Assembly (NCBI GenBank): GCA_029262175.1
Contig: JAJCZV010000072.1
Coordinates: forward strand, 152,537 to 216,536
From: Gemmatimonadota bacterium
GTDB lineage: Bacteria; Gemmatimonadota; Gemmatimonadetes; Palauibacterales; Palauibacteraceae
Length of the DNA stretch: 64,000 bases
Direction: 5' to 3'
Within the stretch, counting starts at the first letter, position 1. The number at the start of each line of letters is the position of its first letter. The position numbers were made by a program, and so were the translations under genes. Positions 1 through 64,000 of this stretch are shown piece after piece. Under the pieces are notes generated by a model. It worked only from the letters and a program-made list of their open reading frames with translations, was not told the origin of the DNA and ran no database searches.

Positions 1-892
1 CCACACCTGGCAGGCCCGGGATAATCTGCGACTCGGGATTCGCGAGTCGCACCGTGACGCGCGCCGATTCAGAATCCGGGTCGATGAGCGGATTCACGCT
101 CACGACGCGACCGTGAAAGACCTGTCCGGGTAAGGCCGCGAAGATCACCGTGGCTTGGCGGCCGACCTCCACGAGGGGAAGCTCGGTGTGAAGAACCTCG
201 GCGTCGATTTCGATCTGGGAGAGATCGACGATGGTGGCGACTGAATCTCCGATATTGACCCGACTCCCCAGATCGACCGCCATGTTCGCGATGCGACCTG
301 AAAACGGCGCCACGATCCGCGTCTTGGCCAGCTCGTATTCCGCTTCCTCGAGTACGGCCTCGCGTTCATCGAGTCCGACCCGAACCCGGGCCAGACGTTC
401 ACGAGCGGCGCGGTCTTCAAGATCCTGAATCTCGTCATCGAACAGGATCTTGTCTTGAAACTCGGCCTGCGCTCGTTCCAGCTGGCCTCGCGCCTGCCGA
501 ACTCGAAGCACATAAACGGTCGTGTCCAGTCGAGCGAGGACATCGCCTTCGCGCACATAGCGACCTTCCCTCCCGGTCGCTTCGATGACGGACCCTTCGA
601 CTTCGGCATGCAGGGGCGCGATCCGCCTCGGGGCCGCCCGTCCGGTCGCCTCGACCCACATGACGAAGGTGTCGCGCCGAATCGCCGCCCCCTCGACGGG
701 GATGGCGATCTCGGTCGAGAACGCGGCCGCCGAAGCCGTTCCTTCCACGGCCGCGACCACCGAGTCGGTCGCGGCGTCGCCGGTAGCGGCGGTGCCGTCC
801 TCATCCTCTGCGTTGAGTCGGAGAAAGATCCCCACGAGCGCCGCGCCGGCGACAAGGAAGACTACGAGCGTAACCCAATGACGTGATTTCAT
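1..892 (-). CDS. efflux RND transporter periplasmic adaptor subunit (HlyD/membrane-fusion protein family); start inside window, 3' end beyond window start
   Basis: My own minus-strand translation from ATG at 890-892: MKSRHWVTLVVFLVAGAALVGIFLRLNAEDEDG...then coiled-coil and lipoyl/beta-barrel-like segments (…IANMAVDLGSRVNIGDSVATIVDLSQIEIDAEVLHTELPLVEVGRQATVIFAALPGQVFHGRVVSVNPLIDPDSESARVTVRL…) typical of MFP adaptors; frame stays open to position 1. Absent from supplied ORF track because no stop lies inside the window. Confidence 0.6.
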   Translation of the reverse strand, partial: MKSRHWVTLVVFLVAGAALVGIFLRLNAEDEDGTAATGDAATDSVVAAVEGTASAAAFSTEIAIPVEGAAIRRDTFVMWVEATGRAAPRRIAPLHAEVEGSVIEATGREGRYVREGDVLARLDTTVYVLRVRQARGQLERAQAEFQDKILFDDEIQDLEDRAARERLARVRVGLDEREAVLEEAEYELAKTRIVAPFSGRIANMAVDLGSRVNIGDSVATIVDLSQIEIDAEVLHTELPLVEVGRQATVIFAALPGQVFHGRVVSVNPLIDPDSESARVTVRLANPESQIIPGLPGV

Positions 893-1126
893 GCTTCGCA
901 CCGTTGGAGTGACGCGGGTCCATCCGGCCCCCCACGCGGGTTGCCATCGACATGTCCGCTCATTATAGCCCTCGATGGCTCGATTGGGGCGGGCAGCCCG
1001 ATCCTCATTTGGGACGGGCGTGCAGCCCGATCGCGCCGAAGCCAATCTGGCACTAGCCTGTCAAAGCACGGTCAACCACCGCTTCTGACCCCCATCCAAA
1101 GCGAACCGTTGTCTACGGGAGTTCTC

Positions 1127-1882
1127 ATGATCGACCGAAGTGATGACGCGGGCGTGGCACTGATCCGCATGTGCAGCGAGCCCGCGAACGTGTTGACCAC
1201 GGAATTTGCGGACGCGCTGTCGGCGGAATTGGCGCGCGCGCGCGACGACGAATCGGTTCGGGCGGTGGTCCTCACGGGTACCGGCTCGGCGTTCTCCGCC
1301 GGGGTCGACCTATTTCGCCTCGTCGACGAGGGAGCCACCTACGTCGACGCGCTCCTGTCTTCTCTCGACGAGTTGTTCGCCAGCTTGTCCAGCTTCCCCA
1401 AACCATTGGTTGCAGCGGTCAACGGACATGCGATCGCGGGCGGCGCCGTCATGGTCTGCGCCTGCGACTATCGGGTCATGGCGGAAGGAAACGGCAAGGT
1501 CGGACTCCCCGAATTGCGCGTCGGAGTCCCCTTCCCTGCGATCGCGCTTCTCACGGTTCGCAACGCGGTTCCCATCCGATATCAGAGAGAGGTCCTTCTT
1601 CTCGGCGCCAACTATGGACCGGCCGAAGCGATCGAACGCGGGTTCATCGATGAAGTGGTCGGCGCCGATGAGGTGTTGCCGCGCGCCAAAGCAGTGGCCG
1701 GGAAACTGGCCCAGATTCCGGCGCACACGTACGCGTTCGCCAAACGCCAACTACTCTGTGCCGCGAGGGGCGGAGAGCCGAGCAAGATGGAAGACGAACT
1801 GCTCGAGATTTGGCGCGCCCCTGAAACGCACGGGCACATCCGGGGGTACCTCGACGCGACGCTGGGTCGGTCGTCCGGCTAA
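1127..1882 (+). CDS. enoyl-CoA hydratase/isomerase (crotonase-fold) family protein
   Basis: ORF 941-1882; crotonase signatures (VVLTGTGSAFSAGVDL..., AAVNGHAIAGGAVMVCACDYRV, GLPELRVGVPFP); likely true start ATG 1127 (MIDRSDDAGVALIRM) preceded by gggag. Confidence 0.75.
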   Translation: MIDRSDDAGVALIRMCSEPANVLTTEFADALSAELARARDDESVRAVVLTGTGSAFSAGVDLFRLVDEGATYVDALLSSLDELFASLSSFPKPLVAAVNGHAIAGGAVMVCACDYRVMAEGNGKVGLPELRVGVPFPAIALLTVRNAVPIRYQREVLLLGANYGPAEAIERGFIDEVVGADEVLPRAKAVAGKLAQIPAHTYAFAKRQLLCAARGGEPSKMEDELLEIWRAPETHGHIRGYLDATLGRSSG

Positions 1883-1916
1883 CGCCCAGTTCGTAGGCGA
1901 GTGGTCATCGCGAACA

Positions 1917-1960
1917 AAGAAAAGCAGCGCACGCGGAACAGATCGCGGCGCTGCTTTTCC
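1917..1960. terminator. bidirectional rho-independent terminator-like hairpin between convergent genes
   Basis: aaagAAAAGCAGCGCacgcggaacagatcGCGGCGCTGCTTTTcc: GC-rich stem flanked by A-run on one side and T-run on the other, lying between crotonase (+) stop and aminotransferase (-) stop. Confidence 0.5.
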
Positions 1961-1992
1961 CGGTCCGGATCGCAGATCGAGTCGGCTTGAAC

Positions 1993-3141
1993 CTAGATCC
2001 AACTCTTCTTTCTAAAGTCCCACATGACCTCGGATAGCCGTGACATGTCTTCGGGCAGCCCCATCGACAGACGGCTCCAGTCCGTCATGGGCGGGAACGG
2101 CCGTCCGACGTTGAAGCCGGCATCGAACATGCGCTGGTTGTAATCAGCCAGCTCGCCGGGGATCCGGTGCATGATGAAGTTGGTCTGGCTCGGAAGCACT
2201 TCGATGTCCAACTGCGACAGCGTGTCCGTGATGATGCGCTTGGCTTCGTTGTTGGTGTGCACGCTCTTGTTGAAGAACTCACCATCGTTCATCGACGCGA
2301 CCGCAGCCACACCGGCGAGATGGTTCGGCTGGTTCTGAGTCGTAAACGGGCGTAGGCGCTGCACGGTCGCCGGATGCGCGACGCCATATCCGAGTCGTAC
2401 GCCCGCCATCGCGTAGACCTTCGAGAAGGTGCGCACGGCGATGACGTTCGGGTGGTCCGCAACCCATGGGATAAACGTTCGATATCCTGGATCGCTCGCG
2501 AGCTCGAAATACGCCTCGTCGATCAGGAAGAGATGTTGCTCGCTCTCTTCTTTGACCCAAGCCTCGATGTCATCACACGACGTCAGCGTACCCGTCGGAT
2601 TGTTCGGATTACAAAAATACAGGATGCTTGGTGCGGACGACTTCTTCGCTTCTTCGCGCATGCGACCGATGTCGTGCTGGTAGTCGCTCGTGAGCGGCAC
2701 CTTCACGTGGTCGTAGGGGAACGGTTGCGCATAGTCCGGTACATCTTCGAACGTCGGCTGCGCATAAATTAGTTTCCCACCAGGCGCCGCCCAGGCCGCC
2801 ACGGCAACGCGCAGGATCTCGGTCGATCCGGATCCAAAGAAGAGCTGGTTCTGCGGCACCCCGAGGCGTGTGGCGAGCGTCTCGCGCAGGAGCGCTCCGA
2901 TCGCACCCGGATACCGATTGGCCTCGTCGAGACCGCCCAAGATGGCTTCGCGGGCAGATGGAGCCAGCCCCAGCGGGTTCTCGTTCGAGCTCAGTCGGAC
3001 GGGCCCGTTCTCGTCGTACCTACGCGGGTTGAAGATCGGCGCGAGAGTGCGAGCTGTCGCCGCTCCGGCGAGGGGAGTCGCTGCGAGCCCGGCCACGCCG
3101 GCACCCGTCAATCCAGTACGAAGAAACGCCCTGCGCTTCAT
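1993..3141 (-). CDS. class I/II PLP-dependent aminotransferase (histidinol-phosphate aminotransferase-like) with N-terminal twin-arginine (Tat) signal
   Basis: 382-aa ORF; N-terminus MKRRAFLRTGLTGAGVAGLAATPLAGAAT = Tat motif RRxFLR plus hydrophobic h-region; body has HisC-like motifs (LSSNENPLG, YFCNPNNPTG, RTFSKVYAMAGVRLGY). Confidence 0.7.
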   Translation of the reverse strand: MKRRAFLRTGLTGAGVAGLAATPLAGAATARTLAPIFNPRRYDENGPVRLSSNENPLGLAPSAREAILGGLDEANRYPGAIGALLRETLATRLGVPQNQLFFGSGSTEILRVAVAAWAAPGGKLIYAQPTFEDVPDYAQPFPYDHVKVPLTSDYQHDIGRMREEAKKSSAPSILYFCNPNNPTGTLTSCDDIEAWVKEESEQHLFLIDEAYFELASDPGYRTFIPWVADHPNVIAVRTFSKVYAMAGVRLGYGVAHPATVQRLRPFTTQNQPNHLAGVAAVASMNDGEFFNKSVHTNNEAKRIITDTLSQLDIEVLPSQTNFIMHRIPGELADYNQRMFDAGFNVGRPFPPMTDWSRLSMGLPEDMSRLSEVMWDFRKKSWI

Positions 3142-3355
3142 GCTGAGCCTCCTGAGCTGAGTGCGCGATGAACATCGCGGGGGGCCGCCCGAGACAGGCC
3201 AGGAGCTGGCCGCCTTGAAGGCGCCCGAAACCGACCACCCTCCCTGAACATTGCAGAATTCGCGCGGATAGTCCAGTCCAGCGGCTCTCTCGCGGGAACC
3301 GCTCGGGCGGCCGAGGACTCGGCGAGCGGGCCGAGGACTCCGGCCCTGGACGGGG

Positions 3356-4666
3356 CTAGTTGGAAGGACGGCGGGGCGGCCGCGGCGTTTTCCCGAGGCT
3401 ATCAGGGTCGACCGCGATCGAGTCTAGCTTCGAAAGCGATTGGGCGAGGGTCACGTCGAGGTTTGTCAGAAACTGTTCCATCGAAACCCCATCGATGTCG
3501 ATTTCAAACTCCCCCCCGAGCTCTGAGAGAATTTTTAGCGCTCTACGCTGATACCGCTCGGCCCTGCGCTGGGCGTCGGCTTCGCGCGATTCGGCACCGA
3601 CCTCGACGCTCGCGGCCTCGACCTCTTCGCCTACCGCTTCCCGGTCTTCGGACCGGTCCCGGCTTCCGCGCCGATTCGCGAGCCGGGCCATGGGTAAGAT
3701 AAACGTCGTATCATGGCTCGCCGCGCGTTCAAAAGATCTGGCGGCCTCCTCGTGCTTCCCGGCGCGTTCAAGCGCAACGCCCTCGTGGAAGGCTCCGAGC
3801 GCTTCCATGTCCTGAGTCCCGACGATCGCAAGCCGGGGAGGAGGAGGTCTGCCTGCGCGTTCGAGACCGACCGAAGGCGCGAGCAGCATGGTGAGTGAAT
3901 CGACCATGGTGAATACGTCGTCGCCCCGGACGCGTTCGGCATCGATGACGGCCCCCGTCTCGATGTCGATGATCTGGGCATCAATCACCAGATCGTCGGC
4001 CGACCCGGAGACGGTACCCCAGAGCATGGTTCGCGCACCTGACGCTCGCGCCACGGCCGACGCCAACTGATCCGGAATCTGTTCTTCTTCGGTGCGTCCC
4101 TCTTCGGTCAGCAAGTCGTAGAGACGCTGTCGACCCACGACCTGAAGACCTTCAATCTGAGCAAAGTTCGTCGTCAGAAGATCCGCGAGCCCGGAGCCGA
4201 GCCACGCCAACTCGGCATCGGCGATGTTGTTCTTGAACGGCAACACGGCGAGTGAAGGGCCGCGCAGGCGATCCGGGGCGTCCGCGACCAGATCCCCGTC
4301 TCCGTTGGGGGCCGGGGCAAGCGTCTCTACAGCGGAGCCCTCTTCCGGGATCGACTCGCCCGTGGCGATTTGGTAAGACCCCACCGCCCCCATGACGCCC
4401 AGCGTCACCAACATCCACAGTTCGGAGCGTCGGGCCCGCTGAGGCCCGCGCTCCCCGTGGAACCACCCGATGATGAGAAACGCCGGAAAGCCGAGGACCG
4501 CGAGCAGCACGACGGTGTCGAGGATCTTTCTCGACATTCCGTAGGTCCCGACGAGAAAATCGGTGATCTCGATGAAGAGCCAGCCGCCGCCCAGATACAG
4601 AAGGGCGATCTGGAACAGGTGACGCTTCTTTAGCTCATCGAACATCGACACGGGTGCCTCGCTCAC
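3356..4666 (-). CDS. membrane-anchored hypothetical protein with TolB_N/FlgO-like periplasmic domain and acidic/Arg-rich C-terminal tail
   Basis: 436-aa ORF; two N-terminal TM helices (FQIALLYLGGGWLFIEI..., VVLLAVLGFPAFLIIGWF), then SLAVLPFKNNIADAELAWLGSGLADLLTTNF motif typical of TolB-N-like sensor modules, low-complexity C-terminus. Confidence 0.55.
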   Translation of the reverse strand: MSEAPVSMFDELKKRHLFQIALLYLGGGWLFIEITDFLVGTYGMSRKILDTVVLLAVLGFPAFLIIGWFHGERGPQRARRSELWMLVTLGVMGAVGSYQIATGESIPEEGSAVETLAPAPNGDGDLVADAPDRLRGPSLAVLPFKNNIADAELAWLGSGLADLLTTNFAQIEGLQVVGRQRLYDLLTEEGRTEEEQIPDQLASAVARASGARTMLWGTVSGSADDLVIDAQIIDIETGAVIDAERVRGDDVFTMVDSLTMLLAPSVGLERAGRPPPPRLAIVGTQDMEALGAFHEGVALERAGKHEEAARSFERAASHDTTFILPMARLANRRGSRDRSEDREAVGEEVEAASVEVGAESREADAQRRAERYQRRALKILSELGGEFEIDIDGVSMEQFLTNLDVTLAQSLSKLDSIAVDPDSLGKTPRPPRRPSN

Positions 4667-4793
4667 TCTCGCTTCATCTATCCCAAAAACCGCCGACCAA
4701 CGCTCAGTCGTGCGAGCTAGCGTACTTCGCTCACCTTACGGTGTTCCTTATGACAACGTGGCGACCCGTTTGGTTTGTTTCGCGAAGAGAACG

Positions 4794-7700
4794 CTAGCGC
4801 CGATTCCCCTCGGAGTCGGGTTCGTCCCAAAATCCGAAACCTTCCTTTCGGACGACCTCGACCGACGTCGTGTAGGTCTCGTCGCCGATCGTGATCGCGA
4901 CCGTGTACGTACCCGGGTCGGCCAAACCGCCGCCGCCACCGCGACCCCCACCGAAGAAGCGGCGGAAACCGCCCGCTCCGCGATCGCGTAGCGCGCCCAT
5001 CAACTGTTGAAAGACCTCTCGGGTCGCCTCTGGATCGCCGCCGCCCGGACCCGCGGCTCCACCGGCCCGCTGTCCAGGTCCGCGTCCACCGCCGTCGGCC
5101 TGACCCGCTTCCGGGTACCGTTCACCGGCGCGTTCGGTCCAGCCGCTGCCAGCCGCTTGGCCGCCACCGCCGCCGCCGAACATCCTCCGGATCCCCGCCT
5201 GGTTCCCGCCCTGCACCATCCCGAGCACCTGATCCATCGTCGCTCGGTCGACGTCTTCGTGGGCCACCAGCGAGTCACCAATCTCGGTGTACATGCGCGC
5301 GTTGCGAATGCTGTCGGCCCGCTCGGAGGGCGACATCTCGGCTGGAGCCCCCCGCCGATCGAGATCCCAACGGACCCGGTTGATCCCGGCCACGACGGGC
5401 GCGGTCAGGGTCTGCACGGTGTCGCCCGAGGCGTCGAGAATCGCGACCGACGCCTGCACGCCGGCTCCTCCTCGACCGGGTCCACCGCCCCCACCCCTTC
5501 GCCCGGCAAACCCAGGCGGCCCTCCGGCGGGTGGGCCCGCCTGCTCTCCGGCGGGTGGGCCTGCCTGCTCCCCCGCGGCGTCCCGTTGTTCGCGCATGGC
5601 CGCTCGCGCCGCTTCTCCCAACTGGGTCGCAACGGCCTCGGGGACGTAATACGCGATCTCCGCCCCATACTCGCCGGCATCACCTTGGAACGTGCTCTGG
5701 GCGATGAACTCGCCGCCGAACGGCGTGTCGCCGTGCTGCACCGCGGTGCGCGACTGGAACACGACCGGCGCATCGGGCAGGCGACCGCCCGCCAACTGCT
5801 GAAGCGGCGCGATGTCCGCGATGTACACCGAGCGGCCGTGCGTGCCCGCGATGAGCTCGTGGTCGCGCGGGTGAATCCTGAGATCGTGGACGGGGACGGT
5901 CGGCAGGCCGTTCATGAAGCGCGACCACGAGCCGCCGCGGTCGGTAGACACATATGCCCCTACGTCCGTCCCGACAAAAAGGAGATTCGGGTTGATCGGA
6001 TCCTCGCGAACGACGTGGACAAAATCAGGCGCTCCCGACGGGAGATTCGAGGAGATGTTCGCGAAGGTCTCTCCACGGTCGTGCGTCACATAGACATAGG
6101 GCGAGTAGTCGTCTCGACGATGATTGTCGAACGTCACGAAAAAGCGATCGGGGTCGTGATTCGAGGGCTCGATCCGGCTCACATAAGTCCCTGCCGGCAC
6201 CCCTGGGAATCGATCGGTGAGTTCGATCCATTCGGCACCCTCTGGAGTCCGCCAGACGCGTCCGTCGTCGGTACCCGCGTAGAGCTCGCCTTCGTTCAGC
6301 TTGGATTCGGCGAGCGAAACGATGGTGGCGAAGTTCTCGGCACCGGTCACATCTGGCGTGATCCCACCCGTCGTGGAGGTGGCGACTTTGATCTTCTCGG
6401 GATCGGCATAGGTGAGGTCGGGCGAAAGCGGCTGCATCTCGTCCGTGTCGTACGTCCACTTGAGAACCCGATTCGAGCCGATGTATAGCGTCTGCGGATC
6501 GTGTGGAGAAAGCTCGAGCGGGGTATTCCAGTTAAACCTCATGTCAAGCAACACAGAGTCAGCAGTCACAAGGGCTTGCAGCGCTTCGATCTGGGCCCGC
6601 GCCGATGCGGGCGGCTGGTCCGGATCGTCGCCCGACAGGACCGCGATCGAATCGCGGAGCGGCTTCGTGCGCTCACGCCAGTCCGGTTGCTGCAGCGAGT
6701 GCTGCTCTCCCGTTCGAGTGTTTCGCCAGTAGATCCGCCCCTGCTGTGACTCGCCGAACACGATGTCCGGGTTCGTGGGATCCTGGGGCGCGAAGAACCC
6801 GTCGCCACCCCCGATTTGGAACCACATGTGGTTGTCGATCGAACCGCTGGCGCGACGGCTAGGACCGCACCAGGTCGAATTGTCCTGGAGGCCACCGCAC
6901 ACGCGATATGGCGTATCCATGTTGAAGCTCACGGCGTAGAACTGACCGATGGCGAGCGTATTCGGGAAATCGTAGTTCCCGCCACGATCGCGGGTGATCG
7001 CGATCCCGCCGTCGTTGCCCAAAACGAAATGGTCGGGATTCGACGAGTCCCACCACAGGGCGTGAAAGTCCACATGAACGCCTTGGGCGGGGTTCCCCAC
7101 GGTCTTCCCCCCATCGCGTGAAAAGAAGAGCGACGACCAGAACACCAGGTCGGGGTCGTCCGGCGCCACCCACAACCCGGAGTAATAGAACGGCCGCGAG
7201 TTGTTGGCGTTCATGAACTCCCAGGTGTCGCCGCCGTCGGCCGATCGGTATAGCCCGGTCCCGTGCTTGTCGCCGTTTTCATCCGCCTCTTCCGGGGCCT
7301 CCGCCTCGACCAGCGCATAGACGACCCGAGGATAGCTGGGCGCGATCGCGACCTCCAACCGGCCCAGGGTCGTCTCGGGGAGCCCGCCCCCGCTGACCTT
7401 GTCCCAGGTGTCCCCGCCATCGGTGGTTTTCCAAATCGCGCTGCCCGGCCCGCCGCTCTGCAGGTAGTAGGGTCCGCGCACGCGTTCCCAGCTGGTGGCC
7501 CAAAGGATCTCGGGGTTGCGAGGGTGAATATCGATGTCCACAAACCCGGCGTCGGCACTCACGAAGTGCACTCGATCCCAGGTGTCCCCGCCATCGGTCG
7601 TCCGGTAGATGCCGCGCTCGTCGTTCGCCCCCCAGGGGTGTCCGAGGGCCGCGACGTAGACCCAGTCCGCTTTGGTGGGATGCACCACGATCCGGCCGAT

Positions 7701-8135
7701 CGCCTGCGTGCCCTCGAGGCCCTTGAGTTCCCAAGTCAGTCCGCCATCGACCGACTTGTAGATGCCACCGCCCGGCGAGATGGAGTTTCTCGAATCTTCC
7801 TCGCCGGTCCCGGCCCAAATGATGTCGGGGTCACTCGGTGCGATCGCCAAATCGCCCATCGACACCACGCGCTCGTTGTCGAACACGGGACGGAACGTCG
7901 TGCCGGAATTCGTGGTCTTCCAAATGCCGCTCGTAGCGCCGGCGACAAAAAAGGTCCCCGTGCCCGGTATCCCTTCGATGTCGGTCACACGTCCGGCGGT
8001 GTTCGCCGGTCCGATCGATCGCCAAGAGAGGCCGTCCATAAACGTGGCGTCGTCCACAGCCAAGCCTTGGCTATGCGCGAGACCAGGCAGGGCGATGAGC
8101 GCGACTAGGACTACGAGAGCGAGACGTCTGAACAT
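4794..8135 (-). CDS. secreted BNR/sortilin (VPS10)-type repeat protein with Gly/Pro-rich low-complexity C-terminal region
   Basis: ORF 4794-8174; probable start ATG 8135 (MFRRLALVVLVALIALPGLAHSQG signal peptide). Many BNR-like repeats (S.DGG.TW: YKSVDGGLTW, YRTTDGGDTW, WKTTDGGDTW, YRSADGGDTW, FFSRDGGKT, YVSTDRGGSW); C-terminal ~250 aa glycine-rich. Confidence 0.75.
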   Translation of the reverse strand: MFRRLALVVLVALIALPGLAHSQGLAVDDATFMDGLSWRSIGPANTAGRVTDIEGIPGTGTFFVAGATSGIWKTTNSGTTFRPVFDNERVVSMGDLAIAPSDPDIIWAGTGEEDSRNSISPGGGIYKSVDGGLTWELKGLEGTQAIGRIVVHPTKADWVYVAALGHPWGANDERGIYRTTDGGDTWDRVHFVSADAGFVDIDIHPRNPEILWATSWERVRGPYYLQSGGPGSAIWKTTDGGDTWDKVSGGGLPETTLGRLEVAIAPSYPRVVYALVEAEAPEEADENGDKHGTGLYRSADGGDTWEFMNANNSRPFYYSGLWVAPDDPDLVFWSSLFFSRDGGKTVGNPAQGVHVDFHALWWDSSNPDHFVLGNDGGIAITRDRGGNYDFPNTLAIGQFYAVSFNMDTPYRVCGGLQDNSTWCGPSRRASGSIDNHMWFQIGGGDGFFAPQDPTNPDIVFGESQQGRIYWRNTRTGEQHSLQQPDWRERTKPLRDSIAVLSGDDPDQPPASARAQIEALQALVTADSVLLDMRFNWNTPLELSPHDPQTLYIGSNRVLKWTYDTDEMQPLSPDLTYADPEKIKVATSTTGGITPDVTGAENFATIVSLAESKLNEGELYAGTDDGRVWRTPEGAEWIELTDRFPGVPAGTYVSRIEPSNHDPDRFFVTFDNHRRDDYSPYVYVTHDRGETFANISSNLPSGAPDFVHVVREDPINPNLLFVGTDVGAYVSTDRGGSWSRFMNGLPTVPVHDLRIHPRDHELIAGTHGRSVYIADIAPLQQLAGGRLPDAPVVFQSRTAVQHGDTPFGGEFIAQSTFQGDAGEYGAEIAYYVPEAVATQLGEAARAAMREQRDAAGEQAGPPAGEQAGPPAGGPPGFAGRRGGGGGPGRGGAGVQASVAILDASGDTVQTLTAPVVAGINRVRWDLDRRGAPAEMSPSERADSIRNARMYTEIGDSLVAHEDVDRATMDQVLGMVQGGNQAGIRRMFGGGGGGQAAGSGWTERAGERYPEAGQADGGGRGPGQRAGGAAGPGGGDPEATREVFQQLMGALRDRGAGGFRRFFGGGRGGGGGLADPGTYTVAITIGDETYTTSVEVVRKEGFGFWDEPDSEGNRR
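5522..5569. repeat. 24-nt in-frame tandem duplication inside BNR/sortilin gene
   Basis: ctccggcgggtgggcc(c/t)gcctgct repeated twice back to back; encodes EQAGPPAG-EQAGPPAG in the minus-strand protein. Confidence 0.6.
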
Positions 8136-8257
8136 CTTCAGAAGACTCCGGTCTGGGGGAGGTGCAAGCGGCATCGGGCGGTTAGGGCCCGGCCTTTAGA
8201 CAACACGCGATACTCCGCGAGCGTTTGAGCGGACCGCTGGGCGCCGTACCATTCAAA

Positions 8258-8830
8258 ATGGACTCTGAGGACATTACCCGACTGCTCGCCGCTGCCAGCG
8301 GGGGGGACGATGAGGCCATGGAACGCGTCGTTGCCTCCATCTACCCGCGTCTGCGCGAGATCGCGCACGCCCGGCGACGCGGGTGGCGCGGCGACGAAAC
8401 GATGGACACCACGGCGTTGGTTCACGAGGCCTATCTCAAGATCGCCCGAGGTTCAGAGGCCGAGTACGAGAGCCGCGGTCACTTCTTCGCCGTCGTCGCG
8501 ACCGCGATGCGGCAGGTCTTGATCAATTACGCGGAGATGAAACGAGCGGCGAAGCGCGGTGGGGGCCGCGTATCGGTGACCCTCCAAGAAGGGGATCTCA
8601 TCGCCGAGGAAAGCTTGGACGAGGTCATCTCGCTCGGCGACGCGCTCGAGAAACTCGAGGCCATCCATCCTCGGCAGGCGCGCGTGGTCGAATGCCTCTT
8701 TTTTGGAGGGTTCGAAATCGCCGAGACTGCCGAGGCGATCGGAATCTCTCCCGCCACGGTCAAACGCGACTGGACCGCCGCCCGAGCTTGGCTGTATCTC
8801 GAGATAGAGCGATCTTCGCCGACCAGTTGA
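8258..8830 (+). CDS. ECF-type RNA polymerase sigma-70 factor (TIGR02999-like / kinase-associated ECF group)
   Basis: ORF 8225-8830 (TTG) with ATG at 8258; sigma-70 region 2 (TTALVHEAYLKI) and region 4 HTH (ARVVECLFFGGFEIAETAEAIGISPATVKRDW); N-terminal LLAAASGGDDEAMERVV typical of the Acidobacteria/Planctomycetes/Gemmatimonadetes ECF clade. Confidence 0.75.
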   Translation: MDSEDITRLLAAASGGDDEAMERVVASIYPRLREIAHARRRGWRGDETMDTTALVHEAYLKIARGSEAEYESRGHFFAVVATAMRQVLINYAEMKRAAKRGGGRVSVTLQEGDLIAEESLDEVISLGDALEKLEAIHPRQARVVECLFFGGFEIAETAEAIGISPATVKRDWTAARAWLYLEIERSSPTS

Positions 8831-8914
8831 CGAAACCGGGTACCCCGGCTGAATGGCCGAGGCCCCCGGCCGAATAGCCGGGCACCCGAACCCTATGACG
8901 ATCCAGGTTTCGCC

Positions 8915-9544
8915 ATGTGGATTCCACGAACGTTTCGAAACGAAGACCTGCCCGAACTCCATAGCCTCATCGACGCGAACAATTTCGGTATGCTGATCAG
9001 CCAGGCTGACGACGAGCCCTTGGCGACTCACCTCCCTTTCATGATCGACCGCGACCGCGGCCCGTTCGGCACGCTCATCGCACACATGGCCAGAGCAAAC
9101 CCGCATTGGAAGTCCTGGGATGCGGCCACTCGCGTATTAACCGTCTTCCAAGGACCTCATGCGTACATCTCGCCGGCATGGTACGAGAATCAGGAGACGG
9201 TCCCGACTTGGAACTACGCCGTCGTACACGCCTATGGCACGCCTACGCTGATCCACGACGGAAGCGATTTGCGGCCCATGGTCGAGCGACTGACCCGGCA
9301 ACACGAGGGCGAATCCACGGAGTGGAGCCTCGCCCAAGCGGAACCGGTCATGGAGAGCGAGCTGAAGGCGATCGTCGGCTTCGAAATCCCGATCGATCGT
9401 CTCGAGGGGAAATACAAATTCAACCAGAATCGCTCTCGCGAGGATCAGGCGGGCGTGGTTCGCAACCTAACAAGCTCGCCACATGCGGACGAACGGGCGG
9501 TCGCCGCAATCATGGACGCCAACTTGTCCGCCGACGGCGAATAG
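8915..9544 (+). CDS. paiB: FMN-binding negative transcriptional regulator, PaiB family
   Basis: 209-aa ORF MWIPRTFRNEDLPELHSLIDANNFGMLI...; PaiB-like length and N-terminal signature; FMN-binding split-barrel fold expected. Confidence 0.65.
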   Translation: MWIPRTFRNEDLPELHSLIDANNFGMLISQADDEPLATHLPFMIDRDRGPFGTLIAHMARANPHWKSWDAATRVLTVFQGPHAYISPAWYENQETVPTWNYAVVHAYGTPTLIHDGSDLRPMVERLTRQHEGESTEWSLAQAEPVMESELKAIVGFEIPIDRLEGKYKFNQNRSREDQAGVVRNLTSSPHADERAVAAIMDANLSADGE

Positions 9545-9574
9545 TCCATACCGCCTCGCCCGAGCGACCTCGGC

Positions 9575-10720
9575 CTAAGCGGCGGCTACGTATTCGGCCA
9601 GCCACCGCCGCTCTAGGCGCGCGATCATCCGCGCCAAGTTGGCCGGCGGCGTGAGTTCCTCTCCACGGACCGCCTCCGTGAACTCGACGCCGTATCCAGC
9701 GCCGGCACGACGTCGAATTGCCGCAGCCAACGTCGCGCATTCATCATCGAGGTGAAGCCGAACTTCGATGGCGGTCCCGATCGGGATCTCCTCGGGCCAA
9801 TCTCCACGCGGATGTAGCAGTGCACCGCTGAGACTGACGTCGAGCGGGGCCGCCTCGAGCACCATCGGTCCATGTCGAATCGTCGCCCGAACGCCGTCGT
9901 CCATCACGAGGGGAATGCGGAAACCGCGCCGCCGGTTCGCCGGATTGACGGAGCTACTGCGCAAGAAGTCGAACAGGGCCCCGACGCCGCGAATGTCGAA
10001 GTTGATTTGCACCTCGGGCTGCGAGGCGCTGTGAAAGCACAACGTGTCTTCGGAGTCTCTAACGATCACATCGCCGATCGCGATGCTCCCTGGGAGGGCT
10101 CCGCTCAAGCCGGTATCGGAGGCGAACGCATCTCCGGCCGCGCCCGTCGGTTCGACACAGGTCGAATCGATCGGCTCGAGCCTCGCCGAGACGCGGGCGG
10201 CCAGCCATAGACGCTCGAGCTTGGCCATCAATCGGGCCAAGTCCGGAACCGGATCGACTTCCCCGGCGCGCAACGAGTCGAGGAAGTGCACGCCCACGCC
10301 CTCCAGGGCTTCCCGGCGCACGGACGATCTCAGCGTCACGCAGTCGTCGCCCAATCGGAGCGTGATGGTGATCACATCGCCCACCGTGAGCGGCAACCGA
10401 TCGCCTTCTCTCGGCTCCAACAGGATGCCGGTGAAGCTCACGTCGCCCGTGGTCGCTCCATGGGTCACACCGGCGATGCTCACCTCCACCTCGAGACCCG
10501 CCCCCGGCTCGACGGGAATCCGAAACGATCGACGGCGGTTGAAACGATTGACCGTGCAGCTGCGCAGGAAGTCCATCAACTTGCCCACGCCCGCGAGGTC
10601 GAGGCTCAGAGCCACGGTGTGAGACGGATGCCTCAGTGTGATTCCGGCATGGTCGGCCGAAACGCGAACTCCCCCGACTTCCAAATGCTCAACGAGAAAG
10701 GCGCCCCCGAGGTCCGTCAT
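9575..10720 (-). CDS. tandem PilZ-domain protein (putative c-di-GMP receptor)
   Basis: 381 aa; two copies of the PilZ signature RxxxR…D/NxSxxG: NRRRSFRIP…DVSFTGILL and NRRRGFRIP…DVSLSGALL. Confidence 0.7.
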   Translation of the reverse strand: MTDLGGAFLVEHLEVGGVRVSADHAGITLRHPSHTVALSLDLAGVGKLMDFLRSCTVNRFNRRRSFRIPVEPGAGLEVEVSIAGVTHGATTGDVSFTGILLEPREGDRLPLTVGDVITITLRLGDDCVTLRSSVRREALEGVGVHFLDSLRAGEVDPVPDLARLMAKLERLWLAARVSARLEPIDSTCVEPTGAAGDAFASDTGLSGALPGSIAIGDVIVRDSEDTLCFHSASQPEVQINFDIRGVGALFDFLRSSSVNPANRRRGFRIPLVMDDGVRATIRHGPMVLEAAPLDVSLSGALLHPRGDWPEEIPIGTAIEVRLHLDDECATLAAAIRRRAGAGYGVEFTEAVRGEELTPPANLARMIARLERRWLAEYVAAA

Positions 10721-10836
10721 TTTCGTACTCGCTCCCTTTCGGCGGTGTATCGGCTCCGAGGGATGAGTGTCGGCCAGTCGGGGGCGGCTCTTAACCCGCC
10801 GGCGGTTCCGGCACCGCTGGGGGTGCTTAGCGCCCC

Positions 10837-11397
10837 TTAGAGACGGAGTTCGAAGCCGACCGTACTCGTGAGGGCGCCCTCCCAGCCGTCTTTCACGACA
10901 TCCACCGATAACGGGTCGAACGCATCTCCGGGGAAGTAGAACAAGTTGATGCCGCCTCCGATCCGGAACGCTCCACCATCGAAGGGCACACGAAACCCGA
11001 GCATGGCGGGAAACGACACCGTCGCGAAGCGATCGATTTCTTCTCCCGTGAAGACGTGGCCTGCGACTCCGATCGTGCCGATCAATTGGACGTTGTCGGA
11101 GATTCTGGCGAGCGAAGGGCGGTAGGTGGCTTGCAGGGAGAACAGCGCCATGTTCGAGCCGTCCGCATCGCTATCCGGCTCGGCCGAAACTTTGATCCCG
11201 GCCATCGGAGCGATCGAGAGGACTCCCCGCTCGGGGTCCCCGGCCACGGTGAAGTCCCAGCCACCTCGGATGAAGCCCGGCCCGCTGAGTTTGTGGATCC
11301 AATCGATAAAGGGACCCATCTGTGCCTGAAGCCCACCAGCGCCTGTCAAAAACACGACGGCTGCCACCAATGCGGCTCGATAAAGACGACTCATCAC
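10837..11397 (-). CDS. small outer-membrane beta-barrel-like hypothetical protein
   Basis: 186 aa; signal peptide (MMSRLYRAALVAAVVFLTGAGGLQAQ), alternating hydrophobic pattern, C-terminus …GFELRL. Confidence 0.5.
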   Translation of the reverse strand: MMSRLYRAALVAAVVFLTGAGGLQAQMGPFIDWIHKLSGPGFIRGGWDFTVAGDPERGVLSIAPMAGIKVSAEPDSDADGSNMALFSLQATYRPSLARISDNVQLIGTIGVAGHVFTGEEIDRFATVSFPAMLGFRVPFDGGAFRIGGGINLFYFPGDAFDPLSVDVVKDGWEGALTSTVGFELRL

Positions 11398-11404
11398 CCC
11401 CCCT

Positions 11405-13201
<1,797 letters not shown>

Positions 13202-13319
13202 GCTTCTACATCCGGGCCTTCGTACGGGGAAGCGTCAAGATAGCGAGGGGAGCCCGTTTGCCAATCGCGGTCGGCGCAGGACCTGACGATCGGAGCCTGA
13301 CGTGTGAGATTGATTCCTC

Positions 13320-14348
13320 ATGAGCCACCACCTGGGTCACGGACACGAGGATGGTCACGGCAAAGTCCGCGGGGGCGCCGCACGCGCAGGCATCCGACGG
13401 CGGCTTTGGTGGGCCCTCGGCCTCGTGGTGCTCTACATGGGTGCCGAGGTGGTGGGCGGCCTGCTGAGCGGATCGCTGGCGCTGCTTGCCGACGCCGGCC
13501 ACATGCTTTCGGATGCGGGCTCGCTCGGACTGGCCTTGTTCGCCATGTGGTTCGCAACCCGTGCCGCCCCCGCGCACCGGAGCTACGGGTATCACCGAGC
13601 GGAGATCCTGACCGCACTCGTGCACGGCGGCACCCTACTCGCCGTTTCGGTTCTGATCTTGGTCGAGGCGTGGCAACGCTTTCGGGCGCCGCCAGAGGTG
13701 GAGGCCGGCATACTGATCGCGGTCGCGGGCGGGGGCCTGTTGGTCAACGTCGTCGGTCTTTGGCTTCTGCACGGTGGCCGGGAGCATAGCCTCAACGTCC
13801 GGGGAGCTTGGCTACACGTCTTGACCGATGCGCTAGGAAGCGTGCAGGCGATCGTAGCGGGCGCAGTCATCCTGGCGTTTGGATGGACCTTGGCGGATCC
13901 GATCGCTTCCGTGGTGATTGCCCTGTTGGTCGCGTTTTCCGCTTGGCGCCTGACCCGCGAAGCCGTCTCGGTCCTCATGGAGGGAGTCCCCCCGCATCTC
14001 GACATCGATGGGGTCCGCGAAGCCCTGCTCGGCGTCGACGGTGTGGATGGCGTACATGACCTGCACGTTTGGACGATCACGTCCGGGTTCGTCGCGCTCT
14101 CCGTCCACGTGACATCAAAGAGCGACAGACACTCGGACTTGCTGGGGCGCCTCAGCCGCGAACTCGAGCATGAATTCGGGATTCACCACACCACGATTCA
14201 GGTCGAGTCCCCCGGTTTCGACGAGTGTGGCGCCCCCTGCCCTCCCGCCCCGGCGGACGCGGCTTCCCATGGGAGCGGGCCGGGTCCGCTCGACCCGTTG
14301 AAAATCCGAACCCCCCCAGCCAGCTTCGATGGACCGGCGTCCGCCTAG
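13320..14348 (+). CDS. cation diffusion facilitator (CDF) family divalent metal efflux transporter (CzcD/ZitB-like)
   Basis: 342 aa; His-rich N-terminus (MSHHLGHGHEDGHG), six TM helices, CDF motifs (LLADAGHMLSD, HVLTDALGSV), C-terminal cytoplasmic domain. Confidence 0.8.
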   Translation: MSHHLGHGHEDGHGKVRGGAARAGIRRRLWWALGLVVLYMGAEVVGGLLSGSLALLADAGHMLSDAGSLGLALFAMWFATRAAPAHRSYGYHRAEILTALVHGGTLLAVSVLILVEAWQRFRAPPEVEAGILIAVAGGGLLVNVVGLWLLHGGREHSLNVRGAWLHVLTDALGSVQAIVAGAVILAFGWTLADPIASVVIALLVAFSAWRLTREAVSVLMEGVPPHLDIDGVREALLGVDGVDGVHDLHVWTITSGFVALSVHVTSKSDRHSDLLGRLSRELEHEFGIHHTTIQVESPGFDECGAPCPPAPADAASHGSGPGPLDPLKIRTPPASFDGPASA

Positions 14349-15285
14349 CCCAGAAACCACGGAGAGCGGCTTGAACGACAACGATCCATGGCCCATCAAA
14401 CAGAGGGAGTTCCACAACCACCACTTCGACTCGACGATCTGGAACGACTTGAAGTTCCGGGATGACGACATCGTGATCGGCACCTACGCCAAGGCAGGCA
14501 CCACCTGGACGCAACAGATGATTGCTCAGATGATGTTCGGGGGCGATCCCGACCTCGCGGTCGCTGAGATGTCGCCGTGGGTCGATCTTCGAGTGCCTCC
14601 CAAGGACGTGAAGCTCCCCATCATCGAAGCTCAAACGCATCGCCGGTTTCTCAAAACACATTTGCCGGTCGATGCACTCTACTTCTCCCCGAAGGCCAAG
14701 TATGTTTACATCGGTCGAGACGGCCGCGACGTCGTGTGGAGCATGTACAACCACCATGTCAACGCGAACCAAGTGTGGTATGAAGCGCTAAACGACACAC
14801 CTGGTCGCGTGGGGCCGCCGATCGAGCCGCCGCCCGATGACGTCCGTCAATATTGGCGCGATTGGATGGATCGGGACGGGCACCCGTTTTGGCCGTTCTG
14901 GGAGAACATCCGCACCTGGTGGGAGATCCGAGACCTACCCAACGTGGCGTTGATCCACTTCGCCGATCTGAAGCGAGACATGCCCGCTGAGATGCGTCGA
15001 CTCGCCCACTTTCTCGGTATCGAGATCGACGAGTCGCGCTGGGACGCGATGGTCGAGTATTGCACGTTCGATTGGATGAAGGCGAACGCGAGCAAGAGCG
15101 TGCCGCTGGGGGGAGCCTTTTGGGATGCCGGCGCCCAGGTCTTCATCAACAAGGGCGTAAACGGACGATGGAGCGAGGCCCTTGGCGCGGAGGAGGTAGC
15201 GGAGTACGAGTCGAAAGCGGTCGCCGAACTGGGCACGGAGTGCGCGGACTGGCTGTCCAACGGACGGCGCGAGGACCGAACCTAG
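14329..15285 (+). CDS. PAPS-dependent sulfotransferase (Sulfotransfer_1-like, cytosolic type)
   Basis: 318 aa; 5'-PSB motif TYAKAGTTW and 3'-PB motif RDGRDVVWSMYNH; overlaps upstream CDF gene by 20 nt in another frame. Confidence 0.7.
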   Translation: MDRRPPSPETTESGLNDNDPWPIKQREFHNHHFDSTIWNDLKFRDDDIVIGTYAKAGTTWTQQMIAQMMFGGDPDLAVAEMSPWVDLRVPPKDVKLPIIEAQTHRRFLKTHLPVDALYFSPKAKYVYIGRDGRDVVWSMYNHHVNANQVWYEALNDTPGRVGPPIEPPPDDVRQYWRDWMDRDGHPFWPFWENIRTWWEIRDLPNVALIHFADLKRDMPAEMRRLAHFLGIEIDESRWDAMVEYCTFDWMKANASKSVPLGGAFWDAGAQVFINKGVNGRWSEALGAEEVAEYESKAVAELGTECADWLSNGRREDRT

Positions 15286-15311
15286 AAACAAGGCCCCCGT
15301 GCCCGCAGCCG

Positions 15312-15932
15312 TTATCGGTCGCCCTGCTCCGGCTCGACGCGCCACCACCATTGAGTCGGAAGCACCCGGTCTCGCGGCCAGACCTCCATCAGCGTCGCCG
15401 CCTCGTAAAGCCGACCGTTCTTCATCACGTGAGAGATCGACGTTGTATGCCTCAGGTCCTCGAGCGGGTTTTCATCGCCGACCTGCAGGTCGGCGAGCTT
15501 TCCGACTTCGAGCGAGCCGATGTCCCCGGACAGCCCGATCGCATCGGCACTGTGGATGGTGGCGGTCCGGAGGGCGTCGTGGTTGGTCATCCCGCCCGAG
15601 GCCATCATCCAAAGCTCCCAATGCGTGCCCAGGCCCTGAACCTCGCCGTGTGAACCCAAACCGGCCCGCCCCCCTGCCTCCACCCACTTCTTCAGCTGCT
15701 CCGCATGGAGAAAATGGACGTACTGATCGTCTCTATAGAACCGAGTGTCTTTCCACTTGTCGAGTTCGTCATGCGGCGTGAAGGTCTTGAGTCGAGTCTC
15801 TTGATCCACATCGACGTGGGTCAGGTAGTATTGGAGGCCGGACGGGCCGCCATACGTTCGGTGACCTCCGAGAAGGTCTGCCGAAGATACATGGCTCGTC
15901 GCGTCAGAACCCGAACGTATGAGAGTACTTCA
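15312..15932 (-). pseudogene. amidohydrolase-family gene remnant (C-terminal ~200 codons only; N-terminal metal-binding half missing)
   Basis: Frame encodes ...HGEVQGLGTHWELWMMASGGMTNHDALRTATIHSADAIGLSGDIGSLEVGKLADLQVGDENPLEDL...HVMKNGRLY = classic amidohydrolase C-terminus; my upstream translation hits a stop near 15930 and the frame's first start codon is GTG at 15809; the upstream space is occupied by the 3' end of the 1040-aa gene. Confidence 0.5.
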
Positions 15933-18900
15933 ACAACAGGGTCCGGCCGGCCGAGAGCGGCAGTCGAGGGTCGAGGCCGTTGTCTCGTTCGAGATTGAAC
16001 CCCTCGTTATAGACGATCCAGAGATCGGTGCCCTCGCGGAAGTGGTACCGAAGCCGTGCGTTCACGCTGGTTTGGTCGATGACGGAGTTGTACTGACCAA
16101 ACGTGCTCAGCGAGAGGTGGGTGTTGAGCGCGAAGTCCAGTCGCAAACTCGCCAGCTGGGTCGTCAGATCCTCTCCGTCAAACTCGAAACGATTGATCGA
16201 GTAACTCGGACGCAGCTCGAGGTGACTCGAGAGGTTGAAGGCCGGCGTGAAGCTGGTACCGACGCGTCGTCCATCGTAGAAGCTGCCGGCGGACCCCGAG
16301 ATCTGGCCACGCACCGGCAGGCTTCGGGGAAGCCTCCACGTGAGGCCCGCCTCGTGAAACCAGTACTCGTTCGGTTCGATGGTGAGTCCGGCGACCTGGA
16401 ACGTGTCTCGAACGCTTTCGAAGCTCGAGGTGGACGAGAAGATAAAAAAGCCACCGTTCTTGAGCCCGACCAGAAACTCCGGGTTGATCGACCTCGATTC
16501 GGGCGTCTGGTCCCCGTTCCGGTAGTAGTGGCCGGTGTCGAGCCCGAGCGAGACAGTCCTCAAACTGGAGTTTTCTCCAAGGAACCACGCATAGGCGAGT
16601 TCGCCGCCGTAGAAGCTAAAATCTTTTCGGGATTGGAAGCCGAGTCGCGGCAGATAGTCGGGACCGACACGGCCGTACTCTCCCGCATACGAGAAGCCCT
16701 CTTGTTTCCTACGCTCCCACTTCGCACGGATGAGTCCGGCGTCGAGCGGACTGCCTTCTTCGACCACTTCGTCGAACGTTTGCGCCCACTTGACGGTGAC
16801 GTACTCGTCGCCGAACGGGCGGACGGTCGCGTCGAGCCCGTAGGCGACATTGTTCTCACCCGTGTCTCCCAGACGCGTGGTCACCATCGCACCGACCGAA
16901 GAGAAGGGGTTGAGGATCTGCTGACTGAGCCGAGCCACGCTCATGTTCTCGCCTGGTCGGTCGCCCTGGGCCGCCGTCTGCATGCTGAGCAGACCATAGT
17001 CCAAACCTCCGATCTGCCCGACAAAGCGAGCTCCTCCATAAATGCGCGTCAGCTCACCGCCGGTTAGACCGATCCGTCGACTAAAGAAGAGCCGATCCGT
17101 GAACCCGCCCGTCCCGAAGTCGAACGTCGAAGAGCGAGCCTGGAAAAACTGACGCTTCTCAGGAAAGAAAAGAGGAAAACGCGTGAGGTTGATCTGTTGA
17201 TCGTCGGCTTCGACCTGCGCGAAGTCGGTGTTGACCGTCAGGTCGATGGCCAGGCCGGACGAAGGAGACCATTTGACGTCGAGTCCGGGCTCTTGCGTGT
17301 ACTCGTCTTCTACGACGAACCCGGCGGCCGCGACTTCGGGCGGCGAGTGAAGGACGGGGACCTGCGACAGACCTCCGAGCAAGTAAGGGGTGACGTAGAT
17401 GGGCGCCGAACGCTGCACACCCCGCAACCGCACCCGCTGCGCGAGCGAAGGTTTGCCAAACCCGAAGAAGCCCCAGGCAGGCGAAACGTCGGGAAAGACA
17501 TGGCGCTCGTTCTTGCGACCGATGGAGCGGTACACGCTCATCCCCATCACGACCGCGTCGTCGGTCGTTTGGAACCCGAGCGACGAGAACGGAATCCTCA
17601 TCTCGGCGAACCAGCCTTCGGCGGTCGTCCGCGTCGCCAGATCCCAGTGAGCGTTCCAATCGCGATTGAACGTCGGCTGTCCCAAGGTAAACTGTGCGTC
17701 GTTGGCGATGCTCCGATCCGAACGTGCTCCGTTCGGATTCGCAGAGAAGGCCAGACCCGTCTCGTAGTCGTTGTAGCTATCGAGCACGATCGAGAACTCG
17801 TCGTCGCCGCTCGAAGCGTCGCGATAAAACGTGTTCGCTTCTATGCCGCCCGGATCCGAGTCGAACATGCTCCCGGCGACATAGAGGTACTCATCATCAT
17901 AGCCGACCCGGAACTCGCTCCGCTCGGTAGGATCTTGGCCATAGGTCGGCGAGTACACGCTGATCGGGTACGGCTCGATGCCGGCCCACGCGCCCTCATC
18001 GATGACGCCGTCGAGACGGATGCGACCGGAGATCCGTGGCAGGTCGATCGGTATCCGTCGTTGAGCAAGGTCCGGCGTACCCGACGCGGCGGCCGTCTCG
18101 ACCACCGGGTCCTGGACCACGTTTGTCGTGACGTCCGGCCTGGGAGCTTTCTCCGGGTCGGCTGCGGGCGGCGCGTAAGCCGTAGCCACGCGGGCCCAGG
18201 GTATGGCCCGCAGCGGCCAGGGCTCGATCAGCCCCGCAAGCCGAGACAAGAACAACACGAGACGGGGCGCCGGAAGCACGACTCCCCTGGCGTCGAATCG
18301 ATCCGCGCGCGACTCCGTGGCGATACGGGTTTCCGTGACCAGTCGACCGGACCCGGGGACGACCCAGGCGTCGGAGTATCCCGAGCGTTGCACGGCTACG
18401 AGCGCCGGGTCCGCTCGGCCCCGGGTCGGAAAGTCACCGACATGAATCTTGAACCAGGGTCCGGACTCGATCACCCGGACCGGGTACTCGCCCCCCAGGG
18501 TCTCAACCAGTGCCTGTGCGTGCTCCACGACCTCGATCGAGTCCGCCGAGGCAAACGCTTGCACCGTGAGGCGCGCGATCGACGGGGCGCCATCCTTCGC
18601 CGCGGGCTCCGCCGCTGATCTCGACCCGGGGCCCACTCGAGCGGGCGCGCGCGTGACCCAGGCATCGTCGTACCCGGCCCGTCGCAACTCCAGCAGTCCC
18701 GGCCGAGCCGCAGCCGACGAGCGGTACTCGCCTACCTGGAGCTTGAACCATCCATCCGACCTCACGATGCGGACCTCGTAGGCGTCGCCGAGGCGCTCGG
18801 ACAACGCGCGGGCCTGCACAGCTACTGCGACCGAGTCCGTCGATGCGAAGGCTTGAATCGCGTAGGTGTCGGATTGCCCGTTGGCGGGTGTCGCGAAGAA

Positions 18901-19026
18901 TACGGTGCAAAAACCGGTCAAGACGAGAAGACGGATCGCCACGAACGGCCGCGCGCCACGCGACGGCCGAACGCCATCAAACGCGAGCTTGCTTCGGCCC
19001 TTGTGACCTTCGTCCGTCGTATTCAA
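15904..19026 (-). CDS. outer-membrane-associated protein: signal peptide + two SPOR (septal peptidoglycan-binding) domains + CBM9-like/DUF5916 domain
   Basis: 1040 aa; signal (FVAIRLLVLTGFCTVFFATPANGQ); two SPOR-like repeats (YAIQAFASTDSVAVAVQARALSERLGDAYEVRIVRSDGWFKLQVGEY...; LTVQAFASADSIEVVEHAQALVETLGGEYPVRVIESGPWFKIHVGDF...); then CBM9-like (RLDGVIDEGAWAGIEPYP) and long DUF5916-like region ending ...LLLKYSHTFGF (C-terminal Phe). Confidence 0.7.
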   Translation of the reverse strand: MNTTDEGHKGRSKLAFDGVRPSRGARPFVAIRLLVLTGFCTVFFATPANGQSDTYAIQAFASTDSVAVAVQARALSERLGDAYEVRIVRSDGWFKLQVGEYRSSAAARPGLLELRRAGYDDAWVTRAPARVGPGSRSAAEPAAKDGAPSIARLTVQAFASADSIEVVEHAQALVETLGGEYPVRVIESGPWFKIHVGDFPTRGRADPALVAVQRSGYSDAWVVPGSGRLVTETRIATESRADRFDARGVVLPAPRLVLFLSRLAGLIEPWPLRAIPWARVATAYAPPAADPEKAPRPDVTTNVVQDPVVETAAASGTPDLAQRRIPIDLPRISGRIRLDGVIDEGAWAGIEPYPISVYSPTYGQDPTERSEFRVGYDDEYLYVAGSMFDSDPGGIEANTFYRDASSGDDEFSIVLDSYNDYETGLAFSANPNGARSDRSIANDAQFTLGQPTFNRDWNAHWDLATRTTAEGWFAEMRIPFSSLGFQTTDDAVVMGMSVYRSIGRKNERHVFPDVSPAWGFFGFGKPSLAQRVRLRGVQRSAPIYVTPYLLGGLSQVPVLHSPPEVAAAGFVVEDEYTQEPGLDVKWSPSSGLAIDLTVNTDFAQVEADDQQINLTRFPLFFPEKRQFFQARSSTFDFGTGGFTDRLFFSRRIGLTGGELTRIYGGARFVGQIGGLDYGLLSMQTAAQGDRPGENMSVARLSQQILNPFSSVGAMVTTRLGDTGENNVAYGLDATVRPFGDEYVTVKWAQTFDEVVEEGSPLDAGLIRAKWERRKQEGFSYAGEYGRVGPDYLPRLGFQSRKDFSFYGGELAYAWFLGENSSLRTVSLGLDTGHYYRNGDQTPESRSINPEFLVGLKNGGFFIFSSTSSFESVRDTFQVAGLTIEPNEYWFHEAGLTWRLPRSLPVRGQISGSAGSFYDGRRVGTSFTPAFNLSSHLELRPSYSINRFEFDGEDLTTQLASLRLDFALNTHLSLSTFGQYNSVIDQTSVNARLRYHFREGTDLWIVYNEGFNLERDNGLDPRLPLSAGRTLLLKYSHTFGF

Positions 19027-19077
19027 CGCGCCTCTCGCAAATTACTCAACGCGCTTGACGTAAATCATTCAACGCGC
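19023..19077. repeat. three direct repeats of TCAACGCGC(C/T)T with 23-bp spacing in divergent intergenic region
   Basis: tTCAACGCGCctc.. / cTCAACGCGCttgacg / tTCAACGCGCttgtcg at 19023, 19046, 19069; first copy overlaps the start codon of the 15904-19026 gene. Confidence 0.55.
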
Positions 19078-19311
19078 TTGTCGCCAATTGGGGACGAGGA
19101 ATAGGGTGGACGATGCCTGAGCGCGCCAGGGGCCGCGAAAGCGTGCCCACCGGAAACGGTGGCGCCGCCTCTTGGCGTTCCAGGCTGCGGTGACGCAGAT
19201 TCGACCATGCTGGAGATCAGAGAGACCGAGAAAGCCGACCCTGTCGCGCGGAATGCCGCGCTGGCGGTCGTGGGGCCAAGCCGTCTTATCGGCCTTTGGC
19301 TCTGAACTGAT

Positions 19312-20643
19312 ATGGACATTGCCCGCATCCTTCCGTCTCTCTTCGGACTCGGCCTTCTGTTGCTGCTGTCAGGGTTCTTTTCGGGGTCGGAGACCGCCCT
19401 GTGCGCGCTCTCCCGAGCTCAGATCGGGCGGCTGCGAGGGGATACGAGGAAGAGCAGCCGCTTGATCGTCCGATTCGTCGATGATCCGCGGCGCCTCTTC
19501 ATCACGATCCTTCTGGGCAACACGCTCGTCAATATCTCCTTTGCCACGCTCACGGCGTCTTTGATCTACGGACTCTTCGGGGCCGGGCCCTCAGGGCCCG
19601 CGATCCTGGTGGCGACGCTCATCATCACGCTTGCCCTTCTCGTTTTTGGAGAGATCACGCCCAAGACGTTCGCCATTCGGCACGCGGAGCGGTTTGCTGG
19701 CGTCACGGCCCCGATCCTGTGGGGGTTCTCGATCCTGATCGCGCCGTTGCGCCGCGTGCTCCGCTTCGTGACCGACCTGTTGCTGCCTCTTTTCGGCGGC
19801 GTCCCGGTGATCACAGATGAGCGGATCACGTCCGAAGACCTGAAGGCCTTGATCGTGGCGCAAGGGCATGGAACGCTCGACCCCGATGAGCGCGCGACGA
19901 TCGACCGGATCCTGAATCTGCGGGAGATCGATGCGCACGAGATCATGGTGCCGCGCACCGAGTTGGTAGCCATGCGGAGCACGGCCACCGTCGGAGAAGT
20001 CCTCGAACGTGCCCGAGATGTAGGGTTCTCGCGGATTCCCATCTACCGTGACCGAGTCGATGACATCTTCGGCGTTTTCCGCGTCAAGGACTGGCTTGCG
20101 TGGGAAGGGCAAGGGCTGCGCGAGCTGAGCATTGATGAGTTTCTGACTCATCGCGGCGGCCTCGCCGAGCCGGCAGGACCGCCCCTGGTGCACGCCCCGT
20201 TCTTCAAACCAGAAATGTGTCGCGTCGCGGACCTGTTCGCTTCGTTCAAGGCGAGTGGGAGCAAGGTCGCTTTCCTCGTGGACGAGTTCGGCGGGATTTC
20301 CGGATCGGTCACGATCGAAGACCTCGTCGAGGAGGTGGTAGGCGAGATCGGCGATGAACACGATCTACCGGGTTTCGACGCGGACTTCACGCAGAGGCCA
20401 GACGATCCGTCCGTATACGATGTGCCGGGTCGGACCAGCCTCCGCCTGGTGAACCGCCGGCTGAACCTCGAGTTGGACGAGGATCTGGCGGAAACGATCG
20501 GCGGATTGATCGTCACGCGTCTCGGTCATATCCCGGTGGCTGGTGAGTCCATTGAAATGGATGGCGTGCGGTTTGAGGTGTCCTCCGCGGGGCGTCGCAA
20601 TGTGACGTCGGTCACCATCTTCTTGCCTTCGGCGCGCCCGTGA
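19312..20643 (+). CDS. CNNM/CorC-type (hemolysin-family) Mg2+/Co2+ transport protein: DUF21 TM domain + CBS pair + CorC_HlyC domain
   Basis: 443 aa; FFSGSETAL motif, four TM helices, CBS pair (IMVPRTELVAMRS...GFSRIPIY...), CorC_HlyC C-terminus. Confidence 0.8.
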   Translation: MDIARILPSLFGLGLLLLLSGFFSGSETALCALSRAQIGRLRGDTRKSSRLIVRFVDDPRRLFITILLGNTLVNISFATLTASLIYGLFGAGPSGPAILVATLIITLALLVFGEITPKTFAIRHAERFAGVTAPILWGFSILIAPLRRVLRFVTDLLLPLFGGVPVITDERITSEDLKALIVAQGHGTLDPDERATIDRILNLREIDAHEIMVPRTELVAMRSTATVGEVLERARDVGFSRIPIYRDRVDDIFGVFRVKDWLAWEGQGLRELSIDEFLTHRGGLAEPAGPPLVHAPFFKPEMCRVADLFASFKASGSKVAFLVDEFGGISGSVTIEDLVEEVVGEIGDEHDLPGFDADFTQRPDDPSVYDVPGRTSLRLVNRRLNLELDEDLAETIGGLIVTRLGHIPVAGESIEMDGVRFEVSSAGRRNVTSVTIFLPSARP

Positions 20644-22001
20644 CCGGCGTGTCCGTTCTCGGCCTCTTGGCGGTCGGTGGCGTACTCGCGCAGGCAGGAG
20701 GGGCCGTCGGCGGCGCCTTGCCGTTGGGTCTGACGTTCCTCGGGCTTCTCACGTTGCGGGCTTTCTTCGCGGGCTCCGAGACGGCGCTTGTGTCACTGGA
20801 TCGGGCGAGGGTTCGACAGATGGCCGCGGACGGGCACAAACGCGCTCGCATCATCGGACGCTTGATCGATGATCCCGACCGCATGCTCGCCATGACGCTG
20901 GCCGGCACCAACCTGATGAGCGTGATCCTCGCCCAGACCGGGCTGGCCTTGGTGATCGTTCTACTCCCGACGGCGCCCAGCGCACCGTTGATCGCGACCG
21001 GGATGACCACCCTCCTCGTGCTCATCTTCGGCGAGATTCTTCCGAAGACCATCTTTCGCCTGAAGGCTCGCGATCTCGCGCTTCGCTACGCGTATCTCCT
21101 CCGTGGCTTCGATGTCTTGCTCGTCCCGGTCGTGCGCGCGATCAGCGCGATCACCGGCGCGATCGTGTCGCTACTGGGCCGGCGCATGGCGGCCACTTCG
21201 CCGGATGCCGTCCGATCCGAACTACGCCTGCTCGCCACCTTGGGTGAGAAGTCGGGGGGGATTCCGCGCGATCAACGTCTGATGATCCACGGGGTGCTCG
21301 ACCTGCGGGAGCGGCGCGTCGAGGATGTGATGGTCCCGCTGGTCAACATGGTCGCGGTCGAACTTACATCGGATCTCGCCGGCCTCCGCGAGTTGGCCGC
21401 GAGCTCCGGATTCTCTCGAATCCCCGTCTATGAGAACCGCATCTTCAACGTCATCGGAATCGTCCACATTCTCGATGTGGTTCACGCCGAGGCCACCGAG
21501 GGGAGCCTCGAGCGCTTCGTCCGACGGGATGTCCGATTCGTACCGGAATCAAAAAAAGTCAACGCCTTGCTGCGGGAGATTCAGACCGGTCCGCACACCA
21601 TGGTGTTCGCCGTCGATGAGCATGGGGGCACGACGGGTTTGCTCACCGTCCAAGATCTGGTGGAAGAGGTATTCGGACAGCTGGCTCCCGTCGGCGCGCG
21701 CGCCGAGTCGGTGCGCTTGATCGGCGCAAAAATGTTGGAGTGCGATGGGGGAACCGAGGTGGAGACGTTGGTCGAAGACTTCGGGATTCCGGTACCGGCG
21801 GGCGACTACGAGACCATCGCCGGGTTCGTGCTCGAACGAATGGGAGCCGTCCCCCCGCCAGGAGAGCGGCTCGAAACCGCCGACTTCGTGCTGACCGTGG
21901 CCGAATCGGATGTGCGGGCCGTTAGACGAGTGATCATTCGCGTCAAGACCGATACGACGGTGCCCTGGGATGAGTCCGCGCCTTCGGACGGCAAGGCCTG
22001 A
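20640..22001 (+). CDS. second CNNM/CorC-type transport protein (tandem paralog)
   Basis: 453 aa; same architecture (FFAGSETAL..., CBS pair VMVPLVNMVAVEL...GFSRIPVY, CorC_HlyC); GTG start overlaps upstream stop (GTGA). Confidence 0.75.
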   Translation: MTGVSVLGLLAVGGVLAQAGGAVGGALPLGLTFLGLLTLRAFFAGSETALVSLDRARVRQMAADGHKRARIIGRLIDDPDRMLAMTLAGTNLMSVILAQTGLALVIVLLPTAPSAPLIATGMTTLLVLIFGEILPKTIFRLKARDLALRYAYLLRGFDVLLVPVVRAISAITGAIVSLLGRRMAATSPDAVRSELRLLATLGEKSGGIPRDQRLMIHGVLDLRERRVEDVMVPLVNMVAVELTSDLAGLRELAASSGFSRIPVYENRIFNVIGIVHILDVVHAEATEGSLERFVRRDVRFVPESKKVNALLREIQTGPHTMVFAVDEHGGTTGLLTVQDLVEEVFGQLAPVGARAESVRLIGAKMLECDGGTEVETLVEDFGIPVPAGDYETIAGFVLERMGAVPPPGERLETADFVLTVAESDVRAVRRVIIRVKTDTTVPWDESAPSDGKA

Positions 22002-22063
22002 GCTCTCCACGCGTTGAAAGCCCACCCGGGCGACACACAAAGGGGCGAGCGCGCGGGGCGATA

Positions 22064-22147
22064 TGCCGGAGGAGGGACTCGAACCCTCAAGGGATTGCTC
22101 CCACCGGATTTTGAGTCCGGCGCGTCTGCCAGTTCCGCCACTCCGGC
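22064..22147 (-). tRNA. tRNA-Leu (anticodon CAA), 84 nt with long variable arm, CCA not encoded
   Basis: Minus strand: GCCGGAGTGGCGGAACTGGCAGACGCGCCGGACTCAAAATCCGGTGGGAGCAATCCCTTGAGGGTTCGAGTCCCTCCTCCGGCA; 7-bp acceptor stem, anticodon loop CTCAAAA, T-arm GGTTCGAGTCC. Confidence 0.85.
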
Positions 22148-22416
22148 CAGGCTACATGATGTACCTTCCGGTCAGCCGAGTCGCCAGCCGGGCATACTCC
22201 GTCGGGAGACTACTGGCACGAGGTCTCGTCGTGTATTTTCAAGAGAGATCGCCGGGAGGTCCACCCTGTTCCCCGACCGTCTGAACGCTCAGGCGAGCGC
22301 GTAGCTTTTCGGCTCCCTTTGACCTTCGAATCGAGAACGATGACGCAAGGAATAGATCGACCCACATCCGCGAGCGCGGGCTGGAGCGGATTCTCCGGCG
22401 AGCCGGGCTCCGGCTG

Positions 22417-23787
22417 GTGGTAAGCCTCGACGGGGCCGTCGAGACCGATTCGAAGGCGCGCGAGGCCGGGGCGGCGCTCGCAGAGCGCCTCCACGACGAA
22501 GGTCTGGACGCGGCGCTGAGCCAGGCGCGTGGCTTACACCCCGCGGAGCTGGCCGGCGCGCTCGGCGGGCTGGAGAGCGGTGACCGGGCGATGCTGCTCG
22601 CGGGCTTGCGGCTCGATGAGGTCGCCGCCGTGGCCGGGTATCTCGAGCCGAGGTTGCGACCCACGGTTCATCAAGGTCGGTCGAGCCAGGAGCTGAGCGA
22701 GCTCGCGATGATCCTGCCGGACCATCTCGCCGCCGACATGGTCCAGTCACTGGAGCCGGACGTCGTAGAGGCGGTCTTTGGTGGGCTTTCCGAGCGGGTG
22801 CGTGAGCGGCTGGGCGCGTTGGCCGCCTATCCGCCCGACACGGCCGCAGGGCGAATGACCGGACAGGTCTTCGCCGTCCGGCAAGACCAGACGGTCGCAC
22901 AGACGATCGCGGCCCTACGGATCGGTCGACCACAAGCGCACCGCCCGTTCTACACCTACGTCACCGACGCCGAAGGGCGATTGGTCGGCATCGTCGGCTT
23001 CAACGCGCTGCTGTTCGCCGCGCCTGCAACCTCCATCCGAGACCTGATGCAGGAGGTCACATCGGTACCCGCCGGCACAGCGGAGGTGGAGGCGGCCCGG
23101 CTGCTTCAGCGACGCAAGGTGCTGGCTCTGCCGGTAGTGGACGACGAGAACCGCCTCCTGGGAGCACTCACGATCGACGACACGCTCGACGTGCTCGAGG
23201 AAGCAGCCACCGATGACATTCTGCACTTGGCGGGCGTCAGCGAGAACGAGGCCCTCGAGAGCGTTCGGGACTCCGTGCGCTACAGACTACCCTGGCTGGC
23301 CATGAATCTCGTGGCCCTGCTGCTGGCAGCCTGGGTCATCTCGCGGTTCGAATCCACGATCGCCAGCGCCGCCGTCATCGCCGTGTTCCTGCCTGTCGTG
23401 CTCGGCCAGGGCGGAAACGGCGGGCTCCAGACGGTGACCGTAGTCGTGAGATCGCTCGCGCTTGGCCGGATCGTCCCCCGCAATACGCTGCGCGTGACAG
23501 GGAACGAGCTCGCCGCCGCGCTCGTCACGGGCGGCGCTGTCGGAACCAGCGTGGGACTCCTGGCCTGGGGCTGGCAGGGTAACCCCTGGCTCGGGCTGGT
23601 CGTGGGGGCCGCCATCTTTGCCAACCAGCTGGTGGGAGCGGTGGCGGGCGTCTGCTTTCCGATGGGGCTCGCGCGAATCCGCCAGGACCCGGCCGTATCG
23701 GCCCCGATCTGGCTCACGAATGCCACCGATGTCCTGGGAGCACTCCTTTTGCTCGGCCTCGCAACGCTCCTGATCTCCTACCTATGA
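22417..23787 (+). CDS. mgtE: magnesium transporter MgtE (MgtE_N + CBS pair + MgtE TM domain)
   Basis: 456 aa, GTG start; CBS pair, TM domain with GNGGLQTVTVVVRSLALG and conserved Asp-containing C-terminal helices. Confidence 0.8.
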   Translation: MVSLDGAVETDSKAREAGAALAERLHDEGLDAALSQARGLHPAELAGALGGLESGDRAMLLAGLRLDEVAAVAGYLEPRLRPTVHQGRSSQELSELAMILPDHLAADMVQSLEPDVVEAVFGGLSERVRERLGALAAYPPDTAAGRMTGQVFAVRQDQTVAQTIAALRIGRPQAHRPFYTYVTDAEGRLVGIVGFNALLFAAPATSIRDLMQEVTSVPAGTAEVEAARLLQRRKVLALPVVDDENRLLGALTIDDTLDVLEEAATDDILHLAGVSENEALESVRDSVRYRLPWLAMNLVALLLAAWVISRFESTIASAAVIAVFLPVVLGQGGNGGLQTVTVVVRSLALGRIVPRNTLRVTGNELAAALVTGGAVGTSVGLLAWGWQGNPWLGLVVGAAIFANQLVGAVAGVCFPMGLARIRQDPAVSAPIWLTNATDVLGALLLLGLATLLISYL

Positions 23788-25142
23788 CGCACATAGACGA
23801 GTCTCCGACCGACGATCCCAAGGATCCGATCACCCAGCTCGTCGAGCTGATCGAGCAAGGGGCCCGAGCGGAGGCGCTACAGGTCGTCCGGGAGCTGCAC
23901 CCGGCGGACCAAGCGGGCCTCGTGGCGAGCGTGGACACCGAGATCCGGGAACTCATTGTCCAGGAGCTCGCGTCCCACGAGCTGGCGGCCATGCTGGAGT
24001 ACTTGGAGCCTCACTACCGCGACGTGGTGTTCGAGGAGCTCGCGCCCGAGGACCTCGCCGACCTCGTCGGGATCATACCGGACGACATCGCGGCCGACGC
24101 GATCCAGGAACTCAGCGGCGCGGAGGCCGCTCGGGTGGTGAGCGCCATCTCCGACGAGGCACGCGACGCGATCGGGCAATTGGTCGGCTACGCCCCCGAC
24201 ACTGCGGCGGGTCGCATGACCGGCCAGCGCGTGACCGTGTCGAGCGACGCCACCGTCGCCGAAGTCATCGAGACGCTGCGTCCGATGAAAGCCGAACGTC
24301 TCCCGACCATTTACGCGGTGGATAGCGACGGCCGACTCCTCGGAGTCGTGGGCCTCCGTGTCCTGCTCATCGCCGAGCCCGAGACGCGCGTCGCCGACAT
24401 CGCCCGAGAGGTCGTGTCGGTGCCGGCGGAGACCGATCAGGAGGACGCGGCCCGAATCCTCGCGCGGTACAACCAGGCGTTCCTTCCGGTGGTGGCTGCG
24501 GACGGCGGCCTCTTGGGCACCCTGACCGCCGACGACCTGCTCCATGTCCTGGATGAGGAAGTGACCGAGGACATGTTCCATCTGGCGGGCGTCAGCGCGG
24601 ACGAGGACCTCGAGAGCATCCGCAAGTCGGTGCGCTACCGGCTCCCGTGGCTGTACGCGAACCTCCTGACCGTGCTGCTCGCCGCTGCGGTCGTGGCGCT
24701 GTTCGAAGGCACGTTGGCCCAGGCCGCGGTCCTTGCCGCCTTTCTGCCGGTCGTGGCGGCCCAGGGTGGCAACGCCGGCATCCAGACGGTGACGGTCGTG
24801 GTCCGGTCGCTCGCCTTAGGCCGGATTACGGCGGACAGTACCCTCCGGGTGGTGCGACACGAACTCGCGACGGGACTCGTCACCGGTGTGGTCAGCGCGC
24901 TCGCGGTGGGGCTGGTGGTGTGGGCATGGCAGGGCAATGTCTGGCTGGCGGGGATTCTCGCCATCGCGGTCGTGGGCGACGTGCTCATCGGCGTGGCCGC
25001 GGGCGTAGTCATCCCGATCGCTCTCCAGTCCATGCGCCAGGATCCGGCGCTCTCGGCCGGGATCTGGCTGACCACCGTCACCGACGTCTGCGGGTTTTTC
25101 CTCTACCTGGGAATGGCAACGCTGGTCGTCACACACCTGTGA
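23784..25142 (+). CDS. mgtE: magnesium transporter MgtE, tandem paralog
   Basis: 452 aa; ATG overlaps upstream stop (ATGA); same domain order, GNAGIQTVTVVVRSLALG motif. Confidence 0.8.
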   Translation: MTHIDESPTDDPKDPITQLVELIEQGARAEALQVVRELHPADQAGLVASVDTEIRELIVQELASHELAAMLEYLEPHYRDVVFEELAPEDLADLVGIIPDDIAADAIQELSGAEAARVVSAISDEARDAIGQLVGYAPDTAAGRMTGQRVTVSSDATVAEVIETLRPMKAERLPTIYAVDSDGRLLGVVGLRVLLIAEPETRVADIAREVVSVPAETDQEDAARILARYNQAFLPVVAADGGLLGTLTADDLLHVLDEEVTEDMFHLAGVSADEDLESIRKSVRYRLPWLYANLLTVLLAAAVVALFEGTLAQAAVLAAFLPVVAAQGGNAGIQTVTVVVRSLALGRITADSTLRVVRHELATGLVTGVVSALAVGLVVWAWQGNVWLAGILAIAVVGDVLIGVAAGVVIPIALQSMRQDPALSAGIWLTTVTDVCGFFLYLGMATLVVTHL

Positions 25143-25165
25143 GCGTGAGCCGCCCGTCCTTCGAC

Positions 25166-26869
25166 CTAGCGGTCGGAGCGTCGGCGACGCACGTGGACGT
25201 CGACCATGGTGAGGCGGTCGACCTGGACGAAGGAGTGCACGCCCTCCACGCCGGGTTGAAAGTCCGGCGTGATGCAGCTGACCTCGATCTCTCGGTACTC
25301 CGTCGGCGTCAGGGCCTCGACCTGTTGCAGCCGAACGCCCCATCCGTATCGGAGCGCGCAGTCCTGCGCCGGTCGAACGAGCGCTCCGTTTGCCCGCACG
25401 AAGGCGCCGGCCGGGCGTGCGCGCCGCACATCCGACACGACCGGATTTTGGGCATGCGGCGTCCAGACGGTTGCGAGCGGCGAGTCGGCATAGAACACGA
25501 ACAGCTCGTCGTGGTAAGAGGCGCCGATATTCTCCCGGATGTTCGTGAACATCCACCACCGACCCTCATGCTCGACAAGCGTCGTGTCTACCGCATCGAT
25601 GTCATCTTTGATCACGCGAACGAGACTCCACTCACCCGGGAAGCGGTCGCACTTGTAGAGCTCGATCGTTCGCGCTTCCGTCGACTCGGGGATCATGTAC
25701 AGGTCATCTTCGAACTCGAACACGAACGGATAAGAGAGGTGATACGGTCGCTCCAACACCGGCTCCGCCTCGGACACGTTCCCGTCGTCATCGATCGTGA
25801 GCCAGGCGATCCGGCCTCGCTTCGTCTCGTAGAGATATTCCTCAAAAAACACGTGATATTTGTCGTCCCTTCGAACGACGTGAGGATCGGCCCAAAACCG
25901 ATCCGATGGCGAGATGATCGATTTGAAACGCCATAGGGAGGTGCCGAAGCCATCGCCAAGCCCAAACCGTAGCTGCCAATGATTCCACCCCGTCATCGTC
26001 GCCAGCTTTCGCTTGGCCAACCGGCGATAGAGGCCAACGAAGGGACGCCATAGTTCCCGATTGGTGGGCGACAGAAACAGGCGCTGCGAATAGAAGGGCG
26101 CCGGGTCTTGAGCCTGTCGATGCACCGCCAGAAACTCTTCGCGTCCGAGGGCGTACAGTTGATCCAACCTGCGCGGGACCATCGACAACGTCTTCCAGTA
26201 GTATTTGCTCTTGTTGGCGCGCACCGACATCAATTCGGTTCCAGACCAACTGCGGTCCAACACCAACCCGTTGTCGAGGTCCTCGTTCAAGATCTGAAGA
26301 ATCGAGCCCGTCACTGGCCATTCGAGCAGTACTTCCCAGAATCCGGCCGGACCGCCTCGATTGACTCGGTTGTCGCCGTGATGAAAGGACCAGACACCGA
26401 CGGCCGCCGCTTCGAGAATGCCGCCACGCAAGATCCGAAACCCGAGTCTCAGTAGAACATCGAGATCTTTGGCTCTTACCTCGGCCACTTCCTCATCAGA
26501 CAGAAAGTCCGAGAACCGCGTACGCCTCGGCGACACCTCGATGACCGGCACCCCTTGGAGCAGCTCCGACACATCTTCGAACACGAACGCGTTTCGTGGA
26601 TCCGGTCCCGCGAGACGGCGCTTGCGATCCAAACGTTGGAATAGCAGATAGAGAAACTGCTTGCGGTTTTTCCAGTAGCTCGCGATCCGACCGAACGGTC
26701 CGCGAGGCGCCGCATGCCCACCGCCTCCGTCATTCATGACGATGCACGAGATCTCGGCGCTCTCCCCGGCCAGGATGCGCTCCAACATGCGAACCACCCA
26801 AGCATGTTGGTTGTAGGAGTCCATCAAGAGCCCCACTCGAAGCGGGCGCTTCGTGGAAGCTGAACTCAT
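25166..26869 (-). CDS. fusion protein: formyltransferase-like N-terminal domain + C-terminal GH43/GH130-like beta-propeller domain (NCBI-style name: glucosamine inositolphosphorylceramide transferase family protein)
   Basis: 567 aa; N-terminal region matches Fmt/formyl_trans_N pattern (LRVGLLMDSYNQHAWVV..., DLDVLLRLGFRILRGGILEAAAVGVWSFHHGDNRVNRGGPAGFWEVLLEWPVTGSILQIL NEDLDNGLVL); C-terminal WADPHVVRRDDKYHVFFEEY... resembles five-bladed propeller hydrolase/phosphorylase folds. Confidence 0.5.
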   Translation of the reverse strand: MSSASTKRPLRVGLLMDSYNQHAWVVRMLERILAGESAEISCIVMNDGGGGHAAPRGPFGRIASYWKNRKQFLYLLFQRLDRKRRLAGPDPRNAFVFEDVSELLQGVPVIEVSPRRTRFSDFLSDEEVAEVRAKDLDVLLRLGFRILRGGILEAAAVGVWSFHHGDNRVNRGGPAGFWEVLLEWPVTGSILQILNEDLDNGLVLDRSWSGTELMSVRANKSKYYWKTLSMVPRRLDQLYALGREEFLAVHRQAQDPAPFYSQRLFLSPTNRELWRPFVGLYRRLAKRKLATMTGWNHWQLRFGLGDGFGTSLWRFKSIISPSDRFWADPHVVRRDDKYHVFFEEYLYETKRGRIAWLTIDDDGNVSEAEPVLERPYHLSYPFVFEFEDDLYMIPESTEARTIELYKCDRFPGEWSLVRVIKDDIDAVDTTLVEHEGRWWMFTNIRENIGASYHDELFVFYADSPLATVWTPHAQNPVVSDVRRARPAGAFVRANGALVRPAQDCALRYGWGVRLQQVEALTPTEYREIEVSCITPDFQPGVEGVHSFVQVDRLTMVDVHVRRRRSDR

Positions 26870-26983
26870 ACGGAGATACGCTCGGTGGTCATGGGAGCAG
26901 GCCTATGCACGGTTCATTCGGGAGATCGGCGAAATCCGTTGGATCGCTGAGAACAGGGTATGCCGGAACCGTGCCAGATTCCG

Positions 26984-28267
26984 CTACTCGGCGGATTGGA
27001 TCGCCTGATAGACGAGCGCCCGCAACTTTGCGTGGTCATCCAAGTCGTCGGCGGGAATCAGCTGCGTGAAGTACACGACCACCAGGTCCTCCTCGGGATC
27101 CACCCAGTAGGTCGAATGGTACGCCCCGCCCCAACCGAAGGCTCCGGCCGACCCCAAAGTGCCGGCCTCTCCAAGATCTTCGAGGACACTGAATCCCAAC
27201 CCGAACCCGTACCCAGGGGACCAGCTGGTAAACCGCTCACCGACGTGATTCACGGTCATCAGCTCGACCGTCGCTTCGGAGAGAATGCGCACGCCATCCA
27301 GCTCTCCCTCGTTCAACATCATCTGAAGAAACCGTGCGTAATCGCGGGCGGTGGAAAGGAGACCGGCACCGCCCGAGAAGCTCGTCCGCGGTCCATCGAC
27401 GTAGGCGCCCTGCCCCACCATGCCACCCGGATCCGGTGCGCGCACGAGCCCCTCGTCGGTTGCCGAATAGACGGTCGTCAATCGGGCGACCTTGTCCGGC
27501 GGCAGATAGAAATGCGTGTCGACCATCCCGAGCGGGTCGAGGATTCTCTCTTGGAGGAACGCTTCCAGCGACACCTCCGACACGACCTCTACGATGTGGC
27601 CCAGGATGTCCGTGCTATACCCGTACACAAAGTGCTCGCCGGGTTGGGCGTCCATGGGGAGGGCTGCCATGCGGGCGACGGTCGCGCCAATCGGCTCGGC
27701 CCGATCGGCGAAGTACCACCCTTGGATCTGCGCCTCTGCCCATTCCGCGTGACCCGCACCGGAACCGTAGCCGATCCCCGCCGTGTGAGTGAGCAGATCT
27801 CGCAGTGTGATGTCGCGCGCGGCCGCAACGACGTCATATCCACCGCCCTCCACAGGGACCGCCACGGTGGTTTCGGCGAAGCTGGGCAAATAGCGCTCCA
27901 CGGGGTGCGAGATGAGGAGCTTCCCCTCCTCCTGCAACATCATGATCGCGACGCTCACCAAGGCCTTCGTCTGCGATGCAATCCGAAAGATGTCGTCCGT
28001 AGTCGCGGCCACTTGCGCCTCGCGGTCTCGATACCCGAATGCACCCAGATACGCGACTCGTCCCCTTCGCTGGACCAGCGCGACGGCCCCCGGGAGCGCA
28101 CCGTCGTCTACGTACGATTGGAGTGCCTCCGTAAGGCGGTCCAAGCGCTCGGCCGACATGCCCGCGGAAGTCGAGGTCGCCGCCGGAGCGGCCCAAGAGG
28201 CGAGCAGACCCAAAACCAGCAACACCGGAAGCGCGGCAATCAGCAGTCGGGTCGAGGCGCGTGGCAT
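26984..28267 (-). CDS. serine hydrolase, beta-lactamase/penicillin-binding protein family (class C-like), secreted
   Basis: ORF to 28303; likely start [30 protein letters not shown] (signal); SxxK active-site motif FRIASQTK, YxN-like and downstream motifs. Confidence 0.75.
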
Positions 28268-28392
28268 ACGGGGCGCTCCACTGAGATGGGGTCGACGGTG
28301 CAAAATACGATGAAACCCTACACTCTCGGGCGTGCGTACACTATCGTTGCCAGGGTCTGGCTTGGTCTGCCCCGCAATTCAAGGAGCATTTC

Positions 28393-28710
28393 GTGGATAT
28401 GGATCTAGTGGTCGTCTTCAGCTTCGTCGCGCTCCTCGCCCTGATCATCACCACCGGCATCATCGTCTTTCCCATCTCGAGGAAGCTGGGTCTGTTTCTG
28501 GAGCAAGCCGCGAAGGAACGAGCCAACCGAATCGCGGGCGGGCAACCGGCCATCGCAACCCCCGTCGCCGATCAGTTGATCCAGTTGATGTCGGGGTTGG
28601 AGGAACAGGTGGGGAGACTGGCCGAGCGGCAGGCCTTCACGGAGCGGCTCCTAGAGGAGAAGGCCCAATCCGGCGCCACCAAGGAGCTGCCAGGAACGCA
28701 CGGCCCATGA
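28393..28710 (+). CDS. small single-pass membrane protein with C-terminal coiled-coil, hypothetical
   Basis: 105 aa; TM helix VVVFSFVALLALIITTGIIVF, then charged helical segment. Confidence 0.4.
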   Translation: MDMDLVVVFSFVALLALIITTGIIVFPISRKLGLFLEQAAKERANRIAGGQPAIATPVADQLIQLMSGLEEQVGRLAERQAFTERLLEEKAQSGATKELPGTHGP

Positions 28711-28735
28711 TCCGCGCGGAGGGGCCGCGCGTGTC

Positions 28736-29863
28736 TCAGGCGAGGTTGAAGAACGCCAGGCCGAGAATCACGTAGACGCCGAGAAGAAGCGCCCCCTCCA
28801 TCCAATGGGTCTCGCCATCGTCGGAGATCTGGCCGATGACGAGGACCGAGATCGCGACCGCCACCACCTCGAGCTCGGTGAACACGAGATCCATCGGTTG
28901 TGGCGCGATGACGTAGGAGAGCAAGACCAGGAGCGGGGCGATAAAGAGGGCGATCTGCACCGAGGACCCGACAGCGATCTGCAGGGATAGATCCATCTTG
29001 TTTTTCAACGCCACCAAGACCGCCGTCGAGTGTTCGGCCGCGTTTCCGACGAGCGCGACGACAATCACCCCGACGAACACTTCGTTCATACCCAACGAGT
29101 GGGCCGCCTCTTCCGCGCCTCCGACCAGAATCTCGCTCATCCAGCCTACGAACGTGGCCGCACCGACCAACATCAGCATCGCACGCTTCGCGGACCAAAC
29201 GTGGGATTCGTCGGGAACCGCCTCTCCGTGACGAGCGACAGCCTCGACCTCCGAGTGTCCCCCCGCATAGAGATGGCCGTGGGTGCGGAGTGAGAAGACC
29301 AGAGACAGGCCGTAGCAGATGATCAAGACGATCGAGATCTCGAGGCTGAGCGAACCCTCGGCGATCGCGGCCGGCCCCTCGGATTCTTGAATGAAATGGA
29401 ACACGGCAGGAACGACGAGACCGACGGCGCTGAGCAGCAGCATCGTGGCGCCGAGGTTGGCCGCGGTGCGATTGAAGGATTGGCGGGGATGCTTCAACCC
29501 CCCGAGCACGGCACTCAGACCAAAGACCAGGAGCACGTTTCCGATGATCGAGCCCGTCAACGAAGCCTTTACGAGATCGTAGAGACCCGCACGGAGCGCG
29601 AAGATCGCGATGATGAGTTCCGCCGCGTTGCCGAACGTCGCGTTGAGGAGCCCGCCGAGGCCGGCTCCGACTCGTTCCGCCAGCATCTCGGTCGCCTTCC
29701 CCATGAGGCCAGCCAGCGGGATGATCGCGACGGCGGAGGAAACAAAGAGCACGGTGGGCGATGCGTGGAGGAAATACTCGAGCACGAGCGTGATGGGGAC
29801 AAAGACCAGAAACAGCATGAGGACGTTGTCGGCTTTGATGCGGCCCGCCACATCGGCCTCCAT
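28736..29863 (-). CDS. Ca2+/H+ (cation/proton) antiporter, CaCA/CAX family
   Basis: 375 aa; 11 TM; two GNAAE alpha-repeat motifs ([15 protein letters not shown] and [12 protein letters not shown]). Confidence 0.8.
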
Positions 29864-30103
29864 CCAGGGGTTCTGGTCGTATGTCGATGGGAAGAAGGCG
29901 CCGTCCGGATTCGAACCGGAGTAGGGGGCTTTGCAGGCCCCTGCCTAGCCACTCGGCCACGGCGCCGCGATGCCGGACAGCCTAATGAGTCCAGAACCAT
30001 CGGGAAACCCCGACGCCGGGCCGGTCGCCGCAACCCGTCGGGCGGTAACGGCGGGCATTTCCGCGGCTTGTGCGGGGTCCGAACCGCCCTCTATACTCGC
30101 GCG

Positions 30104-31789
30104 ATGCCACCGAAGATCCGCCGTATCCCCGCCTCGGTCGCGTCCCTCGCGCTGCTGCTTCTGACGGCCTGGCCGTTAGCCGCGCAATTTCAAGATGGTC
30201 GGGTTCCCGATTCCGGGCAGCTGTGGTTCCATCTAAACCCGACGCTTGAAAACTGGAGCGACCAGTTCGCCCAGAACTCCAGTCTTTTCGCCGATGGCGA
30301 AAAGGAACCGCTGTTCGCGCACGTAGATGGCCCCATCGTGGGCCGGCTGTTTCCAGGCGCAGGCCCGCTCCTGGACGACATCAATACCGACGCGGCGGTC
30401 TTGGGTTTCGACGCCGTCGTTGAATCTGATCTCTCGCTGGGCGCGCTCGACTTTTCCACCATCAGCGCTCAGAAGCGGACGTTGGGTCTGGGGTTTGAAC
30501 TCGGCGTCATCGACGGGCTGAGCATCGGATTCAACGCTCCCTTCACCCTCACCGATGTCGAATCGGCTTTCGCCTTCGACTCTCTGTCCGCGACGGTGAC
30601 GTCGGCGACATCGGCGTTTCCCGCGAGCGGCACGTTCTTCACCGAATCCCAAACCGCGCTGACCGGTCTCCAGGCGCTCATCGACGGCGGTTCGCTGACG
30701 GGACCCGCGCTCACCGACGCGATGACGCTCCGAGACGATGCCGATGCATTCCTGACGGCTCTGCAGGGTCGTTCGAGCGCCGGGGGTTTGATCCCGACGG
30801 CCGCGAGCCCTGCCGGTGCTCAGATGGCCCAGCGCTTTGCCGATCTGATGACCGCCTTCGACGCGTTGGGGCTCGCCCTTCCCGGCCTGACACTTCCGAC
30901 CAGTGCGACGTCGGGAGATCTGGACCGACTCTTCTTGAACTCGCTTGCCGCCTTCGCCCCCACGAGCGCTCGCAACGGGATGCGTCTTGGAGAGGTGGAG
31001 CTCTCCGCACGATTCAACTTGATCGACGGTATCACGCGACGCCGCAGCCCCGGCCCCGATCTGTCCGCGGTCGACTCGACGGGCGCCGCACCCGCCGCCC
31101 TCGACTCGGCTGACCTCGCGACTCCGAGCGCGGCCCTACAGCTACGCACCACGGTCGGTGTCACGCTTCGCCTGCCAGTGTTGTCGGCGAGCTTTCCTCC
31201 GTTCGCGAACGCTCCGAATTTTGTGGACGTGCCCATCGGCGACGGACAGACCGACATCGAGCTCGCGTTGTATCAGGACGTCTCGTATCGAAAGCTCCTG
31301 TTTCGCAGCATGGCGTTGTACGGGATACAGCGACCCGACGCTCTCATTCTCAGAGTTGCGCCCCCCGATCGGCCCTTCGCCTTCGAGTCGCTTCAGACCA
31401 TCGTATTTAGGGACCTCGGCGACTACCTGATGATTACGTTGCGGCCCTCGTTGCGTCTCAACTCGGCCTTGAGCGTTGGACTCGAATGGGAGTATTTTCG
31501 GCTTGGCGCGCCTTCCTTTGCGTTGAGCGAACCTCTCGCGGACGTCGCCGATGCCGGGGTCTTGGCCCTCGAGGGCGCGCAGCAACGGCAACGCATCGGG
31601 ATCGGCCTCACCTACGACCTTTCGGAGGCACAGGGTCGGGAAAGCCTCTCGAGCGGCACCCCTCAAGTAAGGTCGCCCCTGCAATTCGGGATTTCGCTGC
31701 GGACTCCGCTATCGGGTTCCGGCGGTTTGACCCCGGCCTCGTTTCGATTCGCATCGGGCTTCCGAATCCCGCTCGGGAAGATCTTCTAA
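30104..31789 (+). CDS. secreted hypothetical protein, probable outer-membrane beta-barrel (C-terminal Phe)
   Basis: Long ORF 29387-31789 but its 5' part overlaps the CAX gene antisense; plausible start ATG 30104 (MPPKIRRIPASVASLALLLLTAWPLAAQ signal); ends ...FRFASGFRIPLGKIF. Confidence 0.55.
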   Translation: MPPKIRRIPASVASLALLLLTAWPLAAQFQDGRVPDSGQLWFHLNPTLENWSDQFAQNSSLFADGEKEPLFAHVDGPIVGRLFPGAGPLLDDINTDAAVLGFDAVVESDLSLGALDFSTISAQKRTLGLGFELGVIDGLSIGFNAPFTLTDVESAFAFDSLSATVTSATSAFPASGTFFTESQTALTGLQALIDGGSLTGPALTDAMTLRDDADAFLTALQGRSSAGGLIPTAASPAGAQMAQRFADLMTAFDALGLALPGLTLPTSATSGDLDRLFLNSLAAFAPTSARNGMRLGEVELSARFNLIDGITRRRSPGPDLSAVDSTGAAPAALDSADLATPSAALQLRTTVGVTLRLPVLSASFPPFANAPNFVDVPIGDGQTDIELALYQDVSYRKLLFRSMALYGIQRPDALILRVAPPDRPFAFESLQTIVFRDLGDYLMITLRPSLRLNSALSVGLEWEYFRLGAPSFALSEPLADVADAGVLALEGAQQRQRIGIGLTYDLSEAQGRESLSSGTPQVRSPLQFGISLRTPLSGSGGLTPASFRFASGFRIPLGKIF

Positions 31790-31849
31790 GGAAAAGACGG
31801 GGCCGGCCCAGGCCCTGCTGCCGAGCCGCCTAGTGGCGGGCCTCGCAGC

Positions 31850-33514
31850 TTACAGACGGCCTGCCAGTAGTTCCTCCGCGTGCGCGCGGGACGCATCGCT
31901 GTCCGGGTCTCCTCCAAGCATTCGCGCCACTTCGCTGACCCGTTGGTCACCATAGAGCTCACGAACGGAGGTCTTGGTCTCTCCTTGACGCGCAGCTTTA
32001 CCCACCGAGTAGTGCGCGTCCGCATGCGCGGCGATTTGCGCCAGGTGGGTCACCACCAAGACTTGATGACTCGTCGCGACTCGGACCAGACGCGCGGCGA
32101 CCTGATGAGCCACCGTCCCGCCGATGCCGGCATCCACCTCGTCGAAGATGAGGATCGGCACATCGTCCACCGACACGAGCGCGGTCTCCAAGGCCAGCAT
32201 GAGCCGGCTCAACTCGCCGCCAGAGGCGACGCGAGCGAGCGGCGCCGGTGGGAAACCGGGGTTCAACGACACGAGGAACTCGACGCGCTCTGCGCCGGCT
32301 CGGCCCGGAGCGTCGAGCGGCTCCAGCCCGATCTCGAACCGCCCGCCCTCCAGACCCAAGCCCGAGAGCGTCGCGTTGACGGCCCCAGCGAGTTTGGACG
32401 AGGCCCGCAGCCGTGCCTTCGCCAGGTCCTTTGTCCGTTGATGGAACAGAGAAGCCGCATGTCCGCGAGCCGCGTCGAGTCGCGCGATCTCATCGTCCGC
32501 CCCCTCGATCGAGTCCAACTCCGCGCGAGCTTTGGCGCCCGCCTCGATGATCGTCGTGAGCGGCTCTCCGTACTTTCGTTTGAGTCGATACAGCAGATCT
32601 TGGCGCTCCCGAATTACGTCTAGAGTCGCGGGGTCATGCTCGACCGATTCGCGGTACGGCCCGAGCTCACGCCCCAGCTCTTCGATCGTTCGCAACGCCG
32701 ACTCGAAGAGATCCGCGAAGCGAAGCCCGCTTTCGTCGATCTGGACCAGCGCATCGAGCCGGCCGCCGATGTCGCCAAGCTGCTCGACGATGGAGCCTTC
32801 GCCTTCGTACAGACGGTGATGAAGCTCCTCTGCAAGTCTCGTTAGCTCTTCCGAGTGCGACAGACGACTCGACTCGGTCTCGAGCGCGCGTTCTTCATCC
32901 GCGTCCAACTCCGCCGCCTCGATCTCCTCCGCCTTGAATCGGAGATAGTCGGCGCGCTCGCGACCTGCCGTCGCGGCTGCCCTCACGGACTCGAGACGAC
33001 CTTCGATCTCGACCATCTCGTCCCACATTCCGAGCACATCAGCGGCAACGTCTTCGTGCCCTCCGTAGGCGTCGAGCATGCGTCGCTGCTCCGCTCGGTC
33101 GAGCAGACGTTGGTGCTCGTGTTGACCATGGATGTCCAGGAGTCGCGCACCAAGTGTCTTGAGCAGCCCCGTCGTCGACGGCGAGCCGTTGACCCACGCT
33201 CGGTGCCGGCCTTCGCGGCGTAGCTCTCGCCGGAGAATGAGCCATCCATCCTCGGTATCGACTCCGGCCTCCGCGCAGAGCCCCTCGAGACCGTCGACTC
33301 CGGCAACTTCAAACCGGCCCTCGAGGGTAGCTCTGGACTGACCCGCTCGGATCATGTCGGGCGATGGGCGTCCCCCTACCAGAAGCGCCAACGCTTCAAC
33401 CAGAATGGATTTTCCCGCGCCGGTCTCGCCGCTCAGAACGCTGAGCCCGGGTCCGAATTCCAGGCTGAGTTCCTCGACGACGGCGAAGTTTCGGATCCGA
33501 AGCTCGCGCAGCAT
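31850..33514 (-). CDS. recN: DNA repair protein RecN
   Basis: 554 aa; MLRELRIRNFAVVEELSLEFGPGLSVLSGETGAGKSIL (Walker A), SMC-like coiled coil, C-terminal signature. Confidence 0.9.
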   Translation of the reverse strand: MLRELRIRNFAVVEELSLEFGPGLSVLSGETGAGKSILVEALALLVGGRPSPDMIRAGQSRATLEGRFEVAGVDGLEGLCAEAGVDTEDGWLILRRELRREGRHRAWVNGSPSTTGLLKTLGARLLDIHGQHEHQRLLDRAEQRRMLDAYGGHEDVAADVLGMWDEMVEIEGRLESVRAAATAGRERADYLRFKAEEIEAAELDADEERALETESSRLSHSEELTRLAEELHHRLYEGEGSIVEQLGDIGGRLDALVQIDESGLRFADLFESALRTIEELGRELGPYRESVEHDPATLDVIRERQDLLYRLKRKYGEPLTTIIEAGAKARAELDSIEGADDEIARLDAARGHAASLFHQRTKDLAKARLRASSKLAGAVNATLSGLGLEGGRFEIGLEPLDAPGRAGAERVEFLVSLNPGFPPAPLARVASGGELSRLMLALETALVSVDDVPILIFDEVDAGIGGTVAHQVAARLVRVATSHQVLVVTHLAQIAAHADAHYSVGKAARQGETKTSVRELYGDQRVSEVARMLGGDPDSDASRAHAEELLAGRL

Positions 33515-34497
33515 TACGCCTCCGGTGCCGGCGCGCCGCCAGGCTGGTCGCCAGGCCCCTCCGCGGGCTCCTGATCGGGGTGCTCACTGGGCTCCTCACC
33601 GGGCTCCTCACCCCGCCCATGAGGCCGGACATCACCCCATCGCAGCTTGCGTCGGAGCACGCTGAAGAACGAGTAGTCCGGCAGACGAACGAGCTTGACC
33701 GGGTGGCGAGCCCGCACGATTTCCACGATGTCCCCGACCTCCAGCTGACAACCGCGCTGTCCATCGACCGTGAGTTGAAGATCGTGATCGCCGGACAGCA
33801 GTTCGACGGCAATCCTGGTTTCGCCTGGGAACACGACGGGGCGCACCGCGAGGGTGTGCGGAGAAATCGGCGTGGCCACGATCCCCTCCATGGTCGGCGC
33901 GACGATGGGTCCCCCGGCAGAAAGGCTGTACGCCGTCGAGCCGGTGGCCGTGGCCACGATAATCCCGTCGGCGCTGTAGTGTCCGACCTCGTCGGCGTCC
34001 GCCAGAACCCGCAGCCCGATCAAACGAGCGAAGCCGCTCTTGTGGATCACCGCGTCGTTCACGGCATAGAACGACTGGTCGGCGTTCCGACCCGCGCCGT
34101 TGGCGGGCACGTTGATGCGAAGCGCCATGCGGTCCTCCGTCGCGTACTCCCCGCCGGCCACGCTCTCGAGGGCGGCCTCCAACTCACCTTTGGGCACCAG
34201 CGTCAAGAACCCGAGCCGACCGAGATTGCACCCGAGGACGGGGATACCCAGCGGGCCCGCGAAGCGTGCCGCGCGCAACAAGGTGCCGTCTCCCCCAAGC
34301 GTCAGGATCAAATCGAGATCGCCTTGCACGTCTTCGAGCGTCGTCGCCACCCGCGCCGCTCCTTGGGCCAACGCCGGCTCGAAGACCAGCTCGAGCCCGA
34401 GCCTGCTGGCCTCGCGTTCCACGCGCGCGAGCACGGCCTCCAAACCCGTGTATTCCGGATTCCCGATAATGGCTACGCGCATCCGCGTCGACCCCAT
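33514..34497 (-). CDS. nadK: NAD+ kinase with Pro/Glu-rich C-terminal extension
   Basis: 327 aa; GGDGTLL motif, NE/DGIIVATATGSTAYSLSAGGPIV; ~45-aa acidic low-complexity tail. Confidence 0.85.
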   Translation of the reverse strand: MGSTRMRVAIIGNPEYTGLEAVLARVEREASRLGLELVFEPALAQGAARVATTLEDVQGDLDLILTLGGDGTLLRAARFAGPLGIPVLGCNLGRLGFLTLVPKGELEAALESVAGGEYATEDRMALRINVPANGAGRNADQSFYAVNDAVIHKSGFARLIGLRVLADADEVGHYSADGIIVATATGSTAYSLSAGGPIVAPTMEGIVATPISPHTLAVRPVVFPGETRIAVELLSGDHDLQLTVDGQRGCQLEVGDIVEIVRARHPVKLVRLPDYSFFSVLRRKLRWGDVRPHGRGEEPGEEPSEHPDQEPAEGPGDQPGGAPAPEA

Positions 34498-34552
34498 CTT
34501 TTTTGAATTCTACGGCTATACCGGATCATCGGCCCCACGTGTCAATTGTGGA

Positions 34553-35446
34553 TCAACGGTCGCGTTCGAGGACGAGCCGTGCGAGCGACTCGAGTCCGTT
34601 CGTGTGCCCGAGCGGTTCGAGTTGTTCCAGCGCCTCGGCTCCAAGTCGCTTCGCTCGACTCCGGGCTCCCTCCAAACCGAAGACGGAAGGTGTGGTCGCT
34701 TTGCCAAGTTCCTCGTCCCGCCCTCCCGTCTTTCCCATCCGATGCGTCGAACCGGTCCGATCGAGAATGTCATCGACCGACTGAAACGCCAAACCGAGGG
34801 CTTCGCCGTAGCGGGTCAGTCGCTCCACCGTCGCCTCCGATGGAGCCGCCGCGAGTGCGCCGATCGCGCACGAAGCCGCGATCAGCCGGGCCGTCTTGCC
34901 GGCGTGGATGCGCTCGAGCTCCGCCGCTCCGATCGCCACGCCTTCGGCCCGGAGGTCGAGGAGCTGTCCGCCGACCATACCGCCCCCGCCAGACGCCGCG
35001 GTGAGCGTGATGATAATCCTGGATGCGAGCTCCTGGCTGAGCCCGAGCTCCGCGGTCGCATCAACGACCGTTCGCACCGCCAGCGGCATCAACGCCGCAC
35101 CGGCATAGATCGCAGCGGAGACGCCGAACTTCACATGAGCCGTGGGTCGTCCGCGGCGAAGATCGTCATCGTCCATGCAAGGGAGATCATCGTGGATCAG
35201 CGAGTAGGCATGTACGAGCTCGGGACCGCAAGCGAGGCGATACAGGGCACGCTCCGGCAGCGCGTCGAGTCGTCCGCCCGCGGCCTCCCAGCTCGCGATC
35301 ACCAGCAGTGGCCGAATCCGTTTACCGGGCGCGAGCACCGCATGCCGAATCGGCTCCGCGATCTCGCCGGGGGCGCACACCAGACGCTCGTCCAACCACG
35401 CGGCAAGCGCTTGATCGATCCCGTCGCGAACCCGTTCGAGATCCAT
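34553..35446 (-). CDS. ispA: polyprenyl diphosphate synthase (farnesyl/geranylgeranyl diphosphate synthase, IspA-like)
   Basis: 297 aa; first and second Asp-rich motifs (LIHDDLPCMDDDDLRRGRPT and FQSVDDILD). Confidence 0.85.
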   Translation of the reverse strand: MDLERVRDGIDQALAAWLDERLVCAPGEIAEPIRHAVLAPGKRIRPLLVIASWEAAGGRLDALPERALYRLACGPELVHAYSLIHDDLPCMDDDDLRRGRPTAHVKFGVSAAIYAGAALMPLAVRTVVDATAELGLSQELASRIIITLTAASGGGGMVGGQLLDLRAEGVAIGAAELERIHAGKTARLIAASCAIGALAAAPSEATVERLTRYGEALGLAFQSVDDILDRTGSTHRMGKTGGRDEELGKATTPSVFGLEGARSRAKRLGAEALEQLEPLGHTNGLESLARLVLERDR

Positions 35447-35448
35447 GA

Positions 35449-35739
35449 CTATGCGGACTCTTCGTCTTCTTCATACTCCCAGTCTTCGTCGTCATCTTCA
35501 TCGACATCCGCCAGCGGCCGTGTCTCCAGCTCTCCCGTGGCCGTCGCGATGAGTTCTTCGACTCGCCCGGACGCGCTGTCGAGCCAGGCGTTCGCCCGTT
35601 TGAGTCGATCGATGCCCCGTTCGAAGAGTGCGACCGCCTCGTCCAGTCCCACTCCTTCACGGTCGAGCTTCGAGACGATCTCCTCCAACTCCTCGAGCGT
35701 GGCCTCGAACTCGACGTCCCCGTCCCCGGCTGTCGTCAT
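35449..35739 (-). CDS. xseB: exodeoxyribonuclease VII small subunit
   Basis: 96 aa; FEATLEELEEIVSKLDREGVGLDEAVALFERGIDRLKRANAWLDSA typical XseB; acidic tail. Confidence 0.85.
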   Translation of the reverse strand: MTTAGDGDVEFEATLEELEEIVSKLDREGVGLDEAVALFERGIDRLKRANAWLDSASGRVEELIATATGELETRPLADVDEDDDEDWEYEEDEESA

Positions 35740-36929
35740 TCCTGCTCCCGTTCCTCGGTTCGAGCTACGATCGCTCCGTCGCGGACACGAAGCCGAAACG
35801 GCGTGCCCACCTCGAAGTCGCCGGTCGTCGCCAGGAGACCTCCGCCCGGCGAGGTGGGGACCGCGTAGCCCCGGGCCAAGGTCGCAAGCGGGCTCAACAC
35901 GTCGAGTCGGCCGGCCACGGCGCCGAGTTGACCTCGCTTCGCCTCGATCATCCTCATCACGCGTCTCGGGAGTTGCCGCTCGGCGGCCTGGACGCGCACG
36001 CGCCCTCGCTCCACTCCACGCCGAAGCCCTCGTGCCAGGCCGGTTCCCGCCCGATCCAAACCGGCCCTGAGATTTGCGATGTCGGGTGCCGCCAGTTCGG
36101 CGGCCACAGAGGGGGTGGGAGCTCTCAGATCGGCGACCAATTCAGCCAACGTAATATCGACCTCGTGACCGATCGCGCAGATCACCGGGACCGGACACGC
36201 GGCCACGGCGCGAACCGTGAGTTCTTCGTTAAAGCACCAGAGATCTTCGGTCGAGCCGCCCCCTCGAGTCAGAATGAGCGCGTCCAGCCCGGGGACCGAC
36301 GCGAGTCGCTCTAGCGCGCCGCGGATTTCGAGGGATGCGCCTTCTCCCTGTACCCGGCAGTCGCACACGATCACGTCGAGCCACGGGCTCCGCCTCTTGA
36401 GCACGGTCAGAACGTCGTGGATCGCCGCGCCTTTGGTCGAAGTGACGACGCCCACGCGACGGGGGAATCTTGGCAGCGCGCGCTTGCGGCCCGGGTCCAG
36501 CAGTCCCTCTTCGGCAACCACTCGGCGAAGCCGCTCGAACGCGACCTGCCAAAGGCCCTCACCGGCGGCCTCCAACGTACGGACGACGAGCTGGAAACGG
36601 CCGCGAGCTTGGAAAAGCGTCGGCTGACCAAAGGCGGCGATCTCCATCCCGTCCTCGGGGTCGGCCGGCAGCCGCCAGGCATCGCCCTGGAAGAGAACGC
36701 AGTCTACTTGAGCCGAATCATCGCGAAGCGAGAAATATCGGTGTCCTTTGGAGGACTTACTCCAGTTGGTCACCTCGCCGCGCACCCAAAGCCTGGGCGC
36801 TCGATCTTCAAGGAGACGCTTCGTGGCCTCGTTTAGGGTTGCAACCGAGACCGCCGCATCGCTGGTCCGCCCGTCCGGAGGGGAAGAGGAGTCGGGGGTG
36901 AACAGGGGGATCTGACCCTCCCCGCTCAT
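35736..36929 (-). CDS. xseA: exodeoxyribonuclease VII large subunit
   Basis: 397 aa; OB-fold N-terminus (LWVRGEVTNWSKSSKGHRYFSLRDD...), catalytic domain; 4-nt overlaps with neighbours. Confidence 0.85.
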   Translation of the reverse strand: MSGEGQIPLFTPDSSSPPDGRTSDAAVSVATLNEATKRLLEDRAPRLWVRGEVTNWSKSSKGHRYFSLRDDSAQVDCVLFQGDAWRLPADPEDGMEIAAFGQPTLFQARGRFQLVVRTLEAAGEGLWQVAFERLRRVVAEEGLLDPGRKRALPRFPRRVGVVTSTKGAAIHDVLTVLKRRSPWLDVIVCDCRVQGEGASLEIRGALERLASVPGLDALILTRGGGSTEDLWCFNEELTVRAVAACPVPVICAIGHEVDITLAELVADLRAPTPSVAAELAAPDIANLRAGLDRAGTGLARGLRRGVERGRVRVQAAERQLPRRVMRMIEAKRGQLGAVAGRLDVLSPLATLARGYAVPTSPGGGLLATTGDFEVGTPFRLRVRDGAIVARTEEREQE

Positions 36930-37855
36930 CCCATGGAGGGCTGGGTCGAGGCGACCGTGCGAAGCGCGCGCTCGGCGGCCGTCACCGTGTTCTTCAGCAA
37001 CATCGCGATGGTCATGGGCCCGACCCCACCCGGGACCGGGGTAATCCAGGAAGCCCGCTCGAACGCCTCGTCAAACGCAACGTCTCCCACGAGTCGATAC
37101 CCTCGTTCGCTCGATGGGTCATCGACGCGGTTGACTCCGACATCGATGACGACCGCACCCTCTCTGACCATGTCCCCCGTGATCATCTCCGGGCGTCCTA
37201 CCGCCACGATCAGGATCTCACCCAAACGAGTGACCTCCGCCAAATTCTTCGTCCGGCTGTGCGCGACGGTCACGGTCGCATTCGCTCCGTCTTCCTTTTG
37301 CAGCATGATGGTCGACATCGGCATCCCCACGATGTTCGAGCGTCCCACAATGACCACGTGGCGACCAGAAGTGTCGATCCCCGTGCGCTTGATCAACTCC
37401 TGAATGCCCGCCGGCGTGGCCGGCCGGAACGCCTCGGGGCTTCCCTGCGCCATGCGGCCTTGATTGACGGGATGAAATCCATCGACGTCCTTTGAGGGAT
37501 CGATGCGCTCGGTCACCTCGGTCTCGTTCAGGTGTTTGGGCAACGGAAGCTGAACCAAGATCCCGTGGACGTCGGGATCCGCGTTGAGATCATCCACGAT
37601 CGCGAGCAAATCGGCCTGAGTAATATCGCCACCCGGCAGGATGTCCCGGGCCATGATGCCGGCCTCCTCGCACGCGCGCGTCTTCATCCGTACGTAGACC
37701 TGAGAGGCCGGATCCCCTCCCACGAGCACGACCCCGAGTCCCGGCCTAACCCCCTGCTCCGTCAACTTCGCCGCCCGCAGCCCGACCTCGCCGCGGATCT
37801 CGGCCGCAATCGCCTTTCCATCAATCAACTGTGCCGTCATATGCCTCTCAACCAT
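36926..37855 (-). CDS. folD: bifunctional 5,10-methylene-tetrahydrofolate dehydrogenase/cyclohydrolase
   Basis: 309 aa; QLIDGKAIAAEIR..., VLVGGDPASQVYVRMK, GRSNIVGMPM, PVPGGVGPMTIAMLL. Confidence 0.9.
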   Translation of the reverse strand: MVERHMTAQLIDGKAIAAEIRGEVGLRAAKLTEQGVRPGLGVVLVGGDPASQVYVRMKTRACEEAGIMARDILPGGDITQADLLAIVDDLNADPDVHGILVQLPLPKHLNETEVTERIDPSKDVDGFHPVNQGRMAQGSPEAFRPATPAGIQELIKRTGIDTSGRHVVIVGRSNIVGMPMSTIMLQKEDGANATVTVAHSRTKNLAEVTRLGEILIVAVGRPEMITGDMVREGAVVIDVGVNRVDDPSSERGYRLVGDVAFDEAFERASWITPVPGGVGPMTIAMLLKNTVTAAERALRTVASTQPSMG

Positions 37856-37918
37856 CGAATTCGAGTCGACGTTCTAGCGCGGGACCACCCGCGCTTCTAA
37901 CGCGGGAGACCCGCGCTT

Positions 37919-39481
37919 TTAGCGCGCGAAATCCACGGTTCGCGTCTCCCGCACAACGACCACCTTGATCTGACCCGGATACTGTAACTCGTTCTCGATC
38001 CGCCGCGCCGTATTCTCCGACAGCTCCGCCATCTCTTCATCGGAAATCTTCTCTGGCGTCACCATGATCCGAATCTCTCTACCAGCCTGGATCGCATAGA
38101 CCTTTTCGACCCCGGGGTAGGAACTCGCGATCTCCTCCAACTTCTCGAGCCGCTTCACGTAATGTTCGAAGGACTCGCGGCGCGCTCCCGGTCGGGCTCC
38201 CGAAATCGCATCGGCGGCGGTGACGAGAAACGTCTCGGGATAGCGTGCCGGCTCCTCCCCGTGATGGGCCCGGATGGCGTTGAGGACGGCGTCCTTCTCA
38301 CCGCAACGCTTGCAGAGTTCGTAGCCGATCTCGACATGGCTCCCCTCCTGGACGTGGGTGAGTCCCTTGCCGATATCGTGCAGGAGCCCCATGCGTTTTA
38401 CGAGGAGCGTATCGAGCCCTAGCTCTGCGGCCATATTCGCGGCGATGAGGGCCACCTCGCGGGCATGGGCCAATTGGTTCTGGCCATAGCTCGTGCGAAA
38501 GCGGAGCACGCCGAGCACTTCGAGAAGGTTGGGGTGAAGATCGTGGATCCCCAGTTCGTAGAGGACCTCGTCGGCGGCCTCGCGCATGGTTTTTCCCACG
38601 TCCTCGCGCGCCTTTTCCACCACTTCTTCGATCCGTCCGGGGTGGATCCGCCCGTCCCCGACCAATCGCTCCATCCCGACCCGCGCGATCTCGCGTCGCA
38701 CCGGATCGAAGCAAGAGAGAATGACGGCTTCAGGGGTGTCGTCCACGACGACGTCAACCCCGGTTGCGGCTTCGAACGAGCGAATGTTTCGGCCTTCGCG
38801 GCCGATAATCCGCCCCTTCATGTCGTCGCTGGGCAGGGCGACCACGGAAACGGCGGCCTCAGACGAGTGATCGACCGCCAGCTTCTCGATCGCCTGTGAG
38901 ATGATTTTCTTGGCCTCTCGCTCCGCCTCGCGACGAGCGCGCTCGCGCACTTCCCGAACGTGCTGGGCCGCGTCGGCACGCGCCTCGTCCTGGATCTGAC
39001 TGATCAGCTCGCGTCGGGCTTCCTCGCGGCTCAGCCCCGAGAGGCTTTCGAGCCGCTCCCCCACCCCCTGCTCGCGAATGGCGATCTCCGCGATGCGACC
39101 TTCGAGCTCGGCGCGATCTTTCTCGATGCCGTCTCGACGTTGGTCGAGCCGGTCTTGCCGCTGGTCCAAGACCTCGAGCTTTTTCTCGAGCGTTTCGCTA
39201 CGCTCGCCGGCCCGCTGCTCGAGCCGATCGACTTCGGCCCGGCGCCGCTCGGCCTCGCCCGCCCATTCTTCGCGGAGCCGTTGGGCCTCTTCACGGCCCT
39301 CTAGCTCGGCGGCCTTCTGGATACTCGTGGCCTCTTTACTCGCAGCCGTGAGTATGCGCTGCCCTTCTGCTTGTAATTTCCCTCGGGCGCGTCTAAACCC
39401 TCTTCGTTCGATCAGCGTCCCGACGAACCCCCCACCCAAGATTCCCGCGATCAGCCAGAGGGCCGCGGTCTCGAAGTTCAT
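37919..39481 (-). CDS. rny: ribonuclease Y (N-terminal TM anchor, coiled coil, KH and HD domains)
   Basis: 520 aa; TM helix AALWLIAGILGGGFVG, long coiled coil, KH (GRIIGREGRNIRSFEAATGVDVVVDD), HD domain (HDIGK). Confidence 0.9.
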   Translation of the reverse strand: MNFETAALWLIAGILGGGFVGTLIERRGFRRARGKLQAEGQRILTAASKEATSIQKAAELEGREEAQRLREEWAGEAERRRAEVDRLEQRAGERSETLEKKLEVLDQRQDRLDQRRDGIEKDRAELEGRIAEIAIREQGVGERLESLSGLSREEARRELISQIQDEARADAAQHVREVRERARREAEREAKKIISQAIEKLAVDHSSEAAVSVVALPSDDMKGRIIGREGRNIRSFEAATGVDVVVDDTPEAVILSCFDPVRREIARVGMERLVGDGRIHPGRIEEVVEKAREDVGKTMREAADEVLYELGIHDLHPNLLEVLGVLRFRTSYGQNQLAHAREVALIAANMAAELGLDTLLVKRMGLLHDIGKGLTHVQEGSHVEIGYELCKRCGEKDAVLNAIRAHHGEEPARYPETFLVTAADAISGARPGARRESFEHYVKRLEKLEEIASSYPGVEKVYAIQAGREIRIMVTPEKISDEEMAELSENTARRIENELQYPGQIKVVVVRETRTVDFAR

Positions 39482-39503
39482 GGAAAAGCCTCGAATATCT
39501 ATG

Positions 39504-39532
39504 TAAAAAAACCGGCGGATGTTCTCCCGCCG
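39504..39532 (-). terminator. rho-independent terminator immediately upstream of rny start
   Basis: Minus strand CCGGCGGgagaacatCCGCCGG followed by UUUUUUU; T-run ends 22 nt before rny ATG. Confidence 0.7.
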
Positions 39533-39780
39533 GTGCGTGCCGCTCGGATCGAGGCCGTCCGTATTCTCAGCGCTTGATCATCTATATAGATGCAGCGACG
39601 AGTTTTCTCGTCGCTGCCTAACGAACCGCAAGGCGAAAGATCCTTGTGACGAAACTGCTCCGGTGTGGAAACGCCCGCAAGACGCGGGAAAAGGAGGAAG
39701 CGGCTGGGTGCGGAGGCCAATCGCTCAGCGGGCTCGTGGTGCAGCCGCCTGGTGGCGCGACGGCCTGATCGCCTGGCGGG
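39533..39780 (-). ncRNA. candidate structured non-coding RNA between zapA and rny (6S RNA/SsrS is one possibility by synteny; identity unverified)
   Basis: ~250 nt without credible ORF, bounded by zapA stop and the terminator; contains perfect 11-bp hairpin GCAGCGACGAGaaaaCTCGTCGCTGC, palindrome ATCTATATAGAT and small hairpin CCCGCgtcttGCGGG. Confidence 0.2.
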
Positions 39781-40119
39781 CTAGTCGCCCAGCGGCAGTT
39801 CTCCGGCCTTGCCATTGGTCGAGGCCTTGGCGACGGATTCCAGCTGGGCAGCCAGGTCTGCGATTCGGTTCTGCACGGTATCGCTCAGACCGTCCACTTC
39901 TCGCCGAGTTTTGAACAACTCGTCGGTGATCTTGAGCGCCGCGAGAATGGCGGCCCGATGGGGCTCTACGATGTGGCCCCCCACGTGCGCCTCTTGGATG
40001 GCGTCGTCCACGTATTTCGCGCATTCGCGCGTGTAGTCCTCACCCAGATCCGTGCGAATCTGGTACTCCTCCCCAAAGATCATGACCCGGACCGGGCTCG
40101 CTGCCTTCTTGGCACTCAT
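39781..40119 (-). CDS. zapA: cell division protein ZapA
   Basis: 112 aa; VRVMIFGEEYQIRTDLGEDYTRECAKYVDDAIQE... matches ZapA fold/length. Confidence 0.75.
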   Translation of the reverse strand: MSAKKAASPVRVMIFGEEYQIRTDLGEDYTRECAKYVDDAIQEAHVGGHIVEPHRAAILAALKITDELFKTRREVDGLSDTVQNRIADLAAQLESVAKASTNGKAGELPLGD

Positions 40120-40424
40120 ACCTCATCCTCCACCACGGACAAACGGCTTCGGAGCGTCTCCGCCTTGGCCCGCGCTTTGGTCAATGCGTCCCTGAGACGC
40201 TCATTCTCGGCCGCAACCTGCCTGAGCCGTTCCTCGAGGTCCCCCGAGGACGTGCTCGCAGACCCGCTGACGACTTCTCGCAGCTGTCCATACTCGGACT
40301 CCGCCTGCTCCGCACGCTGCTTGGTCGCCCCGTATTCGACGGCTACGCGGTCGACCGCCACCGAAAGGCGGTCGAGTACGGCTTGGACTTGCCGCTGACG
40401 GCTAGGCGCTTCTGACTTTGGCAT
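40116..40424 (-). CDS. coiled-coil hypothetical protein upstream of zapA (ZapB-like cell-division coiled coil possible)
   Basis: 102 aa, almost entirely heptad-like charged helix; 4-nt overlap with zapA; overlaps pheT 3' end by 23 nt. Confidence 0.45.
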   Translation of the reverse strand: MPKSEAPSRQRQVQAVLDRLSVAVDRVAVEYGATKQRAEQAESEYGQLREVVSGSASTSSGDLEERLRQVAAENERLRDALTKARAKAETLRSRLSVVEDEV

Positions 40425-42846
40425 CGAACTGTTCCTCTAAGGCATCGGAGAGCAAACGCATCTCCGATTCGACTTCTTCGTCGGTCAGCGTACGGTCGGG
40501 CGCCCGGAAACGAAATGCCCACCCCAACGCTCGCCGCCCCTCCCCCAGCTCCTCGCCGGCGTAGACGTCGAACAGCCTGACGTTTACGAGGAGGTCGGTC
40601 GCGACTGACCGCACTGCGGCTTCAACGTCTCCGGCTCGAACATCCGCCGGTATGGTCACCGAAAGATCCCGACGCACGGACGGGAATTGCGAGGTTACTC
40701 GGTACGTCGCGTGGCGGACCGGCTCCACGGCGTCGAGACGCAACTCGAACGCCAACACTGGCGCGGCCCAAGGAGGCCCGTCGACCGCGGAGGCACGAAC
40801 GAGCCCGCCGATGCCCACGATGGCTCCGTCTTTCTCGACCCGGAATCCATCTGGTGCGAGCCACCCGCCCGCCAGGAAGGGATCATCGGAGGCCTCAGAC
40901 CCCGCGGTCACCAAAGAGCCGCAAAGCCGGTGAGCGAGCCGCTCGGCGATCCCTTTTATATCCCACAACTCGAGATCGGGGACCGGACCGGACCAGTGGC
41001 CGGGTCGACGGCCTCCGGTCATCACGACCCCCACGCGGCGTTGTTCTCGGAACTGATCGGGCGTCTCTCCGTAGTCGAACACCGTCCCGATCTCGAACAG
41101 GCGCACGTTGCGATGCCGCCGGCTGAAATTGTGCTCGAGTCGACGGAGGAGGACCGGGACCATGGCCGCGCGCAGGTAGCTCTCCTCGTTCGACAGCGGG
41201 TTCGGCACCGCGACGATGGCCCGGTTTCCCAGGTGATCGCCCGGCATGAAGCTCAGGCTACGGGCTTCGAGTAGCCCTTCAGCCACCAACTCGCGGCGCA
41301 CTCGCGCCGCAGCGCCTACGCTCTCATCCTCGGGGACGGAGCTGGTCCGAAACCGGCGATCGGCATCGGGAAATCTCTCGTACCCGACTCTGCGAGCCAC
41401 TTCTTCCACTAGGTCGATCTCGCGGGTGATGTCGGTTCGCCAACCGGGGACCTGGATCTGGAGAACATCCTCAGCGCCCCCCCCGCTGGTCTCGGACTCG
41501 ACCTCTCTCAAACCGATCGGTTCCAAGTGCGTGGCCACGTCGGCCCGCCCCAGATCCAGACCGAGGACCTGCTTGACCCGGGACAGGCGGAGCTTCTGAA
41601 CGGGGGGCCGCGTCGGAGCCGGCCCCACGCGGATCGCCTCCGCCTCCGCCTCGCCACCTGCCGTGGCGAGGATCAGTTCGACGCAGCGTTTGAGCGCGTG
41701 CTCCCCGGCGTGAACGTCGATCCCCCGTTCGAAGCGATACGAGGCATCGGTGGACAGCCCCGTCTCGCGGGCCGTTCGGCGCACGGCGGCGGGGTCGAAC
41801 GCGGCGCACTCGATCACGACGTCGACGGTCTCGGTCGTCACCTCCGTATCGAGCCCTCCCATGACACCGGCCAGCGCCCCTGCACGGTCCCGATCCGCAA
41901 TCACCGAGGCGGCGGACGTCAATTTGTGGGTCTGTCCGTCGAGCGTGGTCACCTGCTCCCCGTCGGTCGCCGCGCGCACCCTGATCTCCGAACCGTTGAG
42001 CGTCTTCAGGTCGAAGGCGTGGAGGGGTTGGTTTTGCTCGAGCAGGACATAGTTGGTGGCGTCGACCACGTTGTTGATCGGGCGCGCGCCGACCGCCATA
42101 AGACGACCCACCAACCAGGTTGGCGATGGACCCACTCGGACCCCGCGCACCACGGCGGCTAGATACCGCGAGCAGCGATCGGGGGCCTCGATGCGAACGC
42201 GGAGGCCAGCGCCGGACGCCTCGTCATCTCCGTCACGCCAAGCGGGGTCCCAGCTCGTCCCGAAGTCGCGCTCCCTGAGAGCCTCCGCAGGAGCCGCCAG
42301 CTCTCGGGCCACGCCGACGTGACAGCCGAGGTCCACGCGATTCGGGTTGAGGTCGAGCGCCAGCCGCGTGTCCGGGAGCCCTAGCGCCTCCCCCACGGAC
42401 GTTCCGGGGACGATGTCGTCGGCCAGCCGCATGATCCCGCCCTTATCGCGCCCAAGCTCTAACTCTATGTCCGAACACAACATACCATGACTCAGCTCGC
42501 CTCGAATCTTGCGGCTTTCGATGGCGAATCCACTCGGGAGCGTCCCGCCCGGGGCGACGTGCGGATATAGGGCGCCCTTCACGATCACCGGCGCTCCGCA
42601 GACCACGTCGAGTGGAGCTCCGTCCCCCCGGTCGACTTTGCACAGGCTGAGTCGGTCGGCATTCGGGTGCGGCCCCACCTCGAGCACGCGCGCGGCGACG
42701 ATGCCGTCGAGACCCTCGCCAACGGGCTCGATCTTTTCGACGGCCGCCGCAATGAGCGTCAGGTGCTCGGCGACCGTCTTGGCATCCCCCTGGAACGAAG
42801 CCTCGAGATCCACCAGCTCCGCAAGCCAGTTGAACGAGAGGTTCAC
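40402..42846 (-). CDS. pheT: phenylalanine--tRNA ligase beta subunit
   Basis: Long ORF to 43071 but the upstream part is antisense-free junk; PheT begins [14 protein letters not shown]; GTG at 42846 overlaps the pheS stop as GTGA; B3/B4, B5 and anticodon-binding domains recognisable. Confidence 0.85.
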   Translation of the reverse strand: MNLSFNWLAELVDLEASFQGDAKTVAEHLTLIAAAVEKIEPVGEGLDGIVAARVLEVGPHPNADRLSLCKVDRGDGAPLDVVCGAPVIVKGALYPHVAPGGTLPSGFAIESRKIRGELSHGMLCSDIELELGRDKGGIMRLADDIVPGTSVGEALGLPDTRLALDLNPNRVDLGCHVGVARELAAPAEALRERDFGTSWDPAWRDGDDEASGAGLRVRIEAPDRCSRYLAAVVRGVRVGPSPTWLVGRLMAVGARPINNVVDATNYVLLEQNQPLHAFDLKTLNGSEIRVRAATDGEQVTTLDGQTHKLTSAASVIADRDRAGALAGVMGGLDTEVTTETVDVVIECAAFDPAAVRRTARETGLSTDASYRFERGIDVHAGEHALKRCVELILATAGGEAEAEAIRVGPAPTRPPVQKLRLSRVKQVLGLDLGRADVATHLEPIGLREVESETSGGGAEDVLQIQVPGWRTDITREIDLVEEVARRVGYERFPDADRRFRTSSVPEDESVGAAARVRRELVAEGLLEARSLSFMPGDHLGNRAIVAVPNPLSNEESYLRAAMVPVLLRRLEHNFSRRHRNVRLFEIGTVFDYGETPDQFREQRRVGVVMTGGRRPGHWSGPVPDLELWDIKGIAERLAHRLCGSLVTAGSEASDDPFLAGGWLAPDGFRVEKDGAIVGIGGLVRASAVDGPPWAAPVLAFELRLDAVEPVRHATYRVTSQFPSVRRDLSVTIPADVRAGDVEAAVRSVATDLLVNVRLFDVYAGEELGEGRRALGWAFRFRAPDRTLTDEEVESEMRLLSDALEEQFDAKVRSA

Positions 42847-43880
42847 GCCATCTGCTCCAGAAAGTCCAACTCCCCTTCGTAGAGCAGCCGCATGTCCGGG
42901 ATTCCGTGGCGTACCATCGCGATTCTGGCCGGGCCCATCCCGAATGCGTATCCCGTGTATCGCTCGGGGTCGATCCCTACGGCCTCGAAGACGGCCGGGT
43001 CGACCATTCCGCTGCCCATGATCGTGATCCATCCGGTGCGCTTGCAGGTGGGGCAGCCGCTCCCGCTGCACACGGTGCAGGACACGTCGACCTCCGCCGA
43101 AGGCTCGGTGAACGGGTAATACGACGGCCGAAAACGGCTCCGCGTGTCCTTGCCAAAGAACTGCTTGACGAAGTGTTGGATCGAGGATCGGAACTCGATG
43201 AAGTCGATCCCCTCATCCACCGCGAGCCCCTCGATCTGCTCGAACGCTGGTGCGTGTGAAGGGTCAAACGAGTCGCGACGATACGCGAGGCCCGGGACCA
43301 GCACCCGCACGGGGGGCTCATGGGCCTCCATCACGCGTGCCTGCATGGGAGACGTATGGGTCCGCAAAACCACGTCGTCGTGCAGATAGAACGTATCCAT
43401 CATGTCGGCGGCGGGATGGTCGAGCGGGATGTTGAGGGCCGTGAAGTTGTACCACGTCGTCTCGATCTCCGGGCCTTCGACACGAGTGAATCCCAAGTCC
43501 TGGAAGATCTCGGCGATCTCATCGATGACGCGCGTCACCGGGTGAAGCCCGCCGACCCAGCTTCGCCGCGCGGGAAGCGTCGTATCGAGCCGGGGTCCCT
43601 TCCCCGCGGCCTCCGCGTCGCTGAGCCGTCGGGTTTCGTCTTCCAGCGCCGCCAAGAGTGCCGTCTTCACGGCGTTCGCGCGTTGGCCTACCTCTCGGCG
43701 AGCCTTCGCCTCGACCGTACCGATCGCCCCCATGGCGTCGGCCAGCCGGCCGTTTCTACCGAGGTAGTCGACCCGAGCAGTTTCGAGCGCGTCGGAGTCC
43801 CCCGCCGCTCGGATCGCCACCAGCCCCTGCTCTTCCAGCGCGGCCAGACGATCGAGGAGCGATGCCCCGACTTCGGTCAT
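42843..43880 (-). CDS. pheS: phenylalanine--tRNA ligase alpha subunit
   Basis: 345 aa; class II motifs ([24 protein letters not shown]...). Confidence 0.9.
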
Positions 43881-44233
43881 TGCGCGTGCGCTTTGGCTAC
43901 CTCGGCAAGCTCGGTAAAGGCGGCAGGGTCACGGACCGCGAGATCCGCGAGAACTTTTCGGTTGAGCTCGACTTCGGCGATCTTGAGACCGTTGACGAAG
44001 CGAGAGTAGGTGATCCCGTTCAGCCGGGCCGCGGCGTTGATCCGGGCGATCCACAGTCGACGGAAATTTCTCTTTTTCTTCCTACGGTCCGCGTAGGCGT
44101 AGGCCCAACCACGTTCGACCGAATTCTTGGCCGTCCGATACAGCTTTGATCGCGCACCGAATTGGCCGCGAGCCTGTTTTAGGATCTTCTTTTTACGCTT
44201 GTTTCTAGCAACGCTATTCGTCGCACGCGGCAT
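43877..44233 (-). CDS. rplT: 50S ribosomal protein L20
   Basis: 118 aa [73 protein letters not shown]. Confidence 0.95.
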
Positions 44234-44321
44234 GGCCGCACCTCCTACTCAAATCGTTCTAGAGCGAGCGCGTTTCAGGGAAAGCGCTCGCAGTCGATGT
44301 TGCTTGGGGATCTTCGATCGG

Positions 44322-44516
44322 CTATGCGCCGAGCAGCCGCTTCACGCGTTTCTCATCCGCTTTGGCGACCAGCGTGCCTGAACGCAATCGACGCTTACGC
44401 TTCGACGATTTCTTTGTGAGAATGTGGCTGTGGAACGCGCGTTGACGTCGAAACTTTCCGCTGCCCGTCTTACGGAATCGCTTCGCCGCCGAACGGTTCG
44501 TTTTTACTTTCGGCAT
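44322..44516 (-). CDS. rpmI: 50S ribosomal protein L35
   Basis: 64 aa [33 protein letters not shown]... Confidence 0.9.
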
Positions 44517-44552
44517 CGTTCGGAACGCTCCCTTTTATCATGCGAACCACCC

Positions 44553-45068
44553 TCAGTGTGTTCGGGTCGGTCCCATCAACATGGTCATTGTGCGACCCTC
44601 GTGTCGGATATCCGATTCGACGACCGCTATGTCTACTAACTCCGCTTTCACCTGCTCCAGCAGCGTACGCCCTCGATCCGGATGCGTGACTTCACGGCCC
44701 CGAAACATGAGCGTAAACTTCACTTTGTCGCCCTCCTCCAAGAATCGCCGCGCATGACGCATCTTGAACTCGATGTCATGCGTTTCGATCTTCGGGCGCA
44801 GCTTGACCTCCTTGACGTGGATGACATGCTGCTTCTTCTTTGCCTCCCGCGCCTTCCTCGCCTCTTCGTATTTATACTTCCCGAAGTCCATGAGGCGGCA
44901 GACAGGGGGGCGAGCGCCTGGTGCGACTTCGACCAGGTCGAGCCCGCGCTCGGTTGCGAGAGCCCGTGCCTCGTCGGTCGCGACAATCCCGAGTTGTTCA
45001 CCTTCTTCGTCGATCAACCGGATCGGACTGATGCGAATTCGATCGTTGACTCTTGGTTCTTCGTTCAC
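44553..45068 (-). CDS. infC: translation initiation factor IF-3
   Basis: IF3 N- and C-domains (RISPIRLIDEEGEQLGIV..., PPVCRLMDFGKYKYEE..., VKLRPKIETHDIEFKMRHARRFLEEGDKVKF); probable start GTG 45068 preceded by gaggtgga; the ORF-track start at 45182 lies upstream of the leader hairpin. Confidence 0.8.
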   Translation of the reverse strand: MNEEPRVNDRIRISPIRLIDEEGEQLGIVATDEARALATERGLDLVEVAPGARPPVCRLMDFGKYKYEEARKAREAKKKQHVIHVKEVKLRPKIETHDIEFKMRHARRFLEEGDKVKFTLMFRGREVTHPDRGRTLLEQVKAELVDIAVVESDIRHEGRTMTMLMGPTRTH

Positions 45069-45110
45069 TCCACCTCGTTTGCTGCCCCCGCTTTCGGCGG
45101 GTGCTTTCGT

Positions 45111-45144
45111 AAAAAAAGCCCGGTTCGGCATATGCCGACCGGGC
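45111..45144 (-). terminator. terminator/attenuator-like hairpin + T-run in infC leader (between thrS and infC)
   Basis: Minus strand GCCCGGTCGGCATATGCCGAaCCGGGC followed by UUUUUUU, ~40 nt upstream of infC start; a second small hairpin CCCGCtttcGGCGGG lies just downstream of it. Confidence 0.5.
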
Positions 45145-45315
45145 GATAGCGCATGCCGTCCCCGAAGGGACCACGCGTCCATCTAACCCGACAGCAGCGC
45201 TGGTCAGCGCGCCAAAAGGGTGGGGGCGATGGCCCCGCTTGCCTTGATTTCTAACTCCGCAAAGGTGGACCGGAGTGGCGGCCTTGTCAACGTGGGCCGG
45301 GCGGATCGAGACCGG

Positions 45316-47262
45316 TCAGTTCTGCAGCGATTTGGACTCGACCCGCTCCCGGAGACGGTCGACAAAGTCGTCCACCGGCATGATCACCTGTTTCTTGTCG
45401 GCCCCCCGGGCCCGCACCGCGACCGTGCCGGCTTCGATCTCGCGCTCCCCGACGACCAGAAGATAGGGCACTTTCTGTAGCTCCCCATCGCGGATCCGGT
45501 ACCCCAGGGTATCAGACCGAGAATCCAGCTCCACCCGATAGCCCTCCGACTCGAGTCGGTCGAGGACTGCCCGGGCGCCCTCTTCATGTGCGTCGGTGAT
45601 CGGCAGGACTCGGACCTGCACGGGAGCCAACCACGGTGGGAACGCCCCGGCGAAGTGCTCGATGAGCACACCCGTGAAACGCTCGAGCGTACCAAAAATG
45701 GCTCGGTGAATCATGACCGGCCGGTGGGTTTGATTGTCCGCCCCGACGTACTCGAGGTCGAACCGCTCCGGCAGGTTGAAGTCGAGCTGGATCGTCGCAC
45801 CCTGCCACTCGCGGCCGATCGCGTCTTTGAACTTGATGTCGATCTTAGGGCCGTAAAAGGCGCCGCCCCCTTCATCCAGTCCGTACTCCAGCTCGGCTCG
45901 ATCCAACGCCTGGTGAAGTGCTTCCTCGGCGCGATCCCACAACTCGTCGTCTCCGATCCGTTTTTCTCCATCGGGACGGGTCGAAAGGTCGAATCGATAT
46001 TCCAGCCCCAACGTCGACATCACGATGTCGACGAGTTCCAAGCACGTGAAGATCTCCGGCTCTACTTGTTCCGGCGTACAGAACACGTGTCCGTCATCCA
46101 TGGTGAGCATGCGCACGCGCAGGAGTCCGTGCAGTGTCCCGGATCGTTCGTAGCGATACACATTGGCGATCTCCGACAGCCGAATCGGGAGATCGCGATA
46201 GCTACGGGGACGAGCGGCATAGATCGTCGTGTGCCCCGGGCAGTTCATCGGCTTGACCCGAAAGGCACCCTCTTCCCCATCGCCCTGCATGCTGGGGTAC
46301 ATGTTCTCGGCGTAGTTCGGGAGGTGTCCGGATTTGCGAAACAGAGCCTCGCTCGAGATATGCGGAGTGAACACGAACTCGTATTTTCGTGCCGTCAACA
46401 GGTCTTCGATCCAGCGTCGCAGCTCGAGTTGAAGGCGCGCACCCTTGGGGTGCCAGCAAACGAGGCCCGGACCGATGTCTTCTTGGATCGAGAACAGATC
46501 GAGTTCCTGACCGAGTCGTCGATGGTCGCGCTTTCGCGCCTCTTCGAGCCGCGTCACATACTCGTCGAGCGCCTGAGAAGTGTAGAAAGCGGTGCCGTAG
46601 ATCCGTTGCAGCATCTGGCGTTTTTCGTCCCCACGCCAATACGCACCGGCGGCATGAAGAAGCTTGAAGTGCTGGATCTCCCCCGTACTCGGAGCGTGTG
46701 GGCCTCGACACAAATCTAGAAACGGTCCGTTTTCGTATACCGAGATCGTCTCGTCGTCTGGAATCTCCTCTAGGCGCTCGAGTTTTAGAGGGTCGTCCGC
46801 GAACAAAGCCTTGGCCTCGCTCCGGTCCACGTCACGTCGCGCAAACGGATCGTCGGCTTCGATGACCTTGACCATCTCCGCCTGGATCGTCTCGATGTCC
46901 TCCGGAGTGAACGGTTCCGGGACTTCGAAGTCGTAGTAGAACCCCTCCTCGATCGGCGGTCCGAACCCGATCCCCGCCTCTGGATAGAGCTTGCGCACAG
47001 CGGTAGCCAGCGCATGAGCCGCGGAGTGTCGTAGCACGTAGAGCGCGTCCGGGTCGCTGTCTTTGCGGGTCACGATCGCCACGCTGGCGCCATCGGGCAG
47101 CGCGCGTCGCAGGTCGGCGAGTTCCCCGTTTACTCGAGCGGCAACGGCCGCCTTTGCCAGACCCGGACCGATGTCCGCAGCCAAGTCCGCCGCGGTCGCG
47201 CCAGAGGGGAGAGAGCGTGTAGAGGAATCCGGGAGAGAGATCGTAATCTGCGAATCGTTCAT
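45316..47262 (-). CDS. thrS: threonine--tRNA ligase
   Basis: 648 aa; TGS domain, class II core (…FRVKPMNCPGHTTIY…), anticodon-binding domain. Confidence 0.9.
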   Translation of the reverse strand: MNDSQITISLPDSSTRSLPSGATAADLAADIGPGLAKAAVAARVNGELADLRRALPDGASVAIVTRKDSDPDALYVLRHSAAHALATAVRKLYPEAGIGFGPPIEEGFYYDFEVPEPFTPEDIETIQAEMVKVIEADDPFARRDVDRSEAKALFADDPLKLERLEEIPDDETISVYENGPFLDLCRGPHAPSTGEIQHFKLLHAAGAYWRGDEKRQMLQRIYGTAFYTSQALDEYVTRLEEARKRDHRRLGQELDLFSIQEDIGPGLVCWHPKGARLQLELRRWIEDLLTARKYEFVFTPHISSEALFRKSGHLPNYAENMYPSMQGDGEEGAFRVKPMNCPGHTTIYAARPRSYRDLPIRLSEIANVYRYERSGTLHGLLRVRMLTMDDGHVFCTPEQVEPEIFTCLELVDIVMSTLGLEYRFDLSTRPDGEKRIGDDELWDRAEEALHQALDRAELEYGLDEGGGAFYGPKIDIKFKDAIGREWQGATIQLDFNLPERFDLEYVGADNQTHRPVMIHRAIFGTLERFTGVLIEHFAGAFPPWLAPVQVRVLPITDAHEEGARAVLDRLESEGYRVELDSRSDTLGYRIRDGELQKVPYLLVVGEREIEAGTVAVRARGADKKQVIMPVDDFVDRLRERVESKSLQN

Positions 47263-47387
47263 CGGCCTACCCGTCGATGGAACGCAAAAAGTCGACTCGG
47301 GAACCGAGCCGGAGAGCGAATGCGAAGCTAAGGTCTGAGCGGGAGCGTCGCCAAGAACACGGGCACCGCCTCACGTCACGGTTCGAC

Positions 47388-49184
47388 TCAGAACGTGCGG
47401 ACGATCGTGATCTGGATGTCGGAGTTGTCTGTAATCAGCGCGCCGGTTTGATCGCTCACCGTCATCCTGACAAGGGGCGTCTCCCGAGCCGCTTCCAATC
47501 GGATGTAGTAGACGCTGGAGGGGAGCAATTCGAAGGACTCGGTGAATCCGCCAGGGGGGAGCGTGCCAACACTCAGAATCGTCGGCGTCAGCGGAAACCC
47601 TGCGGGAAAGACGAGCTCGAACCCGTGATCGCGCGCATTTTCGAAGATCGCTTGGAGATTCCAAGTATCAAGCTCGAGGATCGGCGCCAGCGGCACGTCC
47701 GCGTCCGCGAAGTCATCCACTGCCGGCATCGCTGCATACTCGGACAACAACTGTTCCCACGTGGTGCTCACGCCGAGAGCGGACGACAAGGCGCTCTCGA
47801 TGTTCGACGTTGACTGCTGGAGCGAGGGTCCGCCCAGTGTGAGGGCACGGAAAAACGCCTCTTCACGCGTCGAACCTACGAGCCCAGGGGGCCCGCCCGC
47901 GGCGAACTTGTCTGCAACCCAACGCAGAAACAGGTAGCCGAATCCGCGGGCTCTGCTGAAGTCAGTCCGGGTGATCGGACCCGTCTGGATCAGCGGAACG
48001 TTGGTGGTCGACTCCAGGTAGTTGGCCATGATGGCGAGATCGCCGAGGTGGTAGCGTCGGAACCGCGCGTTGACCACCGGGTCGGCGAGATCCGCGAGAT
48101 CTAGGTTCGCCCCCGTGCGCAGGCCACCCACGAACAGACCCGTGACCTCCTCCGCGATGTGAGAGAGCCCCTCGTTGAGCCAGGGCTCGTCGACCGTGCC
48201 CAGTTCGCCGCCGCCCTCGAACGACCTGCGGCCGGCATGCACCAAATGCTGGAGCTCGTGGGCCAGTACCCCCACCAGTCGATCCTTGACCAGGCCGGTC
48301 GGAATGATGCCGCCAAAACGGCCCGTGGGGTCGGGACCGATCAACCAGAGAACCTCGCCCTCGTTGCTAGCCGCACAGTCTTCGACGGCGGCCAGATCCG
48401 AGGCCGTGAAGAAGCCGGCGGCGCCGAGTCGGTTGACTGCGGACGTGACGAGGACGATCACCACGCCGTTTCCGTCGACATCCGACGGCGCCCCGAAGTA
48501 CGCTTCGCTGATGGGAGCGACAAAGTTCTCGACCTCGGTTAGAAAAGTCGCGTATTCGCTTCCCGTGATCTTGCCGGCGATCGTCGTGTCTTCGACGATC
48601 GCGAAGCGCGAACTCACGGCGCGAACGACGCCCGTGACTCGCTCCGTGGATGTGCAGGTCTCGAGCGATCCATCGGCCGTCACCGGTGATCGGAGCTCCA
48701 TCGTCTGCCCGAGGATGGGCGCAGATTTTCGGGCGATCGTCGCGCGACGCGCTCCGACGAGTTCGCGCTGCACCCTATGCCGAAAGTCGACTTCGCCCGT
48801 CTGGTACCAGTCGTCCAGGACAAGGCGATCCCGCGGGGCGGTCGAGCGCGCGATGGGGTTCGAGCCAGACGGAACGGCGGAAACCGAGATGGGGTCCACG
48901 CGACGGACCGAGAAACGAAGCGGCAGTGCGCCTGAGGCGAGATCGCTGGCGTTCTGCACCGCCACCAAGAACGTCTGGGTCTCGCTGGCCGGAGGAAGAT
49001 CGACAGGTGCGACCGCCTGCGCCCCGGACAGCGTTTGGAACTCGCCGGCGGCGAGTCCGACGACGGTGCTCGGCGGTGGCGTAAAGAAATCAGCCGGAGG
49101 CGCGCTGATCGCGCTGGACTCGCACCCCGCGGCCACGAGCACCGACAGTAGGAGAATCGACGGACCCCGGTAGATCGGCCTCAA
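47388..49184 (-). CDS. lipoprotein with zincin-like HExxH…(25 aa)…NEGxxHxAEE motif pair (putative gluzincin-type metallopeptidase), paralog 1 of 4
   Basis: 598 aa; lipobox LLLSVLVAAGC; SNEGEVLWLIGPDPTG, VLAHELQHLVHAGRR, WLNEGLSHIAEEV. Confidence 0.6.
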   Translation of the reverse strand: MRPIYRGPSILLLSVLVAAGCESSAISAPPADFFTPPPSTVVGLAAGEFQTLSGAQAVAPVDLPPASETQTFLVAVQNASDLASGALPLRFSVRRVDPISVSAVPSGSNPIARSTAPRDRLVLDDWYQTGEVDFRHRVQRELVGARRATIARKSAPILGQTMELRSPVTADGSLETCTSTERVTGVVRAVSSRFAIVEDTTIAGKITGSEYATFLTEVENFVAPISEAYFGAPSDVDGNGVVIVLVTSAVNRLGAAGFFTASDLAAVEDCAASNEGEVLWLIGPDPTGRFGGIIPTGLVKDRLVGVLAHELQHLVHAGRRSFEGGGELGTVDEPWLNEGLSHIAEEVTGLFVGGLRTGANLDLADLADPVVNARFRRYHLGDLAIMANYLESTTNVPLIQTGPITRTDFSRARGFGYLFLRWVADKFAAGGPPGLVGSTREEAFFRALTLGGPSLQQSTSNIESALSSALGVSTTWEQLLSEYAAMPAVDDFADADVPLAPILELDTWNLQAIFENARDHGFELVFPAGFPLTPTILSVGTLPPGGFTESFELLPSSVYYIRLEAARETPLVRMTVSDQTGALITDNSDIQITIVRTF

Positions 49185-49699
49185 GAAACGGGCGCTCGAA
49201 GGATGCCATAGCGCGCCACGCCATCGTACTCATCGAGGACCACCCAAACGATGGACCCGACGTGGGTTTGAAGAGACTCCGATATCACCCCCACGCGACG
49301 CATCTCGCCAGCCGTCCCCGCCAGAAAAAAGCCGCCGTCATCTTCCTCGAGACGTCCAATCAATGGACGGTCTCCATCGACGGACAGAATCTCGTACGAG
49401 GTCGCCTCCAGCACCGTCTCGGAAAGCTGGCCCTTCTCATAGTGTCCAGTGATTCGAACCTGCGCGCCTGAAAGACGCTGAATCTCACTCCGGTAGGGTC
49501 CCGTCACGACCATGCCCTCACCAGCGTCCGGCTCGACCACCGCCTGAGAGAAGGGAGCACTGCCGACCACTCGCACGCGGCCCTCCACCGCCTCCGGACC
49601 GACGCTGCCGATCCAGGCGAATCCACTGGGGCGTGCCTCCCGAGCACAGGCCGACCCGGTCGCGGCGAGGCAAAGCGCGAACCCGACGGCGACTCTCAC
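49181..49699 (-). CDS. small secreted hypothetical protein embedded in the lipoprotein array
   Basis: 172 aa; signal peptide MRVAVGFALCLAATGSACA; 4-nt overlaps with both flanking paralogs. Confidence 0.5.
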   Translation of the reverse strand: MRVAVGFALCLAATGSACAREARPSGFAWIGSVGPEAVEGRVRVVGSAPFSQAVVEPDAGEGMVVTGPYRSEIQRLSGAQVRITGHYEKGQLSETVLEATSYEILSVDGDRPLIGRLEEDDGGFFLAGTAGEMRRVGVISESLQTHVGSIVWVVLDEYDGVARYGILRAPVS

Positions 49700-51570
49700 C
49701 GCGTTCGCACGACGATCACTCGCGCACGCGCGCCGTTGGGCACGTTGGCGCCCGAGCTCGCGGTGAGTTCGACGGTCATGCTCGGGTGGGCCCCCGTGGC
49801 GCTAAACCGAAAATACTTTGCGGTGGAGGACAACAGGTCGAAGTTGTTCGTGGCGGAAGTACCCGTTCCCATGGCTACTCCCGAGGGGCTGAGCGGGTAA
49901 CCGCCACTGAGGACACCCGCCGCTCCCAACTCCTGGTAAAGCCGCGGCAGGTCCCATGTCGAGAACTGCACCTCGGGTGGGACCCCCGTTCCCGCATCAT
50001 CGGAGGCGGGGGCGGCGAAGTACTCCGAGAGCACGTCATCCCAGGTCGGGCTTTCGCCCGAGACCACGTTGATCGCGCGGAGGACGTTGGGAATCCCGAA
50101 CAGGTGCGTGGGCCCTCCGGTCGACAGCTCACGGAACAGCATGTCCTCGTTTGAGCCAGGGAGAATGCCGCCCGAGCCCGAAGGGCCGTATCGATCGCCG
50201 AGCCAGCGCAGAAAGGTGTATCCGTAGCCACGCGTTCCGAAATCGGCTCCCGCGACGGTCAACGCACCGACCGAATTCGGCGCAGAGAGATAGGTCTCGA
50301 CATTCGCGAAGTTGCTCACGTGGAAGTCCCCGAACACGTCGATCCCGGCTTGGCTCGCGCCGAACTCGGCGTACCCGCGGTTCGCGCGCGGCCCCAAACC
50401 GATCCGATGAAAACCGGACACCTCTTCGGCGATATGGGACATGCCTTCGTTCAGCCACGAATCTTCCGTATCGGCGAAGGTCCCGTTGCCGAGCGTCACA
50501 CGTTGTTGCGCGTTGAGCAGGTGTTGGAATTCGTGCGCCACGAGGCCACGGGCAATCTGCTTTACGAAGGCGGTCGACACGGGAGGACCGACCTCGCCGT
50601 CCGGGTCGGGAGCGATAAGCCAGATGATCTCGGCCTCGTTTCCGGACGGACAATCGACGGGGTCGGCAAGGTCCACGTTCGTGAAGAACCCGATGACGAT
50701 GCCCTGGCTTCCGGGCGGGGTCAGACGATTCACTTGGCGCGTAAAGAACGCGATCGTTCGTCCATTCCCGTCGAGATCCGCCGGGTTCCCGAAATAGGAA
50801 TGATCCACCGGGGCCACGAAGTCGTCTAGTTCAGCATCGAGATCTTGGTAGTCCGCGGCCGATAGTAGACCGGCCGCCGCCGGATCCTCGACGATGACGA
50901 AGTTCTGGCCGACCGTCTTGACCACGCCGTCGATCGGCGTCGACACCGAGCAGGACAGCGATCCACCGGGCGCCACGGCCGACGTGATTCGAACGACGTC
51001 GTTGACGCTCGGCACCGCCGCGCCCAACCCGGCGAGCGATGGGCGGAGATCGCGTGCACCCGTCGCTCTCGAGGTCTTGGCCGGCCGAGCTCCGACGCGC
51101 CGCAGTTCGTCCAGGGCCATCATCTGAAGTTCCAAATGGCGGTCGCCATCCGGCCGACGGTGAAAACCGAGCACATCAGACGCGGGCGGTTCAGATGTCG
51201 AGAACTCGCCCGACACCAACCGACCCCCCTCATCCGAAACGACATTCGCGCTTGCGGCCGATTGAGCCCTGAATCGAATGGGCGTCAGCCCATCCACGGT
51301 CTGACCGGCGCTCATGACGATCACCTGGTACTCACGGGCATCCGGCCCACCCGCGATCTCGAACGCTCGAATCGACGGGACATCCGAAAGCACGCGGACC
51401 TCTCCCGGCTGGAGGCTGAGCGAGGTTCCGATCGGCGGTGGCGGAGGCGGTGGCGGTGGCGGTCCTGGCGGGGGCGAAGTAGGTCCACCACCCCCGCCGC
51501 ACGCAGCCAGAGCGGCGCCAGAGAGCACCAAAAGAAGTCGATGGGACCAGCCGCGAGCGTTAGGCATCAT
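49696..51570 (-). CDS. HExxH…NEGxxHxAEE lipoprotein, paralog 2 of 4, with poly-Pro linker
   Basis: ORF to 51591 (GTG); ATG at 51570 gives MMPNARGWSHRLLLVLSGAALAACGGGGGPTSPPPGPPPPPPPPPPIG; GNEAEIIWLIAPDPDG, VAHEFQHLLNAQQR, WLNEGMSHIAEEV. Confidence 0.6.
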   Translation of the reverse strand: MMPNARGWSHRLLLVLSGAALAACGGGGGPTSPPPGPPPPPPPPPPIGTSLSLQPGEVRVLSDVPSIRAFEIAGGPDAREYQVIVMSAGQTVDGLTPIRFRAQSAASANVVSDEGGRLVSGEFSTSEPPASDVLGFHRRPDGDRHLELQMMALDELRRVGARPAKTSRATGARDLRPSLAGLGAAVPSVNDVVRITSAVAPGGSLSCSVSTPIDGVVKTVGQNFVIVEDPAAAGLLSAADYQDLDAELDDFVAPVDHSYFGNPADLDGNGRTIAFFTRQVNRLTPPGSQGIVIGFFTNVDLADPVDCPSGNEAEIIWLIAPDPDGEVGPPVSTAFVKQIARGLVAHEFQHLLNAQQRVTLGNGTFADTEDSWLNEGMSHIAEEVSGFHRIGLGPRANRGYAEFGASQAGIDVFGDFHVSNFANVETYLSAPNSVGALTVAGADFGTRGYGYTFLRWLGDRYGPSGSGGILPGSNEDMLFRELSTGGPTHLFGIPNVLRAINVVSGESPTWDDVLSEYFAAPASDDAGTGVPPEVQFSTWDLPRLYQELGAAGVLSGGYPLSPSGVAMGTGTSATNNFDLLSSTAKYFRFSATGAHPSMTVELTASSGANVPNGARARVIVVRTR

Positions 51571-51693
51571 CCGAGGGACGTCTCCGTACACTGGTTCGTG
51601 ACAGTTGAGCTACCCTGCGAAATCTAACGATCGGTCGGACTTGACGGGTTCCCGTGGTGGCGGTCGGACGCGAAGTGCGCCCGACCGTGAAGT

Positions 51694-53577
51694 TTAGCGG
51701 GTCCGGAGGATCGTGACTTGGCCGGCCACTCCGCCCGCCAGGTCCGCGCCCGACTGATTCGTGACCTGAATCACGACGTCGGGACTCGTCGCTGGACTCG
51801 TGATCGACACGTAGCGACCTGACGAGGCGTTCGTCGAGAAGGTCAGCACCTGATTCGTCGACGCGGTCAGAGTGACCGCGGCCGGAACCAAGGGATAGGG
51901 CCGGTCGAACGGGTTGGACATCCCGAGGTTGGACGTTTGAAGCTGTGCGTAGAGTCCGCGTAGATCCCACGTCAGAGACTGCGCGCGCGGGTCTGTGCCC
52001 GATGGCGCGTTGTCGTCGGCGACCAGGGAGGCGAGGTAAAGCGACAGCAGTTCATCCCATTGCAGATTCGAGCCCGCGATGGCCTGGAGCGCGGCCTCGA
52101 CATTTGTAATCCCGCTGACGTGGCTGGGCCCGCCACGAGAGAGCTCCCGAAAGAGCAGCTCCTCACGGCTGCCCGGTAGCGTCCCGGCGCCTGCCGGTCC
52201 GAAGTGATCGCCAAGCCAGCGAACGAACCCATATCCAAACCCGCGGAACGTGAGCGACTCGACGCCGCCGGGATCGCCACCGCTCGATGTGCCAAGGGTC
52301 ATCACCGACTCGGGCCCATCATACAAGAAGGAGGCGAAACGATCGACGTTCAACAGATGGAAGTCGTTAAAGGCGTCGAGATCCGCCTGACTCAAGGTCA
52401 GCCGATTGAGGTCGAGGTTCGATCTCGTGCCGAGACCAGCGGTCGCCAGACCCGCCAACTCTTCGGCCAGATGCGCCAACCCCTCGTCAAGCCAGGCGTC
52501 TTCCCGATTCGTGATCAGATCGCCGTTACCGATGATCGCGCGTTGCTCGGTGTTGATCAGATGTAAGAACTCGTGCGCCACCGTCGTCCGTGCGAGCGTG
52601 TTGGCAAACTCGGCGGAAATCGCCGGGCCAAACTGCGCACCCGGATCCGGACCGATGAGATAGAAAATCTCTCCCTCATTGGAGGCCGGGCACCCCGCCT
52701 TCGTGAGCAAATCGCCGGCGAAGAAGAAGCCCGCGATGATCGCGTTGCTGCCTTGAGGAGTGAACCGGTTTACTTCGGCGGTAATCAAGGCGATGACGGT
52801 TTGATTGTTATCGATGTCCGCCGGAGGGCCGAAGTAGGCGACGTTGGTCGGGTAGACCACGTTGTCGAGCTGAGTCCCGATTTCCTGATAGTCGGACGGC
52901 GTCAAGGTGCCAGCGACGTCCACATCCTCCACGACGGTGAAATTCTGACCCGCGTAGACGACCTCCCCCATGATCGTCCCGGTGTTGTTGCAGTCGGGGT
53001 TGAAATTCGAATCGATCCCGATCGAGAACGTCAACATCTCACCGAGGACGGGGGGGCGACCCGCGGCAACAGACGCAGAAACGTCGAACCCGGGGCGGAA
53101 CGGTGCAGCGCCAACGCGGGCCATTTCCTGCCGAGTGCGATCGCGGAGCACCGTCTCCATCTCCGCAGAGGAGGCTCGCATGGCGAGCTCTCGGTCCGTC
53201 GGCCCTGATCGGCGCTCGAGGACCGGTATTCGTACCGGAACCGCGTTGGCCGAAGCGCCGGCTGCGGTGACCCGTATCTGCATGGGAGTCACGCCGCCAA
53301 ACGATTCGGACGCGCTTTGCACGATCATCTGGTAGTCGCGGGCCTCGCCACCGCCGTCGAGCTGAAAGGAACGCACCTGCGCGGGGTTGGTCAGGGTGAC
53401 GATCTCGCCGACGGTCATGTCTAGGGAGATCGCGGGCGGAACGGATCCGCCTGGAGGTGGGGGAGGTGGGGGTGGGGGAGGAGGAGCCGGGGGCGGATCC
53501 GTCGCACCGCCACATGCCGAGAGGACCAGACCGACAACCGCTGCCAAGACCGTCCACCGCCCGTTCCGACCCATCAT
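51694..53577 (-). CDS. HExxH…DEGxxHxAEE lipoprotein, paralog 3 of 4, with poly-Pro linker
   Basis: 627 aa; WTVLAAVVGLVLSACGGATDPPPAPPPPPPPPPPPGG; SNEGEIFYLIGPDPGA, VAHEFLHLINTEQR, WLDEGLAHLAEEL. Confidence 0.6.
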   Translation of the reverse strand: MMGRNGRWTVLAAVVGLVLSACGGATDPPPAPPPPPPPPPPPGGSVPPAISLDMTVGEIVTLTNPAQVRSFQLDGGGEARDYQMIVQSASESFGGVTPMQIRVTAAGASANAVPVRIPVLERRSGPTDRELAMRASSAEMETVLRDRTRQEMARVGAAPFRPGFDVSASVAAGRPPVLGEMLTFSIGIDSNFNPDCNNTGTIMGEVVYAGQNFTVVEDVDVAGTLTPSDYQEIGTQLDNVVYPTNVAYFGPPADIDNNQTVIALITAEVNRFTPQGSNAIIAGFFFAGDLLTKAGCPASNEGEIFYLIGPDPGAQFGPAISAEFANTLARTTVAHEFLHLINTEQRAIIGNGDLITNREDAWLDEGLAHLAEELAGLATAGLGTRSNLDLNRLTLSQADLDAFNDFHLLNVDRFASFLYDGPESVMTLGTSSGGDPGGVESLTFRGFGYGFVRWLGDHFGPAGAGTLPGSREELLFRELSRGGPSHVSGITNVEAALQAIAGSNLQWDELLSLYLASLVADDNAPSGTDPRAQSLTWDLRGLYAQLQTSNLGMSNPFDRPYPLVPAAVTLTASTNQVLTFSTNASSGRYVSITSPATSPDVVIQVTNQSGADLAGGVAGQVTILRTR

Positions 53578-53695
53578 GTGTCCCCCTGCCTAAACCCGCT
53601 TCGTGTCCCCGGCCTCAGTGCCGGGCGCGATGTGGCCCCGCCGCAGCGAAGCCCTTTGATCCAAACGATTTGCTGCAAGTAGGGTTCCGCCGTCC

Positions 53696-55558
53696 TTACC
53701 GCGTCCGCAAAACGACAAACTGCGCTTCCGCAGACCCCGGCACAGCCCCCCCCGAGGAGGTCTTGAGCGTCAGCGAGATCCGCGGGTGCGGGCCCGGGCT
53801 CTCAAAAACAAAGTATCGGCCCGTTGACGCCAAGACGTCGAAATCCACCCCGACGTTCGTGGACTCGCTCATCGAGATGTTCGAAGAAACGAGCGGAAAC
53901 GAGTTCTTGAACGGATCTTCGGCGCTCGACTGCTGATTGAGGCCGGCGTAGGCATCGCGCAGCTGGAAGGTGGTGACTTGCGTCGACCGGGCGGTCGCCC
54001 CCGCGAGATCATCCGCGGCTGGTGCGAGCCCGTAGAGGGCGAGCAAAGTGCTCCACTCGCCGGGCGCGCCCAGACCGGCCGCCACCCGCTCGATGTTCGC
54101 TACGCCCCTGGCCCGAGACGGACCGCCGGAAGCCAAATCGCGATAGATCAACTCCTCCGCAGCCCCGCCAAGGAGGCCCCCGCCGGCCGGAGCATACTGA
54201 TCGACCAACCATCGGAGCAGCAGCCAGGAGAAGCCGCGCATCTCGAGCGACGACACGCCGCCGGGGTCCGCACCCGAGGCGGTACCGAGGGCCATCGTCC
54301 CGTTGGTATCCAACAGGTGGAAACCCGCGCGCCGGAAGTTGGCGAAGTGGAAACTGTCGAACGCCTCCGAGTTCGCGGTGAGTTCTCCGAACCCCAGGTT
54401 TTGCCCGGGTGGGAGACCCGACACCCGCAGACCGACGGCGGTTTCCGCGGAGTGGGCCAGTCCCTCGCTGAGCCACGAGTCCTCGAGGTCGGCGAAACTT
54501 CCGCCACCGATGGTCACTCGACGCTGGGCCGCGATCAGGTGCTCGAGTTCGTGTGCGGCGACCCCGATGGCCCTGGTCGTGGCGAAGGACGCAAGCACCG
54601 GATCCGAAAAGCGGCCGGAGGGATCTGCCGCCACGACGTAGAGAATCTCCCCTTCGTTGGAACCGGCGCAGCTCGCGGGGCTGGAAAGATCGCTCGGGTT
54701 GAAGAAGCCGGACACACGCGTCGCGCTACCGCGCCGGGTCACGCGGTTGACGACCGGCGTAAACATGAGCCACACGATGCCGTTGTTGTCCAGGTCGGCT
54801 GGCGCGCCAAAGTACGTCGTGTCGACGGGAAAGACCGAGTTCTCGAGGACGTCGAGCAGCGCAGCGTATTCTGACGCCGTGACCGGACCCGCGGCCTCTA
54901 CATCCTCGATGATTCCGAAGGACGAGCCGAGCGCGCGAACGACGGTGACCACGTCATGGATGCCGGCGCACTCGACCTCGAGATCGGCGGTGACGGTGTT
55001 GGTAAAGACCATCGTATCGCCGAGGGCCAGCTGCGCTCGAACCAGCGAGGCCGGCGCCCGCCCGTGCTCGCCGTTGGGTAACCGGAGAGGCTCGGCGTCG
55101 CGGAGCGCCGCTCGTGCATTGGCGCGAAATCGAAGCTCTTGCTGGGAAGCGATCTCTTCTGCCCTCGCCTGGAGATCGGGCGGAGTCACCGGCACGGTTG
55201 CCACGGCGTTCGAGACCCGGCTCGCCGACGGAAGCGGGCCCTTCGCCTCCAGTCGCAGGCTCACGCGGGCACTCGGGACCCGGCTCGCGCTTTGAATCAC
55301 CACGATGTACTGCGCTGCGGTGGGTGACGATTCGATCAGCAGCGCCGCCGCGTCGGCCCCATGGAGGGTGCAGATCTGACCCGGGCTCAGAGCCAGCGTC
55401 GGGCCGGATGGTGAGGTCTGGCTCGGGGACGAGAGGGCCGCGCAGCTCGCGACCGCCGGTCCTGTCCCATCACTACATCCATACGAGAACCCGGCAACCA
55501 TGACCCCGAGAGTCAAGGTTCGCACCGAGTTGCCGCCGCCTAGGTCAGAGAACCGCAT
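53696..55558 (-). CDS. HExxH…SEGxxHxAE lipoprotein, paralog 4 of 4
   Basis: 620 aa; signal/lipobox-like LTLGVMVAGFSYGC; SNEGEILYVVAADPSG, VAAHELEHLIAAQRR, WLSEGLAHSAETA. Confidence 0.55.
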   Translation of the reverse strand: MRFSDLGGGNSVRTLTLGVMVAGFSYGCSDGTGPAVASCAALSSPSQTSPSGPTLALSPGQICTLHGADAAALLIESSPTAAQYIVVIQSASRVPSARVSLRLEAKGPLPSASRVSNAVATVPVTPPDLQARAEEIASQQELRFRANARAALRDAEPLRLPNGEHGRAPASLVRAQLALGDTMVFTNTVTADLEVECAGIHDVVTVVRALGSSFGIIEDVEAAGPVTASEYAALLDVLENSVFPVDTTYFGAPADLDNNGIVWLMFTPVVNRVTRRGSATRVSGFFNPSDLSSPASCAGSNEGEILYVVAADPSGRFSDPVLASFATTRAIGVAAHELEHLIAAQRRVTIGGGSFADLEDSWLSEGLAHSAETAVGLRVSGLPPGQNLGFGELTANSEAFDSFHFANFRRAGFHLLDTNGTMALGTASGADPGGVSSLEMRGFSWLLLRWLVDQYAPAGGGLLGGAAEELIYRDLASGGPSRARGVANIERVAAGLGAPGEWSTLLALYGLAPAADDLAGATARSTQVTTFQLRDAYAGLNQQSSAEDPFKNSFPLVSSNISMSESTNVGVDFDVLASTGRYFVFESPGPHPRISLTLKTSSGGAVPGSAEAQFVVLRTR

Positions 55559-55693
55559 TCACACTCCTTCAGTGTTCCGTCCAACAACGCCCGCTCCCAC
55601 CCGCGCGTGACGGCAGTCGCGAGCCGGCAAACTGCTGATGACGCACCCGGACACGTCGTTAATTTCGCCGACTCCGCGACGATGTGTCCAGGA

Positions 55694-55722
55694 TGCACAA
55701 AGGCCCGGCGGGTGCCGGGCCT
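55694..55722 (-). terminator. putative rho-independent terminator downstream of groEL
   Basis: Minus strand GGCCCGGCacccGCCGGGCC followed by UUUGUG, ~55 nt after groEL stop. Confidence 0.5.
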
Positions 55723-55777
55723 TCGTGTGACCTACCCTCGCGCACAAGGTGACTTGGAACGTCACCCGAGCGAGTGG

Positions 55778-57415
<1,638 letters not shown>

Positions 57416-57471
57416 CTCTTCAATCTCCTCGGCCCGAGTCTGGGCCTATCATTCAAAACCGTTGCAAGGTC

Positions 57472-57780
57472 CTAGAGGACCGCGAGAACGTCGGCCTCTT
57501 TGACGATCAAATAGTCGTTCCCCTGGAGAGACACTTCCGTGCCTGCGTATTTTCCATAGAGAACCAGATCGCCGACCTTTACTTCCATTGGGATTCGCTC
57601 GCCATCGTCGTTGAGGCGACCCGGTCCCGCTGCTACGACGTGTCCCTGTTGGGGCTTCTCTTTCGCGGTGTCGGGGATGTACAACCCGCCGCGCATCTCT
57701 TCGGTCTCCTCGGCTGGTCGAATCACAACGCGATCCGCCATCGGGGAGATGTCCAGTTTCGTTTTCGAGGCAGTAGCCAT
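57472..57780 (-). CDS. groES: co-chaperonin GroES (Hsp10)
   Basis: ORF to 57819 but GroES-like start is MATASKTKLDISPMADRVVIRP (ATG 57780); rest ...GHVVAAGPGRLNDDGERIPMEVKVGDLVLYGKYAGTEV... Confidence 0.9.
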   Translation of the reverse strand: MATASKTKLDISPMADRVVIRPAEETEEMRGGLYIPDTAKEKPQQGHVVAAGPGRLNDDGERIPMEVKVGDLVLYGKYAGTEVSLQGNDYLIVKEADVLAVL

Positions 57781-57844
57781 CTTGCCCGTCTCTCCTTGAT
57801 CCATCCAGTGTCCACACATGTCGCCGCGAACAACCCGCGGCGTG

Positions 57845-57871
57845 TTAGCACTCCAGTCCAGTGAGTGCTAA
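57845..57871. promoter_or_regulatory. CIRCE operator (HrcA binding site), perfect 9-N9-9 inverted repeat upstream of groES
   Basis: TTAGCACTC-cagtccagt-GAGTGCTAA, exactly the CIRCE consensus, 65-90 nt upstream of the groES start codon. Confidence 0.9.
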
Positions 57872-58147
57872 CAGCGAGTCAAATATGAGGCCCCGGGCCG
57901 CTCCGATCAAGGAGCCCGAGGCACCCCCCTACTATGCACGCCGCATGCCCGATCTCCGCCCTAAAACCGGGCCTTTTTGGCAGATACGCCCACCTCGGGC
58001 AACCACTCCTGCCGACTTGACCGCCCTGCCCCTTCCCCTTTCCACGAAAAAGCCGCCAAACCGCCATGTGCCCCCAAAACGCCTGAGCCCACACCTTCGA
58101 AACCTTCACGGTCCCCCGCGCGTAGTACGGACCGAAAGGAGGCGTAC

Positions 58148-58351
58148 ATGATTCGAAAAATCTTCGGACTGTTGACCGTCGGGGTGGTGGGCTTCGCCGT
58201 AACGGGCGTCGTATTCTCGCTCGTGCTGCCGCTTGTCCTGATGGCGGTCAAAGTGATGTTCTTTGTGGGGATCGTTTACTTGATCCTGAGGATGGTCAAT
58301 CCGGAATGCGCCGAGAAGCTCAAGGAGCGCTGCTGCAGCACCAAGGACTAG
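58148..58351 (+). CDS. small two-TM membrane protein with Cys-rich C-terminus, hypothetical
   Basis: 67 aa MIRKIFGLLTVGVVGFAVTGVVFSLVLPLVLMAVKVMFFVGIVYLILRMVNPECAEKLKERCCSTKD; strong RBS aaaGGAGGcgtacATG; ORF-track version (from 57977) has an implausible Pro-rich leader. Confidence 0.5.
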   Translation: MIRKIFGLLTVGVVGFAVTGVVFSLVLPLVLMAVKVMFFVGIVYLILRMVNPECAEKLKERCCSTKD

Positions 58352-59109
58352 CCGAATAGATACCGGTCCGCGATCGCCAAACCCGTCAGGGTGAGGACCG
58401 GTTCTATTCGATCAACGGTCTTGCAGTGTGGTCCAACGACCGTCGCCAGTCCTCCGGTCGCCACGACCAAGGGCTCGTCTCGCTCCCACTCCGCCAAGAT
58501 CCGAGTCACGATCCCGTCGATGCCATCCACCACGGAGTAGAAACCGCCGCTTAGAAGGCAAGCGAGCGTGTTGGTGCCGATCACACGATCGGGCGCCTCC
58601 AACTCCACTTGCGGAAGCTGCGCGGTCGCGCGCGTGAGTTGATCGAGCGCCATCGTCGCACCTGGCGCGATCACACCGCCGAGAAAGACACCGTCCGAGG
58701 AAATACAGTCGAAGGTCGTGGCCGTGCCCAGGTCCACCACAATGGTGTTTCGCCCAAAGAGATGGGCGGCAGCCAGCGTGTTCGCGACCCGATCGGCACC
58801 CACTTCGAGCGGGTGATCCACTTCGAGACGAATGGGGACGGGGGACCCGCCCGTAAGAAAGCGAGTTTCCGCGCCGAGGGCCCGACCCACTGCGGTCCAC
58901 GCACGATTTAGGGCGGGGACAACCGACGCGATCACGATCCGCTCCGGGATCTCCACGTCGGAGCCAACCAACAATCCGCGAGCGGCAAGCGTGAGTTCAT
59001 CCCCGGTGCGGCGCCGTTCCGTTGCCAGTCGCCAGACGTGGCGTGGCTCCAACTCATCGAATGCCCCGAGCACTGTCTCGGTGTTTCCTATGTCCACCGT
59101 GAGGATCAT
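58348..59109 (-). CDS. coaX: type III pantothenate kinase
   Basis: 253 aa MILTVDIGNTETVLGAF...; ASKHA fold motifs (DLGTATTFD, GGLATVVG). Confidence 0.85.
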   Translation of the reverse strand: MILTVDIGNTETVLGAFDELEPRHVWRLATERRRTGDELTLAARGLLVGSDVEIPERIVIASVVPALNRAWTAVGRALGAETRFLTGGSPVPIRLEVDHPLEVGADRVANTLAAAHLFGRNTIVVDLGTATTFDCISSDGVFLGGVIAPGATMALDQLTRATAQLPQVELEAPDRVIGTNTLACLLSGGFYSVVDGIDGIVTRILAEWERDEPLVVATGGLATVVGPHCKTVDRIEPVLTLTGLAIADRYLFG

Positions 59110-59159
59110 CGTGTCTCCCGGACGGGTTCGGTTCGCCCCTTAGGACCGAACGTCAAAAC

Positions 59160-59954
59160 TCATGCGTTCATCGACCGGATTGAGCCGGCCACCACGCGTC
59201 GCAACGCACCCCGCGCCGGACGCAGCAACAAGGCGCCGTCCGGTGCGATACCGGCGGCGATTCCCTCGACGGGCTCAGCGGATCCGATCTCGTGTCGGAC
59301 CTGTCGGTTCCGAAGCCAATCGAGCCCGTCCAATTCCTCGAGCGCCGCTTCGTCCAGCGCGTCGGGCGGGCTGTGGAGTCTTCTTTCCAGTCCACGAAGC
59401 ATCGCATCCGCCGCCTCGACCAGATCGATCTTCTCGGACAGCTCGTCCAACGCGACCGCGCCGGTGAGCGCAGCCGGCAGCCGCTTCGCATGAACGTTGA
59501 CGCCCACACCTAGGATAAGCGTGCCTCCACCGTCGGGTCCTTGGCTGGCCTCTGCGAGAATCCCGCCCAGTTTTCGATCGCGCGCCATGAGATCGTTTGG
59601 CCATTTGATCGAGACTTCGGTGGAGCCAAGAGTCCCATTGAGCGAACGGGCGACATCGATTCCAGCGAGGATCGTGACGAGTGGCGCCACCGTCCGTCGC
59701 TCGGGTCGGAACAAGACGCTCATGTAGACCCCGGCTTGCTCCGGCGAGATCCAGGTGTGTTCCCCTCGTCCCCGACCCGCTGTCTGCGTCTTGGCCAAGA
59801 CGACGGTACCGCTAGGAGCATCTTTTTCGGCCCACTCGCGCGCAACTTCATTCGTGGAAGCGATCGCGCCGTACACGTAGACGCTTTTGCGCTTCCAACG
59901 CTCGCGCAGGTCGGCGACGCTGGAGCCCCCCCATCCTTTTGCTTGGCGCGTCAT
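59160..59954 (-). CDS. birA: biotin--[acetyl-CoA-carboxylase] ligase (BirA catalytic + C-terminal domain; no N-terminal HTH)
   Basis: ORF to 60602 is antisense overlap; BirA part starts ATG 59954 (MTRQAKGW...); motifs QTAGRGRGEHTWISP, KWPNDL. Confidence 0.8.
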   Translation of the reverse strand: MTRQAKGWGGSSVADLRERWKRKSVYVYGAIASTNEVAREWAEKDAPSGTVVLAKTQTAGRGRGEHTWISPEQAGVYMSVLFRPERRTVAPLVTILAGIDVARSLNGTLGSTEVSIKWPNDLMARDRKLGGILAEASQGPDGGGTLILGVGVNVHAKRLPAALTGAVALDELSEKIDLVEAADAMLRGLERRLHSPPDALDEAALEELDGLDWLRNRQVRHEIGSAEPVEGIAAGIAPDGALLLRPARGALRRVVAGSIRSMNA

Positions 59955-59959
59955 CAACG

Positions 59960-60757
59960 TTACCTCAAAGTCGGCCAGATCGCGGCCGCCGCCAGATAGG
60001 CGAGGCCCACGGTCCAGCAATAGTACGCAAACCGATGGAACGTCTTTCGCTCGAGCATGGCCAAAAAGATACGGATCGCCACGACCCCCGAAGCGGCGGC
60101 GGCAACGAAGCCCAGGGCGAGTGGCGCTGGTCCAATGCCGATCCCCGCTTCCGCGATCTGCGGGATCTGAAGAACGGCGGCGCCTCCGATCGCGGGGATC
60201 GAGAGTAGAAACGAGAATTCCGCCATCCGAGTCGCCTCGATCCCCATTGCGGTCCCGGCGGCCAATGTGCTTCCCGATCGCGAGATGCCGGGCAGGATCG
60301 CGATGGCCTGAGCTACGCCGATTCCGAACGCCTGCCCCGCGTTGGGAGACTCTCTGCGAGCTCTTGGCGCGAACCAGCGGATGGACCATACGAGAAATCC
60401 GGTGACCAAAAGAAACGCCGCGGCGAAGACGGGTCGCTCGAAGATCGGCTCCATCACATCGCCCAACCCCACCCCAACGAGGCCGGCCGGCACGGTTGCC
60501 ACCACCAACAACCCCAAGTAGGCCAGGCTGGCTCGGTCCGCTCGAATGGCTCCCCCCAGTAGTCGAAGGAGCGTCGCCCGATACACCCAGCAGACCGCGC
60601 ACAGCGTAGCAAGATGGACAGCAATCTCAAACAGGACCCCGGGCAGATCGATGCCCATGAGCGCCTGGGCGATCACCAAATGCCCAGAACTCGACACGGG
60701 TAGAAACTCGGTGATCCCCTGGATGACGCCGAGGAGGATCGCTTCGAGAAGCGTCAT
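59960..60757 (-). CDS. uppP: undecaprenyl-diphosphate phosphatase
   Basis: 265 aa; MTLLEAILLGVIQGITEFLPVSSSGHL, ISRSGSTLAAG; 8 TM. Confidence 0.9.
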   Translation of the reverse strand: MTLLEAILLGVIQGITEFLPVSSSGHLVIAQALMGIDLPGVLFEIAVHLATLCAVCWVYRATLLRLLGGAIRADRASLAYLGLLVVATVPAGLVGVGLGDVMEPIFERPVFAAAFLLVTGFLVWSIRWFAPRARRESPNAGQAFGIGVAQAIAILPGISRSGSTLAAGTAMGIEATRMAEFSFLLSIPAIGGAAVLQIPQIAEAGIGIGPAPLALGFVAAAASGVVAIRIFLAMLERKTFHRFAYYCWTVGLAYLAAAAIWPTLR

Positions 60758-61926
60758 GACGAGGCGGTTACGGTTGGTTGGGGCGCGGCGGGTATACGCG
60801 GTTCTGCGATCACTTCACGATACAAATCCTCGTAGAGCGTGACGACGCGTGAAGTGGCGAAGTGCTCACTCGCGCGCGCGCGCGCCGCCGCTGACGCCGC
60901 CTGCCACCGGGCGTCGTCCCGCAGAAGGGCGACCGCGGAATTCGCCATCGCCTCGACTTCTCCAACGGGATGAAGCCAGCCGGTTACGCCGTGCTCCACC
61001 ACTTCGGTCAATCCGGTGTCGGACGAACCCACCACCGGCACTCCCGATGCCTGCGCCTCGAGCGCCACCAATCCAAAGGACTCCTGCTCGCTAGGCAACA
61101 GGAAGAGGTCGGCGTTCGCGAGGAGCTCGGCCACCGACTCGAGCTTGCCGAGCATGAGAACACGATCGGAAATACCGAGTTGGCTCGCCAACTCTTCCGC
61201 CTTCTGACGCTGGGGCCCATCGCCCACCAACACCAACCGAGCGGGCACCTCCTTCTGAATCCTGTTGAAGATCTCGATCACATCTGGAATTCGCTTGACC
61301 GACCTGAAGTTCGAGATGTGCATCACGACTTTCTCGCTGTCGCAGCCAAACGTATGGAGTCCGCGATAACGGTCTCGATCGTACGTGTGAGGATCGACGA
61401 AGTTGGGGATCACATCGATCTTGCACTTGTCACAGTCGAAGTCCCGATGGGTCTGATCCCGGAGCCAATCCGAAACCGCGGTGAGTCGGTCTGACTGTTC
61501 GATCGAGAACCGGGTGATCGACCAGTACGACGGATCCTGCCCCACCAGAGTGATGTCCGTGCCATGCAGCGTCGTCACGAGCTTCACGTCTCGCCCGCCC
61601 GCCTGCAGCATGACTCGCGCGATCCAGCCCGCGGTCGCATGGGGAATCGCATAGTGAGCGTGGAGAATGTCGAGCTCTTCGCGGCGCGCGACCTCGTGCA
61701 TCGTTACAGCGAGAGCCAAGGAATACGGTGGATACTCGAACAGCGGGTACTGGTTCACTTTGACTTCGTGAAAAAACACGCCGTCGATAAACTGTGTGAG
61801 CCGAAACGGCTGCGCGTAGGAGATGAAATGCACCTGATGGCCGCGTCGCGCGAGCTCGAGACCTAGCTCCGTTGCGACCGCTCCCGACCCGCCATAGGTG
61901 GGGTAGCACGTAATCCCGATTTTCAT
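60754..61926 (-). CDS. bshA: GT4 glycosyltransferase, N-acetyl-alpha-D-glucosaminyl L-malate synthase (BshA)-like
   Basis: 390 aa; N-terminus MKIGITCYPTYGGSGAVATELGLELARRGHQVHFISY characteristic of BshA; GT4 E-x7-E region (FLLPSEQESFGLVALEAQASGVPVV). Confidence 0.7.
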   Translation of the reverse strand: MKIGITCYPTYGGSGAVATELGLELARRGHQVHFISYAQPFRLTQFIDGVFFHEVKVNQYPLFEYPPYSLALAVTMHEVARREELDILHAHYAIPHATAGWIARVMLQAGGRDVKLVTTLHGTDITLVGQDPSYWSITRFSIEQSDRLTAVSDWLRDQTHRDFDCDKCKIDVIPNFVDPHTYDRDRYRGLHTFGCDSEKVVMHISNFRSVKRIPDVIEIFNRIQKEVPARLVLVGDGPQRQKAEELASQLGISDRVLMLGKLESVAELLANADLFLLPSEQESFGLVALEAQASGVPVVGSSDTGLTEVVEHGVTGWLHPVGEVEAMANSAVALLRDDARWQAASAAARARASEHFATSRVVTLYEDLYREVIAEPRIPAAPQPTVTASS

Positions 61927-62894
61927 GCTGATTCAGCCATATCCAATCCCGCATCTCTCCACTCGTCGATGATTCGCGACGCAAGGTGCTCCGGTGGGCT
62001 CAAACCGTCCAGGACGATGGCGTCCGATGGAAGCTGGTGACGGAACCAAGTGCGTTGACGACGGGCATACTGCCACGTTGCCTTAAAGATCCGCTCCTCG
62101 ACCTCTGTTCGATCAAGTTCGCCGCGCACAAGGCGGCACACATCTTTATACCCGACGGCATCGAAGGCGCGCGTGGATTCGAGACCGTCGGTGAGAAGAC
62201 CCTGTACTTCGGTTTGCCATGCCCCTGACGCCAACATCCGAGAAGTGCGATCCCGGATCCGCTGTCGGAGCTCCGGGGCCGGGACCTCGAGCACGAACGT
62301 CGACACGCGCAGTGCCGGTCTCGCCGGCTCGCCGTGTTCGATCCACCATGTGAGCGGTGCGCCCGTCAATAGCGAAAGCTCGATGGTTCGCTCGGCGCGT
62401 TGTCGATCTCTGGATTCGCCGTTCCCGCCCGTTGGATCCAAGCGGCGGGCCCAACGCTGCACCTCTTCGTTGGAGCGGGAACCCTGCCATCGCGAAAGGC
62501 GGGCTCTCCGCTCGGGGTCGATCGGCGGCTCTTCAAACATCGGGTGGGTCAGCGTTCGCAGGAACAGACCGGTGCCGCCCGCCAGAATCGGAACGCATCC
62601 TCGGCCGCGGATCTCCGCCAACCACTCGGCCGCACACCGACCAAACCGGCCCGCCCCGTAACGGTCATCCGGTTCCAAGAACGCCACCCCGTGGTGCACC
62701 GCCGCCTTGCGTTCGGCCGCGGTCGGCGCCGCAGTGCCCACGCAAAACCTCGCATACGCCTGGCGACTGTCGAGCGAAATGACCTCGCCGTCCACGAGGC
62801 GAGCGACTTCAATTGCGAGCGCGGTCTTCCCTGACGCCGTGGGACCGACGATCGCGATGGGGCGAGGCGGAGTCGCGCCTCGTGGATCACCCAC
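61923..62894 (-). CDS. miaA: tRNA dimethylallyltransferase
   Basis: 323 aa; P-loop GPTASGKT, SLDSRQAY, ILAGGTGLF. Confidence 0.9.
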   Translation of the reverse strand: MGDPRGATPPRPIAIVGPTASGKTALAIEVARLVDGEVISLDSRQAYARFCVGTAAPTAAERKAAVHHGVAFLEPDDRYGAGRFGRCAAEWLAEIRGRGCVPILAGGTGLFLRTLTHPMFEEPPIDPERRARLSRWQGSRSNEEVQRWARRLDPTGGNGESRDRQRAERTIELSLLTGAPLTWWIEHGEPARPALRVSTFVLEVPAPELRQRIRDRTSRMLASGAWQTEVQGLLTDGLESTRAFDAVGYKDVCRLVRGELDRTEVEERIFKATWQYARRQRTWFRHQLPSDAIVLDGLSPPEHLASRIIDEWRDAGLDMAESA

Positions 62895-62896
62895 CG

Positions 62897-64000
62897 TCAG
62901 CTTCTTCCGAAGCGACGATCCAACTCCGCCACCGTCAGCCGCACGATCGTCGGGCGACCATGCACATCGTGGCCGGGCAACTCGGTGGCGAACAGGCGAT
63001 CGAACAGCTCGCGCGCTTCCTCGGGTGAAAGTTGTTCACCCGCTTTGATCGCACCCTTGCACGCCATGCTCTTTGCGATCCGCTCATGCTGGTTTCGAGC
63101 CGAGTCGACCAACTCAGAACCGTCGGTGAGTTCGCGAACCATCTCTCTAAGGCACCGTTCGGCGTCGAAACGAGCGTGTGGTTGAGGACATGCGTGCAAG
63201 ATGTACGTGCGATCGCCGAACGCCTCCAGTTCAAAGCCGAGGCGTGTGAAAAGACCCGAAAGTTCATCGACTGCGTCAGCCTCGGCGGGTGAAAAACGGA
63301 GCGTTATCGGAAACAACAGCGCTTGCGCCGTACCACCGCCGCTTTCGAAGCGCGCCATGATTTCTTCGAACAGCACGCGTTCATGTGCGGAGTGCTGGTC
63401 GATGACGAGTAAGCCGTCGCGTGTCGGGGCGAGGATGTACCGATCGTGTAGCTGCCACAGATCAGGTTCGCTGAACATCGAATCGAGCGGCGGCGCGATC
63501 TTCTCTTCCGATTCCGCCACGGAAGCCCCGTCATCTCCCGACTCTCTCCTCGAAACAAACAACGCCATCTGCGGCATCCCGGCGTCGGGCGAGGCGGGTC
63601 GACCCGCCGCCTGGCCTCCGTTGCCAACCCTCGGCATCGACCCGGCTCCCAGGGGTCGCGTCGAATCCAGCCGAGCCAGACCTGCGCGAACCGCATCGTG
63701 TAGCGCCGACTCTACCGCCTTCCGATCCCGGAATCGAACCTCCGCTTTCGCGGGGTGCACGTTTACGTCCACGTGGCCCGGCTCGACTCCGAACCGTACA
63801 AACACAGACGGCCTCAGGCCCTCGACGACCGTAGTGCGAAACGCGTCGTCGACAAGTCGCATGAGTGCGGGATCACGAAACGGGCGGCCGTTTACGAACG
63901 CGTACCGACGACCGCCGCGCGGGCGAGCGGCGTCGGGTCGCTGCACGAAGCCACTCAGCTCTATCGCACCGCCCACGCTTTCGATCGGAACCAACGTCTC
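62897..64000 (-). CDS. mutL: DNA mismatch repair protein MutL, C-terminal ~2/3 (5' end beyond window)
   Basis: Transducer domain (…RRYAFVNGRPFRDPALMRLVDDAF…), linker, C-terminal dimerisation/endonuclease domain with ...LVIDQHSAHERVLFEE... ; frame open to window end. Confidence 0.8.
   Translation of the reverse strand, partial: ETLVPIESVGGAIELSGFVQRPDAARPRGGRRYAFVNGRPFRDPALMRLVDDAFRTTVVEGLRPSVFVRFGVEPGHVDVNVHPAKAEVRFRDRKAVESALHDAVRAGLARLDSTRPLGAGSMPRVGNGGQAAGRPASPDAGMPQMALFVSRRESGDDGASVAESEEKIAPPLDSMFSEPDLWQLHDRYILAPTRDGLLVIDQHSAHERVLFEEIMARFESGGGTAQALLFPITLRFSPAEADAVDELSGLFTRLGFELEAFGDRTYILHACPQPHARFDAERCLREMVRELTDGSELVDSARNQHERIAKSMACKGAIKAGEQLSPEEARELFDRLFATELPGHDVHGRPTIVRLTVAELDRRFGRS

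Follow-up and report, generated by a model that had tools for sequence, protein, structure and literature searches.

The MgtE and CorB structures solved so far are all homodimeric (PMC5882242, PMC8242095). Residue roles have been assigned for the MgtE of T. thermophilus (TtMgtE; PMC5882242, PMC5529423) and, at the Mg site, the pi-helix and the ATP site, for MtCorB (PMC8242095), and both sets were used here to read the proteins described below. SLC41 and the archaeal double-MgtE proteins are single chains that contain two MgtE TM repeats and lack CBS domains (reviewed in PMC9276622).

The locus considered here lies in a stretch of 64,000 nucleotides from a Gemmatimonadota bacterium (hereafter the window), in which an earlier reading of the sequence (the original prediction) saw a magnesium-homeostasis island. 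On balance, we favour an unremarkable piece of chromosome where two modules of two genes each, conserved independently of each other, stand side by side, each encoding the two different subunits of a dimeric Mg2+ transporter. Each pair probably builds a two-subunit form of a transporter of which only homodimers have been described.

Two overlapping pairs of transporter genes

Four transporter ORFs lie on the plus strand, where they had been predicted (Table 1). Pfam identified CNNM/DUF21 (E=3e-45), CorC_HlyC (2e-18) and CBS (2e-6) domains in CNNM-A, and the same domains in CNNM-B (2e-42, 1e-15 and 6e-9, respectively); the archaeal CorB 7M1T aligns with both (E about 1e-45). MgtE-A matched MgtE (1e-25), MgtE_N (4e-12) and CBS (5e-12) and MgtE-B did so at 7e-28, 2e-15 and 3e-17; both exceed the cut-off of the NCBIfam equivalog TIGR00400 (scores of 235.5 and 255.7 bits; cut-off 232.75). 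Moreover, TtMgtE (2YVX) aligns end to end with both proteins (E=2e-51 and 2e-57), which share an architecture of MgtE_N, CBS pair and five-TM MgtE domain. Thus, the assignment of two DUF21-CBS-CorC_HlyC and two MgtE genes to one strand is upheld. The overlaps from which translational coupling was postulated for each pair are also real: the CNNM-A stop and CNNM-B start overlap in a 4-bp GTGA (20640-20643), and the MgtE-A stop and MgtE-B start in a 4-bp ATGA (23784-23787). The paralogs are clearly diverged, as had been noted, with 30% identity in the CNNM pair and 50% in the MgtE pair (N domain, 32%; CBS pair, 47%; TM domain, 58%).

Table 1. Features of the transporter locus (positions in the window)
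Feature	Position	Strand	Basis
CNNM-A, 443 aa, canonical subunit	19312..20643	+	Pfam; MtCorB 7M1T alignment; ortholog order
CNNM-B, 453 aa, GTG start, partly degenerate subunit	20640..22001	+	Pfam; 7M1T alignment; ortholog order; fused C half
CNNM-B, additional hydrophobic helix at the N-terminus ('TM0', residues ~6-24)	20655..20711	+	Kyte-Doolittle; fusion linker
tRNA-Leu(CAA)	22064..22147	-	ARAGORN; Rfam RF00005, 58.4 bits
MgtE-A, 456 aa, GTG start, more derived paralog	22417..23787	+	Pfam; NCBIfam; 2YVX; clade A
MgtE-B, 452 aa	23784..25142	+	Pfam; NCBIfam; 2YVX alignment; clade B

The CNNM pair

The orthology and the A-then-B order of the CNNM genes are kept in L007, L008, L009 and L048/L049 (Poribacteria), with 52-70% identity among A-type and 50-73% among B-type orthologs and about 30% across types. 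CNNM-A orthologs are invariably upstream of a B-type gene and CNNM-B orthologs invariably downstream of an A-type gene; seven further metagenome loci show the same tandem order. In six others, a single ORF of about 900-1000 residues carries both CNNM halves, with two CNNM and two CorC_HlyC stretches detected by Pfam. The N half of the fused proteins is 44% identical to CNNM-A and the C half 38-47% identical to CNNM-B, as against 26-29% in the cross comparisons. A database search with one fused protein as query returned 160 proteins at E<=1e-50; among the best 120 clusters, 119 were 878-957 residues long with at least 95% query coverage, giving a count of at least 119 fused clusters, which include Poribacteria and Aminicenantes. 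The linker contains a hydrophobic helix (residues 450-463 in an AF2 model) homologous in position to the N-terminal helix of CNNM-B; the pTM of the model is 0.53, so that the placement of the halves relative to each other is not confident.

The two halves also differ in the Mg site. Both positions corresponding to S21 and S25 of MtCorB are serine in all 118 split A-type proteins and in all 60 fused N halves, but in only 16 of the 60 fused C halves and one of the four split B proteins. Both halves have kept the pi-helix motif. In the window, alignment with 7M1T places S20 and S24 of CNNM-A at the serine positions and N70 at that of S71; G113-E114..P117-K118, FSR and TxxD are present, and all five Mg2+-coordinating positions of MtCorB, together with the pi-helix, are found. 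CNNM-B has R40 and A44 at the serine positions and retains GEILPK, FSR and TxxD. Ahead of its DUF21 domain (Pfam match from residue 33), residues 6-24 reach a Kyte-Doolittle peak of 1.75; this extra helix would place the N-terminus of CNNM-B in the cytoplasm, the topology that the A-linker-B fusions of other bacteria would require. The abundance of A-B fusions and the asymmetric loss of the Mg site favour a heteromer, and it is likely that CNNM-A and CNNM-B together form a heterodimeric CorB.

The MgtE pair

MgtE clades A (18 members used) and B (13) are each monophyletic (bootstrap 100/100). Their nearest relatives, 41-52% identical, come from about 27 Dehalococcoidia/Chloroflexota genome loci, each with a single MgtE. 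As to whether the pair arose by local duplication or by separate acquisition, the tree points to one duplication, the monophyly of A+B having only 70/100 NJ bootstrap support and one derived residue in common. A B-clade gene lies directly downstream of every A-clade gene examined. The two usually overlap by 4 bp; in L005, a gap of 56 bp precedes the called start, and GTGA is present at the A stop. This adjacency is found in at least six different neighbourhoods (the window, L002/L010, L003/L011, L005, L130 and L131) and also in L012. The pairwise distances of A and of B co-vary (r=0.93; 36 comparisons, 9 pairs) at equal rates, and the paralogs remain 47-52% identical, indicating that gene conversion does not operate between them.

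The positions of D432 (the selectivity Asp), E258 (Mg2), D259 (Mg3), D95 (Mg6) and D247 of TtMgtE are kept in both paralogs, E258 as an Asp in MgtE-A. MgtE-A keeps D432 (as D438) and has N196 at the R187 position and H103 at that of D91 (Mg4); MgtE-B keeps D432 and R187 (D434 and R192), and has T175 at the position of Y170 and H254 at that of D250. Among the residues at least 90% conserved in 93 single-copy MgtE relatives, seven were lost only in A, including R187, a ligand of the ATP phosphate, and seven only in B, including Y170 of the ATP site and D250 of Mg5. F227 and N203, which belong to the ATP site in T. thermophilus, are not conserved even in the single-copy relatives, so that nucleotide sensing by this MgtE group is uncertain. 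Clade-fixed differences between A and B occupy 19 of 86 constrained columns in the TM domain, as against one of 61 in the cytosolic region (Fisher p=1.7e-4). Strict co-inheritance, coupling and the reciprocal loss of invariant residues favour a heteromer, and MgtE-A/MgtE-B is a candidate heterodimeric MgtE, with a chance that we put slightly above even; two co-expressed MgtE homodimers would fit these data almost as well.

For the two pairs together, we find it rather unlikely that each paralog forms its own homodimer and that the pairs are sub-functionalised duplicates, which differ in ion preference, affinity or the threshold for gating and are co-transcribed for convenience only. Such an arrangement would agree with the solved structures, with the core transport motifs retained in both members of each pair (GExxPK for the CNNM proteins; D432 and PX6GN for the MgtE proteins), and with the concentration of clade-fixed MgtE differences in the pore domain, as expected if selectivity or conductance had diverged; moreover, the best 150 matches from 1.84 billion representatives, 268-614 aa long, included no fused MgtE A-B protein. 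However, it is difficult to account for the CNNM fusions if A and B do not belong to the same complex, and the Mg-site serines of the B-type halves are relaxed. In the MgtE pair, strict co-occurrence with 4-bp coupling across the neighbourhoods listed above, equal rates and reciprocal residue loss, although not decisive, are typical of obligate partners. Of the sub-functionalisation proposed originally, the divergence stands; over the independent homodimers that it implied, the fusions, co-inheritance and residue losses favour cooperating heteromers.

Substrate of the CNNM pair

Mg2+ is the putative substrate of the CNNM pair and efflux its putative direction, in a family that includes non-Mg exporters. 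The NCBIfam equivalogs for CNNM proteins all score far under their cut-offs (CorC, 127/379; PaeA, 107/500; GldE, 223/376; PRK11573, 170/475 bits) and the mode of action of CNNM/CorB proteins is debated (PMC8242095), as might be expected if the pair exported another cation or a polyamine, or acted as a regulator, and the locus were not a dedicated Mg2+ homeostasis unit. This we consider improbable, given the complete set of Mg2+-coordinating positions and the pi-helix in CNNM-A and the position of the pair next to the MgtE genes. In addition, in two Gemmatimonadales MAGs another CNNM pair overlaps mgtE in an operon-like CNNM-CNNM-MgtE cluster, which lends some support to the idea that CNNM pairs and MgtE are functionally linked.

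Genomic context

The tRNA-Leu(CAA) gene predicted between the pairs is confirmed, but on the minus strand, which had been missed; lying antisense to the transporter genes, it excludes a single four-gene transcript and leaves two transcription units. In Logan SRR15505518, where short reads of the same organism were assembled independently, contigs break inside this gene (one ends at about position 22132 and the other starts at about 22110), so that the join of the two pairs rests on the assembly that gave the window. It is nevertheless very unlikely that a conserved tRNA gene has given rise to a chimeric join: short-read assemblies routinely break at tRNA genes, the two contigs overlap in the tRNA and agree with the window on both flanks, and the 221,963-bp NCBI contig records the same proteins. 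Such an artefact would, in any case, bear on adjacency alone and leave the nature of each pair unaffected.

The adjacency of the CNNM and MgtE modules is not conserved. In relatives, the MgtE pair stands alone at eight loci and the CNNM pair at four, in other neighbourhoods; in one metagenome, the two pairs are on different contigs. No relative examined has the four-gene CNNM-CNNM-MgtE-MgtE arrangement. GC3 is 0.82-0.87 in the MgtE pair, 0.73-0.81 in most neighbours and like that of the neighbours in the CNNM pair, with no clear compositional break at the transporter genes; other parts of the window encode the housekeeping proteins RecN, NAD kinase, RNase Y, PheT, ThrS and GroEL. In agreement with the original prediction, no integrase or att-like repeat was found, nor was a transposase or a duplicated tRNA segment, the sole partial repeat of the tRNA being a chance-level match (18/24) inside a coding gene. 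A-clade MgtE pairs, 67-70% identical, are present in MAGs that bear the labels of three phyla, which suggests that the MgtE pair itself moves horizontally. Thus, despite this spread, the slightly higher GC3 of the MgtE pair and the tRNA gene between the pairs, a horizontally acquired island integrated beside tRNA-Leu with magnesium homeostasis as its cargo is hardly credible, and the locus does not hold together as the unit originally proposed.

Proposed mode of action

Under the preferred reading of two heterodimeric modules, the first would be a CorB/CNNM-type transporter, most likely for Mg2+ efflux and switched on by Mg-ATP at the CBS pairs. Its subunits may pair through DUF21 TM2/TM3 and CBS interfaces, as in homodimeric CorB, with the canonical Mg2+ site carried by CNNM-A and CNNM-B without two of the coordinating serines. 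The second would be an MgtE-type Mg2+ influx channel, most likely an A:B heterodimer that encloses a single central pore, with walls formed by two non-identical TM2/TM5 pairs, a selectivity aspartate supplied by each subunit, and asymmetric cytosolic sites for sensing Mg2+ or nucleotide. An influx channel and an efflux transporter could together act as a push-pull Mg2+ homeostat.

The 4-bp overlaps may provide coupled, roughly equimolar synthesis of the subunits. As originally noted, no M-box lies upstream: the Rfam scan gave neither an M-box nor another cis-regulator at gathering score or E<=10, and the leader is not conserved among relatives. This suggests regulation mainly at the protein level, via the intrinsic N-domain and CBS sensors.

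Comparison with known systems

SLC41 and the archaeal double-MgtE proteins resemble the proposed MgtE heterodimer in having two non-identical pore units and a pseudo-symmetric pore, a likeness in mode of working and not in family membership (PMC9276622); in the window, however, the units are separate full-length chains, each with N and CBS domains. With TtMgtE (2YVX/2ZY9), the MgtEs share the N domain, CBS pair, plug and five TM segments over about 430 aligned residues, the kept ligands given above and the PX6GN motif. Identity is only about 33%, however, and in the P(D/A)X4PX6D motif MgtE-A has the second proline one residue off and MgtE-B lacks it; one gene there corresponds to two co-inherited, translationally coupled paralogs here, with R187 lost in one and Y170 and D250 in the other.

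The CorB homodimers (MtCorB, 7M1T; TpCorB, 7CFF-7CFK) share with the CNNM pair the DUF21, CBS pair and CorC architecture, the full Mg2+-site residues in CNNM-A, and, in both paralogs, GExxPK of the pi-helix and FSR/TxxD of the ATP site. They differ in that the window has two deeply diverged paralogs in a fixed order, one with an extra N-terminal helix and without S21/S25 equivalents, and in that such units are covalently fused in many other proteins.

Heterodimeric ABC exporters are encoded by adjacent, coupled half genes, one canonical and one degenerate in the residues that bind the ligand, and fused full-length versions exist elsewhere. The evolutionary pattern of the CNNM pair resembles theirs, in an unrelated protein family.

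Two pairs of overlapping genes encode CBS-domain transporters

The four plus-strand open reading frames (ORFs) of this locus are present as originally predicted, and their assignment to two DUF21/CorC proteins and two MgtE proteins was borne out by Pfam domains in all four products. The overlaps within the pairs, GTGA at 20640-20643 for the CNNM pair and ATGA at 23784-23787 for the MgtE pair, are real, and so is the divergence of the paralogs to which the same prediction had pointed: CNNM-A and CNNM-B are 30% identical, and MgtE-A and MgtE-B are 50% identical overall (N domain 32%, CBS pair 47%, transmembrane (TM) domain 58%). Because a tRNA-Leu(CAA) gene lies on the minus strand between the pairs, the four genes form at least two transcription units.

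Features of the transporter locus and its surroundings (window positions)
Feature	Position	Strand	Description
CDF transporter gene	13320-14348	+	Cation_efflux + ZT_dimer
Tandem repeat	19023-19089		2.9 copies of a 23-nt unit, consensus TCAACGCGCTTGTCGCAAATTAC; TRF score 85
CNNM-A	19312-20643	+	443 aa; CNNM/DUF21 + CBS + CorC_HlyC (Pfam)
CNNM-B	20640-22001	+	453 aa, GTG start; CNNM/DUF21 + CBS + CorC_HlyC (Pfam)
tRNA-Leu(CAA)	22064-22147	-	between the two gene pairs
MgtE-A	22417-23787	+	456 aa, GTG start; MgtE_N + CBS + MgtE (Pfam)
MgtE-B	23784-25142	+	452 aa; MgtE_N + CBS + MgtE (Pfam)
Na_Ca_ex family gene	28736-29863	-	adjoins tRNA-Cys
tRNA-Cys	29896-29966		
Four paralogous ORFs	47388-55558	-	598-631 aa each; adjoin groEL
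groEL	55778-57415	-	

Membership of the MgtE family was assessed with Pfam PF01769 and NCBIfam TIGR00400, whose curated equivalog cutoff of 232.75 bits is exceeded by both MgtE-A (235.5 bits, marginal) and MgtE-B (255.7 bits). All three Pfam domains, the last being a C-terminal 5-TM MgtE domain, were found in each protein, and both align over about 430 residues to the MgtE of Thermus thermophilus (TtMgtE; 2YVX). For the CorB/CNNM family, the test was the presence of PF01595, CBS and PF03471; CNNM-A and CNNM-B align to archaeal CorB (MtCorB; 7M1T) with an E-value of about 1e-45 each, and were also aligned with MtCorB 7M1U and with CorC 4HG0. None of the named NCBIfam CNNM equivalog cutoffs was reached, the best scores against cutoffs being 223/376 for GldE (TIGR03520), 191/475 for PRK11573 (NF008604), 127/379 for CorC (NF011675) and 107/500 for PaeA (NF052568). 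As judged from their sequences, the two proteins are members of the CNNM family and of none of the named equivalogs tested.

CNNM-A and CNNM-B as a probable heterodimer

CNNM-A orthologs (52-70% identity) are always found immediately 5' of CNNM-B orthologs (50-73%), while identity across the two types stays at about 30%; the pair also occurs in Candidatus Poribacteria and in several metagenome contigs. In six metagenome loci (L053, L055, L059 and L061-L063) both units are contained in one ORF of about 900-1000 aa with two CNNM and two CorC_HlyC stretches (Pfam), of which the N-terminal half is 44% identical to CNNM-A and the C-terminal half 38-47% identical to CNNM-B. A database search with one fused protein as the query returned 160 proteins at E<=1e-50; 119 of the best 120 clusters are 878-957 aa long with a query coverage of at least 95%, and they include entries from Poribacteria and Aminicenantes that are annotated merely as 'hemolysin family protein'. 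These double-CNNM proteins of about 900 aa (P0256-P0375) make up a large uncharacterised family. Poribacteria have both forms, fused (P0261) and split (L048/L049).

The linker of the fused proteins has a hydrophobic helix (residues 450-463 in the AF2 model), which is matched in CNNM-B by an extra N-terminal hydrophobic segment (residues 6-24) ahead of DUF21; this segment would place the N-terminus of CNNM-B in the cytoplasm, as a fusion requires. In the window, a TGA stop (20641-20643) and a change of reading frame divide the two CNNM units into distinct ORFs, which represent the split counterpart of the fused proteins, orthologous half by half. A single-base indel at the GTGA overlap would convert the split form into the fused one. 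An AF2 model of the fused protein P0256, built from a 68-sequence alignment (mean pLDDT 78, pTM 0.53), was neutral with respect to an intramolecular CorB-like dimer.

The Mg2+-site positions considered were S21, S25, S71/Asn, G110 and E111 of MtCorB together with the pi-helix motif G-E-x-x-P-K, the residue roles being taken from the literature (PMC8242095). In the alignment, CNNM-A has every one of the Mg2+-site and pi-helix residues (S20, S24, N70, G113, E114, P117 and K118). CNNM-B has R40 and A44 at the positions of S21 and S25 and retains T90/N91 and GEILPK, a partial Mg2+ site; the nucleotide-site residues FSR and TxxD are also retained. The same one-sidedness extends to the relatives: two serines occupy the S21/S25 positions in all 118 A-type proteins of the split form and in all 60 N halves of fused proteins, but only in 16 of 60 C halves of fused proteins and in one of four B proteins of the split form. 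The position of MtCorB T207 was considered as a further B-specific loss and rejected, as Val is found there in both CNNM-A and CNNM-B.

CorB dimerises via its CBS pairs and TM2/TM3. A heterodimer best accounts for the combination of fused proteins, constant gene order, coupling and degeneracy of one partner only, and CNNM-A and CNNM-B probably form one. Tandem CNNM pairs of other subtypes were also seen in four metagenome contigs (L071, L074, L082 and L102); it thus seems that tandem CNNM paralogs arose, or were kept, more than once.

The MgtE pair is a lineage-restricted duplication

Among 125 relatives in a neighbour-joining (NJ) tree, the MgtE-A-like proteins (clade A; MgtE-A and 17 others) and the MgtE-B-like proteins (clade B; MgtE-B and 12 others) were each monophyletic in 100/100 bootstraps; the two clades together were monophyletic in 70/100 NJ bootstraps and have one derived residue in common. 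Members of clade A are 61-76% identical to MgtE-A. The nearest outgroup is made up of Dehalococcoidia/Chloroflexota MgtEs that occur in single copy: about 27 genome loci each hold one gene. A clade B gene lies directly 3' of every clade A gene inspected, nearly always with a 4-bp overlap, and this A-then-B arrangement recurs, even among the A members that diverge most, in at least six unrelated neighbourhoods; five further pairs are implied by equal-sized contigs. Distances among the A proteins track those among the B proteins (r=0.93), the two evolve at equal rates, and the paralogs are 47-52% identical in every genome. The duplication that gave rise to the MgtE pair is younger and lineage-restricted, and the two genes behave like partners. 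No fused A-B protein was found among the best 150 of 1.84 billion representatives.

Two side observations concern the distribution of the pair. It is found at 67-70% identity in metagenome-assembled genomes (MAGs) labelled Longimicrobiales, 'Proteobacteria' and Thermoanaerobaculia (L010, L011 and L012), and its nearest single-copy relatives are from Dehalococcoidia; the cause is either horizontal transfer of the pair as a unit or unreliable MAG labels. A hybrid MgtE (P0015), from a 2047-bp JGI contig, is identical over its N-terminal ~380 aa to the clade A protein P0008 and over its C-terminal ~75 aa to the clade B protein P0064, the partner on a 4426-bp contig; either it is an A/B recombinant, formed by a deletion between the tandem genes, or the assembly collapsed across conserved TM2-TM3 sequence.

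Functional residues were mapped from studies of TtMgtE (PMC5882242; PMC5529423), whose numbering is used below unless a window protein is named. The PX6GN motif of TM2 is present in both proteins (PVVLGQGGN in MgtE-A, PVVAAQGGN in MgtE-B), and the selectivity residue D432 is invariant (D438 in MgtE-A, D434 in MgtE-B). The second Pro of the TM5 motif P(D/A)X4PX6D is shifted by one position in MgtE-A (PAVSAPIWLTNATD) and absent from MgtE-B (PALSAGIWLTTVTD); the N424 position is Gly in MgtE-B, as in the single-copy nearest relatives. D432, D259, D95 and D247, along with an acidic residue at E258, are retained in both clades. Measured against positions at least 90% conserved in 93 single-copy relatives, seven positions are lost in clade A only, including R187, an ATP phosphate contact, and seven in clade B only, including Y170 (ATP) and D250 (Mg5 site); MgtE-A itself has a His at the D91 (Mg4) position. 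Clade-fixed differences between A and B fall in 19/86 constrained TM columns against 1/61 cytosolic columns (p=1.7e-4), an enrichment in the pore domain; they include Gly/Ala exchanges in TM2 (positions 325 and 330) and changes beside the TM5 selectivity Asp. MgtE-A and MgtE-B may well form a heterodimer with one asymmetric pore built from both. Two diverged homodimers, one of MgtE-A and one of MgtE-B, also fit these observations.

The pairs lie in ordinary chromosome

The original prediction had regarded the locus as an island. This is not borne out: the chromosome around the pairs is ordinary, with no recombinase found among the neighbouring genes and no att-like repeat of the tRNA-Leu found when sought; an 18/24 match to the tRNA at 25440-25463 was discarded, being at chance level and within a coding gene. 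At 0.78-0.79, the CNNM pair has the same GC3 as its neighbours (0.73-0.81), and the MgtE pair a slightly higher one (0.82-0.87). Upstream lie genes for a Ser/Thr kinase, a CDF transporter, a sulfotransferase and a SPOR/CBM9/DUF5916 protein; downstream are those for a GINT1_N protein, a beta-lactamase-fold protein, a Na/Ca exchanger, RecN and NAD kinase and, farther along, RNase Y, PheT, ThrS, biotin ligase and GroEL. The CDF and Na_Ca_ex proteins are further cation transporters encoded within 6 kb of the four genes. The four successive ORFs next to groEL are 32-38% identical to one another, each with a signal- or lipobox-like N-terminus and at least two with poly-proline linkers; they gave no Pfam match.

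The four-gene block was not found in the relatives' loci examined. The MgtE pair occurs without the CNNM pair in L002/L010, L003/L004/L011, L005/L006, L012, L130 and L131, and the CNNM pair without the MgtE pair in L007, L008, L009 and L048/L049; L005 (MgtE pair) and L007 (CNNM pair) are separate contigs of one metagenome. Two short-read Logan contigs of the same organism (L001 and L047; run SRR15505518) begin or end inside the tRNA-Leu gene, at about 22110-22132 of the window; the adjacency of the two pairs thus rests on the assembly join of the window. In L007, a tRNA-Arg(TCG) gene (7725-7799) lies immediately upstream of the CNNM pair on the opposite strand, echoing the antisense tRNA of the window. 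In two Gemmatimonadales MAG loci, L042 (4310-8356) and L044, a same-strand, operon-like CNNM-CNNM-MgtE cluster was found in which the start of the single mgtE shares 17 bp with the second CNNM gene. The CNNM genes of this cluster are of another type: their identity to both A and B is about 30%, the two serines are retained and the additional N-terminal helix is missing. A looser functional linkage of CNNM and MgtE is plausible from this cluster.

Regulation

The absence of an M-box, as originally predicted, was confirmed: RF00380 gave no match at the gathering score in the window, nor at E<=10 in 18800-25400, where no other Rfam cis-element was found either, E<=10 included. The 5' leader of MgtE-A is not conserved in an alignment of five relatives (mean column identity 47%, equal to noise). 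Predictions of sigma-70 promoters (none) and intrinsic terminators (three similar sites against 3.4 expected) were uninformative. As there is neither a riboswitch nor a conserved leader, we infer that the transporters are controlled mostly allosterically. The 23-nt tandem repeat lies between the divergent SPOR/CBM9/DUF5916 and CNNM-A genes; it is unique within the window, was not found in the relatives' loci and is a possible array of operators or promoters.

A tentative model and its relation to known systems

We tentatively suggest that both families could act here as obligate heterodimers made from coupled gene pairs, CorB with one canonical and one degenerate subunit and MgtE with a single pore of two non-identical subunits and asymmetric Mg2+/nucleotide sensors. 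Translational coupling would supply equimolar A and B subunits. MgtE-A:B would be a Mg2+ influx channel, shut by cytosolic Mg2+, and possibly nucleotide, in sensor sites that are now non-equivalent. CNNM-A:B would be a CorB-type exporter activated by the binding of Mg-ATP to its CBS pairs, with the canonical ion site contributed by A and a modified site by B. Substrate, direction and stoichiometry of both transporters are inferred here from family knowledge.

The island framing is ordinary; the paired-subunit reading is testable and useful for the Mg2+-transport field. Structural and mechanistic models of the prokaryotic MgtE and CorB/CNNM families, whose human relatives are the magnesium transporters SLC41 and CNNM, are all based on symmetric homodimers. 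If natural heterodimers exist, their subunits can be mutated separately, which would bring several questions within reach of experiment: the number of ion sites and of sensor sites required, whether the two CorB protomers work alternately, and how a dimeric channel could have given rise to a single-chain two-repeat transporter such as SLC41. The fused and split CNNM-A/B series, with at least 119 fused clusters alongside split pairs and both forms in Poribacteria, offers a comparative set. For annotation, 'two copies' of MgtE or CNNM genes should not be taken as redundancy.

Only the T. thermophilus MgtE homodimer is stated to be well characterised (PMC11309985), and no heteromeric, tandem or fused bacterial MgtE or CorB was described in the literature searched. 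Double MgtE motifs are reviewed as occurring only in archaea, choanoflagellates and metazoa, in single chains without CBS domains (PMC9276622). The proteins of the window belong to known families, and what differs is their proposed heteromeric organisation; an MgtE A:B pore, if real, would be the bacterial two-gene counterpart of the internally duplicated SLC41 architecture.
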